DNA of 64,000 nt, taken from positions 35,712 to 99,711 of IMG/VR virus record IMGVR_UViG_3300033143_002040; one strand, given 5' to 3'. Below the pieces are notes generated by a model that did not search any database, was not told where the DNA came from, and saw nothing but the letters and a program-made list of their open reading frames with translations. The position numbers and the translations under genes were made by a program. Positions 1 through 64,000 of the stretch are shown piece by piece. Origin of the DNA: a virus. Its lineage: Duplodnaviria; Heunggongvirae; Uroviricota; Caudoviricetes. Every line of letters begins with the position of its first letter. Positions within the stretch are counted from its first letter, which is position 1.

Positions 1-2
1 AT

Positions 3-2855
3 TTTTATTTAGAAGATCCGAAAGGAAAATTCAGAAGCATTCATGGTGATCCTCTAATAAAGATCGAATGCGGTTCAATTGGTGAACTCAAGAAAATGAC
101 ACGTATCAATTCTCATAAGAAAAAGTATGAGTCAGATATTAAACCCATCAATAAAATTCTTGAAGCACACTATAAGCACTTAGACACAGCAAATCTAAAC
201 ATTGCCTTTTTCGATATTGAGACTGATTTCGATAAAGAACTAGGTTACAGTTCTCCAGAAGACGCGAACAATAAAATTCTCTCAATCGCAGTACACTTGC
301 AGTGGTTAAATCAAACAGTTTGTCTTGCATTGCCGCCTGAAGGCATGTCAATGGATGATGCAAAAGTTATTGCTGATGAAGTCGGTAATACAATTTTGTA
401 TCACGAAGAAACAGATATTCTCGATGCGTTTCTCACACTGATTGAAGATGCAGATGTTTTGAGTGGCTGGTTCAGTGAAGGTTATGATATTCCTTACACA
501 GTAAATCGTATCATAAAGCTAATGGGCCGGCATGAAACTCGACGCATGTGTTTGTGGGACAAACAACCAAAGCCAAGAACATTTCTGAGGGGCGGCAAAG
601 AAAGCCAAACGTATGAGCTAGTCGGTCGAATTCATTTTGATTATCTTGCATTGTACAAGAAATATACATATGAAGAACGACACAGCTATTCACTAGATGC
701 TATTGGTGAGGTTGAAGTCAATCAGCGTAAAGTTCCATATGAAGGAACGCTAGATGAATTGTACAACAATGATTTTAAGAAATTCTTAGAATACAACATT
801 CAAGATACAGAACTACTTAACGAGCTTGATAAAAAGTTGCAGTTTGTAGCGTTAGCTAGCAGCATCGCACATGGAAACGGAGTTCTTCTGCCTCGCGCAA
901 TGAGCGCAGTAGCACTTACTGAGCAAGCTATTATCGTTGAAGCGCATGAGCGTAACATGAAAGTACCTGATCGTGAACACAGTAGTTCAGATGATCTAGC
1001 TGCTGCTGGTGGCTGGGTACAATATCCGAAGAAGGGTTTACATCGTTGGATCGGAAGTAGTGACTTAAGCTCACTGTATCCATCTGTAATTCGTTGTCTT
1101 AACATGAGTCCAGAAACTATTGTTGGGCAATTGCGCACAGATCAAACTAATAGAGAGATTTACGCGCATCTTGATGCAGCAAAATCTAATACTTTTTCTG
1201 GATGGTGGAATGACAGATTCAATACAATTGAAATGGATGATTTTCTTAACAACGATAATGTTACACGAAGAAAATTAGACTTAGAAGACGGAACTACAAT
1301 AGATATAACTGGTGCAGAACTGCGCCACCTTATTTTTGAAGGCGGAAATGATTGGAGTATATCTGCAAACGGAACCATATTTCGCAATGATATTGAAGGT
1401 GTAATCCCAGGATTATTGCGTCGTTGGTACAGTGAACGTCAAGTAATGCAAGCATTTAAGCGTAGTTATGATTCTATAGCAGATGTCAAAGAAGGCATCA
1501 AGCTAAATATAACGCAAAATATAGCAGATGAAATTAATGCTAATCTCACTCGCAAATATAACGACGATGACGTTAATTTCTTTAATCCGTACGATCCAGA
1601 CTTGACGTTTAGTATCACGCAAGCAAAGAAAAAAGCAGCAAGCAAAAATACAGAAGACTTGTATCAGTATTTACTCGGACACAATTTGTACATTGACAAG
1701 AATCTAAAACTTCGTCATAACAATATTGATGAACTCAAAAAGATTATATCATTTTGGGATAAGAGACAGCTTGTTAAAAAAATTAATCTGAACAGTCTGT
1801 ACGGCGGACTGCTCAATATACATTGTCGTTTCTATGACTTACGGCTCGGTCAGAGTACTACATTAACTGGACGCAGTATCGCGAAGCACATGGCCGCAAA
1901 GACAAACGAATTCTTAGATAACAGTTACGATCATACTGGCCGCTCAATTATTTACGGTGATACTGATTCAGTATATTTCTCAGCATATCCGATTTTGAAA
2001 GATGATATAGATAAAGGAGAAATCGTGTGGACGAAGGATAGTGTAATTGAATTGTATGACATTATTGCGCAGCAAGTAAGTGACACATTTCCAAAGTTTA
2101 TGAATGACACATTCAATACACCAAAGAAACGAAGTGAAGTTATTAGAGCAAGCAGAGAAATTGTTGGTGATACAGGGCTGTTCATTAAGAAGAAAAGGTA
2201 CGCTCTACTTGTATATGATGATGAAGGCAATCGCAAAGATGTCAACGGCAGTGATGGCAAACTCAAAGCAATGGGTCTTGACTTGCGTAGATCAGATACA
2301 CAGAAACGTGTACAGGAATTCTTAACAGGCATCCTTTGGCAAACACTACGATTAGAGGGCGAAGAGGCTGTTATCAAAGTCATACGAGAATTCAAAAAAG
2401 AATTCGATACATTGAATCCTTGGGAGAAAGGTTCTCCGACAGGCGTGAATAATCTTACAGCATATAACGATAAGCTAGAACGTGCAATGGAAATTAGATT
2501 GGGCGGTCGCATCGCAGAAAAGGTTAAGGTGCCAGGTCATGTTATGGCAAGTTTGAATTGGAACTCGCTCCGCGCATCACATAATGATTTGCACAGTACT
2601 AGAATATTAGACGGACATAAGGTATTAGTTTGCAAACTTAAACCACACAATGACTTTCAAAAAACGTCAGTTGCTTATCCTGTAGATGAACCACATCTTC
2701 CTGATTGGTTTATAAATTTACCATTTGACGAACAAGCAATGATGCAAGCCAACGTCGATAAAAAAGTGGAGAACTTACTTAATGTTTTAAAGTGGGACCT
2801 CTCTCGCACATCACCACAAGCAGAACTCATGGAAACACTTTTTGATTTTAGTTGA
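3..2855 (+). CDS. gp43: Family-B DNA polymerase (T4 gp43-like); reading frame is open to nt 3, so the true N-terminus lies upstream of the window
   Basis: Exo I motif FDIETD near N-term; polymerase motif YGDTDS; LSGWFSEGYDIPYTVNRIIKLMG parallels T4 FTGWNIEGFDVPYIMNRVKMILG; in T4 the Exo I motif sits ~aa 110 whereas here it is ~aa 40 from the listed ATG, and the frame upstream of nt 96 has no stop. Confidence 0.9.
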   Translation, partial: FYLEDPKGKFRSIHGDPLIKIECGSIGELKKMTRINSHKKKYESDIKPINKILEAHYKHLDTANLNIAFFDIETDFDKELGYSSPEDANNKILSIAVHLQWLNQTVCLALPPEGMSMDDAKVIADEVGNTILYHEETDILDAFLTLIEDADVLSGWFSEGYDIPYTVNRIIKLMGRHETRRMCLWDKQPKPRTFLRGGKESQTYELVGRIHFDYLALYKKYTYEERHSYSLDAIGEVEVNQRKVPYEGTLDELYNNDFKKFLEYNIQDTELLNELDKKLQFVALASSIAHGNGVLLPRAMSAVALTEQAIIVEAHERNMKVPDREHSSSDDLAAAGGWVQYPKKGLHRWIGSSDLSSLYPSVIRCLNMSPETIVGQLRTDQTNREIYAHLDAAKSNTFSGWWNDRFNTIEMDDFLNNDNVTRRKLDLEDGTTIDITGAELRHLIFEGGNDWSISANGTIFRNDIEGVIPGLLRRWYSERQVMQAFKRSYDSIADVKEGIKLNITQNIADEINANLTRKYNDDDVNFFNPYDPDLTFSITQAKKKAASKNTEDLYQYLLGHNLYIDKNLKLRHNNIDELKKIISFWDKRQLVKKINLNSLYGGLLNIHCRFYDLRLGQSTTLTGRSIAKHMAAKTNEFLDNSYDHTGRSIIYGDTDSVYFSAYPILKDDIDKGEIVWTKDSVIELYDIIAQQVSDTFPKFMNDTFNTPKKRSEVIRASREIVGDTGLFIKKKRYALLVYDDEGNRKDVNGSDGKLKAMGLDLRRSDTQKRVQEFLTGILWQTLRLEGEEAVIKVIREFKKEFDTLNPWEKGSPTGVNNLTAYNDKLERAMEIRLGGRIAEKVKVPGHVMASLNWNSLRASHNDLHSTRILDGHKVLVCKLKPHNDFQKTSVAYPVDEPHLPDWFINLPFDEQAMMQANVDKKVENLLNVLKWDLSRTSPQAELMETLFDFS

Positions 2856-2881
2856 CTTTCCTTGCTCGTTTTGTTATAATT
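2853..2881 (+). promoter_or_regulatory. sigma70-like promoter (TTGACT-17-TATAAT) ahead of RBS AGGAG and the 2909 ATG
   Basis: TTGACT at 2853-2858, 17-nt spacer, TATAAT at 2876-2881; AGGAGAAC RBS follows. Confidence 0.55.
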
Positions 2882-2908
2882 TGTTATCATAATTAGGAGA
2901 ACTTTTAC

Positions 2909-3658
2909 ATGTTATCGGAAGTATTAACAGACATCCTCGCACAAACACATGGGCTAGGATTTATTGAAATGATGAAAATAGATAGTAGCGCAACTGAAAC
3001 AACGATTGCAGCTATCAACGACGACAAATCAGTTGTCGTATTTGGAAAACTTAATAGTCCGTTGACTGAACTAGAAGGTGTAGTAGGATTATCACGAATG
3101 GCAGTACTACAGGGTTATTTGAAATATCCACATTTTGTTGGGGATGATGCAACTATTGAAATCAAAACTACGCAGCGAGACGGTAGTGAAATCCCAACAG
3201 AGATTTATTTTTCTGCTAATGGTGGGCACGAATCTAGTTACCGCTTTATGCATAAAGACGTAGTGGAAGAGCAAGTCAAAGTACCACCTTTCAGGGGTGC
3301 AACTTGGGACGTTGTTATTACTGGTACAGATGAGATTATGAAGGATCTGAGCTACTTCAATGGAGTGTTAGGCGCGTTTGAGCCAACCTTTACTGTAAAG
3401 ACAGACGTTAATAATGATCTTAATTTCTATATTGGTAGCGGCCCGACTGACCGAGCTACGGTACCAGTTGCAAAAGCTGTGAACGGCACACTCACAGGCA
3501 ATCTTACATGGCCGCTCGTTGAAACGCTTGCTATACTTAAGCTTGCGAGTAAGGCAGATGATTGTATAATCAGCTTTAGTAACAAGGGTGTGATGAAGAT
3601 TGAAATGGAAACAGGCCTCGGCAGTTATGAATACTTACTCCCAGCAAGATCAATGTAA
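2909..3658 (+). CDS. hypothetical protein (249 aa), immediately downstream of DNA polymerase; function not recognisable (sliding-clamp guess not supportable)
   Basis: ORF with strong RBS and own promoter; no diagnostic motif seen. Confidence 0.6.
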   Translation: MLSEVLTDILAQTHGLGFIEMMKIDSSATETTIAAINDDKSVVVFGKLNSPLTELEGVVGLSRMAVLQGYLKYPHFVGDDATIEIKTTQRDGSEIPTEIYFSANGGHESSYRFMHKDVVEEQVKVPPFRGATWDVVITGTDEIMKDLSYFNGVLGAFEPTFTVKTDVNNDLNFYIGSGPTDRATVPVAKAVNGTLTGNLTWPLVETLAILKLASKADDCIISFSNKGVMKIEMETGLGSYEYLLPARSM

Positions 3659-4088
3659 AGTTGAATCATTTAGCGGAATATTTCGCTTCTTGTCTAACTT
3701 CCACCGCGCGCCTATGATGTATCATGGCATTGCATATCCAACATCAGAACATGCATATCAAGCCGCGAAGACATTAAACGAAAATTCACGAATGAATATT
3801 TCGATACTAGGCACGCCATATGAAGCAAAAAAGTACGGCAAAACAGTTAAGCGACGGTCTGATTGGGATGAAGTAAAATTAGAAGTCATGACGGAAATTG
3901 TACGTGCAAAATTTATACAAAATCCGTCACTAAGAGAAAAATTACTTGCAACGGATGATGCTATCCTAGAAGAAGGAAATACTTGGGGTGACACATACTG
4001 GGGCACATGTAAAGGCGAAGGCGAGAATCATTTAGGAAAAGTCTTAATGGATTTGCGTAATAACCTAAATACTAATACAGAGGAATAA
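3627..4088 (+). CDS. NADAR (YbiA/DUF1768) family N-glycosidase / ADP-ribosyl-processing enzyme
   Basis: VESFSGIFRFLSNFHRAP...YPTSEHAYQAAK aligns with E. coli YbiA INFYSTSDDYGDFSNFAAWP...WPTSEHYFQAQK; start chosen at internal Met (MNTYSQ), ORF track start 3600. Confidence 0.8.
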   Translation: MNTYSQQDQCKVESFSGIFRFLSNFHRAPMMYHGIAYPTSEHAYQAAKTLNENSRMNISILGTPYEAKKYGKTVKRRSDWDEVKLEVMTEIVRAKFIQNPSLREKLLATDDAILEEGNTWGDTYWGTCKGEGENHLGKVLMDLRNNLNTNTEE

Positions 4089-4091
4089 ACA

Positions 4092-4454
4092 ATGAAAAAA
4101 GTAACAATTAATCAAAACGAACTCCTAGAAATTTTGCGAGAGAATCGTGATACGCATGAAGCAGACTATAAAGATGCTTATGAAGGGTACTTAGTAACTT
4201 GCGGAGAAACTCTAATGAAGTTAATGGAGGAATTCAAAGCTGGCGAACGTGAAACAGTACAGTGGACTGAGTTCCCGCCACAGAGTCAAGTTAAGGACTA
4301 TGATCGTGTAATTCGTATGCTTGAGTTATCAGTTGATAATGAAATTGAATTGACGGCAGACGAGTTTGCAAATTTCGTACAAGACGATTGGCACTGGAAG
4401 GAAAACTGGACATTCACTAATTCTAACTATATCAGCAAGACGAGAGGGGTATAA
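4092..4454 (+). CDS. hypothetical protein (120 aa)
   Basis: tiled plus-strand ORF with AGGAA-type RBS. Confidence 0.5.
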   Translation: MKKVTINQNELLEILRENRDTHEADYKDAYEGYLVTCGETLMKLMEEFKAGERETVQWTEFPPQSQVKDYDRVIRMLELSVDNEIELTADEFANFVQDDWHWKENWTFTNSNYISKTRGV

Positions 4455-4696
4455 TGAATTCTATAGACTTTTGTTATTGGCTACAGGGCCATTTTGAAAT
4501 TAGTGAAACAACTGAATTGAATGAAAAGCAAGTTGAAATTATCAAGAATCATTTAAACCTTGTGTTCAAGCATGAGATTGATGGCATCTATGAAAAGGAT
4601 GAATTACAAAAGATACATGACGGCGGCACGGGTGGGCCAGGCGAGTTTACCCCGACGGTGCACACTTCACCAAACGATATAAAAATAAGATGCTAA
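4454..4696 (+). CDS. hypothetical protein (80 aa)
   Basis: ATGA-coupled to upstream ORF. Confidence 0.45.
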   Translation: MNSIDFCYWLQGHFEISETTELNEKQVEIIKNHLNLVFKHEIDGIYEKDELQKIHDGGTGGPGEFTPTVHTSPNDIKIRC

Positions 4697-4697
4697 T

Positions 4698-6227
4698 ATG
4701 AGAGATTTAACAGTAGGTAAAAAAGACTATGCATTATTCTTGCCAGCGATAAGTGGCTTCTACACAGAAGTACTTGGTCGCTGTAGGAATTTTCCAGATT
4801 ACCTGCCGCCTGATAGGACACCTAAGGGTTTTGAAAATGGTATGGAAGGTCTTGATTTCTTCAACGAGGATAAGGGATATTTCTATTACGATGTGGGTTT
4901 GTATTCAGCAGGACACGCATACTTAGACGAAGAACGTACTAATAAATTTGAGTGGATGATTCAAGAGCGCGATAAGAAAAAGACTACGCTCTTGGGTGAT
5001 TCAGGCGGGTATCAAATCGGCAAAGGTGTTATTAAATTTGATTGGGAACACTTCTATGAAAAGAAAGGTGATCCAGGTTACATCGGCAAAGCAGATAAAA
5101 TGCGAGCAGATATTCTTCATTGGCTTGAATACACGGCTGATTGGTCACTAACACTTGACGTACCTACATGGGCGTACATGGAAGAAACAGCAAGAGAACG
5201 CACAGGGTTGCGCACATTCCAAGAATGCTTAGATGCAACATTATTTAATCTCGATTATTTTGTTGAGCATAGAGAAAACAAAACAAAGTTCCTCAACGTA
5301 CTTCAAGGTACAACGTGGGATGATGCAAACACTTGGTACGACGCCGTAAAGGACTATCCGTTCGAAGGTTGGGCAATGGGCGGCAATAATATGCGCGACA
5401 TAGAAATCGCCCTTCGGCGTCTTATTATTATGCGGGACGAAGGGTACTTAGAAGGTAAAGATTGGATTCACTTCTTAGGAACTTCTAAACTTGAGTGGGC
5501 AGTAATGCTAACTGGTGTACAACGTGAATTGCGTAAGCACGTAAATCCGAATGTAACAGTCAGTTATGATGCAGCAAGTCCATTCATCGCAGCAGCAAAC
5601 GGCCGCATGTATACATATAATTCTTTGTTATGCGACAAACTTAGCTATGTGATGGATAGGGGATTTGACGGTAGACAATTAGCTCATAGTGATATTCCGT
5701 TTCCGTTTGAAAGTGAAATCGGACGGCGGTTAACAGTCGGTGATGTTTGTCACTACGGTAAAGGTGATCTTAACAAGCTTGGCAAGGTCACTAACTCAGC
5801 TTGGGATTCGTTTACTTATACAATTCTAGGAGCGCACAATTGCTACGCGCACATACGCGCAGTACAACGCATCAATCACCTTAGTGACTTAGAGAGTATG
5901 CGATTCGATCCAGATTGGAGAACATGGACAAAGACAAAGCGCAAATCTAAAGCAGCAGAAATGTCTTTTTGGGTTCCGCGAAATTTGTTGTACTTCAATA
6001 ATTTTATCAAAGAACTATTTGTATCGGACAATCCTATGCAGATGCTAGATGATGCTTCACCATTACTTCAAGAAATGACTAATCAGAAATATATCGACGG
6101 CAACACAGCATTATTTCAAGATTTGTTCGGAGATGAGAATGATAATGAAGTTATAACTGGCGAAGATTATGGACGCGAAGATGATGTACTTGATGCACTA
6201 GAAAGAAAACTGAGGAATGAAAACTAA
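4698..6227 (+). CDS. tRNA-guanine-transglycosylase-superfamily protein, DpdA-like putative DNA 7-deazaguanine transglycosylase
   Basis: LLGDSGGYQIGKG matches the TGT catalytic LTDSGGYQ motif; C-terminal Cys/His cluster (CHYGKG...AHNCYAH) in the position of the TGT Zn site; QueD/QueE homologs nearby. Confidence 0.6.
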   Translation: MRDLTVGKKDYALFLPAISGFYTEVLGRCRNFPDYLPPDRTPKGFENGMEGLDFFNEDKGYFYYDVGLYSAGHAYLDEERTNKFEWMIQERDKKKTTLLGDSGGYQIGKGVIKFDWEHFYEKKGDPGYIGKADKMRADILHWLEYTADWSLTLDVPTWAYMEETARERTGLRTFQECLDATLFNLDYFVEHRENKTKFLNVLQGTTWDDANTWYDAVKDYPFEGWAMGGNNMRDIEIALRRLIIMRDEGYLEGKDWIHFLGTSKLEWAVMLTGVQRELRKHVNPNVTVSYDAASPFIAAANGRMYTYNSLLCDKLSYVMDRGFDGRQLAHSDIPFPFESEIGRRLTVGDVCHYGKGDLNKLGKVTNSAWDSFTYTILGAHNCYAHIRAVQRINHLSDLESMRFDPDWRTWTKTKRKSKAAEMSFWVPRNLLYFNNFIKELFVSDNPMQMLDDASPLLQEMTNQKYIDGNTALFQDLFGDENDNEVITGEDYGREDDVLDALERKLRNEN

Positions 6228-6564
6228 TAATTCAAAAATACTTATTCCTATTGTTAGGAAACTCTATCCAAACATGATAGCTGATATGATTACGAAAGTT
6301 CAGCCGATGCAAGGCAAAACGGGTTCAATCTTTAGCCTGAATATAGAAGATTCTATAATTAATCCTTGGTCAGAATGGCGTAGAACAACAAGTTTATGGC
6401 CGCGTGAATCAATTACAGGAAAATGGATTGTTGGCCGCATCAACAAACGTGGACGGAATGTTTGGGGTGGCGGTGGTATGCAAGGTAAGGCTACTCGCAA
6501 ACGACAATTCGCAACAAACAAAGAATTATTTGCATTAAAATTAAAAGGTAATAGCGATGAGTGA
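6217..6564 (+). CDS. small protein, KEYFKKKLxG-family (subfamily with PR(K/E)SITGK box)
   Basis: WPRESITGKWIVGRINKRG ... NKELFALKLKGNSDE. Confidence 0.55.
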   Translation: MKTNNSKILIPIVRKLYPNMIADMITKVQPMQGKTGSIFSLNIEDSIINPWSEWRRTTSLWPRESITGKWIVGRINKRGRNVWGGGGMQGKATRKRQFATNKELFALKLKGNSDE

Positions 6565-6955
6565 TTTATATATTGTTGATTCTGGAACTGTTACTACTGG
6601 TAACGTATTAACATATACCACCACTAATACGGGTTCTATATGGGTCGCGCATGAACCATTAGCTCCGCCACCGCGGGTAAGCCCAATTCCGCCGCCCGTG
6701 CTTGATCCGTTTATCAAGAGGGAGTTTTGGGATGATGTAGAATGGAAAGAATATACTTCTTACATGCCGCGGAAATCAATTACAGGTAAGATTATTATAG
6801 GAAAAATGCATAAGCGTAGTAAAAAAGATATTATAAAAGGTGGAACTTATCATACATCAAATGTTACAAATACAATACTTGATAGAGCAATTCCTCATAC
6901 ACAATATGCTAAAACAAAAGAATTGTTTGAAGAAAAACTAAGAGGCAAAGCATGA
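6557..6955 (+). CDS. small protein, KEYFKKKLxG-family (PRKSITGK box)
   Basis: MPRKSITGKIIIGKMHKRS ... TKELFEEKLRGKA; paralog of 6217..6564. Confidence 0.55.
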   Translation: MSDLYIVDSGTVTTGNVLTYTTTNTGSIWVAHEPLAPPPRVSPIPPPVLDPFIKREFWDDVEWKEYTSYMPRKSITGKIIIGKMHKRSKKDIIKGGTYHTSNVTNTILDRAIPHTQYAKTKELFEEKLRGKA

Positions 6956-7257
6956 AACTCGGAGAATACAGAGTTGTGTATGGTGCATATTATAACTATC
7001 GTGCTGTACATGATACATCACATTGCGCAGACATTTGGACTGTAGAGGAACGCTGTCAAGTAACATTATTCGGATTATGTAAGCTGTGGGATTATTGGAG
7101 TGAGCATACAGAACCTAACTATGATGCTCAATACACTATACAATTTAAGAGTCCAGAGCAAGCATTTGAATATGTAGAACGATTATTAAACGGCAATCCT
7201 CGAAATACAACAATAAAGACAGTAGTAACAGAAATAAACCATGAACGAATCAATTAA
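6952..7257 (+). CDS. hypothetical protein (101 aa)
   Basis: tiled ORF, ATGA overlap with upstream. Confidence 0.45.
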   Translation: MKLGEYRVVYGAYYNYRAVHDTSHCADIWTVEERCQVTLFGLCKLWDYWSEHTEPNYDAQYTIQFKSPEQAFEYVERLLNGNPRNTTIKTVVTEINHERIN

Positions 7258-7768
7258 AAGAAATTACACAAACAGGAATGGTGAAGTTGCCGATGATGCA
7301 ATATACTTCACTGGCATCGAAGTCGAGAATACTCCACAACACGGTAAGAACACCCTATTCGTAGTGGGTATACAACCAGCTGAACAGATTGCTCGATTCG
7401 CAGCAGAACGAAAAATTAAACACATTTATCTTGGTGCTAACAAAAGTTTTCACATGATAGATGATTGGGAGCCCGTTATAGACGAGCTATTAGAACTAAA
7501 CTTTTGGGTTACATTAGATTTTCCAGTTCGGTGTCATAACTTTATTATGCGCACAATGGGGAATCATATGCGTAAGAGCAAATTTATTCCTATGATTTCT
7601 GTCGAGATACCGAACGTAGACATATATAATTACAACACCACAATCAAGATTGATGATATAGACATGGATCACTCAAACCCAGGTGTGTGGTGTCATAGTT
7701 TGCATAGCCTTTTGAATCGTGATAACTTTACAAGCTGGGATGAATACCAGGATGACGAAGCATTATGA
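7241..7768 (+). CDS. hypothetical protein (175 aa)
   Basis: tiled ORF. Confidence 0.5.
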   Translation: MNESIKRNYTNRNGEVADDAIYFTGIEVENTPQHGKNTLFVVGIQPAEQIARFAAERKIKHIYLGANKSFHMIDDWEPVIDELLELNFWVTLDFPVRCHNFIMRTMGNHMRKSKFIPMISVEIPNVDIYNYNTTIKIDDIDMDHSNPGVWCHSLHSLLNRDNFTSWDEYQDDEAL

Positions 7769-8130
7769 GCGGTTGCGGACGGCCTTTAGCAAAAGATGAG
7801 TGGTGGACTTTCTGCGGAGAAACAGATATGGGACAAACTGCTCCTGCTCTTTGTACAGAGTGCGGAGGTGAGTTTAAGCTTAAAGAGGTAGCTAACATGA
7901 TGGACGAACGAGCAGTAGAAGCAGGTAGACGAGCAGCAGAAACAATCGCAACAGATAAAGACCCAGGTGAAAAACACTTTATTTATCGCCTTGTAAAAAG
8001 TGCGTTTCGCATTCTAGGTTGTGTATTATTTATTATACTCGGCTTTGTTACTAATGAGATGTTATTGTGCTACGGAGCAGGCATGTTTTTTGCAGCAGAA
8101 GTTTTAGGCATCGCAGAGGAACTAACATGA
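7765..8130 (+). CDS. hypothetical Zn-ribbon protein with C-terminal transmembrane segment
   Basis: CGETDMG...CTECGG Cys pairs; hydrophobic C-term FRILGCVLFIILGFV. Confidence 0.45.
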   Translation: MSGCGRPLAKDEWWTFCGETDMGQTAPALCTECGGEFKLKEVANMMDERAVEAGRRAAETIATDKDPGEKHFIYRLVKSAFRILGCVLFIILGFVTNEMLLCYGAGMFFAAEVLGIAEELT

Positions 8131-8330
8131 TACATGCAAGTAACGAAAATTGGTTTGCATATCTAGAACGTGTTAGAAGGCATTTGCCAGAAGGATTTGA
8201 AGACGATTGTGTTGACGACGGAATTGCAGATAAGACTGGTGCATATATTTTTGTATCATTTATGAGAGGTGGTGCAGCACAAAGGTGTGCCGAAGACCTT
8301 GTACAAAAACTAGGAGTTGACGATGGCTAA
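8127..8330 (+). CDS. hypothetical protein (67 aa; internal start MIHASN chosen)
   Basis: ORF 8067..8330 overlaps upstream gene; internal Met abuts its stop. Confidence 0.35.
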   Translation: MIHASNENWFAYLERVRRHLPEGFEDDCVDDGIADKTGAYIFVSFMRGGAAQRCAEDLVQKLGVDDG

Positions 8331-8502
8331 TTGTACATCATGCGGAAGTGAAATTCCAGACGATCAAGGTAACTCTTGTTCAATGTGTTACGGCGACCCC
8401 GATCATGGTCACGATGGTTACTATCAAGCAATGCTAGATCAGCAATACGAAGAAGAAATGGCAAAGCAGTATCGTGAAGAATATAGAGAACGAGAAGAAT
8501 AA
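8317..8502 (+). CDS. hypothetical Zn-ribbon mini-protein
   Basis: CTSCGS...CSMCYGD. Confidence 0.4.
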   Translation: MTMANCTSCGSEIPDDQGNSCSMCYGDPDHGHDGYYQAMLDQQYEEEMAKQYREEYREREE

Positions 8503-8780
8503 TGGTAATAGAGATTGACGGCATTATCCATAACGGCAACCTTAAAACTGAATGGACTAAGTGGAGGGAAACATTTTGTTTCTTGCCACATAAAGACATT
8601 ACAGGAATATTTATCATGGGACTTATATGGTGTCGTGTGCAGGAATCTCGTATATATAAATATGAAAATGACATAGGTTATTACATATCGTCTAATTTAG
8701 GATATGTAGAGTACGCTAGAACGAAGAAAGATATTTTCTTACGTAGTCTCGCAGGAAAAGAATATAGGATAAAAATATGA
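8502..8780 (+). CDS. small protein, KEYFKKKLxG-family variant (HKDITG box)
   Basis: WTKWRETFCFLPHKDITGIFIMG ... TKKDIFLRSLAGKE. Confidence 0.5.
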   Translation: MVIEIDGIIHNGNLKTEWTKWRETFCFLPHKDITGIFIMGLIWCRVQESRIYKYENDIGYYISSNLGYVEYARTKKDIFLRSLAGKEYRIKI

Positions 8781-9310
8781 TTTATGAAGTTAAATATTGG
8801 CCTAACCCTTGTTTGAAGGAGGCCGCAAAAGATGTTACTGATTTGAGTCTTGAGGTATGCAATGACATAATTGCTAATTTATTTGAGACTATGTATACAG
8901 GACACGGCATGGGTCTTGCAGCAACACAATGTAACATACCGCTGTGTATTATGGTAATAGACACAACACAAATAGGCGGAAAGCTTAAGCAAGCATTTAT
9001 AAATCCTGTTATCAAAGAACTAACAGAAAAGAAAATCATTTCAGAAGAAGGCTGCTTAAGCTTTCCTGGAATTTTTGTGAAGATAGAACGCTGTGACGGC
9101 GTAGTAGTGGAACACACGACCTTGACAGGAGAGACAGAACAAGCTATACTAAATGGTGTAGATGCTATTTGCTTTCAGCATGAATACGACCACTTAAATG
9201 GTATTGTATTTTACGATCATTTGAAAGCAGCAAAGAGACAAATGATGGAAACGAAAGTACGTAAGAATGTGAAAAAGATAATAAGACTGGAAAACAAACA
9301 TGCGCATTAA
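8777..9310 (+). CDS. def: peptide deformylase
   Basis: GxGxAAxQ (GMGLAATQ), EGCLSFPG, HEYDHLNG motifs. Confidence 0.9.
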   Translation: MIYEVKYWPNPCLKEAAKDVTDLSLEVCNDIIANLFETMYTGHGMGLAATQCNIPLCIMVIDTTQIGGKLKQAFINPVIKELTEKKIISEEGCLSFPGIFVKIERCDGVVVEHTTLTGETEQAILNGVDAICFQHEYDHLNGIVFYDHLKAAKRQMMETKVRKNVKKIIRLENKHAH

Positions 9311-9788
9311 CATTAACAGACCACCTAAGCACGTTCGAAAAGAACAAGAGCGGATGGCTAGACAAGAGTGGCATAAGAAGTTTGCGTGGAAGGCTACTAA
9401 GGTAGATCATACTGATGTAGGACATAGAGTTGTCTGGTTTGAAAACTACTGGTGCAAGGAGAAAATTGGGCCGACACAAGGTGATAGCCCAGGAGACGGA
9501 CGATACTTCGAAAAATATTCTGAGAAAGAATACTTCAAGAAAAAACTAGATGGTGATTTTGATAAGCATGAAACAATGGTAGATGAGGCTACTGCAAGTT
9601 CAATAGCTAGTCAGATTCGCAATCAAATGAATAAACAGTATCCTAGCGGAGGCTTGCATAAAAAGGACGGGCCAAATTCAGGTGTTAACTTCAAGAAATA
9701 TGTAATTGGCAGAGCAGATCAAGATATTGAAGTTGAGTCAATTTTTCTCGGAGACGAAGAAGAAGATGGATGGGAGGAAGACAAATGA
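9300..9788 (+). CDS. KEYFKKKLxG-family protein (tandem paralog 1)
   Basis: ...VWFENYW...EKEYFKKKLDGDFDKHE. Confidence 0.55.
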   Translation: MRININRPPKHVRKEQERMARQEWHKKFAWKATKVDHTDVGHRVVWFENYWCKEKIGPTQGDSPGDGRYFEKYSEKEYFKKKLDGDFDKHETMVDEATASSIASQIRNQMNKQYPSGGLHKKDGPNSGVNFKKYVIGRADQDIEVESIFLGDEEEDGWEEDK

Positions 9789-10171
9789 AATTTAAGATAG
9801 ACAAACCGCCTGCGCATGTTACAAGACGAAAAAGAATTAATGCTAAACGAGAATGGCACACTAAGTTTGCATGGCTACCAACCGTAGTAGATGAAACCGA
9901 TATTGAATATAAGCGGGTATGGTTCGAGAAATATTGGCGGCAAGGTCACTGGGGTCCGTCTCGGATGGGAGATGCAAACCCTATGATATTTACAAAATAC
10001 TCCAATAAAGAATACTTTAAGAAAAAGCTTAATGGAGATTTTGATAAGGAAGAGATTGAAGCTGATACTAATGTTGGCTCAACAAGTAGCAGCCGTGCAT
10101 ACGTAAATAATCAAATACTAAAGAAAAGTGGGCCCCACATTCATAATCCATACAAAAGGAATACGGTATGA
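9770..10171 (+). CDS. KEYFKKKLxG-family protein (tandem paralog 2)
   Basis: ...VWFEKYW...NKEYFKKKLNGDFDKEE; collinear with 9300..9788 over its whole length. Confidence 0.55.
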   Translation: MGGRQMKFKIDKPPAHVTRRKRINAKREWHTKFAWLPTVVDETDIEYKRVWFEKYWRQGHWGPSRMGDANPMIFTKYSNKEYFKKKLNGDFDKEEIEADTNVGSTSSSRAYVNNQILKKSGPHIHNPYKRNTV

Positions 10172-10578
10172 AAGAACAAAGATTTATTTTCGTAACGTTT
10201 CAGAAAGAAGGCATACATTCTTATCCTGACGCCCCTGAGGGTGTAGAGTTTCTACGCCACCCTCATCGACACATATTTCATTTTCGTGTAGACATTGAGG
10301 TGTGGAATGATGATCGAGAGATTGAATTTATTTTATTCAAACGTGAACTTGAAGATCAATACAAGAAAGAAGTAGTTGGTCTCTCATCAGTACTTCAATT
10401 AAACAGCAAGAGTTGTGAAATGCTTGCAGATGATCTAGCAGAATACATACAAGATGCATACCCTGGCCGTGATCTTAAGATCGAAGTAAGCGAGGATGGC
10501 GAGAATGGTGCAGTCGGTTATTATCCTGCAGACCGTGAACAAGTACCAATTCTTTATCAACAAAGAGATATGTTCTAA
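10168..10578 (+). CDS. QueD-like / 6-pyruvoyl-tetrahydropterin synthase (T-fold) family protein
   Basis: HPHRHIFHFRVDIEV resembles the QueD HGHSFxVxLEI region; size 136 aa; the canonical CxxxHGH Cys is absent. Confidence 0.45.
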   Translation: MKEQRFIFVTFQKEGIHSYPDAPEGVEFLRHPHRHIFHFRVDIEVWNDDREIEFILFKRELEDQYKKEVVGLSSVLQLNSKSCEMLADDLAEYIQDAYPGRDLKIEVSEDGENGAVGYYPADREQVPILYQQRDMF

Positions 10579-10997
10579 TGACAAGTAAAGATGCTCCTGC
10601 TATGCATTCACTAGACTTAGAAGAAAAGATTACACGTATGCTTTCTGACAAGATGAACGAAGAAACTGACAGAGCTATAATGCAAACTTATGGCCAACCT
10701 AACAACGAATTTATATTACCTGAATCAGTAGAGTATGATAGATTGCGGGAAACGGAACAGAGAAAATTTAAGGACGCAATTATGCAAGATTGGCAGCAAC
10801 TAAGAAAACGAGATCCTGACGAGCAATTCCGCAGACAGACAAACAAAGATATTGCAGAGATTAAAGACTCAATACGCAAGATCGGAATTCTGTTTGGTGA
10901 AGACGCACCGAGCGAAGAACAAATGAAAAAACACAAGATGCTTAAAGATGCGTATAACAAGTACAAAATGATTGAGGCATTAGTATTAGAAAAATAA
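10578..10997 (+). CDS. hypothetical coiled-coil protein (C-terminal YNKYKMIEAL motif shared with 12584 and 12822 ORFs)
   Basis: tiled ORF. Confidence 0.45.
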   Translation: MTSKDAPAMHSLDLEEKITRMLSDKMNEETDRAIMQTYGQPNNEFILPESVEYDRLRETEQRKFKDAIMQDWQQLRKRDPDEQFRRQTNKDIAEIKDSIRKIGILFGEDAPSEEQMKKHKMLKDAYNKYKMIEALVLEK

Positions 10998-10998
10998 A

Positions 10999-11205
10999 AT
11001 GACAAACGGTTTCTTCATAGACGAATTACATAGGGTACATAACGTAAATGTAGTCGGTGCAAACCCTAACACTGACGCAGGATGGTACGACATTGATCGC
11101 GGTTCATATATAGAAACTGTCGTAACTCACAAAGACAATTTATTCTTAAATGAAGAAGTAGCCAAAAAAGAATCATTTTTACGACTACTGAAGGACAAAA
11201 GATAA
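10999..11205 (+). CDS. hypothetical protein (68 aa)
   Basis: tiled ORF. Confidence 0.4.
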   Translation: MTNGFFIDELHRVHNVNVVGANPNTDAGWYDIDRGSYIETVVTHKDNLFLNEEVAKKESFLRLLKDKR

Positions 11206-11208
11206 TAG

Positions 11209-11463
11209 ATGGCATTCGAAAATATAAAACAACAGAAAGTTTGGTGTATTCATTTTTGGGGCATGACACTAGAGGAAGGCCTGTTAATGGGCAAAGAAGG
11301 TGATGGATTTTATGTGCGTTTAGATGGTGCTGCAATAAATGACATCGAAATAATTAATGCTGATAATGTATTCTTTGAGAAAGAGGCAGGAGAAAGAGCA
11401 TTATTTAAAGCTAACTTAGCTGGTGATAAAAGGCCAGCAAATAAAGATATTAGAGACTTATAA
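11209..11463 (+). CDS. hypothetical protein (84 aa)
   Basis: tiled ORF. Confidence 0.4.
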   Translation: MAFENIKQQKVWCIHFWGMTLEEGLLMGKEGDGFYVRLDGAAINDIEIINADNVFFEKEAGERALFKANLAGDKRPANKDIRDL

Positions 11464-12584
11464 TGAAAATTTATATCATAGACCTTGAATCCGTTCCGAC
11501 ACGCTATACGTGTCAATGGAAAGAGCATATTCCAACTCTGCTGAAAAATGCAGCGACCTTGAGGAATAGGGCTGACGTAGAGATAGTAAATATCTCTGGA
11601 GGAGAAGCAGAGTTGAAAGCGACGCCTGGAGCTTTCTTAAACTTTGCGCAGACAAATGTGTATAAGAACAACCAACTAACACAAGTGTCTGAATTATTTT
11701 CTGAGGGCGAGGTCAATCCAGGCGACCAATTTATATTCACAGACGCATGGCATCCTGGGATTATGCAACTCAAATATATGAGTGAGTTGCTACAGATTCC
11801 CGTTGTGATACACGCACTGTGGCATGCAGGAAGCTATGACCCGCAAGACTTCTTAGGCAGACTTATCAAAGACAAACGCTGGACAAACAACTTTGAGAAA
11901 GCAGTCTTTCATGCAGTAGATTACAATTGGTTTGCAACTGACTTTCACATTGATATGTTCCGACGTAATTGTTTCCGCGAACCCTATCAAGGTTACTTCG
12001 CAGAACTTGATCCGCACGAAATCGAAACAAAGTATTGTCGCACAGGTTGGCCGATGGAATACATGGCTGACACGTTAGCTCCATATGCTAATCTAGAAAA
12101 GCGTGACTTGATTCTGTTCCCGCATCGTGTAGCACCAGAGAAGCAAGTAAGGATTTTCAACGAATTAGCAGAAGCACTTCCGCAGTATGAATGGGTTGTG
12201 TGTCAAGACAAAGAACTAACTAAGCATGAGTTTCATACATTGCTTGGTGAAGCTAAGATGGTCTTTAGCGCAAACTTGCAAGAAACGCTAGGCATTTCTA
12301 CTTGTATTGAGGGACCGCTAGTAGGTGCGCTACCGTGTGCTCCGAATCGCTTAAGCTACACAGAAATCTTTGCAGGACACGAAGAATTTTTATATCCAGA
12401 TGAATGGACTAGGAGTTACGATAAGTTCGACGCAAACAGAAAGAACTTAGTTGATCGCATAGAAGATATGATGCAGAACTATGATGCAGCAAAGGCACAT
12501 TTGTATTCTTACAACCAAAACCAGATTCCGAAGTTCTTTGGGTTCGATGCAGCGATAGAAGTTATCTTCAAGGAAGATGACTAA
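11463..12584 (+). CDS. hypothetical protein (373 aa); weak resemblance to GT-B glycosyltransferases such as T4 beta-glucosyltransferase (MKIxII ... IFTD)
   Basis: N-term MKIYIIDL and QFIFTDAWHP versus T4 beta-gt MKIAIINM and YYLFTDIRLP; resemblance only. Confidence 0.5.
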   Translation: MKIYIIDLESVPTRYTCQWKEHIPTLLKNAATLRNRADVEIVNISGGEAELKATPGAFLNFAQTNVYKNNQLTQVSELFSEGEVNPGDQFIFTDAWHPGIMQLKYMSELLQIPVVIHALWHAGSYDPQDFLGRLIKDKRWTNNFEKAVFHAVDYNWFATDFHIDMFRRNCFREPYQGYFAELDPHEIETKYCRTGWPMEYMADTLAPYANLEKRDLILFPHRVAPEKQVRIFNELAEALPQYEWVVCQDKELTKHEFHTLLGEAKMVFSANLQETLGISTCIEGPLVGALPCAPNRLSYTEIFAGHEEFLYPDEWTRSYDKFDANRKNLVDRIEDMMQNYDAAKAHLYSYNQNQIPKFFGFDAAIEVIFKEDD

Positions 12585-12841
12585 TGAGTTACGGTGGAGG
12601 TAGTCCTGGCGGACGCAAAAACATTACTGTCGCTGAATGGCAGGAGATCAGCATATCTCCAGAACTCATGGAAAGGATCGACAGGATGGAACGCAATCTA
12701 GATGTTGTAATGGAACGTCTAACTGTGCTTGATAAACCTAATCCTGAAAAGTTAGCGAAGTTCAAACAACTAAAAGTAGTGTATGAAAAGTACAAATTTC
12801 TAGAGAAACTTTGCGGGGAAGATGATGATGGATGTAGATGA
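12584..12841 (+). CDS. small coiled-coil protein (paralog A)
   Basis: ...FKQLKVVYEKYKFLEKL... Confidence 0.45.
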   Translation: MSYGGGSPGGRKNITVAEWQEISISPELMERIDRMERNLDVVMERLTVLDKPNPEKLAKFKQLKVVYEKYKFLEKLCGEDDDGCR

Positions 12842-13109
12842 CCTCATAGAAGAAATCGGAAATGTAAACGATGAGGTGATGAATCTTGAGCGACGTATTG
12901 ATACACTAGATCGTACATTCATTAAATGTACAAACGATATATTAGAAGCACTAAAGTTGCAAACTGATATGATTGCAGAACTTGGCGAGTTGGTAGCACT
13001 CAGCAAATCGCCAACAGAAGCCGACTTAAAGAAATATGCTGCGATACGTGAAGCGTTTGATCGGTACGATTTTGTGCGCAAACTTACATTAGGAAAGGAC
13101 ACTGAATAA
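12822..13109 (+). CDS. small coiled-coil protein (paralog B)
   Basis: ...LKKYAAIREAFDRYDFVRKL... Confidence 0.45.
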   Translation: MMMDVDDLIEEIGNVNDEVMNLERRIDTLDRTFIKCTNDILEALKLQTDMIAELGELVALSKSPTEADLKKYAAIREAFDRYDFVRKLTLGKDTE

Positions 13110-13447
13110 TGAAACTAGGTATAGAACCAAAAACGTGCCCCACTCATGTAATTAAGATTTACATTGCTGGTGACAGAAATCTTGCTAGACAAGTACTCCA
13201 AGAGTATGTTATGCGTGGTGCGTGTGTTAGCATTTCAGAAGAAGAATATATCTACACAATGGGTAATGAAACAGGAATCGTAGTAAACTTAATCAATTAC
13301 CCGCGCTTTCCTAAGACAGAAGAAATATTACTAGAGCAAGCATTAGAATTAGCAAACGAGCTACTTGTAAAGCTTTTTCAAGGATCTTGTACTGTAGTAG
13401 ATTACAATGGAGAATCATTCTTCATTAGTAGAAGAAAAGACGATTAA
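13109..13447 (+). CDS. hypothetical protein (112 aa)
   Basis: tiled ORF. Confidence 0.45.
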   Translation: MKLGIEPKTCPTHVIKIYIAGDRNLARQVLQEYVMRGACVSISEEEYIYTMGNETGIVVNLINYPRFPKTEEILLEQALELANELLVKLFQGSCTVVDYNGESFFISRRKDD

Positions 13448-13467
13448 AAATCTATAGGAGAAATAAA

Positions 13468-13800
13468 ATGGAAGAATTTGTAGCAGGGTTGACAATCGGA
13501 GGATTGTTAATAGAGAACTTAATTATTTTTGTGGCGGGCGCAATAGCATTGCTCGGATACAAGATTAAACGTATGCTAGGTAGCAACGGCTGGGATAAGA
13601 GCAACATGACAAATGCTTTGCGCTTAGAGAGCCACGAAACAATGCACCCAGAAGATTTTGGACGCATGTATTATTTGACACATGCGCAAATGGATTTGCT
13701 TCGTAACAACGGACACGATCCAGACATGCCTTTCGGATATATCAGTTTAGACGAACTCTCAGAAGTTGTAAAGACTCGACCAACAGAAGATCATGTTTAA
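13468..13800 (+). CDS. hypothetical protein with N-terminal transmembrane helix
   Basis: LTIGGLLIENLIIFVAGAIALLGY; RBS AGGAGA. Confidence 0.45.
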   Translation: MEEFVAGLTIGGLLIENLIIFVAGAIALLGYKIKRMLGSNGWDKSNMTNALRLESHETMHPEDFGRMYYLTHAQMDLLRNNGHDPDMPFGYISLDELSEVVKTRPTEDHV

Positions 13801-14218
13801 TAGAATAAGAAATTATTTTCTGAATCGTCGTGTTAAGAAAAAGACGAATTCTACTATCAGGTTATTACAAACAGCGGCGCCGCCATCACCTACTGTTATG
13901 ATTTTTGATGATGCGCAATCAAATACGTTAACGTTTACAAATAACAATGGCGTAAAGATTTTCTCAATTGAACCAAATGGAGAAGCAGTTTGGCACAAGG
14001 AAGATGTATATAACGAAGCTGCCTCTATATTTCTCCAGTGCGTTACTATGAACATTGAGGATAAAGCAGGTATTGCGCAAAATCGCATGGAATGGGAGGA
14101 ACGCATAACTGTGAAACTCGCTAGACAAGCGGAAATAGCTCCACTTGGGCCTGAGGAGTTGACAGATGTTATTCGAAAGTGTATAATGTATGATAAGCTG
14201 AAGGGTACAAAAAACTAA
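13793..14218 (+). CDS. hypothetical protein (141 aa)
   Basis: tiled ORF. Confidence 0.45.
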   Translation: MFNRIRNYFLNRRVKKKTNSTIRLLQTAAPPSPTVMIFDDAQSNTLTFTNNNGVKIFSIEPNGEAVWHKEDVYNEAASIFLQCVTMNIEDKAGIAQNRMEWEERITVKLARQAEIAPLGPEELTDVIRKCIMYDKLKGTKN

Positions 14219-14219
14219 A

Positions 14220-14432
14220 ATGGCAGTAAAATACTATAGAATAATTGCAATTGATTATGTCGAAGACTGTAAGTGTGACTCAGCCGAAGAAAAGAATGCT
14301 TGGATGGTTTTAGAAGATAAAGTAAACGCATTCCTTGTATCTGAAATAGAGCAAGATCGAATATGGAATCTCAGTGGAGATATTATTTCTGCTAACTATG
14401 GACTTGCACAAGTACTAGTTACGGAAAAGTAG
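14220..14432 (+). CDS. hypothetical protein (70 aa)
   Basis: tiled ORF. Confidence 0.4.
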   Translation: MAVKYYRIIAIDYVEDCKCDSAEEKNAWMVLEDKVNAFLVSEIEQDRIWNLSGDIISANYGLAQVLVTEK

Positions 14433-14436
14433 CATA

Positions 14437-15351
14437 ATGAGCAATAAATATAAATACAGCGAAATATTTACTTCGATTCAAGGCGAAGGAACCTACTGTG
14501 GAACACCGACAGTTTGGCTTCGTTGGTTCTTATGTAATTTACAATGCAGCGGCTTTGGTCAGAAAATACCAGAAGAACGCAGTACACATATTTTACCATA
14601 TAAAGAATTCGACGTTAGCACTGTAAAGCGTATCGAAGATTTACCTGTTTGGGATTATGGTTGTGATTCTAGCTATAGCTGGGCGCGGAAATTCAAAGAT
14701 TTATGTCCTGCGCATACAGCAAGACAACTTGCACAGAAACTAGAAAACGAATTACGCAAGTTTGACAACAATCCTGACGGAAAATTCTTGCTAAATAATG
14801 AGCGCGAGCTAAAAGATGTACATTTTTGTATGACAGGTGGTGAGCCGATGCTTGAACGTACACAAGTAGGGCAAGTCGAGTTACTGCATGCGTTAGCAGA
14901 TAATGTGAACTTACCAAGATTTATTACAGTAGAGACAAACGGAACACAGACGCTAACAGATGAATTAGCAAAAACAATCTCGTCATACGTAGCAAGCGGC
15001 GGAGAATGGTTTTGGTCGTGTTCGCCTAAGCTATTATATACAAGTGGTGAGAAGCCAACTAAGGCAATTAAGCCTGCTGTAGTCAAAACGTATCAAGACG
15101 TTAGTGCGTTTGGACAACTAAAGTTTGTTGTAAGCAACAGACCAGAAGCATGGGATGAACTTGAAGAACGAGTTGAAGATTTTAGGAATGCAGGGATTGA
15201 GTGGCCTGTTTGGATAATGCCCGTTGGCGCGACAGTCGAATCACAACAAGACGAGGATGCTATTGCAATAATTGAGGAAACTATTCGTAGAGGTTATCAC
15301 GTTGCTACGAGAGTACATTGTTACATTTGGGGCAATCAGATAGGAACATAA
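14437..15351 (+). CDS. queE: QueE-like 7-carboxy-7-deazaguanine synthase (radical SAM)
   Basis: FTSIQGEGTYCGTPTVWLRWFLCNLQC matches the QueE signature; FCMTGGEPM SAM-binding motif; Cys spacing is atypical (CNLQC ... distant C). Confidence 0.65.
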   Translation: MSNKYKYSEIFTSIQGEGTYCGTPTVWLRWFLCNLQCSGFGQKIPEERSTHILPYKEFDVSTVKRIEDLPVWDYGCDSSYSWARKFKDLCPAHTARQLAQKLENELRKFDNNPDGKFLLNNERELKDVHFCMTGGEPMLERTQVGQVELLHALADNVNLPRFITVETNGTQTLTDELAKTISSYVASGGEWFWSCSPKLLYTSGEKPTKAIKPAVVKTYQDVSAFGQLKFVVSNRPEAWDELEERVEDFRNAGIEWPVWIMPVGATVESQQDEDAIAIIEETIRRGYHVATRVHCYIWGNQIGT

Positions 15352-15542
15352 TGAATCCTTATTCGCAAGATAGAAAGAAATGTATTAGACAATATGAAAC
15401 TTGGCGAAAAGGCGCTATGGACAAATGGAATGAACATCGTGTTTGGGTATATAACGACGGATCAGCAGTAGCAAGTGTTATACGAGGTCCGTTTTCTGAG
15501 AAAGAGTATTTTAAATTATTACTAGAAGGTACAGTACAATGA
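15351..15542 (+). CDS. small KEYFKKKLxG-family protein
   Basis: ...FSEKEYFKLLLEGTVQ; internal start MNPYSQ abuts the queE stop. Confidence 0.45.
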   Translation: MNPYSQDRKKCIRQYETWRKGAMDKWNEHRVWVYNDGSAVASVIRGPFSEKEYFKLLLEGTVQ

Positions 15543-15805
15543 AGAAAGATACGGAACAGAAATTATTGATGGAACAGCCAATTCGTTATGAACGTGATGG
15601 AAATAAACTCACTAAGATCAATGAAGGGTGGGTAACTGAGGACAAAGAAATTTTTACACGATTACTTCGTAAAGAAACATTCCATTATATAGACGGAGTG
15701 GAACAAAAGGAGACTGACGTTGTAATTGAAACGCTTGAAACGCTCAAAGGCACGATGTACATGAAGCGTAAGCTTAGAGGCAAACTATTCGATGATGTTC
15801 AGTGA
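15539..15805 (+). CDS. hypothetical protein (88 aa), loose KEYFKKKLxG-family C-terminus
   Basis: ...MYMKRKLRGKLFDDVQ. Confidence 0.4.
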   Translation: MKKDTEQKLLMEQPIRYERDGNKLTKINEGWVTEDKEIFTRLLRKETFHYIDGVEQKETDVVIETLETLKGTMYMKRKLRGKLFDDVQ

Positions 15806-15823
15806 TAACGAGCTAGCAATAAT

Positions 15824-16150
15824 TTGGTTCGCGTTATTAATGGAACAACAAGAACAGAAAGAAGGAACGCCTCGCTGGTGGAAGTATGCGCGTATGGTTC
15901 GAAAAATAGAGGACGCATTAGGGGCAACAAAGCGGCCATTGTTAAAGGTAGTAAAGACAAAATGAATGACGATGATTGGGAAAATAAAACTATCCTTCAT
16001 GGCGGCGGTGAGTGGCTTAAAGAGAAAGATGGCCTGTACACTAAGTATATGAATATTCATTACAAGGATGGCAGAGTAGATAGACACATAATGGAGTCTG
16101 GAGTAACAGAAAAAGAATACTTCAAGAAAAAATTAGATGGATCCGACTGA
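15824..16150 (+). CDS. KEYFKKKLxG-family protein
   Basis: ...GVTEKEYFKKKLDGSD; true start may be a downstream Met. Confidence 0.5.
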   Translation: MVRVINGTTRTERRNASLVEVCAYGSKNRGRIRGNKAAIVKGSKDKMNDDDWENKTILHGGGEWLKEKDGLYTKYMNIHYKDGRVDRHIMESGVTEKEYFKKKLDGSD

Positions 16151-16349
16151 ACGTTGGCTGAAACGTAGATGCAGGGCAGATGAAAAACTTGTTTGTTGGG
16201 CAACGTTGCGTATAATAACTCGAGGTGAAACATATTACGAGTATCAGATGAACGGAACGAAGATGAATAATATCATCATAAATGAAAAAGAATATTTTAA
16301 GCAAGCCCTATTAGGGTTTAAGGGATTTAAATTTTATGACAAAAATTAA
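16137..16349 (+). CDS. KEYFKKKLxG-family protein
   Basis: ...INEKEYFKQALLGFKG. Confidence 0.45.
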   Translation: MDPTERWLKRRCRADEKLVCWATLRIITRGETYYEYQMNGTKMNNIIINEKEYFKQALLGFKGFKFYDKN

Positions 16350-16926
16350 AAGAATTTTACCTTTCGGTTGGTTTCCAGGACACTGGGGTCTAACAGGAAA
16401 AGTACGTGAAAGAGCAGAAGCAGAATACACACTCATTGGCGAAAGTCTCGACAAGAAAAATATCGAGATTAATCTTGGTGATCGAACTGATGAGGAAGTT
16501 GCAGTAGCATTACTTGAACACGAAGTAAAATACGGTAGGCTAACTCAGAAAGAACTTGACAAGCAAAGTGCAACTATTAAAAATGAACCTTGGGTGGATG
16601 TTAAGAATCTAGAAACAGATCCTGATAATCCTCGCTATGGCGGCGTTGAACTTGACTGGAATCAAGCATTCATTGACCACTTAGAGAAACATGGCTACGG
16701 TCCAAATCCAGATGATGAAGACACAGTTAATGATTGGTTCAACGATCTATGCAGAAACATTGCGTTAGATGCATATGATGGTGTTGGGGACTTTCAGGAA
16801 CGAGTAGAGGATACTTCTCAGGTAGCTCGTCGTACAAACATACACGAAGACGCCATTCCTATAAATATTGCTCCGCCGATTGATGGTGCAGAAAGTATAG
16901 AAGATATTGCAGACGATGATCTATAA
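16336..16926 (+). CDS. hypothetical acidic protein (196 aa)
   Basis: tiled ORF. Confidence 0.5.
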   Translation: MTKIKRILPFGWFPGHWGLTGKVRERAEAEYTLIGESLDKKNIEINLGDRTDEEVAVALLEHEVKYGRLTQKELDKQSATIKNEPWVDVKNLETDPDNPRYGGVELDWNQAFIDHLEKHGYGPNPDDEDTVNDWFNDLCRNIALDAYDGVGDFQERVEDTSQVARRTNIHEDAIPINIAPPIDGAESIEDIADDDL

Positions 16927-17993
16927 TGAGTGATAAACAAAAATATATCTTAGTAGATGCAATGAACATGTTTCACAGAGCGAAGCATGTAGTCCATCGC
17001 GGCGACATTGACACCCGCATAGGTATGGCGCTACACATCATGTTTAATAGCCTACGCAAAGGCTGGCGTGACTTGGGCGGGCATCACGTTGTCTACTGTC
17101 TGGAAGGACGTAGCTGGCGCAAGGATGAATACAAAGAATACAAAGCCAATCGTGTAGTTGCACAACTTAAGAAATCACAAAGAGAGCGCGAAGATGATGA
17201 ATTATTCTTTGAGGCGTTCAATGAACTGAATAAATTTATACAAGAGAAAACCAATTCCACAGTATTACAATGTCCTGTGGGAGAAGCAGATGATCTAATT
17301 GCAACATGGATTGATTTGCATCCTGAAAACGATCACATTATTATTAGTTCGGATTCAGATTTTGTACAACTGCTAGCACCTAATGTTGAGATTTATAACG
17401 GCATCACTGATGTCCGTTTTACAGATCAAGCAGCGTATGATGCAAAAGGACGCAAGTTAGAGTTAGCAGTTAAGAGTGACGGGAAACTCAAGGTAGGCAA
17501 GCCTGACGGATTTTTTCAAATGGATCAGGATGACTGGAACGAGTATGCCATGTTTCTGAAGTGCATACGCGGCGATAAAAGTGATAACATTTTTCCTGCG
17601 TTTCCCGGTGCTCGCATCAAAGGAAGTAAAAACAAAACAGGTATATTGGAAGCTTGGGAAGATCGAAATGACGGCGGATATAACTGGAATAACTTTATGC
17701 AGCAAAGCTGGACAGATGTAGACGGCAACACGCATACAGTTAAAGATAGATATGAGGTCAATCGTAAACTAATTGATCTACACAGACAGCCTGATGATAT
17801 AAAAGAAATGCTTGTGCAATCTATTCTCGATCACATAGATGCGCCGCGCAAGCAAGGTGTTGGCATACATTTCTTGAAGTTTTGTTCAATGTGGGACTTA
17901 GATAAGATCGTAAGATATCCTGACGAATACGCAGGAATGCTTAACTCTACATACAACGATCATTTAAAAGAAATCGCAAAGGAAATAGCGTAA
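16926..17993 (+). CDS. rnh: T4 RNase H-type 5'-3' exonuclease / flap endonuclease
   Basis: GEADDLIA vs T4 EADDHIA; ISSDSDFVQL vs ISSDGDFTQL; CIRGDKSDNI vs ILKGDKKDNV. Confidence 0.9.
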   Translation: MSDKQKYILVDAMNMFHRAKHVVHRGDIDTRIGMALHIMFNSLRKGWRDLGGHHVVYCLEGRSWRKDEYKEYKANRVVAQLKKSQREREDDELFFEAFNELNKFIQEKTNSTVLQCPVGEADDLIATWIDLHPENDHIIISSDSDFVQLLAPNVEIYNGITDVRFTDQAAYDAKGRKLELAVKSDGKLKVGKPDGFFQMDQDDWNEYAMFLKCIRGDKSDNIFPAFPGARIKGSKNKTGILEAWEDRNDGGYNWNNFMQQSWTDVDGNTHTVKDRYEVNRKLIDLHRQPDDIKEMLVQSILDHIDAPRKQGVGIHFLKFCSMWDLDKIVRYPDEYAGMLNSTYNDHLKEIAKEIA

Positions 17994-18208
17994 TGGCGCA
18001 TCATTCAGGAACTATTGAGATTGTCAAAATAACTGATTGGCATAAATGGTTCTCTATATTTAGTAAAATAGATATGCACGGTAAAAAAATAAGAGGATTT
18101 ATGTATCGTCATCATGCGCAAGCATGGGATTGTGGTCACACAATAAACATTTATTCTTATGTGACGCAAAAGGATATGTTCAAACTAAAATTAAAAGGAA
18201 GAGCATGA
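17993..18208 (+). CDS. small KEYFKKKLxG-family protein
   Basis: ...QKDMFKLKLKGRA. Confidence 0.45.
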   Translation: MAHHSGTIEIVKITDWHKWFSIFSKIDMHGKKIRGFMYRHHAQAWDCGHTINIYSYVTQKDMFKLKLKGRA

Positions 18209-18699
18209 TTATACAATTAAAAGAAATCACAGACAGTAGTTGGTTAGTAATGACGGAAAAAGAACAAGAAAAAATCGGATTACTAAGCACAAACAAATCG
18301 GGAAAATATCTTCTACTCACAAACGACGGCAAGGTGCAATTTGCAAATGATGAAGAGGTAAAGGATTTCTTTGAGGAAGATGTCTTTAATAATATAGTTG
18401 TAACGAAGCTAGCTGAGGAGAAAGACTTTTTTATTAAAGGATTTCCAGTAGACTTCGATCATCCGTTTGAAGCTGATACAGAAGATGTAATTTCTACTCT
18501 TCCGCTATATACCAAAACAAAAAACAGTAAAGTCTTTCATTGTGCAGGTTACTATTGTGTTAAATTCCCAAAAGGATGGATTCATTCTTTCTCACCTAAG
18601 CTATCAACTCTGCTAAAATATGAATATGTAGGTCCCCTTAAGACTGAAATGGAAATGAAGTCGAATTTAAGCATATTGAAGAAGAACAAAAATAAATGA
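18205..18699 (+). CDS. hypothetical protein (164 aa; internal start MIIQLK)
   Basis: ORF 18124..18699 overlaps upstream; ATGA-coupled internal start. Confidence 0.45.
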   Translation: MIIQLKEITDSSWLVMTEKEQEKIGLLSTNKSGKYLLLTNDGKVQFANDEEVKDFFEEDVFNNIVVTKLAEEKDFFIKGFPVDFDHPFEADTEDVISTLPLYTKTKNSKVFHCAGYYCVKFPKGWIHSFSPKLSTLLKYEYVGPLKTEMEMKSNLSILKKNKNK

Positions 18700-18725
18700 T
18701 AAATAGTAAGTAGGACACATATATT

Positions 18726-18926
18726 ATGGCAGACGAAATAAAAAACTTTCGTTTAAAAATACGCAATACAGCTAGTCTCAAACGGAGAGAATTATCATTT
18801 GGTTTGGCAGAAGCGCAGCTTCTAGATACCGAAATAGTTGCTCTTGAAGCACATATAGAAAAATTAGAACTGGAGCTCCTACAGACAAAAACAATGTCCA
18901 TTGATATTGTGGGACGTGATTTTTAA
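18726..18926 (+). CDS. hypothetical coiled-coil protein (66 aa)
   Basis: ORF. Confidence 0.35.
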   Translation: MADEIKNFRLKIRNTASLKRRELSFGLAEAQLLDTEIVALEAHIEKLELELLQTKTMSIDIVGRDF

Positions 18927-18939
18927 ATGTGGAGTTTTA

Positions 18940-19995
18940 ATGAAAAGACTATTTATAGGGCTAGTCGCTCTATTGACAATCAGTACGGGGCAAGCACACG
19001 ACTTAGCTGATAGAATGAATGAGGTGCTTCCTGCCGTTGCGTATATACGAGTAGAACAATTTGCTGTCCGCGATAAGCTAAATCCTCTTACCAAACTTAC
19101 CTCTTCCATCCGAGTTCCAACCACACCTATCATTGGTACAGGATTTATCATTGATAATAACAACGTAGTAACAAATTATCACGTTATTGCTTCCGCTGTA
19201 AAACATAATACTGAAATTCACATAACCTTTGAAGGAAGTAATCAACGATTTCTAGCAACAGTTATTGGTTACGATAAAATAGCTGACGTTGCTTTGCTAA
19301 TAATTCCAGGTGAACACCAAAGTGTTGAGATATTAGATGACACTGATTTACGGATGGGCGATCCCGTATTCAGCATATCACATTTTTATGGCATCGGTTG
19401 GTCAGGCACACAAGGTGTAATTAGTTCTATTCGCCGGCAAGATCAACGATATCCTTACATCAATAACCTACAACTACAGCTATTGCAAGGCAGTGGTAGT
19501 TCAGGTGGCCCTGTATTCAATATGAATGGCGATGTCATTGCATTAAATCGAAGTATTCTTTCTATGTTTCCAAAATCAATAATACAAACACGTAGTTCCG
19601 TTCTTTCTATGGTAGGCTATCCTGTAAGGGGAGATACATTGATAGCTGCAATCGCGGGCATACGCAAGGATATCATTGTCGTGTATCTTGATCTAGGAGT
19701 GTCATTGATAACATTTGGAAAGGATAGTATGTTTCACCTTAACTATGCAAATGGAGATGATGAATACCCTATCGGCGTAATGGTAATGAGCATTGATAAA
19801 AATATATCTACTACTTTGCAACAATCAGATATTATTATCAGCATAGAAGGCAATAAATTCTCTGATCCTTCTGAGTTGTTTACATGGCTTAATGAACAGA
19901 TCAAATATAAAGTTGGAGATACAGTTAACATACAAGTTTACCGAGACGCAGAAATCATAAATATTGCAGTACCAATAACAATAGCAGGATTATAA
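18940..19995 (+). CDS. secreted trypsin-like serine protease (HtrA/DegP S1C-like) with N-terminal signal peptide
   Basis: MKRLFIGLVALLTISTGQA signal; His in NYHVIAS, Asp in DVALLII, Ser in GSSGGPVF. Confidence 0.85.
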   Translation: MKRLFIGLVALLTISTGQAHDLADRMNEVLPAVAYIRVEQFAVRDKLNPLTKLTSSIRVPTTPIIGTGFIIDNNNVVTNYHVIASAVKHNTEIHITFEGSNQRFLATVIGYDKIADVALLIIPGEHQSVEILDDTDLRMGDPVFSISHFYGIGWSGTQGVISSIRRQDQRYPYINNLQLQLLQGSGSSGGPVFNMNGDVIALNRSILSMFPKSIIQTRSSVLSMVGYPVRGDTLIAAIAGIRKDIIVVYLDLGVSLITFGKDSMFHLNYANGDDEYPIGVMVMSIDKNISTTLQQSDIIISIEGNKFSDPSELFTWLNEQIKYKVGDTVNIQVYRDAEIINIAVPITIAGL

Positions 19996-20223
19996 ATGGA
20001 ACAAATCAAAGTTTACACGAAGAAACGCTGTCCGTATTGCACGGCGGCCAAACTATGGTTATCTCAAAGAAACTATGACTACACAGAAATTAGTCTCGAT
20101 GATGCTGATGAACAAAACAAATTTATTTCCTGTTATCCTGCACTTCGAACTGTTCCGCAAATATTTGTTGGGGATAAGAGCATTGGCGGGTTTAACGAAC
20201 TTACCAAATCTAAACTTGCGTAA
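19996..20223 (+). CDS. glutaredoxin / NrdH-like redoxin
   Basis: CPYC active site; 75 aa; TVPQIFVGDKSIGG. Confidence 0.8.
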   Translation: MEQIKVYTKKRCPYCTAAKLWLSQRNYDYTEISLDDADEQNKFISCYPALRTVPQIFVGDKSIGGFNELTKSKLA

Positions 20224-20253
20224 TATGAAGTAGATTAGATAAATACTGTTATA

Positions 20254-20895
20254 ATGAATTACGAATTTTACTATAACAGGCTGAATCAACGATCGGAAAA
20301 TCGGTTGCTAGAAGGCTATACTGAGAAACATCATATTATCCCCCGCTGCATGGGTGGCACGGATGATCCTGAGAACATTGCTATATTGACCGCTAGAGAA
20401 CATCATATAGCACACCAGTTATTGGTTAAGATGTATCCTGGCCATCACGGATTGATCTCCGCATTAAACGTAATGAGAACTGCTAGCAGTAAAAAGTATA
20501 GCTGGATTAAACGATTATGCCACGAACAATTATCTAAGAACTACAATGATCGTTATGGGGTTGATCGAGCGAAAAAGATAAGGAATAAACAATCTGTTTC
20601 GAAGATGGGCAATACCAACGGGCGATTCGGAAAAGGATGGAAAGCTACACCCGAACAAAAAGCAAGGATGTCCGAGGCACATAAAGGACAACTCGCATGG
20701 AATAAGGGCAAGAAAACTGGACCACAGACCCACGAACGCATTTCTCATCGTGCTCGTAAATGTCAAAAATCTTGTACAGTCGATGGCATAAAATATTCTT
20801 CGCGCAATGAAGCTGCTGACAAATTAAATATTCATATCACCACTATATATAAATGGCTTGCAAGCGGGCGAGCAAAGGAACACACAAATGGCTAG
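20254..20895 (+). CDS. HNH homing endonuclease (free-standing, copy 1)
   Basis: HHIIPRCMGGTDDPENIAILTAREHHIAH; paralog of 45414..46106. Confidence 0.8.
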   Translation: MNYEFYYNRLNQRSENRLLEGYTEKHHIIPRCMGGTDDPENIAILTAREHHIAHQLLVKMYPGHHGLISALNVMRTASSKKYSWIKRLCHEQLSKNYNDRYGVDRAKKIRNKQSVSKMGNTNGRFGKGWKATPEQKARMSEAHKGQLAWNKGKKTGPQTHERISHRARKCQKSCTVDGIKYSSRNEAADKLNIHITTIYKWLASGRAKEHTNG

Positions 20896-21184
20896 ACCGA
20901 AACCGACAATTATTCTAGAACATACTGATTCAAAAACATACAAGAGCGAGCAAGTTCTTCAAGCGGACTATATCTATGCAGTATACTTTGACGGGCGACC
21001 TATCAATCTTCGAACATTGAATTCTCTTGTCAACTATCCTGGCCCTAAATATAAAAAAGTCAGTTTTTCAAATTCTGGTCATGCGTTCAATCTAGCAGAG
21101 CGCCTTAATCGTATATTCAAGACAGATTCATTTGCTGTATGGAAACTAACTGGTGGTGAAATTATAACCGAAGATACAATATAA
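20888..21184 (+). CDS. hypothetical protein (98 aa; start MARPKP)
   Basis: ORF. Confidence 0.4.
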   Translation: MARPKPTIILEHTDSKTYKSEQVLQADYIYAVYFDGRPINLRTLNSLVNYPGPKYKKVSFSNSGHAFNLAERLNRIFKTDSFAVWKLTGGEIITEDTI

Positions 21185-21185
21185 G

Positions 21186-21554
21186 ATGGCCGCTGAACAT
21201 ATCCAACCGTTAAAAGATTTCATATTCAGTGAATTAAACGAAGATGTGTTTCCAGAAGAAACTCATAAATCATTAGATGGACTCATGTTCAACGCGCCTA
21301 CTACTTTGCGCCTGACTCATTTTGGCTATAATATTTTAAGAAATATCTACGATCACGAAAAATTTCCTCTTGAAGAAAAGCTAACTGGTCGAGAATTATT
21401 GACACTCAAAAATCATGTGACTTGGCCTTACTATCTTCCTGGGAGTCATGCTAATCTTTTCCTGTTTACCATCAAACAATCATTCATTCTCAAACTCAAC
21501 GGTGGAGATGTGAAAAAGTGGCTCAAAAATCTATATGAGAAGAATTCCAGTTAA
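21186..21554 (+). CDS. hypothetical protein (122 aa)
   Basis: ORF. Confidence 0.45.
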   Translation: MAAEHIQPLKDFIFSELNEDVFPEETHKSLDGLMFNAPTTLRLTHFGYNILRNIYDHEKFPLEEKLTGRELLTLKNHVTWPYYLPGSHANLFLFTIKQSFILKLNGGDVKKWLKNLYEKNSS

Positions 21555-21610
21555 AACAACGACTTAAGTACAGGTGTCGTAAGTTATTGATTCTTATGGA
21601 TATAAAGTGC

Positions 21611-21639
21611 TTGACATAAGTGCTTGATTCCTGTAATAT
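21611..21639 (+). promoter_or_regulatory. sigma70-consensus promoter TTGACA-17-TAATAT
   Basis: TTGACA 21611-21616, TAATAT 21634-21639; flanked by AAGTGCTTGA repeats. Confidence 0.6.
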
Positions 21640-21686
21640 AAGCACAATGGTATAGAACTATGTCATAGATACAGGAGAAATTCATA

Positions 21687-22010
21687 ATGGCGATTAATCG
21701 ACGCAAAACAGAAGAAGTACGCACAAGCACTCTAGCCGATGGCACGAGTGTAGAATGCGTAGTATGGGCAATTGAGCTAGACGGCGAACAGGTCGGCGAA
21801 GCTTGTGCTACATACAAGACAAAGACCCAGCGCACCTGGGATGCTAGCATGACCGTTGACGGAGTTTCAGTTTCGGTAGAAGGCATTGCTTCAATTAGCA
21901 AGGCCGTAACTGCATTGAACGATCAGTTGGTAGCTGCAACGGCTACTGATGCTGCTGATACAGCGGATGCTAACATTGAGATTGTTGAGTCTGAGGACGC
22001 TACAGCGTAA
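21687..22010 (+). CDS. small acidic Ala/Thr-rich protein (107 aa) in its own promoter-terminator unit
   Basis: RBS AGGAGA; followed by intrinsic terminator. Confidence 0.55.
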   Translation: MAINRRKTEEVRTSTLADGTSVECVVWAIELDGEQVGEACATYKTKTQRTWDASMTVDGVSVSVEGIASISKAVTALNDQLVAATATDAADTADANIEIVESEDATA

Positions 22011-22030
22011 TCTACTCCTTTCCAAGTAAA

Positions 22031-22056
22031 GAGGCCCCGCTAAGGGGCCTTTTTTA
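22031..22056 (+). terminator. rho-independent terminator (GGCCCC-gctaa-GGGGCC + T6)
   Basis: perfect 6-bp GC stem and U-tract. Confidence 0.8.
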
Positions 22057-22152
22057 TACCTGTAAGGAATTCAATGACTTAATACGTGTACGTAACTATC
22101 TGTTTTTAAAGAGTTTCCACTTAAGTGCTTGATGTTAAACAGGTTATAGTTG

Positions 22153-22181
22153 TTGACAAATGGCGCGCAGTTCCATATAAT
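22153..22181 (+). promoter_or_regulatory. sigma70-consensus promoter TTGACA-17-TATAAT
   Basis: perfect -35 and -10 hexamers. Confidence 0.7.
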
Positions 22182-22238
22182 ACACATACTAGATAGACAA
22201 ACGCAAGTCACATAAACGATTAATAAGGAACACGCACC

Positions 22239-23351
22239 ATGGCTAAGACAGACACGAATCAAAAAAGCATTCCAGTTCGACCTTCTGAACTTGTAGAAGT
22301 AGTCGAGCATGTAATGTCAGTAGGCCGTCCTTGCATGATTTGGGGACCGCCAGGAATCGGCAAATCAGACATTATCGCACAGATCGGAGCGAGAGAGAAT
22401 CGTCCCGTGATCGACCTGCGTTTGCTCTTGATGGAGCCGACTGACCTTAAAGGCATCCCTTTCTACGATCCGAAGACGGAAACGATGAAGTGGGGCAAGC
22501 CAGGTGAGCTTCCAGGTGAGGCCGATACAGAACTGCATAACGCTATTCTGTTCCTTGACGAGATTAACGCTGCACCGCAGTCGGTTCAGGCCGCTGCATA
22601 TCAGTTGATTCTGAATCGCAGAATTGGCGAGTACGAGCTTCCTGAATGTGTAAGTATCGTTGCTGCTGGTAACAGAGAGACTGATCGCGCAGTAACTTTT
22701 CGCATGCCGTCAGCACTTGCTAACAGGTTCATGCACTTTGAATTGATCGTATCTTTCGAAGATTGGCAGGACTGGGCAATTCGACACGGCGTACATCCTG
22801 ACGTAGTTGGTTTCTTGACTGCGCATCCGAACTACTTGTTCCAGTTTGATCCGAAGAGTGGCGACAAGGCTTTTGCTACTCCGCGTTCGTGGACGTTCGT
22901 TGGAGAGGCTCTGACTGACAAGCTTTCTGACAAGCTGAACGAAGTCATGGTCGCTGGCACAGTTGGTCTTGGACTCGCTACTGAATTCATGCAGAGCAGG
23001 CGCTTGAAAGGCAAGCTTCCGAATCCTCGCGACATCGTGTTGGGCAAGGTTACTAAGCTGAAGGAAGACAAAGCGATTGACGTTTCTGCTAAGTACTCGC
23101 TGGTTATCGGCATGTGCTACGCAATGTCTGAAATCAAGCAAGAGTTTGAAATGGACAAGTCTAAGGGTGACAAGGACTGGAACAAGGTCACTGACAACTT
23201 TTTGAAGTTTATGATGATCCCTGAACACTTCAAGAAGGAAATGGTCATCATGGCTGCTGTTACAGCATTCCGTCGCTACGACTTGGACTTCGATTCTGAG
23301 ACTCCCACTTTCAACAAATTCTTCAAAGAGTACCAAGAGTGGATTGTCTAA
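22239..23351 (+). CDS. MoxR/CobS-like AAA+ ATPase
   Basis: Walker A GPPGIGKS; Walker B ILFLDEINAAP; 370 aa typical of CobS/MoxR. Confidence 0.85.
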   Translation: MAKTDTNQKSIPVRPSELVEVVEHVMSVGRPCMIWGPPGIGKSDIIAQIGARENRPVIDLRLLLMEPTDLKGIPFYDPKTETMKWGKPGELPGEADTELHNAILFLDEINAAPQSVQAAAYQLILNRRIGEYELPECVSIVAAGNRETDRAVTFRMPSALANRFMHFELIVSFEDWQDWAIRHGVHPDVVGFLTAHPNYLFQFDPKSGDKAFATPRSWTFVGEALTDKLSDKLNEVMVAGTVGLGLATEFMQSRRLKGKLPNPRDIVLGKVTKLKEDKAIDVSAKYSLVIGMCYAMSEIKQEFEMDKSKGDKDWNKVTDNFLKFMMIPEHFKKEMVIMAAVTAFRRYDLDFDSETPTFNKFFKEYQEWIV

Positions 23352-23377
23352 ATGGTTAACTGGTGCAACGTGACTTG

Positions 23378-23412
23378 CGCTATGATTGGCCGCCCCGAGA
23401 CTTTCTTTGGGC
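23378..23412 (+). terminator. rho-independent terminator
   Basis: GCCGCCC...GGGCGGTC stem followed by TTTTTT. Confidence 0.7.
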
Positions 23413-23536
23413 GGTCTTTTTTATGAGATTCAAACAGTTACAGGCGCTCGTAAGTCATTGATTCTATTAGAGCAGAAATACTCCAAAAATAGTTATAAGT
23501 TATTGATAACTATAGTAATAGAGATGCATAAAGTGG

Positions 23537-23565
23537 TTGACGCAAGGGGTGTTTTACCGTATAAT
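23537..23565 (+). promoter_or_regulatory. sigma70-like promoter TTGACG-17-TATAAT with upstream inverted repeat
   Basis: -35 TTGACG 23537-23542; -10 TATAAT 23560-23565. Confidence 0.65.
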
Positions 23566-23594
23566 ATGTATATAAATTGATAGGAACTAATCAA

Positions 23595-25088
23595 ATGTCA
23601 CAGAAGTTTTCCCCAGAAGATAAATTAGTCAAAGCACGTATTGATTTTATTTACAACGATTGCGTGTTTCTCGGCAACTTAGCACTTCGACTTGAATTGG
23701 TCGATGCTACCGCATGGTGTCCTACTGCGGCAACTGACTTCAAGCATTTGTACTACAATCGAGATTTTATTGATCGTTGTTCACTTGAAGAAACCAAATT
23801 TGTGATTGCACACGAGGTTATGCATTGTGTGTACGATCACTTTTCTCGTCGTGAGGAACGTGATCCGCGTCTGTACAATTGTGCTGGCGACTACGTAATT
23901 AACTTGGAACTGAAGGATCTTGGAATCGGTTCTTTTCCTTCCAGTAATACCATGATGGATCCGAAGTACGAAGAATTCATCAAAGAGAATTTCCCTGAGC
24001 GTTACCGAAAGTATAAGAAAGAATTTGCTGGTGGTGAGCCAGGTGTGCTTTGCGAAGAAAAGTATCGCGATATGTCTTCTGAGGAAGTCTACAACATCCT
24101 AAAGAAAGAACAGGATGAGCGGGACAAGCAGAATGGTAAAGGCGAGAGCGACGGCCAGTGTGGCGAATGTGGCGGTACTGGACAGGCCCCAGGCGATCAA
24201 GGTGAAGGCGATCAAGATGGTGAAGGCGAAGGTGGCAGCGGCCAATGTGGCGGAAGCACCCCAGGTGATTGCCCGTCTTGTGGTGGTTCTGGCAAGAGTA
24301 AAGGCGGCCAGAACGGACCAATTTCACACGATATGCATATGGATCCTGAGGCTGGTGATGCTGATGGTGACGAAAATGATGGCTCGCAAGGTCCGATCAA
24401 GATTGACCAAGAAGAAATTGATCGGATGGACAGCGATATGCGTAAAGCGATCATGGACGCAGCAGCAGTTGCATCCGAAGCACGTGGTGGCGCAGGTAAC
24501 ATCCCAGGTGGTGTTAAGCGTCTGATTGATGATTGGACAGATTCTACAGTTGACTGGCGCGAGTATTTGAATAACAGCATTCAGTCAACTTTGAAGTCAG
24601 ATTACACATGGCAGCGTCAGAGCAGGAAGTCTCGCTCTACGAATTACTACTTGCCTGCAATGGACAACGATATGATGGTTAGTGTCGATCTTGCGATTGA
24701 TACGTCAGGTTCAATGTCTGATGAAATGTTGAGAGACATTCTTGCAGAGGTTAAAGGTATCATGGAGCAGTTCGCAGACTTCAAGCTTCGTGTATGGTGC
24801 TTCGATACTGAAACGTATGAAGTTCACACGTACACACCTGACACGGTTGATGAGATTTATGACTTCGAGTTAGAAGGTGGCGGTGGTACGATGTTTGAGT
24901 GCAATTGGGAAATGATGCGTCAGGAAGAAATTGTTCCAGATCAGTTCATTCTCTGCACAGACGGTTACCCCTGCGGAACTTGGGGCGAAGAGGATTACTG
25001 CGATACAGTATTCTTGGTGCACGGTCGTAAGAGCATTGTTGCTCCCTTCGGTGTTACGGTACATCACGAAAACGCTACTGACGATTAA
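23595..25088 (+). CDS. VWA-domain protein with N-terminal HExxH zincin-like motif and Gly/Cys-rich acidic linker (CobT/MoxR-partner-like)
   Basis: IAHEVMHCVYDH; MIDAS DTSGSMSDEM; linker GECGGTGQAPGDQGEGDQDGEGEGGSGQCGGSTPGDCPSCGGSGKS. Confidence 0.7.
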   Translation: MSQKFSPEDKLVKARIDFIYNDCVFLGNLALRLELVDATAWCPTAATDFKHLYYNRDFIDRCSLEETKFVIAHEVMHCVYDHFSRREERDPRLYNCAGDYVINLELKDLGIGSFPSSNTMMDPKYEEFIKENFPERYRKYKKEFAGGEPGVLCEEKYRDMSSEEVYNILKKEQDERDKQNGKGESDGQCGECGGTGQAPGDQGEGDQDGEGEGGSGQCGGSTPGDCPSCGGSGKSKGGQNGPISHDMHMDPEAGDADGDENDGSQGPIKIDQEEIDRMDSDMRKAIMDAAAVASEARGGAGNIPGGVKRLIDDWTDSTVDWREYLNNSIQSTLKSDYTWQRQSRKSRSTNYYLPAMDNDMMVSVDLAIDTSGSMSDEMLRDILAEVKGIMEQFADFKLRVWCFDTETYEVHTYTPDTVDEIYDFELEGGGGTMFECNWEMMRQEEIVPDQFILCTDGYPCGTWGEEDYCDTVFLVHGRKSIVAPFGVTVHHENATDD

Positions 25089-25089
25089 A

Positions 25090-25476
25090 ATGTATCAGAT
25101 GGTCAATCATAACGGCAACAAGGCTTACGAAGTCGATAATAAGCTTTATCAGACTCAAATGGAAGCTAAAGTTGATATTCAAGTGCAAAGGGCGAAGATT
25201 GATATAGAAATATTGCGTCTTGAGCAACAGCGAATAGCAGACTTTAGAAAAAAAGTTGGCCTTACTTTGCTAGAGAATGATGCAAGTGTCATGTTCACAA
25301 AGACAAGACAAGCAGTAATCGAATTGGCATTTGCTCACGAAATGGGAAAGACTCAGTACGTGATAGACCAAGCAGCATTAGCAGTTGCAAATACTCGCAC
25401 AATGTACGACTCAGTTTGCAGAAAGATTTTTAAGATTTGTTTGAAGCATGGACTCAAGAGTGAGCATTTAAAATGA
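25090..25476 (+). CDS. hypothetical protein (128 aa; start MYQMVNH)
   Basis: internal start right after upstream stop. Confidence 0.45.
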   Translation: MYQMVNHNGNKAYEVDNKLYQTQMEAKVDIQVQRAKIDIEILRLEQQRIADFRKKVGLTLLENDASVMFTKTRQAVIELAFAHEMGKTQYVIDQAALAVANTRTMYDSVCRKIFKICLKHGLKSEHLK

Positions 25477-25727
25477 CTTTAGGTGAAATAGTAAATAAGC
25501 GTCAACTTGACCTTAGACTTGAAAAGGCAGAAGCAGAATTGCAGTCTGCCTTAAGAGTGCTTGACTACTTGCTAAAAGAATCGGCCGCGACATTGTTTGG
25601 ATATGAGCGTAAGCCGAATCATAAAGAACGTTGTTATGCTAACGCCAAGTCACTTGACGTAGCACACGAAAAAATTGAGAAGTGTAAGAAAGAATTGTTT
25701 CAATTCAAATTGAAACACGGTGAATGA
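25473..25727 (+). CDS. small protein with KEYFKKKLxG-like C-terminus
   Basis: ...CKKELFQFKLKHGE. Confidence 0.4.
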   Translation: MTLGEIVNKRQLDLRLEKAEAELQSALRVLDYLLKESAATLFGYERKPNHKERCYANAKSLDVAHEKIEKCKKELFQFKLKHGE

Positions 25728-25737
25728 GAGAAGAAAG

Positions 25738-26991
25738 ATGGCTAAGAAAATACAAAATTATGAAGTAATGAAAGGTTTGTCTGGACAAGGCATTATCAAG
25801 TCTTGGACAAAGGGCGTTCCGTTTGAGTCACAAGCGCGGGATCAGCTAAAGAATATTGCATCGTTGCCGTTCATCCACAAGCATGTAGCAGCGATGCCTG
25901 ACGTACATTTAGGTAAGGGCGCGACGGTTGGGTCAGTAATTGCAACTAAGGGTGCGATTATTCCTGCTGCGGTAGGAGTAGATATTGGTTGCGGAATGAA
26001 TGCTGTACGACTTTCGTTGAAAGCTGCGGATTTGCCTGACACATTAACAAACGTGCGCGGAGAAATTGAGCGCATGGTTCCTGTTGGTCACGACTATCAC
26101 ACACGTTCGCGTATGGGATCAAAGTGGCACAACAAGACTGACAAGCTTTTGAACAACACTAACCAGCAGTTAGACCCAGGAATGCGGTCGATTCTTGCAA
26201 AGCATCCTACGATTGGTAAGATAGGTCGTGACTTTGAAGATCGCGCATACCGTCAGATTGGTACGCTTGGTGGTGGTAATCACTTTATTGAACTTTGCTT
26301 AGACGAGGCGGATGATGTTTGGGTAATGCTTCACTCAGGTTCACGTAATCCAGGAAACTGTATCGGCAACTATTTCATTCAGCTTGCTAAGAAAGAAATG
26401 GAACGATTCTTCATTCAGCTTCCTGATAAGGATTTAGCATACTTGGCCGAAGGCACAGAGTACTACGATGATTATATCGAAGCTGTTGGCTGGGCGCAAG
26501 ACTTTGCATATCGTAATCGACAGGTTATGATGGAACTTGTAATCATGGCACTGGAGCGCAAGCTGCCGCCGTTCTTGATTACTAAGGAAGCAATCAACTG
26601 TCACCACAACTATGTTTCGATGGAGAATCACTTCGGTGCGAATGTACACGTAACTCGCAAGGGTGCTGTACGTGCGCGTGTAGGCGACTACGGAATTATT
26701 CCAGGATCAATGGGTGCTAAGTCATTCATCGTTCGCGGACTTGGTAACAAGGATTCATTTAACTCTTGCTCTCACGGAGCAGGACGTTCACATTCACGAT
26801 CAGCGGCTAAGCGATTGTTTACAGTCGAGGATCACGAACGAGCTACGGCAGGTGTTGAGTGTCGTAAGGATGCTGGTGTGCTTGATGAGACACCTGCTGC
26901 TTACAAGGACATTGATGCTGTTATGAATGCTCAGAGAGATTTAGTTGAGATTGTTCACACGTTGAAGCAAGTAGTCTGCGTAAAAGGATAA
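25738..26991 (+). CDS. rtcB: RtcB RNA 3'-phosphate ligase
   Basis: MPDVHLGKGATVGSV, GVDIGCGM, GGGNHFIEL, CHHNY, HGAGRS motifs all present and in order. Confidence 0.9.
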   Translation: MAKKIQNYEVMKGLSGQGIIKSWTKGVPFESQARDQLKNIASLPFIHKHVAAMPDVHLGKGATVGSVIATKGAIIPAAVGVDIGCGMNAVRLSLKAADLPDTLTNVRGEIERMVPVGHDYHTRSRMGSKWHNKTDKLLNNTNQQLDPGMRSILAKHPTIGKIGRDFEDRAYRQIGTLGGGNHFIELCLDEADDVWVMLHSGSRNPGNCIGNYFIQLAKKEMERFFIQLPDKDLAYLAEGTEYYDDYIEAVGWAQDFAYRNRQVMMELVIMALERKLPPFLITKEAINCHHNYVSMENHFGANVHVTRKGAVRARVGDYGIIPGSMGAKSFIVRGLGNKDSFNSCSHGAGRSHSRSAAKRLFTVEDHERATAGVECRKDAGVLDETPAAYKDIDAVMNAQRDLVEIVHTLKQVVCVKG

Positions 26992-27028
26992 GATAATGAG
27001 TGAAAGAGACTGTTCAGCAAAAAACATA

Positions 27029-27271
27029 ATGCAGATGATTGGATTCTGTTGGGTATTATTCATTGGTCTTGCATTCGTTACTGGTTGTAGCGAACCAACG
27101 CCACAAGAAAGATTTGAAACTTATGTTGCTAATACAGGCACTCCGAATGGTGCAACTAACATCGAAATCATAGATGAAAAGTGGTACACATTTGAGTACA
27201 ACGATCAGTGTTTCTTGGCAACGAGATACTGGCGTCACGCTGCATTAACGAAAATTGATTGCGAGGATTAA
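27029..27271 (+). CDS. putative lipoprotein (lipobox LAFVTGC)
   Basis: MQMIGFCWVLFIGLAFVTGC signal + lipobox; ORF track start 26996. Confidence 0.5.
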   Translation: MQMIGFCWVLFIGLAFVTGCSEPTPQERFETYVANTGTPNGATNIEIIDEKWYTFEYNDQCFLATRYWRHAALTKIDCED

Positions 27272-27475
27272 ATGAATTTCTTAGACGCTAAGGAACTACA
27301 GAAACATGCGATGAAGGCCAAGTATGGCTGGCGTAGGTTCTTTATTCCTACACCCAGGTCCATTAAGAACGATGCATTTAATACTGCCTTTCGCATCAGA
27401 AATAATGGTGGTCGGCCAGAAGAACAAACTTCGGCACGACTAGACTTTGTACGTAAGTATCCGATAAAGGATTAG
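27272..27475 (+). CDS. hypothetical basic protein (67 aa)
   Basis: ORF. Confidence 0.4.
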   Translation: MNFLDAKELQKHAMKAKYGWRRFFIPTPRSIKNDAFNTAFRIRNNGGRPEEQTSARLDFVRKYPIKD

Positions 27476-27476
27476 A

Positions 27477-27788
27477 ATGAGTTTTTGCTCACATTGCGGA
27501 TCGAAGAACGCACCTGTAACACCATCTGCTAACAAAGGATATACGATGTATGTTGCAGAGGAAGGTGAATCTTGTACAGAATGTTACGATCCTGATATTG
27601 AAATGTTAATGTGCGATGATTGTAACGGAATAACTTACAAAAGCATCAGCATCACTCCGCCACCGATGTCCAATCCCAAAACAACTAAGATTCTGGGTGG
27701 CATAGGCTCGCGGAAGGTGTTGTGGCTTATTGGTGGCGAGTGGGTCGAGAAAGGCTGGCTCTTGCCGCAGGTAGGTTCAGATGTTTAA
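27477..27788 (+). CDS. hypothetical Zn-ribbon protein
   Basis: CSHCGS...CTECYD...CDDCNG. Confidence 0.45.
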   Translation: MSFCSHCGSKNAPVTPSANKGYTMYVAEEGESCTECYDPDIEMLMCDDCNGITYKSISITPPPMSNPKTTKILGGIGSRKVLWLIGGEWVEKGWLLPQVGSDV

Positions 27789-28119
27789 ATGGAACACAGA
27801 CAAGATTAGTTCAGATTTGCTAGACATTCCTAATGTCGAAGCGGTCATTGAACACGACCCTGGCGGGGATGTAGACACTAGCAACCTTCTCGCTAAAGTA
27901 ACTGGCGCAGACGAATACATTTATGTGTGCGGGTTTAGTGTTGACAATGTTATCACTGATCCTAGAGACACTGACATTGAAATGGTCGAAATTACAGATC
28001 AAAGCGGTGACGGGTTACAAAGCATCGACTTTGAGGTCGCGCGGGCGTATATAGCCGTACGTCAATATTTCGTAGGGCAGAATGTAGAAGTCGTTAACAG
28101 ACTAAAGGATTATTTCTAA
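27781..28119 (+). CDS. hypothetical protein (112 aa)
   Basis: ORF. Confidence 0.45.
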   Translation: MFKWNTDKISSDLLDIPNVEAVIEHDPGGDVDTSNLLAKVTGADEYIYVCGFSVDNVITDPRDTDIEMVEITDQSGDGLQSIDFEVARAYIAVRQYFVGQNVEVVNRLKDYF

Positions 28120-28224
28120 TGAATGATACAATAGTATTACTTATCATGTTCTCGCCAGTCTTTAGCATGTGCATATATAATGCGATCACCATGTGTGAAG
28201 CATTGAAGACAAAGGAAAGTTGAT

Positions 28225-28503
28225 ATGACTTGTAAATGTGGAAGTACACGCATCGCAGGAGTGGGTGCAAAATGTTCTGATTTATGTTATACTACATTAC
28301 CTGGCCGTAAAGATATTGACGGTTATGTGGTAAATGGGCTTGGCATCGGCGGTGGCGACTATGTAGAATTCGACTACTGCCTCGACTGTGGGCAACTACA
28401 GGGAACGTTTCCAATCACTGAGAAGTCGATCAGCGAAGCGTTGGATGACGCAGGTCTCTCCGAAAGAGAATACGACGAAGACGGATTTGAGGTACGAACA
28501 TGA
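28225..28503 (+). CDS. hypothetical Zn-ribbon protein
   Basis: CKCGS...CLDCGQ. Confidence 0.45.
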   Translation: MTCKCGSTRIAGVGAKCSDLCYTTLPGRKDIDGYVVNGLGIGGGDYVEFDYCLDCGQLQGTFPITEKSISEALDDAGLSEREYDEDGFEVRT

Positions 28504-28748
28504 ATATTACAATAGAATCAATTATGAATGCATGGTTGCCGATTTCGGTATTCTACTTTGTATATTTTATACTTTGCCCGATGTTAGCTATGTCTGGTAA
28601 TCGCTGGATAAACAAAGCAACTGGTGCTGAAAAACGCAAGCGATATTGGCAGGGCGTTCGTTGGGCATCAGGCATGTTTCATATTGCAGCAGTACTTGCG
28701 GGGTTACTGTTGTGGGTTTTACATCCTTACATGTTTCCCGCACAATAA
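28500..28748 (+). CDS. hypothetical membrane protein (2 TM)
   Basis: hydrophobic segments. Confidence 0.4.
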   Translation: MNITIESIMNAWLPISVFYFVYFILCPMLAMSGNRWINKATGAEKRKRYWQGVRWASGMFHIAAVLAGLLLWVLHPYMFPAQ

Positions 28749-28772
28749 ATTAACTGGAGGAAATACAGATTA

Positions 28773-29114
28773 ATGCAGTATTTTAAATGGCAAGAAGGTC
28801 GGCAGAAAAGTGGCTACGATAAGATGCTCCTTATTCAAAATACCTTCCTTCTTCCATTTGATTGCTACATTATTCGCTATCGTGAAGGTTCAGAGATTGA
28901 TACGCACACTGATCCTGTAGAAGGAAAAGAACATCACAGAATCAACATTGTATTAAAAAATGCGGAGTATGGCGGGCACTTCTGGTGCAACGACGAAGAA
29001 TCCTTAAACATATTTAATCGCATTATTTATTTTCGACCAGACAAATTTGAACACTCAGTTTCAAAAATACTATTTGGAACTCGGTATGTACTAAGTATAG
29101 GATGGGTTAAGTGA
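28773..29114 (+). CDS. hypothetical protein; possible small 2OG-Fe(II)-oxygenase-like fold (HxD...H)
   Basis: DTHTDPVEGKEHHRINIV ... GGHFW; weak. Confidence 0.4.
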   Translation: MQYFKWQEGRQKSGYDKMLLIQNTFLLPFDCYIIRYREGSEIDTHTDPVEGKEHHRINIVLKNAEYGGHFWCNDEESLNIFNRIIYFRPDKFEHSVSKILFGTRYVLSIGWVK

Positions 29115-29494
29115 GCGCAATAACAGAGCCGAATAGCAAAGAGCAATTCCTCAAACTTTTAAGTGGTAAGGAAATTGCGAGAGACAAATTCGGAACAGTA
29201 ATCAATATTGATGATATTGTTGTGTTTGGCTCAGGTGTGAAAAGCGGTCCAGATTTGAATTACGGGCTCGTAACTAAAATAAATTACAATAATATAGATG
29301 AGAAGACTGGCGAAGAAAAAGTATCTACTGTTGGTGTGCGAAAATGTCAAAAAAGCTGGGGTGCTAATGGCGTTTATAAACTGAACCTACATAGAGTTTC
29401 GATTAAGCGATGGGAGAATACTTGGGTCATTACTGAGTTTACACCGCAAGAAGTTAAAGATGCTATCAAAGCAGGAAACAACATAAAGAAATGA
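29111..29494 (+). CDS. tandem-paralog family protein 1 of 4
   Basis: IVVFGSGVKSGPDLNYGLVTKINYN. Confidence 0.5.
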   Translation: MSAITEPNSKEQFLKLLSGKEIARDKFGTVINIDDIVVFGSGVKSGPDLNYGLVTKINYNNIDEKTGEEKVSTVGVRKCQKSWGANGVYKLNLHRVSIKRWENTWVITEFTPQEVKDAIKAGNNIKK

Positions 29495-29658
29495 TTATAG
29501 CAACACTAGAAATGTGGCAGGATGGACAAGATGAACCTGTTAAGGAATTCGATAAAGAGTTTCCGAGCATGGCACATATGCATCAATGGTTGAATATTCA
29601 AGCGCAACATCCATTTATGTGGCTCATATTAATAGGTACGACGGAGATAAATGAATGA
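29491..29658 (+). CDS. small ORF (55 aa) not in ORF track, ATGA-coupled
   Basis: MIIATLEMWQDG... Confidence 0.3.
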   Translation: MIIATLEMWQDGQDEPVKEFDKEFPSMAHMHQWLNIQAQHPFMWLILIGTTEINE

Positions 29659-30056
29659 TAATGGAAGCAACGGAAGCTGATCGCAAACGGATTGAATTCG
29701 TAAGTAAACTCAAAGACAAACCGTATGCGTGTGACATATTTAATAGAGCAATACAACCTGGGGACATTCTAATCTTTGGTACTGGAACGCAGAGTGCAGC
29801 AGGATTGAACTTCGGACTTGTCGAAAAATTCAATTACAAAACTGCAACTCAATATACTTACACTCATAAAACTGGTGAAGATTATGTTTCGTCAGTAACA
29901 GTCAAAGTTGCAACTGTACGAAACGACATCATACGATTGCAGAATCGACGCGGGCTTGCATCATTTAGAGAAGCCTGCATTCTAGACAATCCGCCAGAAA
30001 ATATTATGGATGTATTTGTTGAGTGGGAGGAAAGCAATGTCAAGCGCAAAAGATAA
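29655..30056 (+). CDS. tandem-paralog family protein 2 of 4
   Basis: ILIFGTGTQSAAGLNFGLVEKFNYK. Confidence 0.5.
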   Translation: MIMEATEADRKRIEFVSKLKDKPYACDIFNRAIQPGDILIFGTGTQSAAGLNFGLVEKFNYKTATQYTYTHKTGEDYVSSVTVKVATVRNDIIRLQNRRGLASFREACILDNPPENIMDVFVEWEESNVKRKR

Positions 30057-30417
30057 ACAAGTATTCACTGAATCGCTCAAAGGTCTTAAGACAGCTAGAG
30101 ACCGCTTCGGAACGCCAATCGCTGCTGGCGAAATCATTGCGTATGCTACTGTTCAGTGGAAAAGCCCGATAATGAAAGTCGCAAAAATTATAGAAGTAAA
30201 ACGCAAAGAAGGAACTAAGATGGTGAATCAGGGTGGTAAATGGGTTTCAACTCCTGACCAAAAAGTTACTTTGCGTGTTCAGGGTGCGATGAAATCATCT
30301 TGGGATGAAGACGGAAAATGGGAATTACAGAATGCGTCTACACTAAAGAAAATAGAAAACGTGATTATACTCACTGATCCTGTCCAAGAAGTTGTAGACT
30401 TGTTTAAAGATATTTAA
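30037..30417 (+). CDS. tandem-paralog family protein 3 of 4
   Basis: KVAKIIEVKRKEG...LTDPVQEVVDLFKDI. Confidence 0.5.
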   Translation: MSSAKDKQVFTESLKGLKTARDRFGTPIAAGEIIAYATVQWKSPIMKVAKIIEVKRKEGTKMVNQGGKWVSTPDQKVTLRVQGAMKSSWDEDGKWELQNASTLKKIENVIILTDPVQEVVDLFKDI

Positions 30418-30782
30418 TGGCTGATGATAAAGATAAACGAGTATTTAAAGATAAGCTTTCGGGCAAAACGATTGCTTACGATGTCTTTGATACGCCAATG
30501 TTTGAAGGCGAATTTCTATTACATGCTGCAGGTGGCACAAGCCCTGAAATGCGTGTGTTAAAGATCCTCGAAGTGCGTAATGCACAAGCGTATCGCGGCG
30601 GCTACGGAAATCGTAAGAGAGAAAAATTTATTCAAGTCTCATTGAAAGTACGGAGAGCTACGCGATGGGGTCGTGGAGATTGGGTTTTACAGGATCGTCA
30701 GTCTTATATTAAATCATTAGAAAATTGTATTGTATTAACTAATCCAAAACCAGAACTTATAGAATTGTTTAAAGACGTTTGA
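30417..30782 (+). CDS. tandem-paralog family protein 4 of 4
   Basis: RVLKILEVRNAQ...LTNPKPELIELFKDV. Confidence 0.5.
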   Translation: MADDKDKRVFKDKLSGKTIAYDVFDTPMFEGEFLLHAAGGTSPEMRVLKILEVRNAQAYRGGYGNRKREKFIQVSLKVRRATRWGRGDWVLQDRQSYIKSLENCIVLTNPKPELIELFKDV

Positions 30783-31177
30783 TGGAATCTTCTAATAAAT
30801 CTATAGAATACGTCTTAGATGCGCTTTGTAACTATTATTATATTTACGGAGAGAATAGATCAAGATTTATGAGTGGCTGGGTGAGTGAAATACGTACAGC
30901 AGTTTATGTTGATAGCGTAAACTTTGACAAAGCAGATACGCCCATACACATGTTTGATGGTTTGCATGATAAAGAAATAAGTGGAACTTACTTTTTTATG
31001 AGGCAAGCACTTAACGAAATGTGTCGCGACATAGAAGAAATGGGTGAATTTCCGATTACTGATGAAAAATATTTAACAGATCAATGTTGCAAATATTTTG
31101 AAGCAGCATGGAAATTTAAAGAACGAGAAAATTTTAAGAGGAAACTAGCTGGTCAAAGAGTTATTCACGACTGGTGA
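30779..31177 (+). CDS. hypothetical protein (132 aa)
   Basis: ORF. Confidence 0.45.
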   Translation: MMESSNKSIEYVLDALCNYYYIYGENRSRFMSGWVSEIRTAVYVDSVNFDKADTPIHMFDGLHDKEISGTYFFMRQALNEMCRDIEEMGEFPITDEKYLTDQCCKYFEAAWKFKERENFKRKLAGQRVIHDW

Positions 31178-31256
31178 AGTAGTCTAGACTGTTAGCGGCG
31201 AGTATGAATCACCTTACTGCTAGCTAATCAATTAGTGATTCAGGAGAAGTAAAAAA

Positions 31257-32765
31257 ATGGATAGTATAATGTCAGGGTTTAGCTTGGTACCGAGCTTTGG
31301 CGGACAGATCGCGATTGGGATAGGTGTATTTCTATTCCTCGTTGTCTTTGTCGCCAAACTGTATCGAGTGGTAGTAAGGCCGAACGAGGTGCATGTTGTA
31401 CAGAATCGCAACTCGACGGTAATGTATGGTAAGACACCCGAGCCTGTTGAAGACGCTAATGGCGATTTAATTGAAAGCACAGATCACATCGTCAGCAACA
31501 GTTATTACGCATGGCCTACTTGGTGGCCGCGTATTGGTGTAACAGTTAGAATTTTGTCACTGGCTATTTTCGACCAAAAGCTAACTGATTACGAAGCATA
31601 CGATATTGGTAAGGTTCCGTTTATGGTTGACGTAGTAGCGTTCTTCCGTATCTTTGATCCATCTATTGCTGCGAAGCGCACGACTGATCTACATGAGTTG
31701 CGTTGCCAGCTAGAATCAATCTTGCAAGGTGCTACACGTAACATTCTTGCTAAGAACGAGATTGAAGAAATCATGCAGGAGCGTAACACGTATGGTCAAT
31801 TGTTTACGACTGAGACCGAAGATCAACTACGGGCTTGGGGCGTAAGTAATGTTAAGAATATCGAGCTTATGGATATTCGTGACGGTAAGGACTCTAGGGT
31901 TGTTACAGACATCATGGCTAAGAAAGAATCTTTGATTGATCGTGAGTCGCGTGTTGTTCGTGCTGATAACAAAAAGAAAGCCGAGACAGCGGAAATTGAG
32001 GCAGGACAGGTTATTGCTGTTCGCGCTCAAGAAGCTGAACAGTTAGTTGGTGAGCGTACTGCTGAGAAAGACAAGCAGGTTGGTATCGCTAACGAAATGG
32101 CGAATCAGGAAATTCAAGAGCAAGCTAAGACTACTGCTGAGAAAATTATGGCAGTTCAGTTGGTCGAGAATGTTCGTGCTGCTGAGATTAACCGCGAAGT
32201 ACAAGTAGTTGCGGCAGATCAGGACAAGCAGACGTTTGTTATTCGTGCAGACGGTGAGAAGCAGCAGAAGATTATTACTGCCGAAGCTGAGAAAGCTGAG
32301 ACAGTACTTGTTGCTGAAGGTATCTTGGTACAGCAGTTGAAAGACGCTGAAGGTATTCTCGCAGTCGGTACTTCTGAGGCAGAAGCAAAACGCTTGTTTG
32401 AAATGGCTCGCGTTACACCTGAGCTAGAAATGGCTCGCGAAATTGGCGAAAACGAAGGTTATCAGGGTTACTTGGTTAGCATTCGTGGAGTCGAGAAAGA
32501 CGAGACAGTTGGCGTTGAGCAAGCTAAGGCATTGCAGGATGCTGGCATCAAGGTTATTGCTAACACAGGAAATGTCGCTAGCGGCATTGACAGTGTGATG
32601 GATCTTTTCTCCGCAGCAGGCGGAACAGAAATCGCAGCAATGGCTGAGGCGCTTAGTCAGACTGACGCTGGAGCAGCACTGTTGAGTCGTTTGGGTATTA
32701 ATACCGGGACTGAAAAGACAACGACAGCAAAGCCACGCAAAGTAACAGCGGCTAAAAAGTCGTAG
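31257..32765 (+). CDS. SPFH/band-7 (flotillin/YqiK-like) membrane protein with long coiled-coil C-terminus
   Basis: N-terminal TM helix; YDIGKVPFMVDVVAFFRIFDP SPFH core; EA/EQ-rich coiled coil. Confidence 0.75.
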   Translation: MDSIMSGFSLVPSFGGQIAIGIGVFLFLVVFVAKLYRVVVRPNEVHVVQNRNSTVMYGKTPEPVEDANGDLIESTDHIVSNSYYAWPTWWPRIGVTVRILSLAIFDQKLTDYEAYDIGKVPFMVDVVAFFRIFDPSIAAKRTTDLHELRCQLESILQGATRNILAKNEIEEIMQERNTYGQLFTTETEDQLRAWGVSNVKNIELMDIRDGKDSRVVTDIMAKKESLIDRESRVVRADNKKKAETAEIEAGQVIAVRAQEAEQLVGERTAEKDKQVGIANEMANQEIQEQAKTTAEKIMAVQLVENVRAAEINREVQVVAADQDKQTFVIRADGEKQQKIITAEAEKAETVLVAEGILVQQLKDAEGILAVGTSEAEAKRLFEMARVTPELEMAREIGENEGYQGYLVSIRGVEKDETVGVEQAKALQDAGIKVIANTGNVASGIDSVMDLFSAAGGTEIAAMAEALSQTDAGAALLSRLGINTGTEKTTTAKPRKVTAAKKS

Positions 32766-32775
32766 AGCAAATGGT

Positions 32776-32808
32776 GAGTGGGGCGTTAAGCCCCACTCAA
32801 CTTTAAAT
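32776..32808 (+). terminator. putative intrinsic terminator hairpin (GAGTGGGGC-gttaa-GCCCCACTC)
   Basis: perfect 9-bp stem; weak U-tract. Confidence 0.5.
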
Positions 32809-33019
32809 GTATACAGTAACACCAGACAATGACGTATTAAAAATTCGCCTAATCAAACCTGGGCGCAATTCGAACCGAGTGCAAGTATGCACTGTATCAT
32901 CGCCTGAGGATGAAACACGATCTCTTTGGGGTCAGATAAATTATGAATTACATATGTCTGAAATTTTCACAAACCGTGAAGATGCAGAGAAACAAGCATT
33001 CATAAGGAAATTAAGTTGA
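32807..33019 (+). CDS. small protein with KEYFKKKLxG-like C-terminus
   Basis: ...EKQAFIRKLS. Confidence 0.4.
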   Translation: MYTVTPDNDVLKIRLIKPGRNSNRVQVCTVSSPEDETRSLWGQINYELHMSEIFTNREDAEKQAFIRKLS

Positions 33020-33198
33020 GCAAAGCACGATACATTATGAATGTAATTGTCTATTTACTGACAGGATTTCTTTTTGGAATGGGAATCATCGACAATGATC
33101 CTTTTATCAAAATACTTTGCACAGGGTGTCTTATGTTCACAACTGTAATTCTTATTATTAACACATGGTTTGTATTGAAGGGGGAAGAAAATGTATAG
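33016..33198 (+). CDS. small membrane protein (60 aa)
   Basis: two hydrophobic helices. Confidence 0.4.
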   Translation: MSKARYIMNVIVYLLTGFLFGMGIIDNDPFIKILCTGCLMFTTVILIINTWFVLKGEENV

Positions 33199-33365
33199 AT
33201 GGTATGATAGTTTAAAAGACCCAACTAGATTTCTAGTGTTCTTTATTCCCGCAGCTACACTAATTACAGCAGTATATCTTGCACCTTACCCGTTTAATGG
33301 TATTGCTATTGGATTACTCTTGTTTGCGGGTGTAACACGGGCAATTCACATTCACAAGGGTTAAT
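33192..33365 (+). CDS. small membrane protein (57 aa), not in ORF track
   Basis: MYRWYDSLKDPTRFLVFFIPAATLITAVYLAPYPFNGIAIGLLLFAG. Confidence 0.35.
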
Positions 33366-33653
33366 GTGTCAACATACGAAGAAGCGGAAGCAACAGAATG
33401 GTGCATCAAAAATGGCCTCATGGAACGGCCCCATGACCCGTATGATTGGACACAGTGGACTAAAGTATTCCGTGTATTTCCTAGAAAATCTATTAACAAC
33501 AAATTTCTATTCAATGTAATGTATAAAAGAAGACGCGCATATGATGAACATTTTTATTTTTCAAATGGTCAGCGCATTTACAAATATGAATATCAATATG
33601 CTAATGAAAGAGAAGTATTCAAGCAACTATTGAAGGAGGATAATCATGGTTAG
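33366..33653 (+). CDS. KEYFKKKLxG-family protein (PRKSI box)
   Basis: WTQWTKVFRVFPRKSINNK ... EREVFKQLLKEDNHG. Confidence 0.5.
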   Translation: MSTYEEAEATEWCIKNGLMERPHDPYDWTQWTKVFRVFPRKSINNKFLFNVMYKRRRAYDEHFYFSNGQRIYKYEYQYANEREVFKQLLKEDNHG

Positions 33654-33819
33654 TTGGAAAGACCAACCTAAATCCCATCGCCGCAGAGTCGGCAAGGGTT
33701 CATACGCTCTAAAGCGTCGGCGCACGATTGCGCTTGATAACTTGCTCAAGATCAAAGATCCTGACAAGCGTGAGCTAGCAGAGATTGAAACTCTGCAAAA
33801 GAGAACTGCTCGTGGCTAA
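33646..33819 (+). CDS. small Arg-rich basic protein (57 aa), not in ORF track
   Basis: MVSWKDQPKSHRRRVGKGSYALKRRRT... Confidence 0.3.
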   Translation: MVSWKDQPKSHRRRVGKGSYALKRRRTIALDNLLKIKDPDKRELAEIETLQKRTARG

Positions 33820-33853
33820 GAAAGCTGTGACAGTTGTTGTCGATGAGAAGGTC

Positions 33854-34105
33854 ATGTTTACTGACCTTCTCCGAAACAATGTGCCAGATATGATAAAATC
33901 GTGTGATGATGCGATTGAAGAAATAGAATATTATAAAAGAAAGATTATCAAGAAAACGTTTCCTGAGTTTGATTTCACATATCAAACATCATCAATGCGC
34001 TGGAAGTGTGAAACTTCTCCCTGCGGAATGTGTGTGTTTGATCTTGTCGAAGATCGACATAGGGATGATTGTATCTTTTGCCACTTACCAGATGAGAGAA
34101 AATGA
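33854..34105 (+). CDS. hypothetical Cys-rich protein (start uncertain; ORF track 33785)
   Basis: CETSPCGMC...CIFCH. Confidence 0.4.
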   Translation: MFTDLLRNNVPDMIKSCDDAIEEIEYYKRKIIKKTFPEFDFTYQTSSMRWKCETSPCGMCVFDLVEDRHRDDCIFCHLPDERK

Positions 34106-34431
34106 ACAAAATTTATTATCAAAGCAAGTCTCTTATGATTATTGGGCATACTGATGATTTAAACAAGATGACCGACATTGATTATTTTAATCACAAAGTG
34201 GTTAGTAGTAGTATATTACACAAAGCAGAGGAAGTTTGGTCTTATAATCCACAGAACAGATCGTTCGAATGTGTCAAGAATAGAAATGGGAAGGCTACAA
34301 TATTGATGTCTTTTCTTGTTAGCAAAGGCATCCACATTCGGCCCGATGTTGCAGCACTTAATAACGGCAAGCCTCCTCGATTTCGATTTGAAGATGATAA
34401 AGACCACTTCTTATTTCAGTTGAAATTCTAA
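34102..34431 (+). CDS. tandem paralog A (109 aa)
   Basis: ...HFLFQLKF C-terminus. Confidence 0.5.
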   Translation: MNKIYYQSKSLMIIGHTDDLNKMTDIDYFNHKVVSSSILHKAEEVWSYNPQNRSFECVKNRNGKATILMSFLVSKGIHIRPDVAALNNGKPPRFRFEDDKDHFLFQLKF

Positions 34432-34763
34432 TGACTAAAATTTATCACTTCAGCAACAAGCTTATTGTCATGGATAAGCAGTACAAGACTGACACGCATT
34501 CTTCAATACAAAGTATGATGTTGACAGTACTCAGAGCAACTCACGAAGCCATATATGCGGCACATGAAATTTGGTTATATAATCATAATACTAGCCGATT
34601 CGAAATGTATAAAAACAAAAACGGATTTAAAACATTATTAGAAAAATTCTTTGAGAACAAAGGCATTAATTTAAAATGTGATGCAGCCGATATGACTGCA
34701 AAATCTATCAGCTATAGATTTAAGGAACCAAAAGACGAATTCTTATTTAATCTAAAGTTCTGA
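34431..34763 (+). CDS. tandem paralog B (110 aa)
   Basis: ...EFLFNLKF C-terminus; collinear with 34102..34431. Confidence 0.5.
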   Translation: MTKIYHFSNKLIVMDKQYKTDTHSSIQSMMLTVLRATHEAIYAAHEIWLYNHNTSRFEMYKNKNGFKTLLEKFFENKGINLKCDAADMTAKSISYRFKEPKDEFLFNLKF

Positions 34764-34781
34764 TATAGATAAATAACTGTA

Positions 34782-34946
34782 TGAGGATTAATGATATTAT
34801 CAAAGAGCATGTAAGTGATGCGGAAGCATTTGTTACAGGCCACAGAATTGACCCTGAACTATTAGAACTACGGAAACGTAAGATGCAAATAGAACAAGGA
34901 ATTGATCCTGATGAGGCGGAAATTGTCCAGGATTTCCCAAGCTAGA
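34782..34946 (+). CDS. small ORF (54 aa) not in ORF track
   Basis: MRINDIIKEHVSDAEAF... Confidence 0.3.
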
Positions 34947-35045
34947 TAGAACTAGCCATCTCTGCGCGGTCACAGCGCAACGAGTCACAACACCAACAAA
35001 GTAGAACACGTAGCAGGTCGCTACGGAAAATACCTAAGGATTTCA

Positions 35046-35100
35046 ATAGGTTACGTATTTTAGAAACTTCAATGAAATCAATAGGTTACGTATTCTTGTA
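35046..35100 (+). repeat. two copies of a 16-bp direct repeat TCAATAGGTTACGTAT upstream of promoter
   Basis: copies at ~35046 and ~35084. Confidence 0.6.
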
Positions 35101-35146
35101 CGTTTGTGTGCGATTGTGCGCTATTGCACGATAAGATACAAAAAGC

Positions 35147-35175
35147 TTGACTTACAGGAATAGTGGTGCTACAAT
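35147..35175 (+). promoter_or_regulatory. sigma70-like promoter TTGACT-17-TACAAT
   Basis: spacer GGAATAGTGG shared with the 38057 promoter. Confidence 0.6.
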
Positions 35176-35196
35176 GTCGAGATAAGTAAGGATAGG

Positions 35197-35757
35197 ATGA
35201 TGAGTGATACATTAATTTTAAACGCAGATGGCAACCCGTTATCGGTAGTTCCGATTTCGGTTGTTTCATGGATGACAGCAATTAGGCTTGCTTACCAACA
35301 TAAGGTACGAGTTATTAGTTCGTATGAAGATTGGGAAGTGCATTCACCTAGCTGCACCTGGCAGGTTCCGTCGATTGTTATGTGTACGGAATTTGTGAAG
35401 TGGAGCAGGCAAGTCAAGTACAATCGCAGCAACATTTTGCTACGAGATATGTACACCTGTCAGCTTTGTGGTGCTAAGCCGCCTGCGAGTCAGTTAACTC
35501 TTGACCACGTAGTTCCTAGAGTTCACGGTGGTAAGACGAACTGGACTAACATCGTTGCTGCATGTAAGAAGTGTAACCACGACAAGGGTCACAACAAGAA
35601 GATTCGTCCTAAGAGGCTTCCGACTAAGCCGAACTATTACGAGCTAATGGCAAAGAGGATGAAGTTCCCAATTACGATTCGTGATCCAGAATGGCTAACA
35701 TTCCTAGCATGGCCTGAGGATAAGATCGAGATTCGCCCTCCACGGAAGGTTGCATGA
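35197..35757 (+). CDS. HNH nuclease (McrA/HNH-family)
   Basis: CQLCGAKP...LDHVVPRVHGGKTNWTNIVAACKKCNHDKG. Confidence 0.8.
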   Translation: MMSDTLILNADGNPLSVVPISVVSWMTAIRLAYQHKVRVISSYEDWEVHSPSCTWQVPSIVMCTEFVKWSRQVKYNRSNILLRDMYTCQLCGAKPPASQLTLDHVVPRVHGGKTNWTNIVAACKKCNHDKGHNKKIRPKRLPTKPNYYELMAKRMKFPITIRDPEWLTFLAWPEDKIEIRPPRKVA

Positions 35758-35993
35758 TCGACCATAAACTCTCGCTACGAAATCGTAAGATACTGAAAAG
35801 CGTCCACTTGTGTGGATGCTTTTCTTGTATTAGAACCTTTCCCGTATCAGCGATAAAAGAATGGACGGACAATGGTGAAACTGCTCTTTGCCCGAATTGC
35901 GGCATTGATTCCATCCTACCTGAGACTGTTGACATAAGCAAAGCGAGCCTTACGCAGATGTGTGAACGGTGGTTTAGCGGGTATCAATCGTAA
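35754..35993 (+). CDS. hypothetical Zn-finger protein (79 aa)
   Basis: CGCFSC...CPNCG. Confidence 0.45.
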   Translation: MIDHKLSLRNRKILKSVHLCGCFSCIRTFPVSAIKEWTDNGETALCPNCGIDSILPETVDISKASLTQMCERWFSGYQS

Positions 35994-36095
35994 ATAAACC
36001 TACCATGTTTTTGATATGGTGTCTTCCTAGATAGATAAATAAGTGCGTACACAACATATACGCACTTAATTAAACCGTTAAAGGAAAACAGGAAC

Positions 36096-36395
36096 ATGGC
36101 AAATACGAAGAAAAAAACTGCAAAGAAAGCATCTGCTAAGGTCACAAAGACTAGCGCAGCAGCAAAAGCAGCAAAAACACAAGCACCAACAGATGCACCA
36201 GTACAAGATGGTAGTCAGTTGACTATTGCTGATTTACAAGCACTTTCATCAGTTATTGATATTGCGGTTCGCCGCGGCGCATTTGGCGCAGGTGAAGTAA
36301 CAGAAGTTGGAGCTATCTTTGATAAGCTTAGTTCTTTCCTAGCTGTTATCGCATCACAAAAAGAAGCTGCTGACGCGGCTGAGGCAGGTAAGTAA
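36096..36395 (+). CDS. Lys/Ala-rich histone H1-like DNA-binding protein
   Basis: N-terminal KKKTAKKASAKVTKTSAAAKAAK low-complexity; 99 aa. Confidence 0.5.
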   Translation: MANTKKKTAKKASAKVTKTSAAAKAAKTQAPTDAPVQDGSQLTIADLQALSSVIDIAVRRGAFGAGEVTEVGAIFDKLSSFLAVIASQKEAADAAEAGK

Positions 36396-37078
36396 TGGCA
36401 ACATTCACAAAACACGTAGGACGTAATAAACATGGATCACGACTTGTGGTTGTATTCAGAGAGATTCCAGGCGCGGAAGATCATTGTTTAGTTGTCTTAT
36501 CAGATAGCTTAATGGACATGTATCACGATCAATTGATTCGTGAGGTTAATAGTAAAGAAGCACAAGCAACTGTTGATTTGTTCGAAGTTCTAACCAGACG
36601 CACATTTGGCGACGGCTCTCAAATGCTTAATAGTCTACATGAGAAGGGTCTTTTAAAGAAATATCCAGTTTCTGAAATCGAAATGCAACCGATGCCTAAT
36701 CGCATAGTTCCATTATCAATGGTCAATGACCAGATTGCAGGTAAATCTCCTACTGATCCAGCAGACGTTACTCCAGTTGTAGAAGGCGCAAAAACAGCAG
36801 CGGATATCGCCGCAGATGTAAATGCTGATGATACGGGTGTATCAGTTGATACTGAATCTGGTCTAGTAAAAGTCGATGCAGCAAAAGTTGATCCAGTTGT
36901 AATTGGTCAAGCTGTCGGTCAGACTAGTGAAGAAGCAACAAAGGTAGCAGCAGAAAGCAAATTGCTACAAGCTCGTTTGCTAGAAGAAGATGCTAAGAAA
37001 ATGCGTGAGGAAGCTTATGCACTTGATCCAGCACTTAAGAAAGGTGGACGACCTAAGAAAACAAAAGAAACAACATAA
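36395..37078 (+). CDS. hypothetical protein (227 aa)
   Basis: ORF, ATGA-coupled. Confidence 0.5.
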   Translation: MATFTKHVGRNKHGSRLVVVFREIPGAEDHCLVVLSDSLMDMYHDQLIREVNSKEAQATVDLFEVLTRRTFGDGSQMLNSLHEKGLLKKYPVSEIEMQPMPNRIVPLSMVNDQIAGKSPTDPADVTPVVEGAKTAADIAADVNADDTGVSVDTESGLVKVDAAKVDPVVIGQAVGQTSEEATKVAAESKLLQARLLEEDAKKMREEAYALDPALKKGGRPKKTKETT

Positions 37079-37100
37079 CACTTAGTACAAGTGAATGAGA

Positions 37101-37124
37101 AGGGACGCTATGCGTCCTTTTTCT
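37101..37124. terminator. bidirectional intrinsic terminator between convergent genes (GGACGC-tat-GCGTCC + T-run)
   Basis: perfect 6-bp stem; T5; A-run on the opposite side. Confidence 0.7.
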
Positions 37125-37128
37125 TTGG

Positions 37129-37674
37129 TTATTGTAATGGGACATACGGAGTTGTTCGACGCTGATAAGTGCAACGATCATACAGAAGGTCTAGTTGTGT
37201 ATCATGCATTGGAAATACTACGCCGCTATCAACGATATGCCAATCCTCTATAAGTGGTGGAGGGAAATATGCATCGCCATCAAATTCTTGATGAATAACT
37301 GTAGCATAAATTTTCTGCGTATGTGGCATAGCTTGCTTATAAATCTCTGCGCCTCCAGCGATCATTATTTCATTATCTTTTGCAACGAGTTTCGCTGCAA
37401 ATATTGCTTTAGATACTTCGTGAAATATCTTAACATCTGGGTGATCTACAGTATAGTCTTTATCTCTAGTGAGCAAATATGTTGTCCGACCCATGAGAGG
37501 TCTATATTTTTCAGGAATTGATTCATACGTCTTGCGACCCATTATAACAATTTTGTCCATTGTTACTGCTTTGAAATATTCTAAATCTTCTCGTATGTAC
37601 CAAGGAATTTCATTTCCTGATCCGATAACGAAGTTGTGAGAAAAGGCTACAATTATACTTACAGTCATATACAT
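37129..37674 (-). CDS. frd: dihydrofolate reductase
   Basis: VIGSGNEIPW, IMGRKTYESIP, LLTRDKD, IAGGAEIY motifs. Confidence 0.85.
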   Translation of the reverse strand: MYMTVSIIVAFSHNFVIGSGNEIPWYIREDLEYFKAVTMDKIVIMGRKTYESIPEKYRPLMGRTTYLLTRDKDYTVDHPDVKIFHEVSKAIFAAKLVAKDNEIMIAGGAEIYKQAMPHTQKIYATVIHQEFDGDAYFPPPLIEDWHIVDSGVVFPMHDTQLDLLYDRCTYQRRTTPYVPLQ

Positions 37675-37707
37675 ATTTATCTTAATTAAAATCAGATAAA
37701 TAATAGT

Positions 37708-38040
37708 ATGGCAATAGAACTAAAATTCGACACAAGAGTTAATCTAGCAGAGCAACTTATCACCGACGGTGAAGTTAATCCTATAATTGACTTCGATGGC
37801 ACACGATATTCTATCTCAATAAGCAAAGCACGTGGAATGGTAGAGTGGCTTCCTTTCAAACTCACCACACAAACTATCATCGGAGACAAGATATACACAT
37901 ATCCGTATGCTGCCCATAACATTTTATTTGAAGCTCTCCTAGGGCCATCCTCGAAGACATATTCACGTTTTGCCACTAGCTCTGAGTCTACTTTCCCGAA
38001 TTTTCCTGTTCCTCCAGATATGGGATCAGTTACGCCATAA
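37708..38040 (+). CDS. hypothetical protein (110 aa); competes with the minus-strand ORF 37692..38201
   Basis: plus ORF ends just before the 38057 promoter; strand assignment uncertain. Confidence 0.3.
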   Translation: MAIELKFDTRVNLAEQLITDGEVNPIIDFDGTRYSISISKARGMVEWLPFKLTTQTIIGDKIYTYPYAAHNILFEALLGPSSKTYSRFATSSESTFPNFPVPPDMGSVTP

Positions 38041-38056
38041 AGTGGAAACATAGCTA

Positions 38057-38085
38057 TTGACTTCTGGTAATAGTGGAAGTATAAT
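38057..38085 (+). promoter_or_regulatory. sigma70-consensus promoter TTGACT-17-TATAAT, only ~6 nt before the ATG (near-leaderless)
   Basis: TTGACT 38057-38062; TATAAT 38080-38085. Confidence 0.6.
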
Positions 38086-38091
38086 ATGTGA

Positions 38092-38340
38092 ATGAATACT
38101 GAAACTGATACCAATGAAACTAGGTCTGCATTCGTGGTGTATGTTCCGAGCAAGGGATTCATCAAGAATAAGCAGAGAAATTTCACCGAAGACTTCGACA
38201 AGGCGCGCCTCTATGGCCGTGAGTCTGACGCATCGAATAGTCTTGGCATGAGTGGCCTTAAAGATTCGGGCTTCGTAATTCCAGTGAAGATGATCCTTGA
38301 TCCGAAGCTTATTTTCAAAGCGGTGCTTAAAGGCAAATGA
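38092..38340 (+). CDS. hypothetical protein (82 aa)
   Basis: ORF. Confidence 0.45.
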   Translation: MNTETDTNETRSAFVVYVPSKGFIKNKQRNFTEDFDKARLYGRESDASNSLGMSGLKDSGFVIPVKMILDPKLIFKAVLKGK

Positions 38341-38681
38341 ACTGGCGCGACTTTATATCTGCGTGGAAAGAAGTTCCTTCGTATCTCTATGATGCGAGCA
38401 TTACTCTTTGGGCTACTCCCCTCTGGTGGAAGATTACAACCATAATCTATCTTGTTACATTGTTCGGCGGAATGTGGTTTTCTATTACTGCGATGATCGC
38501 ATGGATGGATAGCTTGTCTGCGAACGTTGCGTATGAATACAACCCATTAGATGAACTGATATTTTGGGGATGGATGTTTGGTACTATCGCAGGTATGTTC
38601 GTCTATCGAGAAATCTTTAGTCGTGTCGCATCTAAGGTTCTTCTATTTCTCAATTGTATCGAGGAAGGCGACCTAGACTAA
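38337..38681 (+). CDS. hypothetical membrane protein (114 aa)
   Basis: multiple TM segments. Confidence 0.45.
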   Translation: MNWRDFISAWKEVPSYLYDASITLWATPLWWKITTIIYLVTLFGGMWFSITAMIAWMDSLSANVAYEYNPLDELIFWGWMFGTIAGMFVYREIFSRVASKVLLFLNCIEEGDLD

Positions 38682-38780
38682 TGGATAAAGACGTTCTACG
38701 ACGCATTGCTGAACGCGGTCTTGCTCGCGCACAAGATGAAGAAGATAGCGAATACTGCGATATTTTTCAGCACATCTTAG

Positions 38781-39080
38781 ATGAATTGGGACGAACGTAT
38801 GAATGACATTAAATTTGAACAAGGCAAGAAACTTTTGTTGGAAGGCTGGGTTTATTTATTCATAGGACAGCTTATAGTCGGCGGCCATTCAATTTATGAA
38901 TTAGCTGACAAATATCCTGACTTGGGAATTATCCAATATGCGTTTGTACTTTCGTTTGGGTCGGTAATCATAGCTACGTTTCTTTTAGGTGTTATTACCA
39001 TCTGCTACTTTATCGCAAAAGCAATTGGTGTTAAAATAGAGTCGTGGAGAGAGCGTTGTAGGGAACGTAACAAAACATGA
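38781..39080 (+). CDS. hypothetical membrane protein (99 aa)
   Basis: TM segments. Confidence 0.45.
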   Translation: MNWDERMNDIKFEQGKKLLLEGWVYLFIGQLIVGGHSIYELADKYPDLGIIQYAFVLSFGSVIIATFLLGVITICYFIAKAIGVKIESWRERCRERNKT

Positions 39081-39222
39081 ATATGTATGGCGGAATAAGG
39101 CCGCTACAAATTAATTCTGGAACATTCTGGCGTTGTCATCATGGACATACGTTACTAATGCCTTGCAAGCATTGCGGGCTTAAGCATCCTATTCGTTACA
39201 TCAAACATTGGTGGGCAGCACA

Positions 39223-39570
39223 ATGACTCATCTTTGGAAAACTTCTGAAACATATATATTTGATATGCCTGAAGTTCGCATAATGGATGTATATGGAAAA
39301 AGTGTACGACACCCACTAAAGCCATACCTTATGAAATTAAATCCGAAAGTGACTAATGTGAGGTTCTGCGAAGACGGCCACGCCACTCTCATCGACATTG
39401 GAATACCTAAATATCCCGATGAACATCCTTACTTTACATCAGACGATTCTCATGCGCTATTAGTCTCGTATATGGATTATGCTAATATGTCGTATGAAGA
39501 AATACACGCATGGTACAAAGATCCTGATGCATACAAAAAGTCTAAAGAGGATGACAATGACGTTAGCTAA
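39223..39570 (+). CDS. hypothetical protein (start MTHLWK)
   Basis: ORF. Confidence 0.45.
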   Translation: MTHLWKTSETYIFDMPEVRIMDVYGKSVRHPLKPYLMKLNPKVTNVRFCEDGHATLIDIGIPKYPDEHPYFTSDDSHALLVSYMDYANMSYEEIHAWYKDPDAYKKSKEDDNDVS

Positions 39571-39660
39571 GTTTATTGAGCTAGCTCCTTACTGGTGGTA
39601 CGCAGCAGGTTCTATCTGCTTCCTTATCGGATCGGTAATCGTAATACTAAAGAATATATA

Positions 39661-39825
39661 ATGAGTAATACAAAATTTTGTGCTTGTGAAGGCACGACTG
39701 ACGCACTACCCTCTGTACCTGTACTCACAGACGCAGCAATGTTTGAATCTACTAAAGATGGTGAAGAAGGCTTTGAGTGTAGATATTGCGGTGAATTCTA
39801 TTCAAAGGCTTCACTAAAGAGTTAA
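39661..39825 (+). CDS. small Zn-ribbon protein (54 aa)
   Basis: CACEG...CRYCGE. Confidence 0.4.
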   Translation: MSNTKFCACEGTTDALPSVPVLTDAAMFESTKDGEEGFECRYCGEFYSKASLKS

Positions 39826-39831
39826 GAGTGT

Positions 39832-40137
39832 ATGAAGAAATACTACACCTATCGCATTGGCTGGACTGAATTAGACCTTTATTACTACGGAGTACGCACA
39901 GCAAACAAATGGCAACCTGAAGAAGATTTCTGGGTTCAGTATTTTACGAGTAGCCCGTCAGTTGCAGTATTACGTGAACAATTTGGCGAACCTGATCTAC
40001 GAGAAATACGTAGAAGATTTGAAACAAGACTAGAAGCCAAGCGATGGGAAATGCGAGCATTGCGATATATTGGCACTCAACACCCCAAATATATCAACGG
40101 CAAACCTAGAGATTTTTATAAAGAATGGGCTAAATAA
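39832..40137 (+). CDS. hypothetical protein (101 aa)
   Basis: ORF. Confidence 0.45.
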   Translation: MKKYYTYRIGWTELDLYYYGVRTANKWQPEEDFWVQYFTSSPSVAVLREQFGEPDLREIRRRFETRLEAKRWEMRALRYIGTQHPKYINGKPRDFYKEWAK

Positions 40138-40170
40138 GTGTGTTGGTGGTAGTATATAACAGGAGTCATA

Positions 40171-40359
40171 ATGGAAATCGTATTAGCATTTTTTGTTTTA
40201 TCAATAGTAGCGTTCGTCTACTTTATCCCTACCATTGTCGCGTTCATGCGAGGACATCACAATCGTTGGCCGATTGCAGTTCTTAACTTTTTTCTTGGTG
40301 GAACTTGTATTGGCTGGGTGATTGCGTTAATTTGGTCACTAACTGTAGTTAAAGATTAA
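40171..40359 (+). CDS. small membrane protein (62 aa)
   Basis: two TM helices. Confidence 0.45.
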   Translation: MEIVLAFFVLSIVAFVYFIPTIVAFMRGHHNRWPIAVLNFFLGGTCIGWVIALIWSLTVVKD

Positions 40360-41327
40360 TTCTGTTTTAATATTTCTTTAACTGCTTTGTCCAAATCATC
40401 ACTATTAGTTTTACCGTTAAGATTGTCGATCATCCAATCACCAAATTCAACAGTTAGATAATCTGTTTCTGTATAGTCGCCAAACACATGACCGTTGGCC
40501 GCTACCATTCTGTGATTTTCATTTGCAACAACATAGTATTGATCTATAGTAGATACTGAAGGGTATCCTGCGGCTCGTACACGCATCCACTCACCGTCTT
40601 TGCATATAGTGTGCGTTCCTGTTACGTTGACACCGTCAACACCATACCAAGTTTCGTATTTGCCATTGCCTGTTATTGTTTGGTCTACTACGCCGCCCAT
40701 TTCCATTACATCACCAAATACAATGTCTTGAACTTCTTTGAGTGATCCATCTGCCATACGGAATTCTGTACCGTACATAAAACAGCCGCCTCCGCCGCCT
40801 CCGCCGCCGTCGCCAGAGAGTACTCGCCAGTCCATTGCTGCTGTTGCTAGTACAGTAGTTCCTCGTCTAATCTGAAAATCAAATTGTGCGTGTTGTTCAC
40901 CGACACCTGAACCAGAGCCTGCGGAATCAACAAAAGTCCATTCTCTAGTTGTGCCTAGATCAAACCAAGTATCTTCGTCGCCGTCGCTATCACCGCCTGT
41001 CGGCGTGGTTACTGAGTCTATCCAAACACCGCCGCTTGGTGAGATTCCAAATCCTTCATCTTTCACAACCCAATTGAGATTAGTTATGCGTACATCGTAT
41101 GAAGAAGATGCGGCCGTATTAGGAATTATCCAGTCTGTCAATGCTTCAAATTGTACGAATGAAAAAGTACGACGCCAGTTGCATGTGCCGTCTGTATTAA
41201 ACGCTCGGCCTGCCGTACGCATAGCACTAGAGGTACTGCTGTGGTCGAATGTCTGGGCTGTTATAGTAACACCACCTGTAGCAGCAGCAGTTTGAATGCC
41301 GCGATCTCCTGATGAACTAGTAGACAT
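40356..41327 (-). CDS. tail-fibre-associated protein with C-terminal Hint (Hedgehog/intein-like) domain after a poly-Gly linker
   Basis: GGGGGGGGCFMYGTEF...VTGTHTICKDGEW...VVANENHRMVAANGHVFGDY. Confidence 0.7.
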   Translation of the reverse strand: MSTSSSGDRGIQTAAATGGVTITAQTFDHSSTSSAMRTAGRAFNTDGTCNWRRTFSFVQFEALTDWIIPNTAASSSYDVRITNLNWVVKDEGFGISPSGGVWIDSVTTPTGGDSDGDEDTWFDLGTTREWTFVDSAGSGSGVGEQHAQFDFQIRRGTTVLATAAMDWRVLSGDGGGGGGGGCFMYGTEFRMADGSLKEVQDIVFGDVMEMGGVVDQTITGNGKYETWYGVDGVNVTGTHTICKDGEWMRVRAAGYPSVSTIDQYYVVANENHRMVAANGHVFGDYTETDYLTVEFGDWMIDNLNGKTNSDDLDKAVKEILKQN

Positions 41328-42943
41328 TATACTGTAATCTCACTACCCCAGATGTAAAAAGTATCAGCAGCAAAACGATACAAAGTTGCTACTCCGCCTG
41401 CACCGATAGTACATCCGCCTACTGTATCTGTACTTCCTACTCCTGGTTCAAGGTAGAATAGCGTTGCTGTACCATCAACAATAGTATAGTCTGTAGCTGA
41501 ACCATTTACAATAGATGTTACACCACCAACTGGAAAATCTGTTGTTCCGCTTCCCTCAAGAGTTAATGTGTGCGCTGCGCCGTCACTATGGCCTGTTAAG
41601 TGTCCGCAATGTCGTGCTTCCAATGCATCAGACGTATCCCAATTAAATTGTGGTAATGTATTGAAACCAATATCAAGCCATGTTGTATCATCATGCGCTC
41701 GAATTTGTGCGCTTGATGAGTTGCCTGTAGCTGCTCTATCCTGTGTTCTTAACGCATCATCACCAGTCCATTCTATAGTAACTGCGCCTGCGGCTGCGAT
41801 CCTTGGAGTTGTAATTTCTGTTACGAATACTGGACTATTATGTAATGCAAATGCTGATCCTGTACCTGTTGCAGTTGTTACGCCAGTGCCGCCACGAGTT
41901 GTTGCTAGCGTACCTGTGTGCGTACCAGAGCTTAAATTCAAAGCTGTAATAAGAGATCCGTCGCCAGCGAAAGCTGCTGCATTTAATTGGCCTGCGCTTG
42001 CATTATAAGATAGTTGTCCGCCGTCTATGTGTGGTAGCTGATTTGTTGCGCTGTTTGCTGTTACTAAAACTGGATATGTAGTTGTGTCACCGCTATCGCC
42101 ATCTATACTATTAATTGTAACATTAGTTGCATTAGAGGCTGTTGTTGCAGTTGTAGCTGTGGCTGCGTTGCCTACCAATGAGCCATTAAACGTACCTGTA
42201 AAAAATAATGTTACCAAAGTAGATGTTGCAGCATTATAAGTTAATCCGCTTGCATATAATGGATCTTGTAGTGTGCCGCCTGAAGTAGCTGCCTCATCAC
42301 CTACAAGCATAATGTTTGTTGTTGTATCAAGTGTCGAGGTTGTGTCTAGAATAACTTGGCCTGCCGATACCGATGGCGAAATCCAAGTATAGTTGTTTGA
42401 CAAATCAGCCGACAATACATAACCTGTACCTGCTGCGTTTGCTGGTAATGCTGGCTCTGCGCCGTCTGCTAATACACCTTGACTTGCTGTTGCAAATGCA
42501 GTAGCATGTAGACCATCAACTTGATCTGCATTTAAGTTTGAAACTACTGTATTGCTGTTAACAGTAATCGGCGCGCCTGCTGCTGAAAATACAGGCGCAC
42601 TAGTAAATGTTTTTACATCAGCAATAGACTCTGCACCTGAAGTATGAACTACATCAATGTCAAGTGGGATTTTATTCCAAGTTGAGCCGTCAAAGAGATT
42701 TAGGCGACCCGTACTTGGAGTGCTGTCAAACCAAAGTTGGCCTTTAACTCTCGTTGTTCCGAATGCTGGAGCAGTAGTGTTAGAAAAGTTTTCTAACTGC
42801 CTTAATTGCCCTGAGACAAAATCATCACCATAATTAATAGCGTCTTGTCCGATGAACGGAATATCATATTGATTGTTAATTGTTCCTGTTTGAACATTAA
42901 CTGTAAACGTTCCGTCTGATGATGTTACATTATAATCTGCCAT
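41327..42943 (-). CDS. tail fibre protein (Thr/Gly/Ala/Ser-rich), shares its N-terminal domain with 43642..45405
   Basis: MADYNVTSSDG...GQLWFDSTPSTGRLNLFDGSTWNKI; low-complexity fibrous body. Confidence 0.7.
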   Translation of the reverse strand: MADYNVTSSDGTFTVNVQTGTINNQYDIPFIGQDAINYGDDFVSGQLRQLENFSNTTAPAFGTTRVKGQLWFDSTPSTGRLNLFDGSTWNKIPLDIDVVHTSGAESIADVKTFTSAPVFSAAGAPITVNSNTVVSNLNADQVDGLHATAFATASQGVLADGAEPALPANAAGTGYVLSADLSNNYTWISPSVSAGQVILDTTSTLDTTTNIMLVGDEAATSGGTLQDPLYASGLTYNAATSTLVTLFFTGTFNGSLVGNAATATTATTASNATNVTINSIDGDSGDTTTYPVLVTANSATNQLPHIDGGQLSYNASAGQLNAAAFAGDGSLITALNLSSGTHTGTLATTRGGTGVTTATGTGSAFALHNSPVFVTEITTPRIAAAGAVTIEWTGDDALRTQDRAATGNSSSAQIRAHDDTTWLDIGFNTLPQFNWDTSDALEARHCGHLTGHSDGAAHTLTLEGSGTTDFPVGGVTSIVNGSATDYTIVDGTATLFYLEPGVGSTDTVGGCTIGAGGVATLYRFAADTFYIWGSEITV

Positions 42944-42956
42944 TTTCTCTTAGTCC

Positions 42957-43640
42957 TTATGTTGCGTCTGCGTCTATTACTATGGTTGCTGTGTCTAAAA
43001 CTGGGCCTGTTCCTTTTCGTATAGAAATGATACCGTCCCAATATTCACTATCGCCGTAGCCAGCACCTACTGTCCAACTGCATCTGTGGTCAAATGCTGC
43101 ATTGCCGTTAAATGTTGCGCCGGTTCCTGAACCACTTGTTGCAACACTAGAAATTGGATCAATAGGTAAAATGCCATAATCACCTGTGTGTGTAAACGTT
43201 AGTCCTGTTATTGCGCCGCCTGATACAGATGATACAGTTGCCTGTACTGGCGTGTCATATGTTCCGCCTACCCATTCAATCGTATCATTAATATTATAGT
43301 TTATTCCGCCGCCTACGATTGACCAACCGAAGCCTAAATATGCTGTCGCATTAGTCCATACTTCTGCGGCTGGGCCGCTCGGAGTGACTGAGCCTGTTCC
43401 TGTGTTTCGCTTCAATTGATATACAGGATTTCCAGGTGTAGCATCGACTGGATCAATCCAATTATACACAAACGTATCACCAGAATTACCTTCAAGACAC
43501 CACATTTGCCCATATGAATAGAAAATGGCCGTAGCAACGGCTCCAAATGCGCCAGCATCAGAACAAAACATATTTTCTAAATTAACCATTCCGCCTGCTA
43601 CACTAGCTGCGGTTGTAGTATCGAAGTGAATAAAACTCAT
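42957..43640 (-). CDS. tail-fibre-module protein (228 aa; start MSFIHFD)
   Basis: internal start directly after upstream stop; G/T/S-rich. Confidence 0.55.
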   Translation of the reverse strand: MSFIHFDTTTAASVAGGMVNLENMFCSDAGAFGAVATAIFYSYGQMWCLEGNSGDTFVYNWIDPVDATPGNPVYQLKRNTGTGSVTPSGPAAEVWTNATAYLGFGWSIVGGGINYNINDTIEWVGGTYDTPVQATVSSVSGGAITGLTFTHTGDYGILPIDPISSVATSGSGTGATFNGNAAFDHRCSWTVGAGYGDSEYWDGIISIRKGTGPVLDTATIVIDADAT

Positions 43641-43641
43641 A

Positions 43642-45405
43642 TTATGATATTCCGTTGCCCCAAATTTGCCAATTTGAAGCTGACTTCTTGCGTAGAGTAA
43701 CAATACCGTTGTAAGCAATTGTTCGTGTGCCAATGCTTGGTGCAGAGCCACTTCCGTCAACCCACTCTAAGTCAGTGATTGTTCCTTCTACTATCGTTAA
43801 CGTGCCTGTTCCATGATCGTTATGTACTACTAACGAACCACCAACAGGAATATCTGTATCAAGATCAAGTGTTATGATACGAGAAGTAGACGCACTCCTT
43901 CTTAGGAATTTACCAATGTCATCAGAATCAACCGTGCGCGCACTTGATACAATTGATTCTGGTGTTTCGTTAAAGCCTACGTTACGTTCTAAACCACCAG
44001 AATCACTGACACCAGCAGTTGTCGTAACATTTGTACCTGTAACTGCGTGGAGTGTCATAGCTTGAACGCCACCCTGAGTTACCGTCGTTTCAGTAGGATC
44101 TAGATTCATAACTAGTGTGTTTGCTGCATACAAATTTAGATCATCTACTAAAGCATTGACTTCACTAAAGCTGCTGCCGCTGCGAGTTCCCATGCGTATC
44201 ATCGTCTGGCCGTCATCGTTGTGATTTACAGAAACGAAGCCTTCATTGGTGCTGTTAGCGTTTGTAGTACCGAGTACTTTTACTTCTCCGCCGCCAGAAC
44301 CTGTTACTCCACTAAAGATTGTTGTATCAACCTTAAGACCGCCAGAGAATCCTGTAATGTTAAAGTCTACTGCTGTAGCTGCAACAATATCAAAGTCGCC
44401 CGAAGCACTATCAAAATCTACTGCAACATCGTCACCAGTGCCAAACAAAATCTTATCATTGTCTTGTAGATCAAGGTCACCATTGAATGTAACTGTAGCA
44501 GAGAATGTTGTTGCTGCTAATGTTCCAGGTGCAGAACGATCAATGAGGTTAGCTTCTAATATGCTACCGATGTTTGTTGCTGATAGGTTTGATCCATTCC
44601 ATGTTAATGCACCAGCAGTATCAATCCAATCACCACCTGAGCGATAAAGTAGATCATTGTCCACTGCACCAGCTAAAGTAACGTCTGTCAAGTCACTGAA
44701 TATCGAGACTCCTGCTGAACCTGCTACCCAACTTGGGAGACCTGCTGCTAATGTTAGTACATCACCGTTTGTACCTATTACTAATTTTGTTAGAGTATTG
44801 GCGCCCGATGCATATAAAATATCACCAGCCACATATGATGTTAGTCCTGTTCCGCCGTATGTTTCATCTAGTTCTGTTACTAGTGTTAGTTCTGGTAGAT
44901 TAACTATTGAAACACCTGTGACATTTATATCAGCAGTCGATGTGCCAACGATATTAAGGTCTGTATCATCGTGTGAAAATGCTATAGAGTTTCCTGGAGT
45001 CGGGCCAATAATAGCAAGCGAACCAGATCCATTAATTGTGATTCTCGTATCTTCTGTATACTTTTTATTTGTATCGTCCCATCGTACCACAGCAGATTCA
45101 AGAGTACCAGTATTAGTATTTGCTACTTGATCCCATGTCGAGCCATTGTAGACGTTAAGGGATCTCGTTGCTGCTGTAGTATCGTACCATACTTGACCTG
45201 TTGCTCTACCTGCAGAACCTGTTGTTGGTGCTGATGTATTCGCAAAGTGTTCTAGCAACCAATAAAATGACGTTGCTACATCTAGTCCGTAAGAAACTGC
45301 ATTCTGACCGACTAGCTGTAGATCAGTCTGCGTATCAGGAGATACCGCGTCTGCAATCGCTGGGCCAGGGTTGCCGTCTGATTTTGTTATGTTATATGTT
45401 GCCAT
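43642..45405 (-). CDS. tail fibre protein (587 aa)
   Basis: MATYNITKSDGN...GQVWYDTTAATRSLNVYNGSTWDQV N-domain; fibrous repeats. Confidence 0.7.
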   Translation of the reverse strand: MATYNITKSDGNPGPAIADAVSPDTQTDLQLVGQNAVSYGLDVATSFYWLLEHFANTSAPTTGSAGRATGQVWYDTTAATRSLNVYNGSTWDQVANTNTGTLESAVVRWDDTNKKYTEDTRITINGSGSLAIIGPTPGNSIAFSHDDTDLNIVGTSTADINVTGVSIVNLPELTLVTELDETYGGTGLTSYVAGDILYASGANTLTKLVIGTNGDVLTLAAGLPSWVAGSAGVSIFSDLTDVTLAGAVDNDLLYRSGGDWIDTAGALTWNGSNLSATNIGSILEANLIDRSAPGTLAATTFSATVTFNGDLDLQDNDKILFGTGDDVAVDFDSASGDFDIVAATAVDFNITGFSGGLKVDTTIFSGVTGSGGGEVKVLGTTNANSTNEGFVSVNHNDDGQTMIRMGTRSGSSFSEVNALVDDLNLYAANTLVMNLDPTETTVTQGGVQAMTLHAVTGTNVTTTAGVSDSGGLERNVGFNETPESIVSSARTVDSDDIGKFLRRSASTSRIITLDLDTDIPVGGSLVVHNDHGTGTLTIVEGTITDLEWVDGSGSAPSIGTRTIAYNGIVTLRKKSASNWQIWGNGIS

Positions 45406-45413
45406 TGTTCGTA

Positions 45414-46106
45414 TTAACTCCTAGTCTTCTCATTTATTTTCTGTGATGTCCAACCCTTAAATCCTTTGTGGACTGATTGGAAGGGTAAATTATTGTCTCT
45501 ACAATATTTACGTAAATTTTTAATCTGTGCTGTCTTGCCTTGTGGATCTGTGACGAGCCAATTACATGCTAATTTTTCTGCTTGTTTTTGTCGGGCTATT
45601 TTATTTTGTGACAGCAACCTAGCATTCTCACCAAATATTTTTCTCGCGTTGTCTGTAATAACACGCGATTTCCACGCTTCTTTTAATGCTTCTCTATGTG
45701 CTTCACTTTTTGGCTTGCCTTTTAAGGATGCAGAACGTTTAGCCTTTATAGCATCCGCATATTCTTTTCCATATCGTTCTTCGTATGTTTTTCCTTTGTA
45801 CAATACAGACATATTTTTTGCATGTTTTTCTCTCAACCATGCATAAAGTATATTACCTGTGCGTTCTTTCTGTTTCCCAGATGTCATCCTGTGTGCTGCA
45901 AATATAAGTTTTCTATTGTGAGGATATATCTTTACAAGCAGTAAGTGAGCTACATAATGTTCCCTTGCAGTCAATATTGAAATATTGCTAGGATCATCGC
46001 CACCGCCCATACACTTCGGAACGATATGATGTCTCTCAGTATATCCATCAAGCACACGATCTTGCGTTCTCTCATTCAGCCTGTTATAGTGTTCTATATA
46101 ATTCAT
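45414..46106 (-). CDS. HNH homing endonuclease (free-standing, copy 2) inserted in the tail-fibre operon
   Basis: HHIVPKCMGGGDDPSNISILTAREHYVAH; ~60% identical to the 20254 copy over the first 75 aa. Confidence 0.8.
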   Translation of the reverse strand: MNYIEHYNRLNERTQDRVLDGYTERHHIVPKCMGGGDDPSNISILTAREHYVAHLLLVKIYPHNRKLIFAAHRMTSGKQKERTGNILYAWLREKHAKNMSVLYKGKTYEERYGKEYADAIKAKRSASLKGKPKSEAHREALKEAWKSRVITDNARKIFGENARLLSQNKIARQKQAEKLACNWLVTDPQGKTAQIKNLRKYCRDNNLPFQSVHKGFKGWTSQKINEKTRS

Positions 46107-46732
46107 TAGGGCCCCATTTGCACCCTTATGGTGTACTCTATCTGAAGCTCCCTGTTCTGCGCTTTCTGTACTGGATGAAAGATAACGTGTGTTAGCATTC
46201 TTCCGTCAGGTGCAAAACTAAACGTTGGGCCTAATGTACCCGCTGATGTACCTGTATATAATGCAAGCTCATCAAAAATATATGTATCATTTGTTGTTGT
46301 TGCTGTATCAACTACGCTTTGTGTAAATTCTGGCGAAGCATTATCTGGCTCGCCGAATGCAATCAATACTGTTGTTGTTAAATCTGAAAAGTTTGATGTG
46401 CCAATAACTGTTACAATACTATTACCCGTAGCTGATAGTACTTCCCAATATGTTGGTTGATATGGCTCTGCCGATGCATCTTGTAGATTACTTGTATTTG
46501 GTGATCTATAAGATATGTTACCTGAGCTATCAATACTTGTGCCGCCTGAACCAAAGACCATATGTGTAATATGTCCTGTATCGGATCCTTGAAGTGCATT
46601 TGTAATAGCCCAAGAAATATTACCAAAGTGAATAGCATTTTCTTGATGAACAAATACTTCGCCTGTGTTCGGATCACTGATCTTTACAATGCCCTTAGCA
46701 CTCGTAGCGTTCATTATTAAATCTTCGTACAT
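46106..46732 (-). CDS. structural (baseplate/tail-fibre-associated) protein, 208 aa
   Basis: position in the structural operon; T/S/G-rich. Confidence 0.55.
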   Translation of the reverse strand: MYEDLIMNATSAKGIVKISDPNTGEVFVHQENAIHFGNISWAITNALQGSDTGHITHMVFGSGGTSIDSSGNISYRSPNTSNLQDASAEPYQPTYWEVLSATGNSIVTVIGTSNFSDLTTTVLIAFGEPDNASPEFTQSVVDTATTTNDTYIFDELALYTGTSAGTLGPTFSFAPDGRMLTHVIFHPVQKAQNRELQIEYTIRVQMGP

Positions 46733-46735
46733 TAC

Positions 46736-46870
46736 TTATCCTCGTGTGTTTACTATGACTTTTCCAGTCTTCGTATCTTTAATGACAAGATGCGCAGCCA
46801 CGGAACCTTCAAGCTCCTCATCTGGTTTTGCTTCTTTCTTTTCATCATCTTTCATCTTACTATTTATCAT
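46736..46870 (-). CDS. small Lys/Glu-rich ORF (44 aa) between the giant gene and the next gene, not in ORF track
   Basis: RBS AGGAAA; stop 4 nt before the next start. Confidence 0.3.
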   Translation of the reverse strand: MINSKMKDDEKKEAKPDEELEGSVAAHLVIKDTKTGKVIVNTRG

Positions 46871-46880
46871 ACTTTCCTAA

Positions 46881-49800
46881 TTAGGGTGAAAGGGAAATTG
46901 GCAATGCGTTGCCTTCTTCTAATTGTATAAATGCTGCTGCTACTGTAGTTGCTGCATTCAATCCACCTGGGAGTGCCCTATCTAGTACCCAAGTCACACC
47001 GTAGTTTTCACTGATTCTGCCTTCTTCATTAATAATATCTCCGCTTAAGGCAAGAACTACGCCTTCAAGATTTGTAGTTACTGAAATCTGTGCGTTGCCA
47101 TCGCCGGCGCCAGAGATAGTGAATGCTGCGCCGCCTGGAGTATACCCCGTGCCTCTGTCTACAATAGTCACATATAATATGCTGCCATCATCGTAGACAC
47201 CACCAACTTCTAGTACTGCCGGTGTTGCTGATGGGCCTAGTGCACCTTCAAGGGATGCTACTGATATAGTATCTCCGACTGAATATCCTGTGCCAGCTAT
47301 ATCAACAGTAATTATGCTAACTTCACCAGAAGCAATAAGGTCTTTAATGAAATATGAATTTTGAATTTGTGAATTAAACGCTGTTGTGACACGCAATGTA
47401 TCACCAACTACTACACTATCAGTAGTAACAAATGTTGTTTCTACAACATCAGCAAAGTGTACATTACCGTTGCCATTATTAATCCATATGCCGCCTGTAG
47501 CTGCGCCTGATTGATATGATGTTGTCGCACTATTAACCCAATAGATACTTGAAGCTGGAATTACTTGATCTGTGCCGCCGTCAAATACTTTCGATGCTAT
47601 TTGATGAGTTTGTGCGTGTGTACCTTGTGTCCCACGTACCACGCCAGTTAGTTGATTAGCGCCGACATTAACACCATGATATTCAATGCGTTCTGTACCA
47701 ATCCAAGCTATTTGTGGATCATCTAGTGTTGGAGTTGTTGAATACAAATTCGTCACTAAGGTGACTGGAATCAAATTATCAGTCAGTCCAAGTGTTGCTG
47801 TTAATGCTGTGCTTGCACCATCCGCATAACGATGTGAAGTTAAATTCTGTTGCGTATCATGATGGATACGATATGACAATGCTGTTAGCGTAAACGTTGC
47901 ATTGACACCAGACGCATCTGCTGTTGTTGCAAATGGACTCGTTGGATATACAAAGTAATCACCTTGATTTGTTACTGTAAATGTAGCTATTGGGCCAGGA
48001 GGTCCTGACGATGTTGTTACAACATCTATTGTGAGTGGCGATCCAAAATCATCTTCGTTATTAGTATCAGGAGTAATTGAGAATCCTGTTGCTACAACTG
48101 GAGGATCTAATGGTACAAACTGCGTAATAGATATTTGAGACAAGATAGTAGCTGACTGGAATCCGAGTCCGCTAGCAGTTGTAACTGTGAAGTCAGTAAC
48201 ATCTCCGTTAACGTCAACTGCATCAACTGTAACTGTTGTTTGGTCAGTCATTGTAATAATGTCGCCTACAACATACGCTGTGCTTCCGACAGTAAGCGTA
48301 GCTGTTGTATCTTCTGTATTAGTTTTAACTGCATCATTTATAGATAGCGTAATGACTGTAGCTGTTACATTAACAATAGTATATGTACCATCATTCTCAC
48401 CTAGGTTCTCTGAACCTGTAATAATAAGTTTCTGTCCAGAAGCAAATCCTAACGTATCAAACGCTGTGCCGCCAGTACGAGTAATTGTATCTGAAGTGTT
48501 TGATCCGTCAAACGCAAGACTTTGACTGACTACTGGAGCAACACGAATAACTTCTGCACCATCACCGCTTGTGAATGTTCCGTTGCTACCAACACCATCA
48601 AAATCAGTTTCATCTTGTGCTGCAATTGTTGTTTGTAGTCTGACACCGCCCGTAGCTGTTAGTGTTTCACCTACAGCATATCCTGTTCCTGCTACCGTGA
48701 GAACAATGTCTGTGCTATCAGCAATAACAATCAGATTCTCACGAGGATCTAGCGGTACCATTTCTTCTGAAATACCTGCAGTAACTTGCGGATTAATAAG
48801 ATCACCAGCTTCAATGTATGTAAAGATTTGAATATTATCTGTTCCCGTAGATGGTGCTCCGAATGTTCTGAATCCAGTTACATCTTTTACTGATACAAAT
48901 GTTAGTGTTGTTCCTATAAAGAAGTAATCAACATTAAGCACTTGCTCAATATCGTCTACAACAACAAACATGAAGAACGTTGGTACTGTAGATAAGATTT
49001 CAAATTCTTTCGTGCTACTGTTACCACTAAATGTTTCTTCTGATGGAATATTTGCAAACGTTCCTTGAGTTGTATTTGCCGTTCCTGTTGTCAACACAAA
49101 CCCTATACCTGCATCATTAGATGATGCTTGTAAAATTGGGTCGCCGGCAATAATGAATGCCGTACTACCGCCAGTAAGTGTAAAGCCAGTGACAACACCT
49201 GCTGCCACAACATCAACGGTAATATTAGAACCGTTATTACTACTCGGACCATCTTGCATAATGATTGTATCGAATCCTGCTAGCTGTGCAGTAGTGTCTG
49301 GAGGTGTCGAAGTATTGACTAATACATCTGAGGTAGATAATGTAATAACAGTAGCAGTAACATCAACGATAGTATATGTACCATCATTCTCGCCTGTATT
49401 TTCAGATAGCGTTACAATAAGTCTTTGACCCACTGTAAATTCGCCAGCTGTATTAAACGCCGTACCATCTGTACGCGTAATCGTATCTGCGCCACCTACT
49501 AATGCGAATGTTAACCCTGATGTATAATCATTAGATCCTGTATTCGCTTTGTATCCTGAGCCGCCAGCGAATGAACCATTCGGGAACACGCCGTCATAAT
49601 TAGATTGCGTGCTGCCAGGAACAGTAGTTGTCAAGTCATCAGGTGAGCCGTCAAGTGTAGTAACACTCGGATCATTAACTGAAGACTCGAATCCAATTTG
49701 ATCCCACGGAGTTGTATCGTGAGGTACTGATGATCCATTCTCAAAGACTAGTGCTGTTAACTGTGCACCAGATCCTGATCCACCTAGTAGATCAACTGGA

Positions 49801-52800
49801 TCTATTGTTGGAGTTTGGATATATGAACCGCCATCAATTAAATCAAGTGCTGTAATAACTGTACCAGCTTCTGCGCTTACGCGGAACTGTGCGTTACTAA
49901 CGGGCGTACCTGATCCTGCATCAAGTTGTAATATATCTCCTACTACATAACCTGAGCCACCATCAAAGAGTGTATAACTTCCTAATGTAGGCAGACCACC
50001 GAAAGATGTATTCTGTAAGAATGATCCTTGATAGTCAAAGAAGAACTCTGATGTGATAGCAGTATTAATTAATGCTACAGCTTCAAGCTCCTCTGTTGTA
50101 GTTGGATTGCCGTTCTGGGCAGGGTCAAATTCTGCAAGCGTTGTACCCGTATTAGGAAGCGGTGTTTCTAATACATCTATTGCTGTTCCGTTTATATATC
50201 CGCTACCAGAGTTACTTATGAATAGATTTGTTATGACTCCTAAAATAATGTCATATGTGATTTCACCTGTTCCGTTGCCGCCGCCCGCTGTAGACGTAAG
50301 AGTAAGTGTAACTCCTGTGTCATTTGTATAACCTGTGCCGCCAAATCCAGGAGTTACTATGTTCACAGATACAAGTTGTCCGCCAGCTACATCAACAGTA
50401 ATATCTGCTGTGATGCCTCCTGTAGGTGCTTGAATATCTGCAAGTTCTGTACGATAATTATTAACTGCTCTGCCTGCTGCACCTAGACGTACAAAAACTG
50501 TACCATTGTCTAATGTTGAGTATCCTTTGTAAGAACTGCTCTGACTGTTTTCGAACTTAGCAATACGCATTTCTGTAACACTCAAGTCACCACCACGAAT
50601 TTGATCGTACACCATAAACGATGTTATAGTGCGAGACTGTTCTGTTGCTTCGCCCTCAGCTAGATCAAGTTCTGTTGCGCGAGTCACACGGAAGTCACGT
50701 ACCTTTGTTTGATACGGCTTAGCTTCTGTGATATACTCTAGCGCACTATCGAACGGATCTTCTTGGAATACACGAGGTTGTGATAATGTTTGTCCTGTTT
50801 GATCTAGGAAGATATATGTTGATTTGAATGCCCAATCAAGATCATCCTGTTCACTAAAGACATAGTTCAACATAGCAAAATATACTAAGTTGTTATTCAC
50901 AACTAATTCATTCACAAATACTTCTGTTTCTATCGCTAGTATAAGTTCACGCAATTCAAGTGCGGTTGCTAAAGATTGATCGGTTGTGTAAATTGTACTC
51001 AATAGATTCAGCCTGCTTGCTTCACGCATAATCAATGTGTATAATTCTGTGTCAGAGCTATACTCATACAAACTAAATCGCGTTCCTATTACTTTTACAA
51101 TATCTCCATCAAGCGGATTAAGTAGCAACACTAAATCACTAGTATCATCTACTTGTCGAATTGGAGATGAGTTAGTCTCATCAAATCCTTCGAGGTACCA
51201 ATCTACCCATTCCCAAAGATCATTAGTGGATAGTGTTGCATTCCATAGTGGATTTTCGTCACGTAGAATAATGCTTTCTGTTAGTTGATTTATTTTATCT
51301 ACATATACTCGTCGTGCATCAAAGATGTCAAAGAACATAGTCTGCATAGGTCGTGTACGTATACCTAATTGATTTGCTGCACTCAATGTTGGATCAGGTA
51401 CAACTAAGTATCCCATAGTTGGATCTGCTGCTGTTGGCAATGCATTGTTAAAGTTATTCAATGCAAGACTCTCAACAGTCAACTTGTGAACTTCTGGCAA
51501 TAGTGGTAATGCTGGAGTTGCTACCGAAGCTATATTTACTCTAGTAGCTGGGTTCGGCACACCGAACAATGGATTAGCTTGGCGTGCTTGGCTATGTACA
51601 TATACCGATGTAGAATCTATTACTTCTATATAATACATAACACCATCTGTTAAACCGATAGTATCAATGCCGCCTGCCTTAGAATAGCGCGCACCATTGC
51701 CATTAGAGAATCCGTGTTCTGCTTTAAACGTAATAGCTTCTGTTCCGCTATCTATACCAGACGTATCTGTTGCTCCAACTGGATCAGTATTGAATTCTCC
51801 AATATCATCTGTATATGCTTCTGTACCAATTGGTATCGGAACAGTATATCCTACAAGAGAATCAACCGTCTTGTCCCAGTGTATATTATTAATAACGTAG
51901 CTAGGATCATTCTCACGACCTAACTCCCATTCAACGTGTGTTGGTCGTTCATCATCACTACGGCGGAAGTTAATTTGGAATACGTTATCACTATCTGTGA
52001 ACACTCCGTCCACACCAGAGAACATGAAACCTGACTGACTAACTGGGCTGAACCATTGATATAGATTAGCTGCTGGATTGCTAATAATACTTGCAACTTC
52101 AAATGCAGCGATTGTTCTATTAACACCACCTGGAATTTCTGTGCGATCCTTGACCCAGAAGTAATAATATGTAGCTACTCTTTCAAGAATCGGATCCCAC
52201 TCTTGTAATTCAGTGTAATTAGTTAAGCTACGTACTATTCCGTCACCCGTGTATGCAGTTGGCAGACTTGTACTACGTGTCCATTCATAGACATCCACAC
52301 TTGATCCTGAGAATAATTTGCCCCAATTATCTCTGCGGTATTCATCAGTACCTTGCTCGTAATGTAGATATGCACTTGTGCTTTGATCCCACCATAGCAA
52401 GCCAACTTGATCACCGTCAAAGGCTAAGTCTGCGCTAACTAGTTTAGCTGCATCGTCTACTGATGCATTAGTGTATCGTGCAGGATCACGTTGACTCTTC
52501 CATGTAATGTTTAGATCAGCAGTACCTGGGATAATTCCCTTGAACGGATCATAAACTGGGATTTGAGCTAGTGTATCCTTAGTATCATTCTCATATACAA
52601 ATGCATTTTCAAATTTATATGTTTCAATGTATTCTGCTTCTATGCGTAATGCATTATACGAATATAATACTCCAGCAGGTGACTTAATGACAGATGGTGA
52701 AAGTACATGCTCGAATCCACCGTTACGAATAAGATCAGTAGGTGTTACTCGCAAATAGCCTCGCTCGCCTTCTGGGAAACCTGTTCCGCCAAAAATGTCT

Positions 52801-55800
52801 GTTATTGTCCAGAATCCATTATTGCTATCAGATATGATTTCAACAAGATCACCAATATCAAATATTGCATCAAAGTCTACTGCCGCAGAGTTATCAACAA
52901 TTGTTTCTGCTGCTGCGGTTTCAGTAATAGAAATCTCCATTGAATCATCATCTGCATTAGTAGTAGTCAATGACGTTGAGAGGGTAATAACTGTTGAGGT
53001 GACAGTAAGAATATCATGTATGCCATCATTACCTGCGTCTTCAGAATTACTTATTGTAATTTCTTGAAGTGCTACAAAAAATCCAGGATCATCAAACGGC
53101 GTGCCATCTGTTCTTGTAATTGTATTTGCGCCACTGTCAATCGCTAGCCCTGCGCCACCACCTGCCCCACCAGTTGCATTCCAGTCGTTTAATGCTATGA
53201 ATGCAGTTTGCTTACTTGCTGGAACATCAGTACCAAGAATACTTGAACCAGAGCCAATCGACAATGATTCATCTAAGAAAAGACCAACTGCAGGTGTTGC
53301 TGTAGTAATAAATTCACTAGCTGTCCATACTGTATTTAATGCTGCGCCTGTTATTGTACTTGCAATTGTTTCAGATACTAATGTATCATCTGCTATCAAA
53401 GTAATTACGAATGGTTCAACACCGCTCGTTGCAATAGTATATGTACCATTGTTAGATACTGTACCTGTAATAGTAATCGTTTGTCCCTCAAAGAATCCTT
53501 CTGAAACAAACGTAGATGAGCCGCCTGTACGTGTTATCGTATCAGGGTTGTCATCTGCGAATATTAGTGTCGCTGCATCAGATGTAGTGACTGGGCTGTT
53601 TTCACCATCAGTCCAAACAATTAGATCATTCAGTGTTACATTATCTACGTCTAATGATTGTGACCCGAATAGAGCTAATGTTGATTCAAAGATTCTACGC
53701 TCCCCGATTGTACGGAAACGCAAATTCATTAACGTAAAGTATTCTGTATCATCTGCAAGAATGTTATCCTCAATAGGTTCACCGTCCTTGCTTAAGGTAT
53801 AAGTTGAACCACTGACAAGTACATAGTCATACAAAACATTGTTTGCATAAATTTGTCCTTCGTTTCTAATTGAGTTGCCCATGTAGCGACGCCAGCCTGT
53901 AGGTTCTATAATATCATCAGAACTAACTACAATGCCATCATCAAAGAATGTCAAGTCAACAGTAGCTCCTGTGCCTCCTGAAGGAAGAACTGTAGTAGCT
54001 GCGCCTGATGCAGTTGGCAGCGATGCATCATTTGAGTATTCGCCGCGTGTTGTAATCTCTACACTAAACACTTCTTGATTAAGTCTTCCTAGTGTTAGTG
54101 AGAAGTTTACACCTGTACCGTCTGAGCTTGCTTGCGCAATTGTATCTAGGTCAGTTGTAATACCTGCTGTCGTTGCAGTAGTTACTGTGAATTCAGAAAC
54201 AATACCTGTTGTGGGCGTTACTTGTACGTTGTCTACATCTAGTGTTAGTGTGAAGCCTGCTCCGCCCGAAGGTGGTGCTTGTCTAGGTGCTAACACTTCA
54301 TTATTAAATATTGTTGTAACTGTACTAGCAGAGATAATTTGGAAAGCAGTAATTGGTGCGCCAACTACTGGTGTAACAAACGGATCACCTGCGCCTGTGA
54401 CTTGTACAACAGTACCGTCTGACATTGTTATTATATCGCCAATGAGATAATCAGTACCTGCTGTGAATGTACCTTCTGTCGTTGGAGAGTTATCAAAGTC
54501 TGCTTCAGTTTGCAATGCAATTGTTGATACAGTTGCATTGTCTACAGTAATAGTAGAGCCATCTGTTAACGTAATTATATCCCCAATGTCGTGACCTGTG
54601 CCGCCTGCAAACGTACCTTCATCTAATGTTACACCATCGAATAATAGATAAGTTTGTGAAGCTATTGTAGCTACTTCATCAACTGTCAATGTTGCACCTA
54701 CTCCTGTACCACCGACTACTGTTAATACATCATCTATGCTATAGCCTGTTCCACCTGCTGCTACTGTTACTGTATCAATAGTAACGTAGTATTCAGAACC
54801 TGTTGAACCTACTTTAACATTTGCTGTTGCAATACTACCGAAAGCATCAACTTGATACTCAATGATTGCATTGCCGTTGCTAGATGGTACTGTGTTTGAT
54901 GTAATAGTAAACTCTGCATCTCTAGTATAACCGAAGCCGCCACCAATAACTGTTACTGCCTCGACTACTTCGCCGTCTACATCAATTGTGAACTGTGCTT
55001 CGATCAAGTCTTCACGAGGAATACTTGTTAATGTTACAAGACCATCGTCTTCTGCTGCAGGAGTTTGCGTTAGTGTAGCACCTATTCCTAATAGATCACT
55101 ACCGCTTTCTTCGTTTGCAATTCCTGGAGTTAGTGTAAAGTCATTGTTACCTAGACCATTCGATGATGCTGTTGTTAATGTTGTGTCCGCACGCGCTGCG
55201 AATGATGTTTGACTCGCTAATGTAATATTAAACGTTACTACTGCGCCACTAGAAACAGTATTTACTGTGACTTGTGTACCATCGCTAAGAGTAATAATCT
55301 CTGTAGCAACATATCCTGTGCCGCCAAAGAATGTACCATTCGGACTTACGTTATCAAAGTCTGTATTAACTTGTCCAAGTATAGTAGAACCCTTATAGCC
55401 ATCAAGTCCATACACGCCAAATTCTTCGCGTGCATCGCGTGCCACCCAGATCGTCTGACCGTGCTTGCTTGGAACCGTTGCTGCTGTAGCTAATGAATCA
55501 ACATCAGCCTCAGAGAATGATTGGAAGTTAGCATCTTCACTGTGTACATAGCCTGCGTTCGTAGTATTATATGTATCTAATACATCATCAGGCCATACCT
55601 CGCCTGCAACGTCACATGCAACACCACCTGGTTTTGTAATCCAGCGTGTCTCATCATCAATGTCAATAAGAATTGCACCATTTGATGGATCATCTGTAGC
55701 GACATCAAAGCTAATACGTGCCGTTGCTCTATCTGCTAATGCGGATATAACTGGCAAGCCTATTGCAACTTGTGGCGGTTGACTGTAACCAGTACCACCT

Positions 55801-58800
55801 GTCAATATATCAATACGCAATATCGAACCATCTGTGTCTAAGATAGATACTGCTGTAGCACCTGAACCTGTTGTATCGTCAGGATGATTAGTAATGAATA
55901 CAGTTGGCGCAATTGTATATGTATTAGCTGCGCTAACAAGATCAATCTCTGTAACTACACCTGTTGGGAATGCAGTTAATGTATGCGCAGTACCAACGCC
56001 AGTGCTTGTCAAGTCGATGTGAATTGGCGTAACTGATGTTGCATCTGATTTTGTTAATGCGAATTGGAATCTATCCTCATCAATTACAATGATATAGTAT
56101 TCTGTATCGTCAAGTAGTCCGCCAACAACAGTGCCGCCACCTGCACTATATGTCTTAGGTGCGCCGCTTCTGTAATTGTGATTATCAATCGTTACTAGAT
56201 CACCACGAACTCCGTCAGGATCGTCATCCGTAACTGTAACATCATCTACGCTATCGAATGCATAAGTAGGCGGAACTGATTCTGTTGCAGGGTATGCGAG
56301 TTGAACCAACTGTGGATCAACTTTAACTTCATCTGCTGCAATCAAGAACTCTGTAAAGTTATTAACACATACTGCACCAAAGCTATCGAGTCTCAATGCC
56401 CATTCTTCAATGATAGTTAGATCATTGTCAATGTCTGTAACAAGTTTGTTACGCTCCATCTTCTCAACAGCTTGTCGTGTACCCTTCTGTCGAACCATAC
56501 CCTGATAGAACTGATACTGTGCATCATCTAGAATACCTAGATCAGTAAAGTAATCGCGCTCGTCAAAGCCGATTAAGTGACGCGCAGTTTCTTCAATAGC
56601 AGGATTGTCTAGTACGACTTCTGTATTGTGATAGTTACGAATACTGTCTACCATGTTCTCATAGTTAGGTAGCAAACCGTTAGCTGTAATAATGAATCCT
56701 GCAGCTTCAAGCTTACCTGTCCATTCGCGAGTACGACGACCTCTAAAGTCTAGTCGTGCTAGTCGTGAACCAAGAACTGGATCGTACAATGTATCGTTGA
56801 ACACAGTTACGTTATCGAATGTAACGATGTTCTCTGTTTCGCGAGTGATCGCATGTAAACCATAGATACCTGTCTGTTCTATATCAGGCTCTAGTTCTAT
56901 TCTGCGATCTACACGATTAATGATTGTATTGATAGGATCAATAGCAACACCATTCTTATCTAGAACAGCGTATACACCATTGATGACTTGCTCTACATTA
57001 TCAACATAACCTTCTTGAGCTATAAGTATAGCCTTCTCTGCCATCGGAGATAACTGTATAATAGAGTTTTCTTCCCATTGAGTACCTACCCAGAACAAGA
57101 AGTCCTTTGCTGCTTGTACCCAGTTGTTAATTGTATTGTTAGCTGAGTTGACTGTTTCGAACGTCCAACCTGCATTCGTTTGTGCTTCGCCTAATCCTAC
57201 TAAGAAATCGAAGACTTCCTGAACACCATTAAATTTATGGCCGTATGGAATTGCGACTTCTGAATTTGCACCAGTTACCTTGTAGGTAGCACTCACACCT
57301 CCAGTGATTGGAAGTTTGTTTAGCTTCAACCATTTGTCAGCTTCAAACGTATCTGCTTGATGCGCTTCTATACAACGATAGAATATACCATTTAGTCTAG
57401 CAATCATACCTAACATATATGAAGTACCAATTGCAAACTGAATGAATGTCTCAGGCTGACCACCTACTGTTACGTCTTGATCTGCTGCTGATATAACTCG
57501 CGGAACTATAATGAACTCGGCCGCCGTAACATCGTAGCCAAATACTTGATACTGGTCATCAGCTAATGCACGAACAAGCGCGCCACTGTATACATAGTCT
57601 GTAACTGGCGCGCCTGTGTACAATGCTACGTCAATGTTCTCTGCTGGCACAAGTAAGTTACTTGCTTGCGAAGTAACACTGATACCTTCTACGAACACTT
57701 TCATAGTATCTTTGTTAGTAAACGCGGCCATCTTGTGGCCGAGCTTAACGTCTAGTGTACGAAGAAGGTTTCCGAAGTCTACTGTAACATCTTTCTTCAA
57801 TGACTTAAGCCGACCAGCAATCCATACTTGATAACCAGTCTGTATCTGAGCCACGCCACTCACTACTTCACCGTGTACGTATAACGTACTGTTTCCTATA
57901 CGTTTAAAGATACCTGCATCACTAGATACAATCTGTTCATTGTCAACTGGCACTTCATAAATATGTTCTGGATCCCAAAACTTCTCACCGAACTCACCTG
58001 GTCGAGCAAGAAACAATGCTTCTGCTACTGCGAACGGGAATGATTCCGATGTTTCCCAAGCATACTCTACTGGTGCTTTATCAGTCCAGTCATAATCTGC
58101 AGCCGCATCACTAGCACTCGGATCTACCAAGCTTGCGGACGCGTCGATACAAAGCAAAGGCGAAGCCTTTAAAGCGCCGAGGACATCTACAGGAAGATGA
58201 TCCGCAACTAAGTCCGTCCTAGCATAACGTGTATCAACGTATCCTAACACGATTTCTTCCGTAGCTATATCTACTTGACGCCTTACATACCCATTCTCAA
58301 GATCACTCCACATAGCATTAGTTGACACATAAGGAGCAGAGCCATAGCCTGTGAAGTTATCTCCAAACAAAGCTAACTCTTCCGCACCATCATCACCAAC
58401 TAATAATGCTGTACTCTCCCACCAATCAGGTATAGCAGAGAAACCTAGCATCTCCCATGGAGTAGTATCAGGTGTCTGTGAGTCGTAATAGTAATCGAAT
58501 ATACCTCTCCAATAACCTGGCAGCAACTCACCATCTACATCTACTACTGTCTTATAGTTCCAAGTGAATGGATCTAATGCATCATAATAACCATTAGTAA
58601 TGTAATCAGCTTTATTTGACGATACCCACTTATAGAAAGACTGTTTAATCAAGTCTTGTAACTCACTTAGCTCCCATCGTGTAGAACGGAACTTACCAGG
58701 CTTATACGTATCCATTTCCAAAGGTATCGTGTAATTTTTTCGGAACCCTTCTATAATACCATTGTATATACGTGTCTCAAACTCTAGTAGTAATTCATCT

Positions 58801-61800
58801 ATAATACTATTATAAACTGGTGTACGAGAACCATCATGTCCTAGTATGAACTGAGTGGAATTAGCATATGTATCATCTGTGATAATAGCTGGAACCACGG
58901 CTGTATAGAGTCCTAATTTAGTAGGAGTCGCAGGAATGTGTGCAGCCGAAGATTCTCCAAAGAGGCGCATGACTATGCTCGCACCTACCGATGGTGGAGT
59001 TGTCATTGTTATTTGGATTGGGTTAAGATTTGTTATTGTATAATCTTTTCCAACCGCCTGTAAAATTTCATCAATGTAAACATATAATACATTTCTTTTA
59101 TCTTCTAGGTCAACGAAGTCTGTTGTGCTGTATATGAGTGTAGCCCCTGTACCCACGAATACTGTCTCTTGATACACAGTGTTCCACGCTATCATGTACG
59201 TATCATTGAACGCTGTGTCATACTCGCGTGCCCTAATGATGCGACGTATAGCCTCGTCTACCCATTCGCTTACGGGTATCTGATTGCCTAACTGTTGAGG
59301 GGTAAAGCCTTCCTTGACTAACTGTATGCCTACCCTTATGAACTTATTCTTATAGCGTGTGTACTCATTAGATGATAGACGTAATGCCTCTACTATGTCT
59401 AGCTCATCAGTGGATGTGCATAGCATTGTCTTGATGAGTGGGCTTTGGTTCTGTAGTATGAACGTACCCAGTGAGCCATCTTTGAGTGTGTCTCTATAGT
59501 TATTACCTGCACCGAACGCTGTGCCTTCATACACAGCCTGCTCAGTGATGATAGATGTATAGTGAGGGGTGAACTCATTCCATGATTGTTCTAGGACTTC
59601 TAAGTTGTTAGGGTTGTTCTCTAATGCATTAGGTATCTCAAAGTATCCTAAGTCTTCGTCTGCTATTGCATCGAAGGTGTAGGTGAGTAACTCTACTACT
59701 GCGCCTTCGCCAGGTGCGCCTGATGCTTGCTGGCGGGCTAAGATAGCTGCGCTTACTATTGGTGCAGTAACGAATGTAATGACTGTGCCTGTTGATGCAT
59801 CTTGTGATACTATGATATAATCTGTGAAGGCATTGCTTAAGTCTGTGCCTAGGGTTTGATACAGTCCATCAATGTATACTTCAAAGTCTTCGCTGATTGA
59901 TGAGAAGGTGTAGCCAGCTTGGGTACCTGTGCCAGCCGCTGATTCATCATTGGTTGATCGTGCTAATAGTTTCATACTATTAGTCTCAGGTATGTAAGCG
60001 AACTCAGATGTATTCAAACGTCTGCCTTGTGTTACAACAAAGTTAGCTGGGCCAGAGACTTGATCGACTGGCCCACCGCTTATTGGGAATGTGTTTTCAT
60101 CGTCTGTTGTAGTTAAGAATCTATCTATAACTCTTAACTCCTCTGGTGCAGTAGATGATTGCCAATTAGTCTCAAAGCTTGAGCCTAGGATGGTACAATC
60201 AGCAGGCGCAGTATCAAACACCTTGAAGAAATAGTAGCCTACTATCTCTGTGGTGGCTGAGCCAGTTGGAGTGTAATCGACTCGATCTGTCTCGAGGTCG
60301 TTCTCAAAGATAACATCTCCCAGTTCTCTAAAGCCTTTGGTCTCTAGTGGAAATCCAAGAACTGGATCATCAGTAAGGGAACCACCTCCCTGCTCTGTAA
60401 GTCGTTGTTGTGTAAGGACTTTATATGAGTATATCTCATTGCCTATGAAAGTGGAAACAGGGTAAGCTGTTGAATCGTCTAGGGTTATTCCATCTCCATC
60501 ATACAGACTGAATAGTGGCTGCTGGTTAGCCGCATCTTTGCTCTGTGCTAGCTCCCACGTGTAAGTCACTGTTAATACATCTAATTCTTGATAGAACGTA
60601 GAGCCTTGGTAGGCGGTTCCCTCCAAGATCAATATGTTCTCTCCTATGTCTACTGTGACAGAGCTAGGGAAGATGCCTGTCTCTAGATCAATACGTTCTA
60701 GTAAGATAACGCCTGGGTTTGTAACAAGATCAACATGCCATATGAAACGTGTCAATGCGCCAGTGGCACCGCTTACATCCCATGGTGTAGTACCTGCGGC
60801 TGCAATGTGATAGCCTCTCAATACTGCTGCCACTGCGCCTTCTGTTACTAATGATTCTGTTGAAGCCAGCGTGATAACTGTAGAAGTAACACCAGCCGCA
60901 GCAATCTCATAGTCACCGTCATTAGATGCTGAGCCTGCAATGTTTATTGTCTGGCCAGGTGTAAAGCCTTCAGCTAAGAAGTCTACGCCACCGCCAGCAC
61001 CAGTGATCGTATCAGCCGAACCTACATCAGCAAACGCTAGTGTAGTTGCAGTCGTAGTAGTAACTGGACCCGACTCATCCCATCGTGAGCCAGTGAATGT
61101 GCCAAAGCCAGCATCAGGATCTTTATCCCACTCTTGGAACGTTGGCACACTAACAGGATTCAAGAAGATAAGTGTATCTCCGTTCACTAGTTCATGTCCA
61201 TCTACTTCTAGTCCAGAGCCAGCACCTTGGATATCACCAAAGCTTTCTGTCTCTGCTACTGCTGTTACTTCACCAATAAATCTATTGCCAAAGTTATATA
61301 GTTCAATGTCTTTTTTAAACTCTAAGATAGGCCGAGCGGCTTTGTTACTACGTGACACAGCCGAGGCAAGTATACCATCAATCAATGCGCCACTACCATT
61401 ACCAGTAACAATCGTGTTGTCATCCCATAACGTAACGCCCAACTCATTAGCTGTATCTAGTGTTAATGAGAAGCCTGTACCTGGACCTGTTGATCCTGTT
61501 TGACTCTGGGTAGTTCCTTGTGTTAAGATAAGAGAAGTACTAGACGTAGTAATAGTAAACTCAGTCACTACACCTGCCAATACATTCTCCACTTCAATAA
61601 TTGTGCCATCATCTAGTGTAACAAAGTCACCTATAACATGAGAAGCTCCACCAGCATAAGTACCATTAGGTGATACGTTATCAAAGTCCGCCTCGGTCTG
61701 CCCTAATGATGTCAAGAAGCCAGAAGCTTTAGTAGCAATGTTATTAGGATCCCACGATGAACCAAGTCCACCAACAGCCTCATTATCCCATTGCAATGGC

Positions 61801-62807
61801 TCAACAATAGCAGGTATAGATCCTGCTCCATTATGCTGTGCAAACGAATATCCAGTACCTCTTGTTAATACTCCTATGCCATCAATAACTCCACCTAATG
61901 CTATACTAGAGACAAAGAATGAACCATCAGACCCGTCACCCACATTAACTAGAAGAGGATCACCTACCTCATAGTTTAGTCCACCATCAGTAATCGTTCC
62001 ACCAAGTAACTGTCCAAGAGCCGTAATGCTATCAACTGCGTCTTCATGGAACCATCTATTACTTCTACTCCAAGGACTACCTTCACAACTTCCACGCTCA
62101 CTAGTAATGTAATCAGCTATACTTAGGTCAGCAGGCACAACACTCAAGTCTTCTACTAAGCGAATACCTCTACCAACACACTCTACATACAATGGCGTAT
62201 CATAAGATGCCGAACCTTCAAACTGTACACGCATACCTGTACTGAACTGGAAGTCTCCAGGAGTCAAGTTGGCATTATTACTAGTATTGAAGTCTGTAGC
62301 GCCAATGATGTCGCTCTCTATGAAAGTATCATATGTAGCAGCATCCCAAAGCGGTGCTTGGATGAACGCCGTAGGAGCAGTATTAGTTATGTTTGATGCC
62401 TCCAACCAGAGATAGTTTTGATAGTTTAGGAACTTATCTACATCTATCGGCGGTGCAAAGCTATAGTATAGATCACTAAACAATCTATCATGGTTGTCAA
62501 TATTGCCGCCACGATGCTCAACATAGTTTAATAGGTCTTCATAGAAGTTATGATTCGAGTCTTGCAATGCAGCATTAACCGCATAGGCAATAGGCTCAAG
62601 CTGATAAGACGCTCTGTTCTTATTAGGTTCACCTAAATAATTATCCACTGCAGGGTCTAGGACATCACTCGAACGCCTACCGATAAATCCCTGTGCCTGT
62701 TCTACATTGGCTGAATTAAATAACTGGTCAAATGTCGCAGCATAGAACTCCTTTTGGACCTCTGTCTGCAATATTGCCGGTAATTTCTTTACAAATCTCT
62801 GAATCAT
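46881..62807 (-). CDS. giant (5,308 aa) repetitive fibrous structural protein, probably a tail-fibre/baseplate-associated fibre
   Basis: 15.9-kb uninterrupted ORF; two repeated module types (DTITRTGG...GQxIxIxGSxxNDGTYTIxxVTxTVITL x5; FDNVSPNGTxxGGxGY...GDIITLxDGTxxxV x6); many GTGY motifs; heads the minus-strand tail-fibre operon. Confidence 0.85.
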   Translation of the reverse strand: MIQRFVKKLPAILQTEVQKEFYAATFDQLFNSANVEQAQGFIGRRSSDVLDPAVDNYLGEPNKNRASYQLEPIAYAVNAALQDSNHNFYEDLLNYVEHRGGNIDNHDRLFSDLYYSFAPPIDVDKFLNYQNYLWLEASNITNTAPTAFIQAPLWDAATYDTFIESDIIGATDFNTSNNANLTPGDFQFSTGMRVQFEGSASYDTPLYVECVGRGIRLVEDLSVVPADLSIADYITSERGSCEGSPWSRSNRWFHEDAVDSITALGQLLGGTITDGGLNYEVGDPLLVNVGDGSDGSFFVSSIALGGVIDGIGVLTRGTGYSFAQHNGAGSIPAIVEPLQWDNEAVGGLGSSWDPNNIATKASGFLTSLGQTEADFDNVSPNGTYAGGASHVIGDFVTLDDGTIIEVENVLAGVVTEFTITTSSTSLILTQGTTQSQTGSTGPGTGFSLTLDTANELGVTLWDDNTIVTGNGSGALIDGILASAVSRSNKAARPILEFKKDIELYNFGNRFIGEVTAVAETESFGDIQGAGSGLEVDGHELVNGDTLIFLNPVSVPTFQEWDKDPDAGFGTFTGSRWDESGPVTTTTATTLAFADVGSADTITGAGGGVDFLAEGFTPGQTINIAGSASNDGDYEIAAAGVTSTVITLASTESLVTEGAVAAVLRGYHIAAAGTTPWDVSGATGALTRFIWHVDLVTNPGVILLERIDLETGIFPSSVTVDIGENILILEGTAYQGSTFYQELDVLTVTYTWELAQSKDAANQQPLFSLYDGDGITLDDSTAYPVSTFIGNEIYSYKVLTQQRLTEQGGGSLTDDPVLGFPLETKGFRELGDVIFENDLETDRVDYTPTGSATTEIVGYYFFKVFDTAPADCTILGSSFETNWQSSTAPEELRVIDRFLTTTDDENTFPISGGPVDQVSGPANFVVTQGRRLNTSEFAYIPETNSMKLLARSTNDESAAGTGTQAGYTFSSISEDFEVYIDGLYQTLGTDLSNAFTDYIIVSQDASTGTVITFVTAPIVSAAILARQQASGAPGEGAVVELLTYTFDAIADEDLGYFEIPNALENNPNNLEVLEQSWNEFTPHYTSIITEQAVYEGTAFGAGNNYRDTLKDGSLGTFILQNQSPLIKTMLCTSTDELDIVEALRLSSNEYTRYKNKFIRVGIQLVKEGFTPQQLGNQIPVSEWVDEAIRRIIRAREYDTAFNDTYMIAWNTVYQETVFVGTGATLIYSTTDFVDLEDKRNVLYVYIDEILQAVGKDYTITNLNPIQITMTTPPSVGASIVMRLFGESSAAHIPATPTKLGLYTAVVPAIITDDTYANSTQFILGHDGSRTPVYNSIIDELLLEFETRIYNGIIEGFRKNYTIPLEMDTYKPGKFRSTRWELSELQDLIKQSFYKWVSSNKADYITNGYYDALDPFTWNYKTVVDVDGELLPGYWRGIFDYYYDSQTPDTTPWEMLGFSAIPDWWESTALLVGDDGAEELALFGDNFTGYGSAPYVSTNAMWSDLENGYVRRQVDIATEEIVLGYVDTRYARTDLVADHLPVDVLGALKASPLLCIDASASLVDPSASDAAADYDWTDKAPVEYAWETSESFPFAVAEALFLARPGEFGEKFWDPEHIYEVPVDNEQIVSSDAGIFKRIGNSTLYVHGEVVSGVAQIQTGYQVWIAGRLKSLKKDVTVDFGNLLRTLDVKLGHKMAAFTNKDTMKVFVEGISVTSQASNLLVPAENIDVALYTGAPVTDYVYSGALVRALADDQYQVFGYDVTAAEFIIVPRVISAADQDVTVGGQPETFIQFAIGTSYMLGMIARLNGIFYRCIEAHQADTFEADKWLKLNKLPITGGVSATYKVTGANSEVAIPYGHKFNGVQEVFDFLVGLGEAQTNAGWTFETVNSANNTINNWVQAAKDFLFWVGTQWEENSIIQLSPMAEKAILIAQEGYVDNVEQVINGVYAVLDKNGVAIDPINTIINRVDRRIELEPDIEQTGIYGLHAITRETENIVTFDNVTVFNDTLYDPVLGSRLARLDFRGRRTREWTGKLEAAGFIITANGLLPNYENMVDSIRNYHNTEVVLDNPAIEETARHLIGFDERDYFTDLGILDDAQYQFYQGMVRQKGTRQAVEKMERNKLVTDIDNDLTIIEEWALRLDSFGAVCVNNFTEFLIAADEVKVDPQLVQLAYPATESVPPTYAFDSVDDVTVTDDDPDGVRGDLVTIDNHNYRSGAPKTYSAGGGTVVGGLLDDTEYYIIVIDEDRFQFALTKSDATSVTPIHIDLTSTGVGTAHTLTAFPTGVVTEIDLVSAANTYTIAPTVFITNHPDDTTGSGATAVSILDTDGSILRIDILTGGTGYSQPPQVAIGLPVISALADRATARISFDVATDDPSNGAILIDIDDETRWITKPGGVACDVAGEVWPDDVLDTYNTTNAGYVHSEDANFQSFSEADVDSLATAATVPSKHGQTIWVARDAREEFGVYGLDGYKGSTILGQVNTDFDNVSPNGTFFGGTGYVATEIITLSDGTQVTVNTVSSGAVVTFNITLASQTSFAARADTTLTTASSNGLGNNDFTLTPGIANEESGSDLLGIGATLTQTPAAEDDGLVTLTSIPREDLIEAQFTIDVDGEVVEAVTVIGGGFGYTRDAEFTITSNTVPSSNGNAIIEYQVDAFGSIATANVKVGSTGSEYYVTIDTVTVAAGGTGYSIDDVLTVVGGTGVGATLTVDEVATIASQTYLLFDGVTLDEGTFAGGTGHDIGDIITLTDGSTITVDNATVSTIALQTEADFDNSPTTEGTFTAGTDYLIGDIITMSDGTVVQVTGAGDPFVTPVVGAPITAFQIISASTVTTIFNNEVLAPRQAPPSGGAGFTLTLDVDNVQVTPTTGIVSEFTVTTATTAGITTDLDTIAQASSDGTGVNFSLTLGRLNQEVFSVEITTRGEYSNDASLPTASGAATTVLPSGGTGATVDLTFFDDGIVVSSDDIIEPTGWRRYMGNSIRNEGQIYANNVLYDYVLVSGSTYTLSKDGEPIEDNILADDTEYFTLMNLRFRTIGERRIFESTLALFGSQSLDVDNVTLNDLIVWTDGENSPVTTSDAATLIFADDNPDTITRTGGSSTFVSEGFFEGQTITITGTVSNNGTYTIATSGVEPFVITLIADDTLVSETIASTITGAALNTVWTASEFITTATPAVGLFLDESLSIGSGSSILGTDVPASKQTAFIALNDWNATGGAGGGAGLAIDSGANTITRTDGTPFDDPGFFVALQEITISNSEDAGNDGIHDILTVTSTVITLSTSLTTTNADDDSMEISITETAAAETIVDNSAAVDFDAIFDIGDLVEIISDSNNGFWTITDIFGGTGFPEGERGYLRVTPTDLIRNGGFEHVLSPSVIKSPAGVLYSYNALRIEAEYIETYKFENAFVYENDTKDTLAQIPVYDPFKGIIPGTADLNITWKSQRDPARYTNASVDDAAKLVSADLAFDGDQVGLLWWDQSTSAYLHYEQGTDEYRRDNWGKLFSGSSVDVYEWTRSTSLPTAYTGDGIVRSLTNYTELQEWDPILERVATYYYFWVKDRTEIPGGVNRTIAAFEVASIISNPAANLYQWFSPVSQSGFMFSGVDGVFTDSDNVFQINFRRSDDERPTHVEWELGRENDPSYVINNIHWDKTVDSLVGYTVPIPIGTEAYTDDIGEFNTDPVGATDTSGIDSGTEAITFKAEHGFSNGNGARYSKAGGIDTIGLTDGVMYYIEVIDSTSVYVHSQARQANPLFGVPNPATRVNIASVATPALPLLPEVHKLTVESLALNNFNNALPTAADPTMGYLVVPDPTLSAANQLGIRTRPMQTMFFDIFDARRVYVDKINQLTESIILRDENPLWNATLSTNDLWEWVDWYLEGFDETNSSPIRQVDDTSDLVLLLNPLDGDIVKVIGTRFSLYEYSSDTELYTLIMREASRLNLLSTIYTTDQSLATALELRELILAIETEVFVNELVVNNNLVYFAMLNYVFSEQDDLDWAFKSTYIFLDQTGQTLSQPRVFQEDPFDSALEYITEAKPYQTKVRDFRVTRATELDLAEGEATEQSRTITSFMVYDQIRGGDLSVTEMRIAKFENSQSSSYKGYSTLDNGTVFVRLGAAGRAVNNYRTELADIQAPTGGITADITVDVAGGQLVSVNIVTPGFGGTGYTNDTGVTLTLTSTAGGGNGTGEITYDIILGVITNLFISNSGSGYINGTAIDVLETPLPNTGTTLAEFDPAQNGNPTTTEELEAVALINTAITSEFFFDYQGSFLQNTSFGGLPTLGSYTLFDGGSGYVVGDILQLDAGSGTPVSNAQFRVSAEAGTVITALDLIDGGSYIQTPTIDPVDLLGGSGSGAQLTALVFENGSSVPHDTTPWDQIGFESSVNDPSVTTLDGSPDDLTTTVPGSTQSNYDGVFPNGSFAGGSGYKANTGSNDYTSGLTFALVGGADTITRTDGTAFNTAGEFTVGQRLIVTLSENTGENDGTYTIVDVTATVITLSTSDVLVNTSTPPDTTAQLAGFDTIIMQDGPSSNNGSNITVDVVAAGVVTGFTLTGGSTAFIIAGDPILQASSNDAGIGFVLTTGTANTTQGTFANIPSEETFSGNSSTKEFEILSTVPTFFMFVVVDDIEQVLNVDYFFIGTTLTFVSVKDVTGFRTFGAPSTGTDNIQIFTYIEAGDLINPQVTAGISEEMVPLDPRENLIVIADSTDIVLTVAGTGYAVGETLTATGGVRLQTTIAAQDETDFDGVGSNGTFTSGDGAEVIRVAPVVSQSLAFDGSNTSDTITRTGGTAFDTLGFASGQKLIITGSENLGENDGTYTIVNVTATVITLSINDAVKTNTEDTTATLTVGSTAYVVGDIITMTDQTTVTVDAVDVNGDVTDFTVTTASGLGFQSATILSQISITQFVPLDPPVVATGFSITPDTNNEDDFGSPLTIDVVTTSSGPPGPIATFTVTNQGDYFVYPTSPFATTADASGVNATFTLTALSYRIHHDTQQNLTSHRYADGASTALTATLGLTDNLIPVTLVTNLYSTTPTLDDPQIAWIGTERIEYHGVNVGANQLTGVVRGTQGTHAQTHQIASKVFDGGTDQVIPASSIYWVNSATTSYQSGAATGGIWINNGNGNVHFADVVETTFVTTDSVVVGDTLRVTTAFNSQIQNSYFIKDLIASGEVSIITVDIAGTGYSVGDTISVASLEGALGPSATPAVLEVGGVYDDGSILYVTIVDRGTGYTPGGAAFTISGAGDGNAQISVTTNLEGVVLALSGDIINEEGRISENYGVTWVLDRALPGGLNAATTVAAAFIQLEEGNALPISLSP

Positions 62808-63033
62808 TCCCTTTTTATTCCTTTTTTATTCTCGTCTCCACCGTCCCTAAAGTTATGGAAACAGCGTAATAGTAGCTATTAATAACTAAAACCCATCACT
62901 AGTTGCACTAGTGATATAAAGCCTTCATTTGTAGCATAATTATCATTCTTAAACCCTTGTATAGCTTCATTCTTCTCTACTATTCTTTTATACTGCTTAA
63001 CTGTTCATTATATAAGACACTAGTGATTCTTAT

Positions 63034-63162
63034 ATCGTAATAGTGGTAAAAAATCACTCTCGATACTTCTCTCTTGTAAAACCCACTGAACGGTCATCAT
63101 TTAGTGTTGTTAGTGTATTATTAAATCGTAATACTGGTAAAAATCACTCTCGATACTTCTCT
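63034..63162. repeat. two ~39-bp direct repeats (ATCGTAATAsTGGTAAAAATCACTCTCGATACTTCTCT) upstream of the giant gene
   Basis: copy 1 63034-63072, copy 2 63125-63162; 1 mismatch + 1 indel. Confidence 0.8.
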
Positions 63163-63411
63163 GTATGTGTACATTTTACCATTCTAAATCCTCTGTATCG
63201 AAAAAACGTCCTACCACTCTCTACGTCAACTATAGCTTCATTGTTACTTTTTCTGCGTGTTTAAAAACATTCTTATATCGTATTCGGGACTATTTTTGCC
63301 TCCCTATTATCTCACTCACTTACACTCAAATACATCATACAATTTAGTACTGTTGTGAATAGTTACTACAGTCAAGCCTACAAGTAGAGTTGCATGAGTG
63401 AATATAGTATC

Positions 63412-63531
63412 TCATAGGATATAAGTATCAAATCCATATGCTGCTAGTGTTACTACTATTACCATTACGAACGGCCATGCGTATACTCTTACGCTGCCGA
63501 TCATCCAACTTTTAGTTTCACTTAATTTCAT
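63412..63531 (-). CDS. small TM peptide (39 aa), ATGA-coupled to the upstream gene
   Basis: MKLSETKSWMIGSVRVYAWPFVMVIVVTLAAYGF. Confidence 0.35.
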   Translation of the reverse strand: MKLSETKSWMIGSVRVYAWPFVMVIVVTLAAYGFDTYIL

Positions 63532-63776
63532 CTTGTTTCTCCATAACTTGGTTCGTGATCGTTGCCTAGTGCATTGTCGTGTCCTAAGCTGTCGCGACTT
63601 CGTGACCATTGTTCATATGCTTTCTTCCAGCTTCCGTCGTACCAGTTATCTGTTGTACCATCGTTCAGTCCGTTTTGATAACCAGCGTGAAAGGCTTCTT
63701 GTTCATAAGATAGAGTGTCTTCGTTAATGTTCTCTAGCTTTTCCATTAAATCTTTCATATCTATTTGCTTGTTCAT
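63528..63776 (-). CDS. hypothetical protein (82 aa)
   Basis: ORF, acidic/aromatic. Confidence 0.4.
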   Translation of the reverse strand: MNKQIDMKDLMEKLENINEDTLSYEQEAFHAGYQNGLNDGTTDNWYDGSWKKAYEQWSRSRDSLGHDNALGNDHEPSYGETR

Positions 63777-64000
63777 ATTATATCTCTGTCTATTCTTTAT
63801 GGTTTGTGAAGCTTGTCTTAGCTAGTTCGTATACTATTTCGTCGGATTCTTTATCGAGTGTTGCGCCTTCTATGTGGCATTCAGTAGTTGTGTACATGTC
63901 GTTATTACTATCTGTGATATGTATGCAGCAAGGTTGATTACTCTCTACACATCCTTTTACGTTTCTTATGTCTACGCAGTCTAAATTAGCAGAATAGATG

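Follow-up and report, generated by a model that had tools for sequence, protein, structure and literature searches.

AdfN of phage T4 (gp30.3; Pfam Phage_30_3) was the first phage NADAR described as acting against the DarT1 toxin, and its action is limited to the T-even phage context (PMC11257639). A second phage protein, NADAR^Bas32 of the T5-like Escherichia phage IrisVonRoten (Markadamsvirinae), restores phage growth on DarTG1 cells and neutralizes DarT1 (Johannesman, Carlson, LeRoux, PMC11257639). All NADAR subtypes tested, including those of the YbiA type, remove ADP-ribose from guanine in vitro (PMC11125620); RNA substrates are covered in PMC11833690, and cytidine adducts are mentioned in PMC12945103. 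However, the in vitro activity of E. coli YbiA and T4 gp30.3 is not matched by protection of uninfected cells from DarT1 (PMC11257639, PMC11125620), and therefore specificity in vivo cannot be read from sequence. The superfamily has been divided by de Souza and Aravind at the position of E125 in the Phytophthora nicotianae protein, with Glu in the YbiA branch, Asp in the BC4488/DarT1-linked proteins, and His in the T4-type phage NADARs (quoted in PMC11543638). We describe here a NADAR gene from a large phage and compare it with these systems. The window is the whole 64-kb stretch of phage DNA that was analyzed. A nucleotide search of positions 3000 to 7000 against GenBank phages gave no match, and the lineage is uncultured.

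A phage NADAR gene with an intact active site

The gene (Table 1) is a genuine, intact, phage-borne NADAR gene, as the sequence-only reading had proposed from its likeness to YbiA. The open reading frame begins with ATG, ends with a stop codon at 4086-4088, and shares its first 32 nt with the 3' end of the upstream gene. A start at the in-frame TTG at 3600 would lengthen the product by 9 residues, but homologs begin at the Met equivalent to the ATG. In profile searches the product matched the Pfam family NADAR (PF08719; DUF1768) with 98.6 bits (cutoff, 35.1; E = 5.8e-28) over profile positions 17 to 162 of 163, and it matched PHROG 1017 with an E value of 3e-46. It also exceeded, by a small margin, the cutoff of NCBIfam TIGR02464 (riboflavin biosynthesis intermediates N-glycosidase; 86.3 bits, cutoff 73.7). 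E. coli YbiA (PDB 2b3w; 41% identity; E = 4.7e-22) is the best PDB match by both sequence and fold, with FRFLSNF of the phage protein aligned to YGDFSNF of YbiA and PTSEHAYQAAK aligned to PTSEHYFQAQK. The AlphaFold (AF2) model (pLDDT 89.9) has the NADAR fold, a helical core with two small flanking beta-hairpins, and its only PDB fold matches at an E value of 0.001 or below in Foldseek were YbiA (2b3w; TM score, 0.76) and the P. nicotianae NADAR (8bau; TM score, 0.69). The protein consists of the core only, without extensions, and its pI of 6.1 is slightly acidic compared to 7.9 to 9.4 for the Bas32, T4, and YbiA proteins. The GC content of the gene is the same as that of its flanks, and the gene is under purifying selection.

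The catalytic Glu and Asp residues, whose conservation had been proposed as a check of the assignment, are kept. All of the residues for ADP-ribose binding and catalysis (E41, K48, R77, W80, E116, D122, and W125) are retained and are invariant in 32 homologs of 50 to 87% identity; E41, K48, E116, D122, and W125 are also invariant in the seven syntenic copies for which the sequence was inspected. These five residues pair with E43, K50, E125, D130, and W133 of the ADP-ribose-bound P. nicotianae NADAR, the roles of which are described in PMC11543638. E116 lies in the motif LEEGN, whose counterpart in the alignment is LVE in YbiA and LKH in T4 gp30.3, and this Glu places the protein in the Glu-type YbiA branch. 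Its scores on two other profiles fell below the cutoffs, at 64.6 bits for NCBIfam NF053876 (NADAR family anti-phage protein DS32_2; cutoff, 240) and 18.8 bits for Pfam PF08010 (Phage_30_3; cutoff, 36), and it is thus not assigned to the T4 gp30.3 family.

Table 1. Positions of the NADAR gene and of neighboring features in the window
Feature	Position	Strand	Evidence
Family-B DNA polymerase, first gene of conserved block	96..2855	+	PF00136, PF03104; syntenic in 77 related loci
Promoter-like site, TTGACT-17-TATAAT with TG, upstream of 2909	2852..2880	+	11/12 consensus matches
Conserved protein, 249 aa, function not assigned	2909..3658	+	phrog_12062; upstream of transglycosylase-like gene in most related loci
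NADAR (YbiA-type) gene	3627..4088	+	153 aa; PF08719, TIGR02464, YbiA alignment, fold match
Protein, 120 aa	4092..4454	+	phrog_34511; no Pfam or PADLOC match
Protein, 80 aa	4454..4696	+	phrog_28500
TGT-fold DpdA-like protein, 509 aa	4698..6227	+	AF2/Foldseek, DSGGxQ, synteny
Conserved-module protein, 136 aa, possibly QueD-like (tentative)	10168..10578	+	65 related loci; no Pfam match
QueE-like radical-SAM (7-carboxy-7-deazaguanine synthase)	14437..15351	+	PA5oct QueE, 33% identity; PDB; Radical_SAM

Gene neighborhood and the putative DNA transglycosylase

The placement of the gene between a DNA polymerase and a transglycosylase, as first read from the sequence, is right. The interval also holds the genes for the 249-, 120-, and 80-aa proteins, the latter two of which separate the NADAR gene from that of the transglycosylase; in several relatives the NADAR and transglycosylase genes directly abut. 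We compared the window with 80 related IMG/VR loci and three cultured phages, a synteny set of 84 sequences. The 249-aa protein is present in 79 of these; its homolog in phage PA5oct, EST35_0314, is annotated as a virion structural protein (ESI-MS/MS annotation). The 80-aa protein had a tblastn match in the window alone. A gene for a 119- to 120-aa protein occupies the same spot, the gap between NADAR and transglycosylase, in some members of the sub-lineage described below (loci L090, L092, and L151/L152), a correspondence of position only. Judged from gene spacing, a transcription unit running from the 249-aa protein gene through the NADAR, 120-aa, and 80-aa genes to the transglycosylase is possible, and the promoter-like site in front of it is only suggestive, as promoter-like and terminator counts in the region were no higher than those in shuffled sequence.

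The 509-aa neighbor had no sequence match in Pfam (including PF01702), NCBIfam, PHROGs, or the PDB. Its AF2 model (pLDDT 87.9), however, has the TIM-barrel fold of tRNA-guanine transglycosylase (TGT), matching the Zymomonas mobilis enzyme in Foldseek with an E value of 3.7e-9 and a probability of 1.0. The motif D101-S-G-G-x-Q106, which holds the predicted catalytic Asp, is invariant in 40 homologs, as is Q203-G204. The gene anchors a module found in about 80 phage contigs, with syntenic FolE in 35 loci and QueE in 42. In the window, the putative QueE had PDB 4njg (QueE; E = 8e-4) as its best match, followed by 6nhl, with a weak match to Radical_SAM; by its sequence this gene marks a putative 7-deazaguanine pathway. 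The similarity of the 136-aa protein to a phage QueD/PTPS was weak (E = 0.006 in a single comparison). Vibrio phage 2.275.O carries QueC, a QueF-like gene, and a putative vitamin-uptake transporter (PF02592) alongside its transglycosylase homolog. The cultured phage PA5oct carries the module, and its DNA resists cleavage at G-containing restriction sites, indicating modified G (PMC12191111). Together, the modeled fold, the synteny, and the modified G of PA5oct support the description of this neighbor as a DNA transglycosylase, and it is probably a DpdA-like DNA 7-deazaguanine transglycosylase. No link to the DpdA3 phages (Cellulophaga phage phiST and Campylobacter phage CP220) was found by tblastn at an E value of up to 5. 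The protein represents a very large TGT-fold family without a profile-database match, probably an unrecognized DNA transglycosylase of PA5oct-like phages, and this identification is a more original by-product of the analysis than the NADAR itself.

Proposed function and alternative explanations

The explanation that we favor, with somewhat better than even confidence, is that the NADAR strips ADP-ribose from guanine and so counters a DarT1-type defense. The small, core-only, Glu-type enzyme would hydrolyze the N-glycosidic bond that joins ADP-ribose to the exocyclic N2 of guanine bases in the nucleic acid of the phage, with cytosine adducts possibly a further substrate. This removal would reverse the damage done by host ADP-ribosyltransferases of the DarT1 or pierisin/ScARP type, and replication could proceed. 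Expression appears to be joint with that of the replication genes and may start from a shared transcript just after the polymerase gene. Anti-DarTG counter-defense, one of the functions put forward in the sequence-only reading, is the best supported by homology, although the idea is not new for phages, having been published for AdfN (PMC11257639). The closest tested relative was bas32_0066 (44% identity over 141 aa; E = 3e-40 in a local database of six sequences), and YbiA-type proteins act on ADP-ribosylated guanine in vitro, as noted above. The Bas32 and Bas33 NADARs were located by megablast with a T5-like NADAR; we infer that bas32_0066, the sole NADAR found in Bas32, is the NADAR^Bas32 of PMC11257639. 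That paper calls the Bas32 and Bas33 copies identical, whereas we found 2 residue differences between them. Both the substrate and the counter-defense role of the window protein are inferred. The gene is most likely an ordinary accessory gene of the counter-defense type with no new mechanism, and its patchy occurrence across loci, together with a divergence that tracks the flanking genes, is consistent with an accessory role.

Alternatively, the protein could be a metabolic damage-control N-glycosidase that hydrolyzes ribosylamino-pyrimidines or similar nucleotides, like E. coli YbiA and its plant homologs, with no role in defense. We regard this as unlikely. In its favor, the identity to the housekeeping YbiA is about the same as that to NADAR^Bas32, and a Glu-type active site defines the YbiA branch (PMC11543638). 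The protein is slightly acidic and has no evident DNA-binding extension, such as the N-terminal one proposed to bind DNA in DarT1-linked NADARs (PMC11543638), and no DarG model of PADLOC matched it. The near-equal identity, the acidic core-only build, and the lack of a DarG match also speak against counter-defense, as does the fact that TIGR02464 is passed by the window protein and not by the Bas32 protein. However, the name of this model discriminates poorly. It gave 169.5 bits to YbiA, and because the likely anti-DarT1 Bas32 protein scored 66.3, just below the cutoff, TIGR02464 does not separate riboflavin-type from anti-DarT1 function. YbiA-type proteins themselves de-ADP-ribosylate guanine, and one of them is the antitoxin of an ART toxin (PMC11125620). 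No RibA/RibD, other riboflavin gene, or GTP cyclohydrolase was found in the window, and uneven occurrence in close relatives fits an accessory or counter-defense gene better than core metabolism.

It is quite unlikely that the enzyme degrades small ADP-ribose-derived signals or toxins, such as cyclic ADP-ribose isomers, and in this way blunts TIR/Thoeris-like immunity without acting on DNA. Such a function was proposed on the basis of context for most phage NADARs by Iyer, Burroughs, and Aravind (PMC9503650), and an acidic, core-only protein is compatible with a small substrate. Among 54 loci with related NADARs, neighbor clusters judged by eye to resemble Macro and SLOG occurred in 5 and 4, respectively. 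In contrast, Pfam searches of the larger genes and 50 small ORFs of the window found no ART, DarT, Macro, Nudix, SLOG, or KptA domain, and neither DUF4326 nor an NAD-salvage gene was detected there.

The neighborhood suggests a dedicated partner of 7-deazaguanine DNA modification, which would act on ADP-ribosylated 7-deazaguanine in the phage's own DNA or clear a by-product; we consider this very unlikely. In the window and in seven of the nine nearest relatives examined, the NADAR gene lies in the same slot upstream of the transglycosylase, and its divergence within this sub-lineage parallels that of the flanking genes, indicating vertical inheritance within one sub-lineage. A NADAR also lies within about 7 kb of Que/TGT-like genes in locus L131 and in Xanthomonas phage PhiXhv-12, and T4 AdfN was reported to be specific to Tevenvirinae, probably via modified DNA (PMC11257639). 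In the wider synteny set, however, a NADAR within 10 kb of the transglycosylase was found in only 1 of the 80 related, more distant IMG/VR loci. The other 79 lack it, as do PA5oct, Vibrio phage 2.275.O, Phosso, and two relatives within the sub-lineage itself. At least 523 phage records contain a NADAR. Que genes were near the NADAR in one of the 54 loci with related NADARs, no more than the few percent expected by chance (our own estimate, assuming that a NADAR is present somewhere in roughly half of the large phages [PMC9503650]). No neighbor family was present in more than 6 of these 54 viral contigs, so there is no conserved operon partner. The slot itself varies, and relatives have other, unrelated small genes in it. 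The QueD/QueE/TGT pathway does not need an N-glycosidase step because it works on free bases. The NADAR gene thus lies outside the conserved 7-deazaguanine module, a functional link to DNA modification is unlikely, and the handling of modified-base by-products, also suggested at first, finds no support in this distribution.

Under the favored reading, de-ADP-ribosylation of guanine in counter-defense, the position beside the DpdA-like transglycosylase would reflect an old insertion into a variable slot followed by vertical inheritance, not a common pathway. The two functions could nevertheless be complementary, as 7-deaza modification would guard against restriction and leave guanine N2 exposed to DarT1, which would make a separate eraser useful. 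Phage Bas25 has modified G and is still blocked by DarTG1 (PMC11257639 and PMC12191111 combined), and therefore modification is no substitute for an eraser. By analogy with T4 AdfN, the NADAR might even be an N2 eraser specialized for the phage's own 7-deazaguanine DNA, forming with the transglycosylase a two-layer guanine-protection cassette directed against both restriction and DarT1, but we find this improbable; in a weaker variant, the target may be an unrecognized guanine- or cytosine-directed ADP-ribosyltransferase defense of marine hosts. Two further candidates were dropped: a toxin-antitoxin pair or NAD-network cassette in the window, for which no partner appeared at Pfam sensitivity, and an RNA-repair link with RtcB (25720-26991), which lies at a distance of 21 kb and is independent of NAD.

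If the favored reading is true, the gene adds one more orphan, antitoxin-like phage NADAR eraser of DNA ADP-ribosylation. The published set, from T-even, T5-like, and Vequintavirinae coliphages, would grow to include the abundant uncultured lineage of PA5oct-like large phages as well as the Glu-type (YbiA-like) branch, which according to the AdfN paper is nearly absent from phages (PMC11257639). It would also suggest that 7-deazaguanine modification and ADP-ribose erasure protect guanine in two complementary layers. The practical value lies in the annotation of phage NADAR homologs, which in phage records are labeled "swarming motility protein," "GTP cyclohydrolase II," "riboflavin biosynthesis protein," or hypothetical.

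Comparison with known NADAR systems

The DarG1 antitoxins associated with DarT1 (E. coli C7 and Geobacter lovleyi) belong to the same superfamily and hydrolyze ADP-ribose from guanine N2, the chemistry predicted for the window protein. However, at the position of Glu116 DarG1 carries Asp, and its N terminus is extended by a segment that has been proposed to bind single-stranded DNA (PMC11543638). The window protein has neither feature and no adjacent DarT, and it is therefore not a member of the DarG1 group. AdfN shares the superfamily and the proposed job, and the Glu and Lys of SEHxxQxxK are conserved between the two proteins. The identity is only 28%, however, and T4 has His at the position of Glu116.

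YbiA is closer, with the same catalytic residues and the same core fold without extensions. It is an N-glycosidase of riboflavin intermediates that also removes ADP-ribose from guanine in vitro. In contrast to the patchy, phage-borne window gene, ybiA resides on the chromosome as a housekeeping gene of an operon under LexA control, and its product gives no protection from DarT1 (PMC11125620). On TIGR02464, YbiA scores twice as high as the window protein.

The nearest of the known systems to have been tested against DarTG1 is NADAR^Bas32. The two phages differ in backbone, a T5-like siphovirus for Bas32 and an unrelated PA5oct-like large phage for the window, and in their DNA, which is probably 7-deazaguanine modified in the window phage and is unmodified in T5-like phages (PMC12191111). 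The window protein is also more acidic and scores higher on TIGR02464 (86 versus 66 bits). The proteins themselves are similar in plan. Both are core only, with 149 aa for Bas32 and 153 aa for the window; both have a Glu-type active site, with the motifs xEGNTWGDTYWG and SEHAxQAxK in common; and both are encoded among genes for replication and nucleotide metabolism.

Identity and active site of the NADAR gene

The sequence-only reading had proposed a YbiA-like NADAR enzyme, and profile and structure comparisons bear this out. The protein matched Pfam PF08719 (E 5.8e-28, 98.6 bits, gathering score 35.1), NCBIfam TIGR02464 (86.3 bits, cut-off 73.7), and PHROG 1017 (E 3e-46), and PDB sequence matches were obtained to E. 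coli YbiA (2b3w, E 4.7e-22) and Phytophthora nicotianae NADAR (8bau, E 3e-6). For an AlphaFold model made with 32 homologues (pLDDT 89.9), YbiA (TM 0.76) and 8bau (TM 0.69) were the only significant fold matches in the PDB. The core motifs pointed out earlier are present as FRFLSNF and PTSEHAYQAAK, and it is beyond reasonable doubt that this is a NADAR-domain protein. An in-frame TTG at 3600 is a possible alternative start, but homologues start at the Met equivalent to position 3627. The first 32 nt of the ORF overlap the 3' end of the gene before it.

In the co-crystal of P. nicotianae NADAR with ADP-ribose, the ligand-contacting or catalytic residues are E43, K50, R79, W89, R93, E125, D130, and W133 (PMC11543638). 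The HMMER alignment pairs E43, K50, E125, D130, and W133 of 8bau with E41, K48, E116, D122, and W125 in the window protein, and the latter five, with R77 and W80, are invariant across 32 aligned homologues (50-87% identity). The seven syntenic NADAR copies whose sequences were read likewise retain the catalytic motifs. The catalytic residues are therefore retained, and the objection that the earlier reading had foreseen, their loss, does not arise.

Glu in the column of window E116 characterises the YbiA branch; DarT1-linked NADARs have Asp there, and T4-type phage NADARs have His (PMC11543638). Residue 116 of the window protein is Glu, and T4 gp30.3 has His in this column in a four-way alignment. 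The window NADAR thus belongs to the Glu-type branch, as do YbiA and phage NADARs of the Bas32 type. Membership in the T4 gp30.3 family was rejected because the Pfam score was below the cut-off and Glu stands instead of His. Membership among the DarG1 antitoxins was also rejected, as there is no DarT partner, no extension, and Glu where DarG1 has Asp; the PADLOC DarG models gave no match to the protein. DarT1-linked NADARs carry an N-terminal extension proposed to bind DNA, whereas the window NADAR, which is slightly acidic (pI 6.1), has no such extension.

The TGT-fold neighbour and the 7-deazaguanine module

The gene lies between a DNA polymerase gene and a putative DNA transglycosylase gene, as had been stated, with two small genes before the latter. 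The 509-aa product of that gene had no sequence match in Pfam, NCBIfam, PHROGs, or the PDB. However, its AlphaFold model (pLDDT 87.9, pTM 0.87) resembled Zymomonas tRNA-guanine transglycosylase (TGT; Foldseek E 3.7e-9, probability 1.0). D-S-G-G-x-Q and Q-G motifs, which we take to resemble those of TGT, are invariant across 40 homologues. Homologues in cultured phages, all annotated as hypothetical, occur in PA5oct-like Pseudomonas jumbo phages (39% identity), Sinorhizobium phage Phosso, and Vibrio phage 2.275.O. In Vibrio phage 2.275.O the gene is followed by QueF-like, putative vitamin-uptake transporter (Pfam PF02592), QueC, amidotransferase-like, and FolE genes; in PA5oct, QueE lies downstream. 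Across 80 IMG/VR contigs the recurrent order was polB, p249, TGT-like, p175, p136, p373, FolE, and QueE. The fold and this gene context, rather than sequence profiles, thus support the identification as a DNA transglycosylase gene, and a QueE-like gene is present in the window.

The family is very large, with more than 4,400 metagenomic homologues (E <= 1e-5) among 8,000 candidates scored, and it matches no Pfam, NCBIfam, or PHROG profile. In PA5oct-like and marine large phages it forms the anchor of a conserved 7-deazaguanine module. By tblastn it could not be connected with phages in which DpdA3 has been reported. PA5oct DNA resists restriction at sites that contain G and is attacked by modified-G-specific nucleases, and one paper on this modification notes only QueE and a PTPS for PA5oct, with no transglycosylase apparent (PMC12191111). 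The PA5oct member (EST35_0316, 8001-9623 of the retrieved locus) is probably the unrecognised DNA transglycosylase behind this modified G.

Features of the window discussed in the text
Feature	Position	Strand	Remark
Family-B DNA polymerase	96-2855	+	Upstream of NADAR
p249	2909-3658	+	Conserved 249-aa protein, upstream of NADAR
NADAR ORF	3627-4088	+	153 aa; ATG 3627, stop 4086-4088
Small gene	4092-4454	+	No assigned function; downstream of NADAR
Small gene	4454-4696	+	No assigned function; downstream of NADAR
509-aa TGT-fold protein	4698-6227	+	Downstream of the two small genes
Run of small ORFs	6217-6564, 6557-6955, 8502-8780, 9300-9788, 9770-10171		Motifs apparently shared
p175	7241-7768		Conserved module member, no assigned function
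Peptide deformylase	8777-9310
p136	10168-10578		Possibly QueD-like; weak evidence
p373	11463-12584		Conserved module member, no assigned function
QueE-like gene	14437-15351
MoxR-type AAA ATPase, DUF2201 metallopeptidase/VWA protein, RtcB RNA ligase	22239-26991		Genes in a row
DHFR	37129-37674	-
5,308-aa single ORF	46881-62807	-	Adjoins tail-fibre-like and HNH genes

FolE and QueC were not found in the window by tblastn, and its 7-deazaguanine pathway may stop at 7-carboxy-7-deazaguanine or lean on host enzymes. The p175 and p373 products could be tailoring enzymes. Several close relatives encode ADH_N (zinc alcohol dehydrogenase-like) proteins directly downstream of the TGT-like gene (L092 6829-7746, L094 7511-9350, L153 6903-8838, and L154 7425-8354), and a GFO_IDH_MocA-type oxidoreductase is also found downstream in L094/L095 and L153. 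Neither family was matched among the window proteins scanned; they could provide lineage-specific tailoring steps of the base modification. The PA5oct homologue of p249 (6918-7664 of its locus) is annotated as a virion structural protein from mass spectrometry. A position between the polymerase and TGT-like genes, as in most related loci, is odd for a virion protein, and p249 may be packaged together with the DNA.

In the run of small ORFs, which may be paralogues, some carry, for instance, ...W(K/R)EY/W...SITGK.I.G... and others HxKFAW...VWFE.YW. The first ORF of the run gave a hit to the N-terminal part of the T4 Gp23 major capsid protein profile (E 2.8e-7), a long way from any structural genes. 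The row of genes containing RtcB may be an RNA-repair or anti-defence cluster.

Distribution and history of the NADAR gene

NADAR was found in only 1 of the 80 related IMG/VR loci (L010), each examined with up to 10 kb of flank, and in PA5oct, Vibrio phage 2.275.O, and Phosso its slot is empty or holds other small genes. Conversely, among 54 viral contigs with NADARs 40-54% identical to the window copy, Que genes lay within 10 kb in one and a TGT-like protein in none, and no neighbour family was common to more than six loci. NADAR is not part of the conserved 7-deazaguanine module. A NADAR is reportedly present somewhere in the genome of about half of medium and jumbo phages (PMC9503650), so that co-location in about 1% of loci does not exceed what chance would give.

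The adjacency is a lineage-specific synteny. Among the closest relatives examined the gene is stable: NADAR occupies the same slot in contigs whose TGT-like proteins are 92, 79, 74, 67, 62, 58, and 54% identical to that of the window, and it is missing from two (59% and 57%). The gene may occasionally have been lost, or else gained later. NADAR identity among relatives drops from 83 to 55%, roughly in parallel with the flanking genes, and the gene does not differ from its surroundings in GC content. The stable slot, parallel divergence, and matching GC suggest an old insertion into a variable slot, followed by vertical inheritance under purifying selection.

Proposed counter-defence role and the known phage NADARs

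Of the NADARs studied experimentally, that of coliphage Bas32 is the closest (44% identity over 141 aa); it is taken to be bas32_0066 of Escherichia phage IrisVonRoten, which was located through T5-like homologues. With NADAR^Bas32, several phages grow again on DarTG1 cells, and DarT1 is neutralised also when no phage is present (Johannesman et al., PMC11257639). In vitro, ADP-ribose was removed from guanine by all NADAR subtypes tested, E. coli YbiA and a myxobacterial YbiA-like antitoxin among them (Cihlova et al., PMC11125620). This activity has been extended to RNA guanosine (PMC11833690) and to cytidine adducts (PMC12945103). Given this likeness and the activity of all tested subtypes, we rank first a nucleobase de-ADP-ribosylase serving as counter-defence, a reading that is on balance somewhat probable. 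YbiA and T4 gp30.3 are active in vitro yet do not rescue uninfected cells from DarT1 (PMC11257639, PMC11125620), so in vivo specificity cannot be told from sequence.

A metabolic role as a riboflavin-intermediate N-glycosidase is unlikely. The window NADAR is 41% identical to housekeeping YbiA, nearly as close as to NADAR^Bas32, and it passes the cut-off of TIGR02464, the model for that activity, with the Bas32 protein just below; however, the window showed no riboflavin genes. Slightly less likely is that the enzyme acts against small immune signals derived from ADP-ribose, the role proposed for most NADARs of phages (PMC9503650); Macro, SLOG, and Nudix partners were not detected in the window. 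Least probable is a dedicated link to the 7-deazaguanine system, against which speak the distribution data and the fact that the pathway works on free bases. The suggestion that the enzyme handles modified-base by-products lacks support on the same grounds.

DarT1 puts ADP-ribose on guanine N2, a position that 7-deaza substitution does not alter. In keeping with this, DarTG1 still blocks phage Bas25 (PMC11257639), whose G is modified (PMC12191111). Because N2 is left intact, the modification and a NADAR eraser would be complementary and not redundant, a plausible reason for both to persist that implies no shared pathway. That the enzyme is specialised for 7-deazaguanine DNA bearing ADP-ribose, and makes up a two-layer cassette for guanine protection with the transglycosylase, is likewise improbable.

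The Bas32 and Bas33 NADARs (L006 1501-1950 and L007 201-650) differ at 2 of 149 residues, whereas the AdfN paper describes them as identical (PMC11257639). Xanthomonas phage PhiXhv-12 encodes a 373-aa protein (L150 4438-5559, minus strand) with an N-terminal NADAR domain and about 200 aa without assigned function; by eye, it has an apparent Leu at the catalytic-Glu (E41) column and His at the E116 column. It adjoins an MmcB-like repair gene and a QueD (PTPS) gene, with a 568-aa TGT-like gene about 6 kb off.

By tblastn, at least 523 phage records in GenBank carry NADAR homologues, among them those of T5-like, Streptomyces, Vibrio, Xanthomonas, and Bacillus phages; many of the homologues bear the name "swarming motility protein" or "GTP cyclohydrolase II" or are just called hypothetical. 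The first of these names is also given to a 171-aa basic protein adjoining NADAR in related T5-like genomes, which showed no similarity to NADARs in local BLASTP. An anti-DarT1 role is already on record for phage NADARs (AdfN, PMC11257639), and the counter-defence function suggested for this real, intact gene is established for its relatives. Among these, bas32_0066 has the same size as the window NADAR and shares with it the EGNTWGDTYWG and SEHAxQAxK motifs.

Follow-up and report, generated by a model that had tools for sequence, protein, structure and literature searches.

The region directly downstream of a family-B DNA polymerase gene, within a stretch of 64,000 nucleotides here described as 'the window', is probably a 'DpdL-type' 7-deazaguanine DNA-modification module, that is, one which would make G-reading restriction enzymes ineffective. 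Replacement of DNA guanine with 7-deazaguanines is an already known kind of anti-restriction system. The original prediction, of a QueC-less 7-deazaguanine DNA-modification pathway positioned directly downstream of gp43, is borne out as to location and upheld as a general idea. Two parts of the module were overlooked there, however. These are a glycosyltransferase (GT) gene, 11463-12584, and the gene for a conserved 175-aa protein ('c3'), 7241-7768, which accompany the transglycosylase, DpdL, and QueE genes in nearly all relatives. To our knowledge, no one has previously tied this sugar-transferring enzyme to the pathway.

As envisaged, the pathway would begin with CPH4 that is supplied either by the host or via FolE and QueD as encoded outside of the window, neither being seen in these 64 kb. 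Phage QueE, going by its family membership, would then turn CPH4 into 7-carboxy-7-deazaguanine (CDG). DpdL would convert the CDG, most likely via decarboxylation to 7-deazaguanine, as has been proposed for phage phiST. Following replication, a 509-aa transglycosylase would swap DNA guanine for 7-deazaguanine, as its fold, catalytic Asp, and gene context suggest. The glycosyltransferase and 175-aa protein probably add sugar transfer, to the base or instead to its precursor, as their linkage to the other genes would indicate. The outcome would be phage DNA that is shielded from restriction enzymes which read G. The product most likely is 2'-deoxy-7-deazaguanine (dDG) or a further, possibly glycosylated derivative, rather than dCDG or dPreQ0.

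The three ORFs noted originally (4698-6227, 10168-10578, and 14437-15351) are all present on the + strand, as are the two added genes. Thousands of conserved metagenomic homologues exist for each of the three, and the module keeps its synteny across 80 viral contigs, with the order PolB, p249, transglycosylase, c3, DpdL, GT, FolE, QueE, and RNase H. Given these homologue numbers along with a single gene order in 80 contigs, the three are real genes rather than chance ORFs. Where at least 9 kb of downstream sequence was available (n=37), DpdL is found in 37 loci, GT in 36, FolE in 32, QueE in 30, and QueC in 0. This conserved order, along with adjacency of the gene set in phages ACP17 and PA5oct, supports the reading as a module, as too do the fold and motifs of the transglycosylase, the profile-level similarity it shows to ACP17 DpdA and VH7D DpdA2, and the identities of DpdL and QueE. 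The source of the window is described as an uncultured marine jumbo-type phage.

The 136-aa product of 10168-10578 had been described as QueD/PTPS-like, and an H...HxH pattern is indeed there. Its identity, however, is DpdL rather than QueD. That is, the catalytic Cys is missing, and L29-x3-H33-R34-H35-x-F37 constitutes the DpdL signature, LxxxHRHxF, which stands in place of the CxxxHGH of QueD (PMC10516641). Alignment with phiST DpdL using hhalign yields a 99.1% probability (E 9e-19), and tblastn finds the DpdLs of ACP17 (51% identity, 1e-26) and phiST (34%, 2e-9). Phage 9g QueD is not significantly matched. DpdL is a QueD paralogue, a proposed CDG decarboxylase, and is found in phages which lack QueC, according to its describers (PMC10516641). 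With this ORF being DpdL, the predicted product shifts towards 7-deazaguanine (dDG) or a derivative, and the previously suggested dCDG or dPreQ0 is disfavoured. Counting against this explanation, decarboxylation by DpdL is a proposal only. Expression of dpdA plus dpdL of ACP17 or phiST in E. coli resulted in no dDG (PMC10516641). The source of CPH4 counts against it as well, i.e., with no FolE or QueD in the window and canonical QueD missing, within 10 kb, from 36 of 37 relatives.

An unlikely alternative is that DpdL replaces QueD, converting H2NTP to CPH4, such that FolE, DpdL, and QueE would together make CDG, with dCDG then present in DNA, possibly esterified or glycosylated by the GT. Relatives do possess FolE, DpdL, and QueE together, with the sole copy of canonical QueD, in one of the 37 loci, frameshifted. 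In addition, VH7D DpdA2 is able to place CDG in DNA when queC is mutated, and DpdL retains zinc-binding His residues. QueD without its catalytic Cys is inactive, however, and it is this essential Cys which DpdL lacks (PMC10516641). Both QueD and DpdL, moreover, are encoded by ACP17 as well as by phiST, and therefore are not redundant there, and a separate PTPS gene has been reported for PA5oct. The rarity of QueD among relatives also is that seen over approximately 20 kb for each, out of genomes of at least 200 kb.

The QueE-like radical-SAM enzyme (7-carboxy-7-deazaguanine synthase type; 14437-15351, 304 aa) displays the expected SIQGEG...CNLQC...GCDS...TGGEP signature and also the atypical Cys spacing that was pointed out previously, CX3CX38C, i.e., an insertion within the radical-SAM motif. 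The 'QueE-like' phrog_2076 matches this protein end to end (1.2e-52), five NCBIfam QueE models match its N-terminus only and with scores far under cut-offs, and PDB QueE 4njg matches at 8e-4, spanning the QGEG and GGEP motifs. Residues C33, C37, and C76 show 100% conservation and line up with the CX3CX2C of the 9g and ACP17 QueEs, with a conserved insertion of 30-38 aa found between the second and third Cys in marine/PA5oct-type QueEs. Identity to PA5oct EST35_0322, annotated as a CDG synthase, is 34%.

That the window contains neither QueC nor QueF stands, with Pfam negative for both and tblastn negative for QueC. The Pfam scan, which is the source of the QueF result, covered ORFs of 80 aa or longer on the + strand plus the DHFR ORF over 1-37,700, and among these there are zero matches to GTP cyclohydrolase I, PTPS, QueC, or QueF; tblastn searches of all 64 kb with phage FolE, QueD, and Gat-QueC gave no match at E<0.1. 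The pathway as originally supposed, canonical FolE-QueD-QueE(-QueC) plus DpdA, yielding dCDG or instead dPreQ0 were QueC encoded elsewhere, can point to a TGT-fold enzyme and QueE in a window that is but part of a genome. Nevertheless we consider it quite improbable: the supposed 'QueD' is DpdL, QueC is found in none of the 80 related loci nor in the fetched ACP17 cluster region, and DpdL has been reported from phages without QueC (PMC10516641).

The 509-aa product of 4698-6227 is a divergent, DpdA-like guanine transglycosylase of TGT fold. The predicted LxDSGGYQ motif is present, as LLGDSGGYQ (residues 98-106), and the fold is upheld by Foldseek matches of an AF2 model (pLDDT 87) in PDB and BFVD. 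Z. mobilis TGT is the best PDB match (E 5e-8), human QTRT1 is another, and DpdA 7ui4 follows at 1.8e-5, with generic TIM barrels thereafter (E>1e-3). Eighteen BFVD matches are seen at E<=1e-3, including nt-1 DpdA2 (1e-8) and phiST DpdA3 (4.6e-4), all of those identifiable by name or size being viral TGT/DpdA but with 10 of the 18 nameless. Across 105 family representatives, D101, S102, G104, Q106, D154, P156, H258, and D291 are invariant or nearly so, and the family HMM aligns DSGGxQ, LD.P, LQG, HxLG, and SxDS with ACP17 DpdA (33 bits) and VH7D DpdA2 (20 bits). The protein is very divergent, with DpdA2 its nearest named relative. The 'Cys/His cluster' once ascribed to it does not hold up, as roughly half of the family representatives have C351 and hardly any have C382, nor is there a CxCxxC...H zinc motif. 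In comparison with Z. mobilis TGT, both the DSGGFQ Asp and the nucleophile Asp keep their positions, with a TM-score of 0.42-0.54 and 15% identity, but the zinc site and a PF01702 match are lacking.

Counting against a DpdA role are that missing zinc site, the lack of a match to any curated TGT/DpdA sequence model, and top solved structures that are tRNA enzymes; Pfam, PHROG, NCBIfam, and PDB sequence searches all yielded zero matches. This enzyme might place a deazaguanine base into host tRNA rather than into DNA, thereby retuning translation. We give this little credence. Although the best solved structures are bacterial and human tRNA-guanine transglycosylases, the best viral and sequence-profile matches are DNA-acting phage DpdA2 enzymes, the protein lacks the zinc subdomain that tRNA TGTs have, the gene is located amid replication genes, and no tRNA genes were found in the window. 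PA5oct DNA itself, furthermore, is reported to resist restriction enzymes at G-containing sites, which is experimental evidence for modified G.

The GT-B, GT4-like glycosyltransferase (373 aa; AF2 pLDDT 86) matches glycogen synthase, GlgM, BshA, PimA, and tetrahydrobiopterin glucosyltransferase in PDB (Foldseek E 2e-8 to 1e-5) and conserves the GT4 motifs HR-x4-K and E-x7(8)-E. Homologues include ACP17 ASD50404 (hhalign 100%) and PA5oct EST35_0317 (44%). Its gene follows that of DpdL in 48 of 49 loci (median gap 280 nt). In relatives, NDP-sugar enzymes (epimerase, UDP-Glc/GDP-Man dehydrogenase) adjoin it, which counts towards the module reading. The c3 gene lies between those of the transglycosylase and DpdL in 71 of 80 viral loci, is immediately upstream of DpdA in ACP17 (ASD50402), is about 28 kb away in PA5oct, and was not found in the 9g, phiST, or VH7D clusters; Pfam, PHROG, NCBIfam, and PDB sequence searches with c3 yielded zero matches. 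A small-molecule pathway, with FolE, the PTPS-like enzyme, and the GT making a glycosylated pterin or deazapurine (cf. cyanobacterial biopterin glucoside), a phosphoribosyltransferase making the nucleotide in relatives, and DNA not the target, would accommodate both the tetrahydrobiopterin glucosyltransferase match and the FolE, phosphoribosyltransferase, and HIT protein of relatives' clusters, but is very doubtful as the structures matched by the GT are generic members of GT4, with BGluT only 13th, the window has neither FolE nor phosphoribosyltransferase, and the most conserved cluster member is the transglycosylase, with catalytic Asp residues intact.

Glycosylation of modified bases has precedents. 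The T4 alpha- and beta-glucosyltransferases act on hmC, and the GT4-family QTMAN/GTDC1 acts on queuosine in tRNA, QTMAN thus being a GT4 enzyme which works on a 7-deazaguanine base inside nucleic acid. As in these cases, the DpdL-type module has a GT-B glycosyltransferase beside base-modification genes. The T4 enzymes, however, are not among the top 50 structural matches of the GT, and 7-deazaguanine and CDG display no evident acceptor hydroxyl. That 7-deazaguanine lacks one for typical GT4 O-glycosyl transfer counts against the proposed pathway.

Among 7-deazaguanine systems, VH7D DpdA2 is experimentally validated as a DNA transglycosylase (PMC10516641 Table 2). VH7D and nt-1 DpdA2 share fold and five motifs with the 509-aa protein (DSGGxQ, (F/L)D.(I)P, LQG, HxLG, and SYDS), though with a profile score for VH7D of just those 20 bits, and these phages, unlike the window, encode QueC and QueF, with preQ0 or preQ1 as the inserted base. 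Cellulophaga phage phiST has DpdL with LxxxHRHxF, QueE, no QueC, and a TGT-fold enzyme beside replication genes, in common with the window, and it has 100% dDG (PMC10516641), a point in favour of the proposed pathway. The phiST system, DpdA3 plus DpdL plus FolE/QueD/QueE (Hutinet et al., NAR 2023, PMC10516641), differs in keeping FolE and QueD, in its canonical QueE, and in a 259-aa DpdA3 that does not resemble the 509-aa protein in sequence profile and matches it weakly in structure. GT and c3 are not seen in its fetched 16-kb cluster region, nor by tblastn in any phiST record.

Acidovorax phage ACP17 possesses the same five gene families, adjacently, as QueD, FolE, c3, DpdA (424 aa), GT, DpdL, and QueE. 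No named protein is closer to the 509-aa protein than ACP17 DpdA, which itself clearly belongs to DpdA2 (34-36% identical to those of nt-1 and VH7D), whereas the window protein is related only remotely. The QueE of ACP17 is of the canonical CX3CX2C type. Pseudomonas jumbo phage PA5oct (Wroclawvirus) has a closely syntenic locus, EST35_0311-0325, with additional phosphoribosyltransferase-like and epimerase-like genes. The 540-aa transglycosylase homologue there bears the annotation 'hypothetical', and the END-nuclease preprint does not call it a DpdA. PA5oct nonetheless shares PolB, p249, p196, and RNase H with the window, with identities of 39% for the transglycosylase, 44% for GT, 46% for DpdL, and 34% for QueE, the latter with the same insertion.

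Modification of DNA with 7-deazaguanines is a major form of phage counter-defense, with eight such bases known. What is found downstream of the family-B DNA polymerase gene (96-2855), in a region of tightly packed plus-strand genes, is a DpdL-type 7-deazaguanine module, that is, one of a known kind, here with a very divergent DpdA branch and a variant QueE. The original prediction had been of a 7-deazaguanine pathway with DpdA-like, QueD-like and QueE-like members, and what it observed held as regards all three ORFs and the QueE cysteines; its ‘QueD’ is instead DpdL, and the Cys/His cluster which it ascribed to the transglycosylase is unconserved. Each of these three proteins has thousands of conserved metagenomic homologues, none of them Pfam-assigned. 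By megablast, no nucleotide-level relative was found among cultured phages.

The 136-aa protein formerly read as QueD/PTPS-like (10168-10578, plus strand) does possess a QueD-like pattern of His residues, with the catalytic Cys replaced by Leu. It reads L29-R-H-P-H33-R34-H35-I36-F37, i.e., the LxxxHRHxF signature, with L29, H33, R34, H35 and F37 invariant across 33 homologues. QueD itself can be rejected, as CxxxHGH is lacking, neither PF01242 nor any other Pfam family is matched, and hhalign comparison with the QueD of phage 9g is not significant. The DpdL of Cellulophaga phage phiST (CGPG_00067), by comparison, is matched at an hhalign probability of 99.1% (E 9e-19; tblastn 2e-9), and that of Acidovorax phage ACP17 at 51% identity (tblastn 1e-26). 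DpdL has been described as a QueD paralogue in which CxxxHGH has turned into LxxxHRHxF, as found in phages possessing DpdA, FolE, QueD and QueE but without QueC (Hutinet et al., NAR 2023, PMC10516641). Its suggested role, which is a proposal only even for the founding members, is the decarboxylation of 7-carboxy-7-deazaguanine (CDG) to 7-deazaguanine (PMC10516641). Substitution by 2'-deoxy-7-deazaguanine (dDG) is complete in phiST DNA, and E. coli supplied with dpdA plus dpdL of ACP17 or phiST yields no dDG, with further enzymes suggested by those authors to be required (PMC10516641). That DpdL might instead substitute for QueD, yielding dCDG, is less well supported, with Leu standing in place of the catalytic Cys.

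The expectation that neither QueC nor QueF is encoded in the window was borne out. No Pfam match to FolE, QueD, QueC or QueF was seen among plus-strand ORFs of at least 80 aa, along with the dihydrofolate reductase ORF, over positions 1-37,700, nor did tblastn using phage FolE, QueD and Gat-QueC find any of these in the window as a whole. The preQ0 pathway of FolE-QueD-QueE-QueC is incomplete in the window, i.e., QueE only, and relatives add FolE, not QueC. These relatives are 80 IMG/VR viral loci recovered using the transglycosylase, and their gene order is PolB - p249 - transglycosylase - c3 - DpdL - GT - FolE - QueE - p196 - RNase H, with p249 and p196 conserved neighbor genes, GT a GT4-like glycosyltransferase, and c3 a 175-aa protein in the window. 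Where 9 kb or more of downstream sequence is available (37 loci), DpdL is present in 37, GT in 36, FolE in 32, QueE in 30, QueD in 1 and QueC in 0. A canonical preQ0 pathway is less well supported, the supposed QueD being DpdL and QueC being found in none of these relatives. The sole relative with canonical QueD beside QueE (L009:11700-12236) has that gene frameshifted, i.e., split between a CxxxH(G)H half and a C-terminal half. When the output of a viral-contig scan seeded with this QueD, able to reach close relatives only, was compared by eye with the eight largest contigs bearing the transglycosylase, none of those eight was in it, and L009's own contig alone recurred.

Many relatives carry additional genes within the cluster. 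A phosphoribosyltransferase is found in 35 loci (and as EST35_0321 in Pseudomonas jumbo phage PA5oct), a member of the HIT family in 18, an NAD-dependent epimerase in approximately 10 and a UDP-Glc/GDP-Man dehydrogenase in 10, with examples of these four families at L080:9926-10462, L023:16618-17028, L051:14468-15463 and L043:12158-12964. None of the four occurs in the window. These extras point to nucleotide-sugar supply, perhaps also to guanine salvage or base activation.

QueE (14437-15351, plus strand; 304 aa) displays SIQGEG, CNLQC, a distant GCDS and TGGEP. PHROG family phrog_2076, ‘QueE-like’, matches the protein over its full length (1.2e-52). NCBIfam QueE equivalog cut-offs (200-300 bits) are not reached, with a best score of 37.6 bits over the N-terminal 35 residues only, and matches to PDB QueE structures are restricted to the N-terminal and GGEP motifs, with both (S/T)xQGEG and GGEP present and aligned to 4njg and 6nhl. 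The atypical Cys arrangement is a conserved subfamily trait, as seen upon alignment of 33 homologues: C33, C37 and C76, kept in 100% of them, correspond to the canonical CX3CX2C, the window spacing being CX3CX38C, and 30-38 residues are inserted between the second and third Cys of the marine and PA5oct QueE type. As the three Cys are invariant and the insertion is common to that type, the unusual spacing is real. The QueE of phage 9g and of ACP17, in contrast with this insertion-bearing type, have CX3CX2C. Upstream of QueE by 250 nt, inside ORF 13793-14218, is a perfect sigma-70 consensus, TTGACA-17-TATAAT (14159-14187, plus strand), in a region whose count of promoter-like sequences is not above that of shuffled controls; promoter and terminator scans gave no excess over such controls.

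The transglycosylase ORF (4698-6227, plus strand; 509 aa) contains LLGDSGGYQ. It has no Pfam (PF01702), NCBIfam TGT/DpdA or PHROG match at E<=0.01 and no PDB sequence match, whether by phmmer or by profile search; nor is any family detected for GT (373 aa; 11463-12584, plus strand) or for c3 (7241-7768, plus strand) by Pfam, PHROGs, NCBIfam or PDB phmmer and profile searches. Fold prediction was needed because assignment of these three proteins from sequence alone failed. An AlphaFold2 model of the 509-aa enzyme (33 homologues as input; pLDDT 87) has the TIM-barrel fold of tRNA-guanine transglycosylase (TGT), as judged by Foldseek against both PDB and BFVD. In PDB, only TGT, QTRT1 and DpdA are found below E 1e-3, i.e., the Z. 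mobilis tRNA-guanine transglycosylase at 5e-8, human QTRT1, and the DNA preQ0 insertase DpdA (7ui4) at 1.8e-5, with the remainder, at E>1e-3, generic TIM barrels. Among 18 BFVD matches at E<=1e-3, 10 are nameless, and all of those identifiable by name or size are phage or archaeal-virus TGT/DpdA, including a Motura ‘tRNA guanine transglycosylase’ (4e-11), nt-1 DpdA2 (1e-8) and phiST DpdA3 (4.6e-4).

The catalytic Asp of DSGG(F/L/Y)Q, the second (nucleophile) Asp and the substrate-binding Asp/Gln all are present and align with DpdA2 motifs. Among 105 full-length family representatives, D101, S102, G104 and Q106 are retained in 102-104, D154 in 104, Q203 in 87 and D291 in 105, with P156 and H258 essentially invariant as well. 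A zinc site is rejected: the zinc-binding CxCxxC...H subdomain was not found, C351 is kept in only about 50% of these representatives, and C382 is unconserved. The motifs of the family profile line up one by one with those of ACP17 DpdA, itself a DpdA2 (33 bits; hhalign probability of 58% against the 509-aa enzyme), and with those of the validated DpdA2 of VH7D (20 bits), while tblastn with the 509-aa enzyme at 1e-5 did not recover DpdA2 phages. Membership in DpdA1 (phage 9g) or DpdA3 (phiST) is rejected, at hhalign probabilities of 0.2% and 0.7%, respectively, each with HMM scores below 3 bits. Predicted fold, invariant active-site residues and profile links together argue that this is a TGT-fold enzyme with its active site intact, lacking the zinc subdomain and probably representing a deep branch closest to DpdA2. 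A whole-library HMM search puts the family at 1,233 clusters (50% identity), with more than 4,400 metagenomic homologues, every one labeled ‘hypothetical’. The module brings to light a DpdA-like branch that is very large and unannotated. The putative substrate is DNA, given the replication-gene neighborhood, the relatedness to DpdA2 and the restriction resistance of PA5oct. That tRNA is instead the target, as the structural matches to tRNA-guanine transglycosylases might suggest, is less well supported; no tRNA genes are found in the window.

GT and c3 are parts of the module which were overlooked originally. The GT model (pLDDT 86) has a two-Rossmann-domain, GT-B fold and 87 PDB matches by Foldseek at E<=1e-3; among the 50 of these 87 that were listed, all are GT-B and nearly all are glycosyltransferases, mostly GT4. 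Best matches are glycogen synthase, GlgM, BshA, PimA and tetrahydrobiopterin glucosyltransferase. The diphosphate-binding HR-x4-K (R222, K227) and E274...E283 are invariant; the two Glu are spaced as EX7E in the family, and as EX8E in the copy found here. In 48 of 49 loci GT comes after DpdL, the two being separated by a median of 280 nt, and DpdL adjoins or is near GT also in Phosso, Xanthomonas phages X1 and BUDD, and Burkholderia phage BCSR5. A hint as to donor sugar and acceptor is that the relatives' epimerase and dehydrogenase, at about 10 relatives each, adjoin GT. Neither c3 nor GT is present in the fetched cluster regions of 9g, phiST and VH7D, and a literature search found no paper tying a glycosyltransferase to DpdA or DpdL. 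Both appear to be undescribed for the 7-deazaguanine pathway. A small-molecule product, i.e., a pterin or deazapurine glycoside, could be read from the tetrahydrobiopterin glucosyltransferase match; this is less well supported.

In the mechanism that we favor, QueE would turn CPH4, whether host-derived or the product of genes elsewhere than in the window, into CDG, DpdL would convert CDG, most likely into 7-deazaguanine, the DpdA-like 509-aa enzyme would exchange guanine in DNA for that base, and GT and c3 would add or enable a further step. These catalytic steps we infer from motifs, homology and linkage as observed, and from fold as modeled. The weak points are that the chemistry of DpdL is a proposal, that QueD is missing, and that no hydroxyl is evident to which a GT4 enzyme could transfer a sugar. 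It is possible, if on balance unlikely, that these phages make a ninth, undescribed guanine replacement, a sugar-bearing or otherwise GT-dependent derivative of 7-deazaguanine, one route being ring contraction of a hydroxylated pterin, then glycosylation, then insertion by a new DpdA subfamily, and that such a system is common to many marine jumbo-type myoviruses, with PA5oct and ACP17 as carriers too. This ninth-base reading is suggested by the invariant DpdL-GT4 pairing, and is further backed by c3, by the NDP-sugar enzymes of relatives, by the remodeled QueE cluster loop and by the absence of canonical QueD. Should GT act on the base, it would mark the first case in DNA of a purine replacement being glycosylated. 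GT and c3 could also account for the failure of heterologous dDG production by DpdA plus DpdL alone.

Other features were seen in the window as well. There are two small, paralogous ORFs in tandem (6217-6564 and 6557-6955, plus strand). In the first of these, a stretch of approximately 40 residues at the N-terminus matches the same end of the T4-type major capsid protein (Pfam Gp23, 4.6e-10; phrog_138, 8e-7); it may serve a small packaged protein as a leader, either capsid-targeting or propeptide-like. Small plus-strand ORFs at 6217-6955, 9300-10171 and 15824-16150 share, by eye, a tail resembling (K/E)E(Y/L)F(K/E)xKL(D/N/R)G, and ORF 9300-9788 is paralogous to ORF 9770-10171. A peptide deformylase gene (8777-9310, plus strand; NCBIfam NF001159, 4e-38), of the auxiliary metabolic kind, separates the transglycosylase from DpdL and is common to only 1 of the 80 related loci. 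Also encoded are a NADAR domain protein (3600-4088), a dihydrofolate reductase (37129-37674, minus strand), and an AAA_5 ATPase plus DUF2201/VWA pair (22239-25088), an RtcB RNA ligase (25720-26991) and an SPFH/Band-7 protein (31257-32765). On the minus strand are a single ORF of 5,308 aa (46881-62807), with neighboring translations tail-fiber-like by eye, and a 323-aa ORF (40356-41327) in which a poly-Gly run precedes ‘CFMYGTEF...’ and which by eye has the look of a Hint/intein-type autoprocessing domain. Genes resembling homing endonucleases of the HNH/NUMOD3 type occur once on each strand (20254-20895, plus; 45414-46106, minus), and the two are paralogues.

The window polymerase is closest to those of Rak2/Atu_ph07/Phosso-type jumbo phages, at approximately 40% identity; it is intact, whereas the polymerase gene of PA5oct is split by a homing endonuclease. 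PA5oct is restricted by END nucleases which sense modified bases, one of these targeting G-modified phages only (END-nuclease preprint), and the authors of that preprint cite the QueE and PTPS of PA5oct, naming no transglycosylase. The 509-aa family is a candidate for that missing transglycosylase of PA5oct, whose modified G was reported without identity. FolE, QueD and QueC are absent from the two PA5oct regions fetched. As PA5oct and ACP17 both are culturable, the prediction is directly testable. The module genes are syntenic in PA5oct, and in ACP17 the same genes are adjacent, there as QueD-FolE-c3-DpdA-GT-DpdL-QueE.

Follow-up and report, generated by a model that had tools for sequence, protein, structure and literature searches.

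An uncultured jumbo phage lineage encodes a predicted exported serine protease of the HtrA family

The stretch of 64,000 nucleotides analysed in this work (the window) encodes a protein that its sequence and a structural model identify as a serine protease of the HtrA family (MEROPS S1C), with both the catalytic triad and the carboxylate-binding loop of the PDZ domain intact. The protein carries a predicted Sec-type signal peptide, and we infer that it is exported to the periplasm of the host. As judged from the sequence, we lean, with a confidence only somewhat above even, towards a soluble, exported protease-chaperone that would act on host envelope proteins and have an accessory role in envelope proteostasis or remodelling. 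On present evidence, the protease is a new member of the HtrA family and its gene a homology-annotated accessory gene, not a new mechanism. The features of the locus are collected in Table 1; an earlier sequence-only reading had marked positions 18940-20223 as a protease paired with a glutaredoxin, and this is the exact span of the two open reading frames.

Table 1. Features of the protease locus; positions refer to the window.
Feature	Position	Strand	Remarks
66-aa coiled-coil protein	18726..18926	+	Basic N-terminus; invariant C-terminal tail DIVGxxF-COOH (family alignment)
Shine-Dalgarno sequence GGAG of the protease gene	18931-18934	+	Read from the sequence; 5-nt spacer to the ATG
HtrA-type protease ORF, 351 aa	18940-19995	+	ATG start; signal peptide, trypsin fold and one PDZ domain
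Predicted Sec-type (signal peptidase I) signal peptide, residues 1-19, MKRLFIGLVALLTISTGQA	18940..18996	+	Rule-based
Trypsin-fold protease domain (MEROPS S1C/HtrA)	18997..19686	+	Pfam Trypsin_2; profile and fold matches
Catalytic His81	19180-19182	+	Aligned with the triads of E. coli DegS and DegQ
Catalytic Asp116	19285-19287	+	Aligned with the triads of E. coli DegS and DegQ
Catalytic Ser188, within GSGSSGGP	19501-19503	+	Aligned with the triads of E. coli DegS and DegQ
Single C-terminal PDZ domain	19687..19995, stop codon included	+	Pfam PDZ_2
PDZ carboxylate-binding loop D251-L252-G253-V254	19690-19701	+	Aligned with DegS YIGI and DegQ PDZ1 LLGI
Shine-Dalgarno sequence AGGA of the glutaredoxin gene	19986-19989	+	Within the last codons of the protease ORF
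Dithiol glutaredoxin, 75 aa	19996-20223	+	PF00462, E 1.5e-14, 54.4 bits (cutoff 22.9)
Glutaredoxin CPYC site (C12-P13-Y14-C15)	20029-20040	+	With TVPQ and GG glutathione-site motifs
HNH-NUMOD3 homing endonuclease	20254..20895	+	Pfam HNH and NUMOD3; phrog_655, E 1e-44

The domain searches agree on this assignment. Pfam Trypsin_2 covers residues 66-202 of the protease (E 9.7e-21, 75 bits, cutoff 27.6) and PDZ_2 residues 267-345 (E 1.1e-8, 35.7 bits, cutoff 27). The catalytic serine is part of the motif GSGSSGGPV (residues 184-192), and His81, Asp116 and Ser188 are, together with GSSGG, invariant across 28 members of the protease family with identities down to 42%; the intact triad that had been proposed from the sequence is thus borne out. 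Similarly, Asp251 and Gly253 of the PDZ loop do not vary in the family. A profile search of the PDB returned DegP-like chains with E values of 1e-32, and DegQ, Deg1, MucD and DegS down to 1e-20. The AlphaFold monomer model (pLDDT 84, pTM 0.80) retrieved Deg1, DegP, DegQ, MucD, AlgW and DegS in Foldseek (E 1e-22 to 1e-18), and the best 50 PDB matches were all HtrA proteins. The protein therefore combines what characterizes the HtrA/S1C family: a domain of chymotrypsin fold in which the catalytic residues follow one another as His, Asp and Ser, a PDZ part on the C-terminal side (one domain or more in the family) that has a carboxylate-binding loop, and N-terminal extracytoplasmic targeting, the latter according to rules applied to the sequence.

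Within the family, the protein shares with the DegQ/DegP type (E. coli DegQ, Legionella DegQ, Helicobacter HtrA) the signal peptide (here predicted), the triad, and a PDZ domain that follows the protease domain. These enzymes are its best sequence-profile matches and are among its best structural matches; however, they are encoded by cells rather than by a phage, they have two PDZ domains instead of one, and their identity to the phage protease is about 22-26%. Moreover, the phage protease has QLQLLQGSGSSGGP in place of the QTDAAINxGNSGG of the DegQ/DegP type, and its L2 loop is longer. The scores fall far below the respective cutoffs (TIGR02037, 118 versus 416 bits; DegQ, 72 versus 756; DegP, 67 versus 720). 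Thus, the initial description as HtrA-like holds, but its extension to DegP-like was overstated, both in the number of PDZ domains and in view of the equivalog cutoffs for DegP, DegQ and DegS.

The domain count and the overall length are instead those of E. coli DegS and Pseudomonas AlgW: like DegS, the phage protease has a single PDZ domain, its C-terminus falls at the alignment column where DegS ends, and among the best matches the DegS and AlgW structures have the highest TM-scores to the model (0.62-0.65). These similarities and the conserved PDZ carboxylate-binding loop would suit a mimic of DegS that cleaves a host anti-sigma factor of the RseA/MucA type and so switches on the sigma-E/AlgU regulon to the benefit of the phage. 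We consider such mimicry improbable: the protein scores 58 bits with TIGR02038 (cutoff 423) and 53 bits with NF008147 (cutoff 408), it is 21% identical to E. coli DegS, and sequence profiles place the DegP/DegQ types above DegS. It also lacks the N-terminal membrane anchor that positions DegS beside RseA, since a hydrophobic region of 11-16 residues followed by a signal peptidase site is too short for an anchor of this type. The best Foldseek match of all, plant chloroplast Deg1 (PDB 3qo6, E 3e-22, 27% identity), is also a single-PDZ HtrA protein in a lumenal, i.e. extracytoplasmic, location, but it is eukaryotic and organellar and the likeness is at the level of the family only. As for viruses, the protease matches phrog_11383 (E 1.5e-30), and HtrA-like proteins with a trypsin fold, with or without PDZ domain, are also represented by the 'HtrA protease/chaperone' of Rhizobium phage AF3 and by Do-like proteins of giant viruses; to our knowledge, no function has been described for any of them. 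Matches in the BFVD library of viral structures range from E 1e-16 to 3e-8, with 14-20% identity in the structural alignments.

The sequence-only reading had named a structural protease packaged in the virion as the alternative to its own view, and the gene at 16336-16926 has a match to a PHROG that is annotated as a virion structural protein. Nevertheless, it is extremely unlikely that the protease matures proheads or is packaged into the particle: all its Pfam, PDB and Foldseek matches are HtrA or trypsin-type proteins, and it belongs to none of the known prohead protease families (herpesvirus/HK97, ClpP or T4 gp21 fold, encoded in the head module). A conserved secretion signal would remove the protein from the cytoplasm, where capsids are assembled. 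The gene is part of a replication block on the strand opposite to the structural genes at 40-63 kb, and its natural loss in a circulating variant (see below) speaks against an essential role in assembly.

The case for export is made by the N-terminus, which consists of MKR, a hydrophobic region of 14 uncharged residues, and G-Q-A|H. Cleavage is predicted between Ala19 and His20, with Gly at position -3 and Ala at -1. This call is a rule-based reading of the n/h/c pattern, and the pattern is found in 76 of the 80 members of the protease family, the other four being truncated gene calls. It is kept as M-[KR]-[KR], 11-16 uncharged residues and small-x-[AT]|H even though the sequence itself drifts; the clear Sec signal peptide that had been noticed at first is supported as a conserved Sec-type pattern. 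In many members, position -1 is Thr, which is uncommon at sites of signal peptidase I. Across the first 20 residues, the AlphaFold model reaches pLDDT values of 54-58. Neither a twin-arginine motif nor a lipobox was found in the N-terminus. We also considered that the family might be lipoproteins, as many members have a cysteine at position 7; this was rejected because the preceding residues do not fit a lipobox, the distance of the cysteine from the N-terminus is too small, and the protease of the window has no cysteine at all.

The compartment to which the protein would be delivered depends on the host. The window belongs to an uncultured jumbo phage with a gene backbone that is collinear with that of Pseudomonas phage PA5oct; identities to PA5oct are 50% for the exonuclease, 43% for the 163-aa protein, 59% for the 99-aa protein, 52% for the ATPase and 40% for the giant virion protein. 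The nearest relatives of the DNA polymerase are those of jumbo phages of Proteobacteria, and six strong sigma-70-type promoters are present on the coding strand of the window. From these three lines we infer a phage with a Gram-negative host. A megablast search with the locus and the first 25 kb gave no match in 50,697 phage records, and the phage has no close cultured relative; the term periplasm is based on the Gram-negative hosts of its nearest, distant cultured relatives. The description of the phage as virulent in the sequence-only reading is an assumption.

The protease clade is narrow. Among 1.84 billion representative proteins, it comprises 10 clusters (50% identity) at E<=1e-30, the next matches falling to E 2e-25, and it was found only in the lineage of the window's phage. 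In 185,579 species-representative genomes, no member of the family was detected, the matches being generic HtrA proteins at 26-29% identity and one fragment of 23 residues. The suggestion that such proteases are uncommon in phages was upheld as well: tblastn against the 50,697 phage records yielded five weak matches (24-28% identity) and no credible homologue. The one match that was inspected in its genomic context, MW462191, lies on a bacterial contig, as its flanking genes encode cytochrome c maturation functions and the glutamine synthetase adenylyltransferase. Of the other records, one is a Salmonella genome, and two from Acinetobacter carry the annotation 'degQ'. In the literature, we found no description of a phage-encoded HtrA or DegP. 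The GC and GC3 contents of the protease gene resemble those of its neighbours, and a recent horizontal acquisition was rejected on this basis; the gene is inherited vertically across this whole uncultured jumbo phage lineage, with identities from 36% to 100%.

Two properties of the gene are important for the discussion of its role, i.e. its rate of evolution and its natural loss. The dN/dS value of 0.157 relative to the closest relative points to purifying selection and to the retention of an active enzyme. At the same time, the protease gene is the fastest-evolving gene of the block: the protein is 72% identical to that of the closest relative compared to 88-95% for its neighbours, and dN is 0.178 compared to 0.036-0.070, a difference of about 3-5 times that is rough since dS is saturated. 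The glutaredoxin, too, evolves faster than the neighbouring genes. In two metagenomic contigs from a near-identical phage (L025 and L026), a clean deletion of ~1 kb has taken out the protease gene except for its last ~20 codons (deletion junction in L025, 5198-5266), and the neighbouring genes are 92-100% identical to those of the relative L022. This natural deletion indicates that the protease gene is a dispensable accessory gene.

How might such a protein work? In the favoured reading, the gene would be transcribed among the early or middle genes, a timing suggested by gene position only. The pre-protein would be exported by the host Sec system and cut after Ala19 by signal peptidase I, and the mature protease would be soluble in the periplasm of the Gram-negative host. 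By analogy it probably forms trimers, the usual oligomer of HtrA proteins. The PDZ domain would tether envelope proteins that are unfolded or vulnerable by their exposed C-termini, and the protease domain would then degrade them. The phage would thereby have an activity of the DegP/DegQ type under its own control during the long infection by a jumbo phage, when stress induction by the host is perhaps shut off. Such an exported protease would be helpful but not essential. A general role in quality control usually predicts slow evolution, and the fastest evolution in the block would be explained at least equally well by a target that is specific to the host. It is worth considering that the exported protease cuts specific surface or periplasmic proteins of the host instead, such as the phage receptor (with the effect of superinfection exclusion, or to avoid the loss of progeny on debris), a porin, or a defence or sensor protein of the envelope. 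The predicted location is equally suitable for this activity; rapid change around an invariant triad is typical of proteins that track a variable host partner, an accessory gene that is sometimes lost would be expected for a function in host range or competition, and the slot that the gene occupies is a variable one in the PA5oct-type backbone. However, HtrA proteases normally require unfolded substrates, a dN/dS value of 0.16 does not indicate positive selection across the gene, the comparison of rates suffers from the saturation mentioned above, and no target can be named. We regard targeted cleavage as a possibility to be taken seriously, albeit a rather doubtful one.

A periplasmic location would also be compatible with a function in the timing of lysis or in egress, with the protease turning over an antiholin, a spanin or a regulator of the endolysin, or loosening the links between outer membrane and peptidoglycan. 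There is a precedent in phage T4: a statement in PMC8385771 that cites Tran et al. 2007 has the periplasmic antiholin RI degraded by host DegP. Yet, deletion of degP has no effect on T4 lysis inhibition (PMC8385771). In addition, the protease gene is located amid replication and repair genes with no recognisable lysis gene adjoining, and a rule-based scan of the 64-kb window detected no other open reading frame with a signal peptide and no lipoprotein. An involvement in lysis is therefore unlikely.

The glutaredoxin gene begins immediately after the TAA stop codon of the protease gene. Its product has the CPYC site and the TVP and GG motifs of a dithiol glutaredoxin, and CPYC, TVPQ and GG are conserved in eight relatives, two of which have CPHC. 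The protein resembles bacterial glutaredoxin 3 (GrxC) and the phage reductants of thioredoxin/glutaredoxin fold in phrog_22, to which it also gives a match, in the CPYC dithiol site, the TVP/GG motifs and the length of ~75-80 amino acids. Its best NCBIfam match is glutaredoxin 3 (TIGR02181), but with 71.8 bits it stays below the equivalog cutoff of 90, and it does not resemble NrdH either (TIGR02194, 35.3 bits, cutoff 85.75). The comparison with nrdC that had been made earlier finds no support: the best match is of the glutaredoxin 3 type, and the 64-kb window contains no ribonucleotide reductase. One could imagine that the two neighbours form a pair in which the glutaredoxin activates or protects the protease or in which both share a substrate, the more so as the genes adjoin (gap of 0-8 nt or overlap of 1 nt) in every protease-bearing relative examined and as both outpace their neighbours in evolution. 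But close spacing is general across the block, and only the protease has a signal peptide, none being found in the glutaredoxin, which would place the two proteins in different compartments. The mature protease (36.6 kDa) contains no cysteine, and the deletion variant retains an intact glutaredoxin gene with its own Shine-Dalgarno sequence, so that the two genes are no obligate pair. A joint function is thus largely refuted and very unlikely, in line with the original suspicion that the glutaredoxin is functionally unrelated. By its sequence features, the glutaredoxin is a separate, cytoplasmic thiol reductant that is a neighbour of the protease by position only, and it most likely serves nucleotide or redox metabolism.

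On its other side, the protease gene is preceded by the gene for the 66-aa protein. This family has 144 proteins from the same phage lineage, each of them exactly 66 amino acids long, with nothing above threshold in Pfam, PHROG or NCBIfam. Its invariant tail ends in Phe, as do the C-termini of outer membrane proteins that activate DegS. In all protease-bearing loci, the order is 66-aa protein, protease and glutaredoxin, and the same slot and gene order are found in 10 distinct relatives with identities as low as 36%; PA5oct has unrelated open reading frames in the equivalent slot. It would be attractive to see in the three genes one cassette for the takeover of the envelope, in which the tail of the 66-aa protein would be a dedicated ligand of the PDZ domain, and the protein itself, made by the phage, would activate or inhibit the protease allosterically or serve as its escort. 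A phage signal rather than host stress would then turn on envelope proteolysis, and the fast-evolving protease would strike a specific host target, e.g. a receptor or a defence sensor. We give this idea little credence: the 66-aa protein and the protease are limited to the same lineage, and their co-occurrence is thus no independent evidence for a link. The gene for the 66-aa protein is retained in the variant that lost the protease.

Known proteins that phages export are holins, spanins, endolysins and superinfection exclusion proteins, and we are aware of no described role for a phage-encoded periplasmic protease of the quality-control type. The combination of intact catalytic residues, fast evolution and a natural knock-out among the relatives makes the question of its role testable. 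Should its substrates turn out to be specific envelope proteins, phages would have a tool of a new kind, with which to remove receptors or to counter defences. In the case of a general chaperone-protease, envelope proteostasis would join the host functions that are carried by jumbo phages, which in this region of the window already include a peptide deformylase, RtcB, a MoxR ATPase with a VWA protein, and an SPFH membrane protein, all of them functions of a maintenance type.

The protease gene lies on the same strand as the genes for replication and repair (5'-3' exonuclease, MoxR ATPase, VWA protein, RtcB) and is closely packed with them, and no promoter was found directly upstream of it. The gene at 16336-16926 is two positions upstream of the exonuclease gene. 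An Rfam scan of the window detected no RNA families. The gene for the HNH-NUMOD3 endonuclease is an insertion that separates the glutaredoxin gene from the conserved gene for the 99-aa protein; it is missing from this site in seven related loci (L001, L003, L006, L009, L020, L022 and L023), and in L018 a GIY-YIG-NUMOD3 gene takes its place. The endonuclease is not part of the protease/glutaredoxin module.

Our protein comparisons and the gene order shared with Pseudomonas phage PA5oct identify the region as phage DNA, which we assign to an uncultured relative of the Arenbergviridae-type jumbo phages. The window has no nucleotide similarity to any of 50,697 phage records, and its placement in this jumbo-phage group comes from the proteins: The DNA polymerase shares 38-43% identity with its counterparts in Sinorhizobium phage Phosso, Vibrio phage 2.275.O, Atu_ph07 and the Rak2-like phages, and the first about 2,200-2,500 residues of a giant ORF share 40% identity with the giant virion structural protein of PA5oct and its relatives. 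The region is collinear with PA5oct in the order QueE, a 196-aa protein (32% identity), a 5'-3' exonuclease (50%), a 163-aa protein (43%), a variable slot, a 99-aa protein (59%), a 122-aa protein (33%) and the MoxR-type ATPase (52%, also to the relatives of PA5oct). The slot contains three unrelated small ORFs in PA5oct, and a 66-aa protein, the protease, the glutaredoxin and then an inserted HNH homing endonuclease in the window. The presence of QueE points to 7-deazaguanine DNA modification. Gram-negative Proteobacteria are the hosts of the cultured Arenbergviridae-type phages. Six strong sigma-70-type promoters on the coding strand (about 2.8 expected by chance over both strands), several of them directly upstream of genes, such as that at 22153 ahead of the MoxR ATPase gene, are loosely consistent with such a host.

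The interval 18940-20223, in which the sequence-only reading had placed a secreted HtrA-like serine protease next to a CPYC glutaredoxin, corresponds exactly to two adjoining ORFs; minus-strand ORFs in this interval are short and without support, and an Rfam scan of the window gave no match. In the protease, both Trypsin_2 (residues 66-202, E 9.7e-21) and PDZ_2 (residues 267-345, E 1.1e-8) exceed the Pfam gathering score, and residues 184-192 read GSGSSGGPV. Alignment with E. coli DegS and DegQ (from NC_000913.3) matches His81, Asp116 and Ser188 to the catalytic triad and D251-L252-G253-V254 to the PDZ carboxylate-binding loop. Solved DegP-like, DegQ, Deg1, MucD and DegS chains were matched by the family profile (E 1e-32 to 1e-20), and the top 50 Foldseek PDB matches of an AlphaFold model built from 28 family members (pLDDT 84, pTM 0.80) were all HtrA proteins. 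The only segment of at least three residues with pLDDT below 50, residues 209-222, falls in the alignment on the L2 loop region of both DegS and DegQ. The phage protein resembles DegS in its number of domains and DegQ in the style of its signal peptide, and all scores against the NCBIfam equivalogs stay far under the cutoffs (Do family, 118 versus 416 bits; DegS, 58 versus 423 bits). We classify the protease as a member of the HtrA family that is orthologous to none of DegP, DegQ and DegS. The earlier idea of an exported HtrA-like protease, uncommon in phages, thus seems reasonable, whereas the labels "DegP-like" and, for the phage, "virulent" go further than the evidence.

Positions of the features in the window and, where a locus is named, in metagenomic loci of relatives
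Feature	Position	Strand	Remarks
Sigma-70 promoters	2852, 9122, 14159, 22153, 23537, 38057	+	TTGACA-17 nt-TATAAT, 11-12 of 12 consensus matches
Host-like maintenance genes	8777-9310; 22239-26991; 31257-32765	+	
QueE	14437-15351		
66-aa coiled-coil protein	18726-18926	+	basic N-terminus, invariant C-terminal tail DIVGxxF-COOH
Protease	18940-19995	+	ATG start, GGAG upstream at 18931-18934, 351 aa
Glutaredoxin	19996-20223	+	directly after protease stop, 75 aa, PF00462 E 1.5e-14
HNH-NUMOD3 gene	20254-20895	+	3' of glutaredoxin
Base-composition step	about 21600-22200		
Second HNH gene	45414-46106	-	
Giant ORF	46881-62807	-	5,308 aa, no Pfam domain
GIY-YIG-NUMOD3 gene	L018 6003-6815		equivalent site 3' of glutaredoxin
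Deletion junction	L025 5198-5266; same in L026		versus L022 1057-2067

There is good sequence evidence to predict that the protease is exported by the Sec pathway and cleaved by signal peptidase I after Ala19. The N-termini of 76 of the 80 family members consist of M-[KR]-[KR/Q/N], 11-16 uncharged residues and small-x-[A/T], after which come an almost invariant His and [D/N/E]-L; truncated gene calls account for the remaining four. The hydrophobic core of signal peptides typically varies in sequence and not in character, and in the protease family, the core drifts in sequence while its character is constant. Neither a twin-arginine motif nor a lipobox is present in the N-terminus, the first 20 residues of which have low confidence in the AlphaFold model, and a rule-based scan of the 64-kb window detected no other ORF with a signal peptide. 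A protease of this kind might trigger sigma-E as DegS does; this is less likely, as the core falls short of the length of a DegS-type anchor, leaving the protein unanchored, and as the DegS scores are very low.

The protease belongs to a well-known protease family, of which it is a member specific to this phage lineage. When 5.8 billion proteins were searched by word index, about 80 unnamed metagenomic proteins (343-356 aa, 41-100% identity) were found together with a few truncated calls, below which the scores fall sharply to E 1e-20 for generic HtrA proteins. The gap was confirmed when 1.84 billion representatives were searched exhaustively with phmmer: Only 10 clusters (defined at 50% identity), all of 344-361 aa, reached E<=1e-30, and the next match had 2e-25. 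Judged by these searches, the family is a discrete clade; it has no members among 185,579 bacterial and archaeal genomes, each representing a species, and in IMG/VR it occurs at only two loci. Searching deposited phages by tblastn gave five weak matches. The one inspected, MW462191.1 (filed as "Bacteriophage sp."), was rejected as a phage carrier since its HtrA gene lies in a bacterial stretch with CcmE/F/L, a two-component system and glutamine synthetase adenylyltransferase; HtrA matches in phage databases thus need checking. Virus-encoded HtrA proteins are rare and not unprecedented, as indicated by phrog_11383 (E 1.5e-30 with the protease, function unassigned in PHROGs) and by HtrA-like proteins, mostly of giant viruses and a few phages, in the viral structure library BFVD.

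Every protease-bearing relative examined (ten distinct lineages, protease identity 72% to 36%) has the same gene order: exonuclease, proteins of ~163 and 66 aa, protease, glutaredoxin, proteins of ~99, ~122 and ~107 aa, MoxR ATPase, VWA protein and RtcB. Of the proteins in this block, the protease consistently diverges the most: As compared to the relative L001, it is 72% identical versus 88-95% for the neighbours other than the glutaredoxin, and as compared to L003, 47% versus 81% for the exonuclease. The dN/dS values against L001, which are rough because dS is near saturation, are 0.157 for the protease, 0.108 for the glutaredoxin and 0.04-0.08 for seven neighbours; they indicate purifying selection on the protease. 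With its invariant catalytic residues, the gene is functional and constrained, yet it changes faster than the surrounding replication genes. Its base composition is like that of its neighbours, so that a recent import can be rejected. A step in composition is located downstream: GC is 0.33-0.42 (GC3 0.25-0.39) from the 163-aa to the 122-aa protein and 0.46-0.50 (GC3 0.42-0.55) from 21687 on (107-aa protein, ATPase, VWA, RtcB, SPFH).

Two loci from independent samples, L025 (JGI 3300027881) and L026 (SRR8436477), lack ~1.0 kb relative to L022, to which all their flanking proteins are 92-100% identical. Protease codons 1 to about 330 are deleted, and the 66-aa gene, the last ~20 protease codons and the glutaredoxin gene, intact and including its Shine-Dalgarno sequence, are left. 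Thus, the phage can, at least in some settings, do without the protease, and the glutaredoxin and the 66-aa protein are both independent of it. The protease cannot be an essential morphogenetic one, and a virion or maturation role is effectively excluded. Moreover, these phages provide a ready natural knock-out for follow-up work.

The glutaredoxin, with its CPYC, TVPQ and GG motifs, can be assigned to the classical dithiol type; its nearest NCBIfam type is Grx3 (71.8 bits, under the equivalog cutoff of 90), and it also matches phrog_22. To call it "nrdC-like" goes too far: The window contains no NrdA-size ORF or ribonucleotide reductase match, and the contig extends beyond it. The AGGA Shine-Dalgarno sequence of the gene lies within the final protease codons, and this adjacency is one among many tight junctions in the collinear block. 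A functional pair is very unlikely, and a redox couple effectively excluded, since the glutaredoxin lacks a signal peptide, the mature protease has no cysteines and the deletion keeps the glutaredoxin, in agreement with the original guess that the two are functionally unrelated.

Our best reading is that the protease may serve as an accessory enzyme of envelope proteostasis or remodelling. Judging from strand and packing, it would be co-expressed with the early or middle genes; the sequence immediately before it contains no promoter that could be found. After Sec export and cleavage, the mature protein would form a soluble periplasmic trimer and, guided by its PDZ domain, would degrade envelope proteins that are exposed or unfolded. 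The presence of peptide deformylase, a MoxR AAA+ ATPase with a VWA/DUF2201 partner, the RNA ligase RtcB and an SPFH/Band_7 protein (502 aa, membrane anchor at the N-terminus) in the same region suggests that the phage brings its own maintenance functions. The main rival to this reading is cleavage of a specific host envelope protein, for example a receptor, porin or defence sensor, which the fast evolution and accessory status of the protease fit at least as well. A role in lysis timing is less likely: It has a precedent in the degradation of T4 RI by host DegP, but this degradation was without phenotype on lysis inhibition (PMC8385771).

For the 66-aa protein, which matched no known family, there are 144 homologues, each of exactly 66 aa and restricted to this phage lineage. 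It lacks a signal peptide and is still present where the protease is deleted; its C-terminal Phe is reminiscent of the C-termini that activate DegS by binding to the PDZ domain. At the other end of the slot, the intergenic site 3' of the glutaredoxin gene is an insertion spot for homing endonucleases, occupied by an HNH-NUMOD3 gene in the window, by a GIY-YIG-NUMOD3 gene in the relative L018 and by no endonuclease in most relatives. The second HNH gene of the window is 48% identical to the first over the N-terminal 130 residues.
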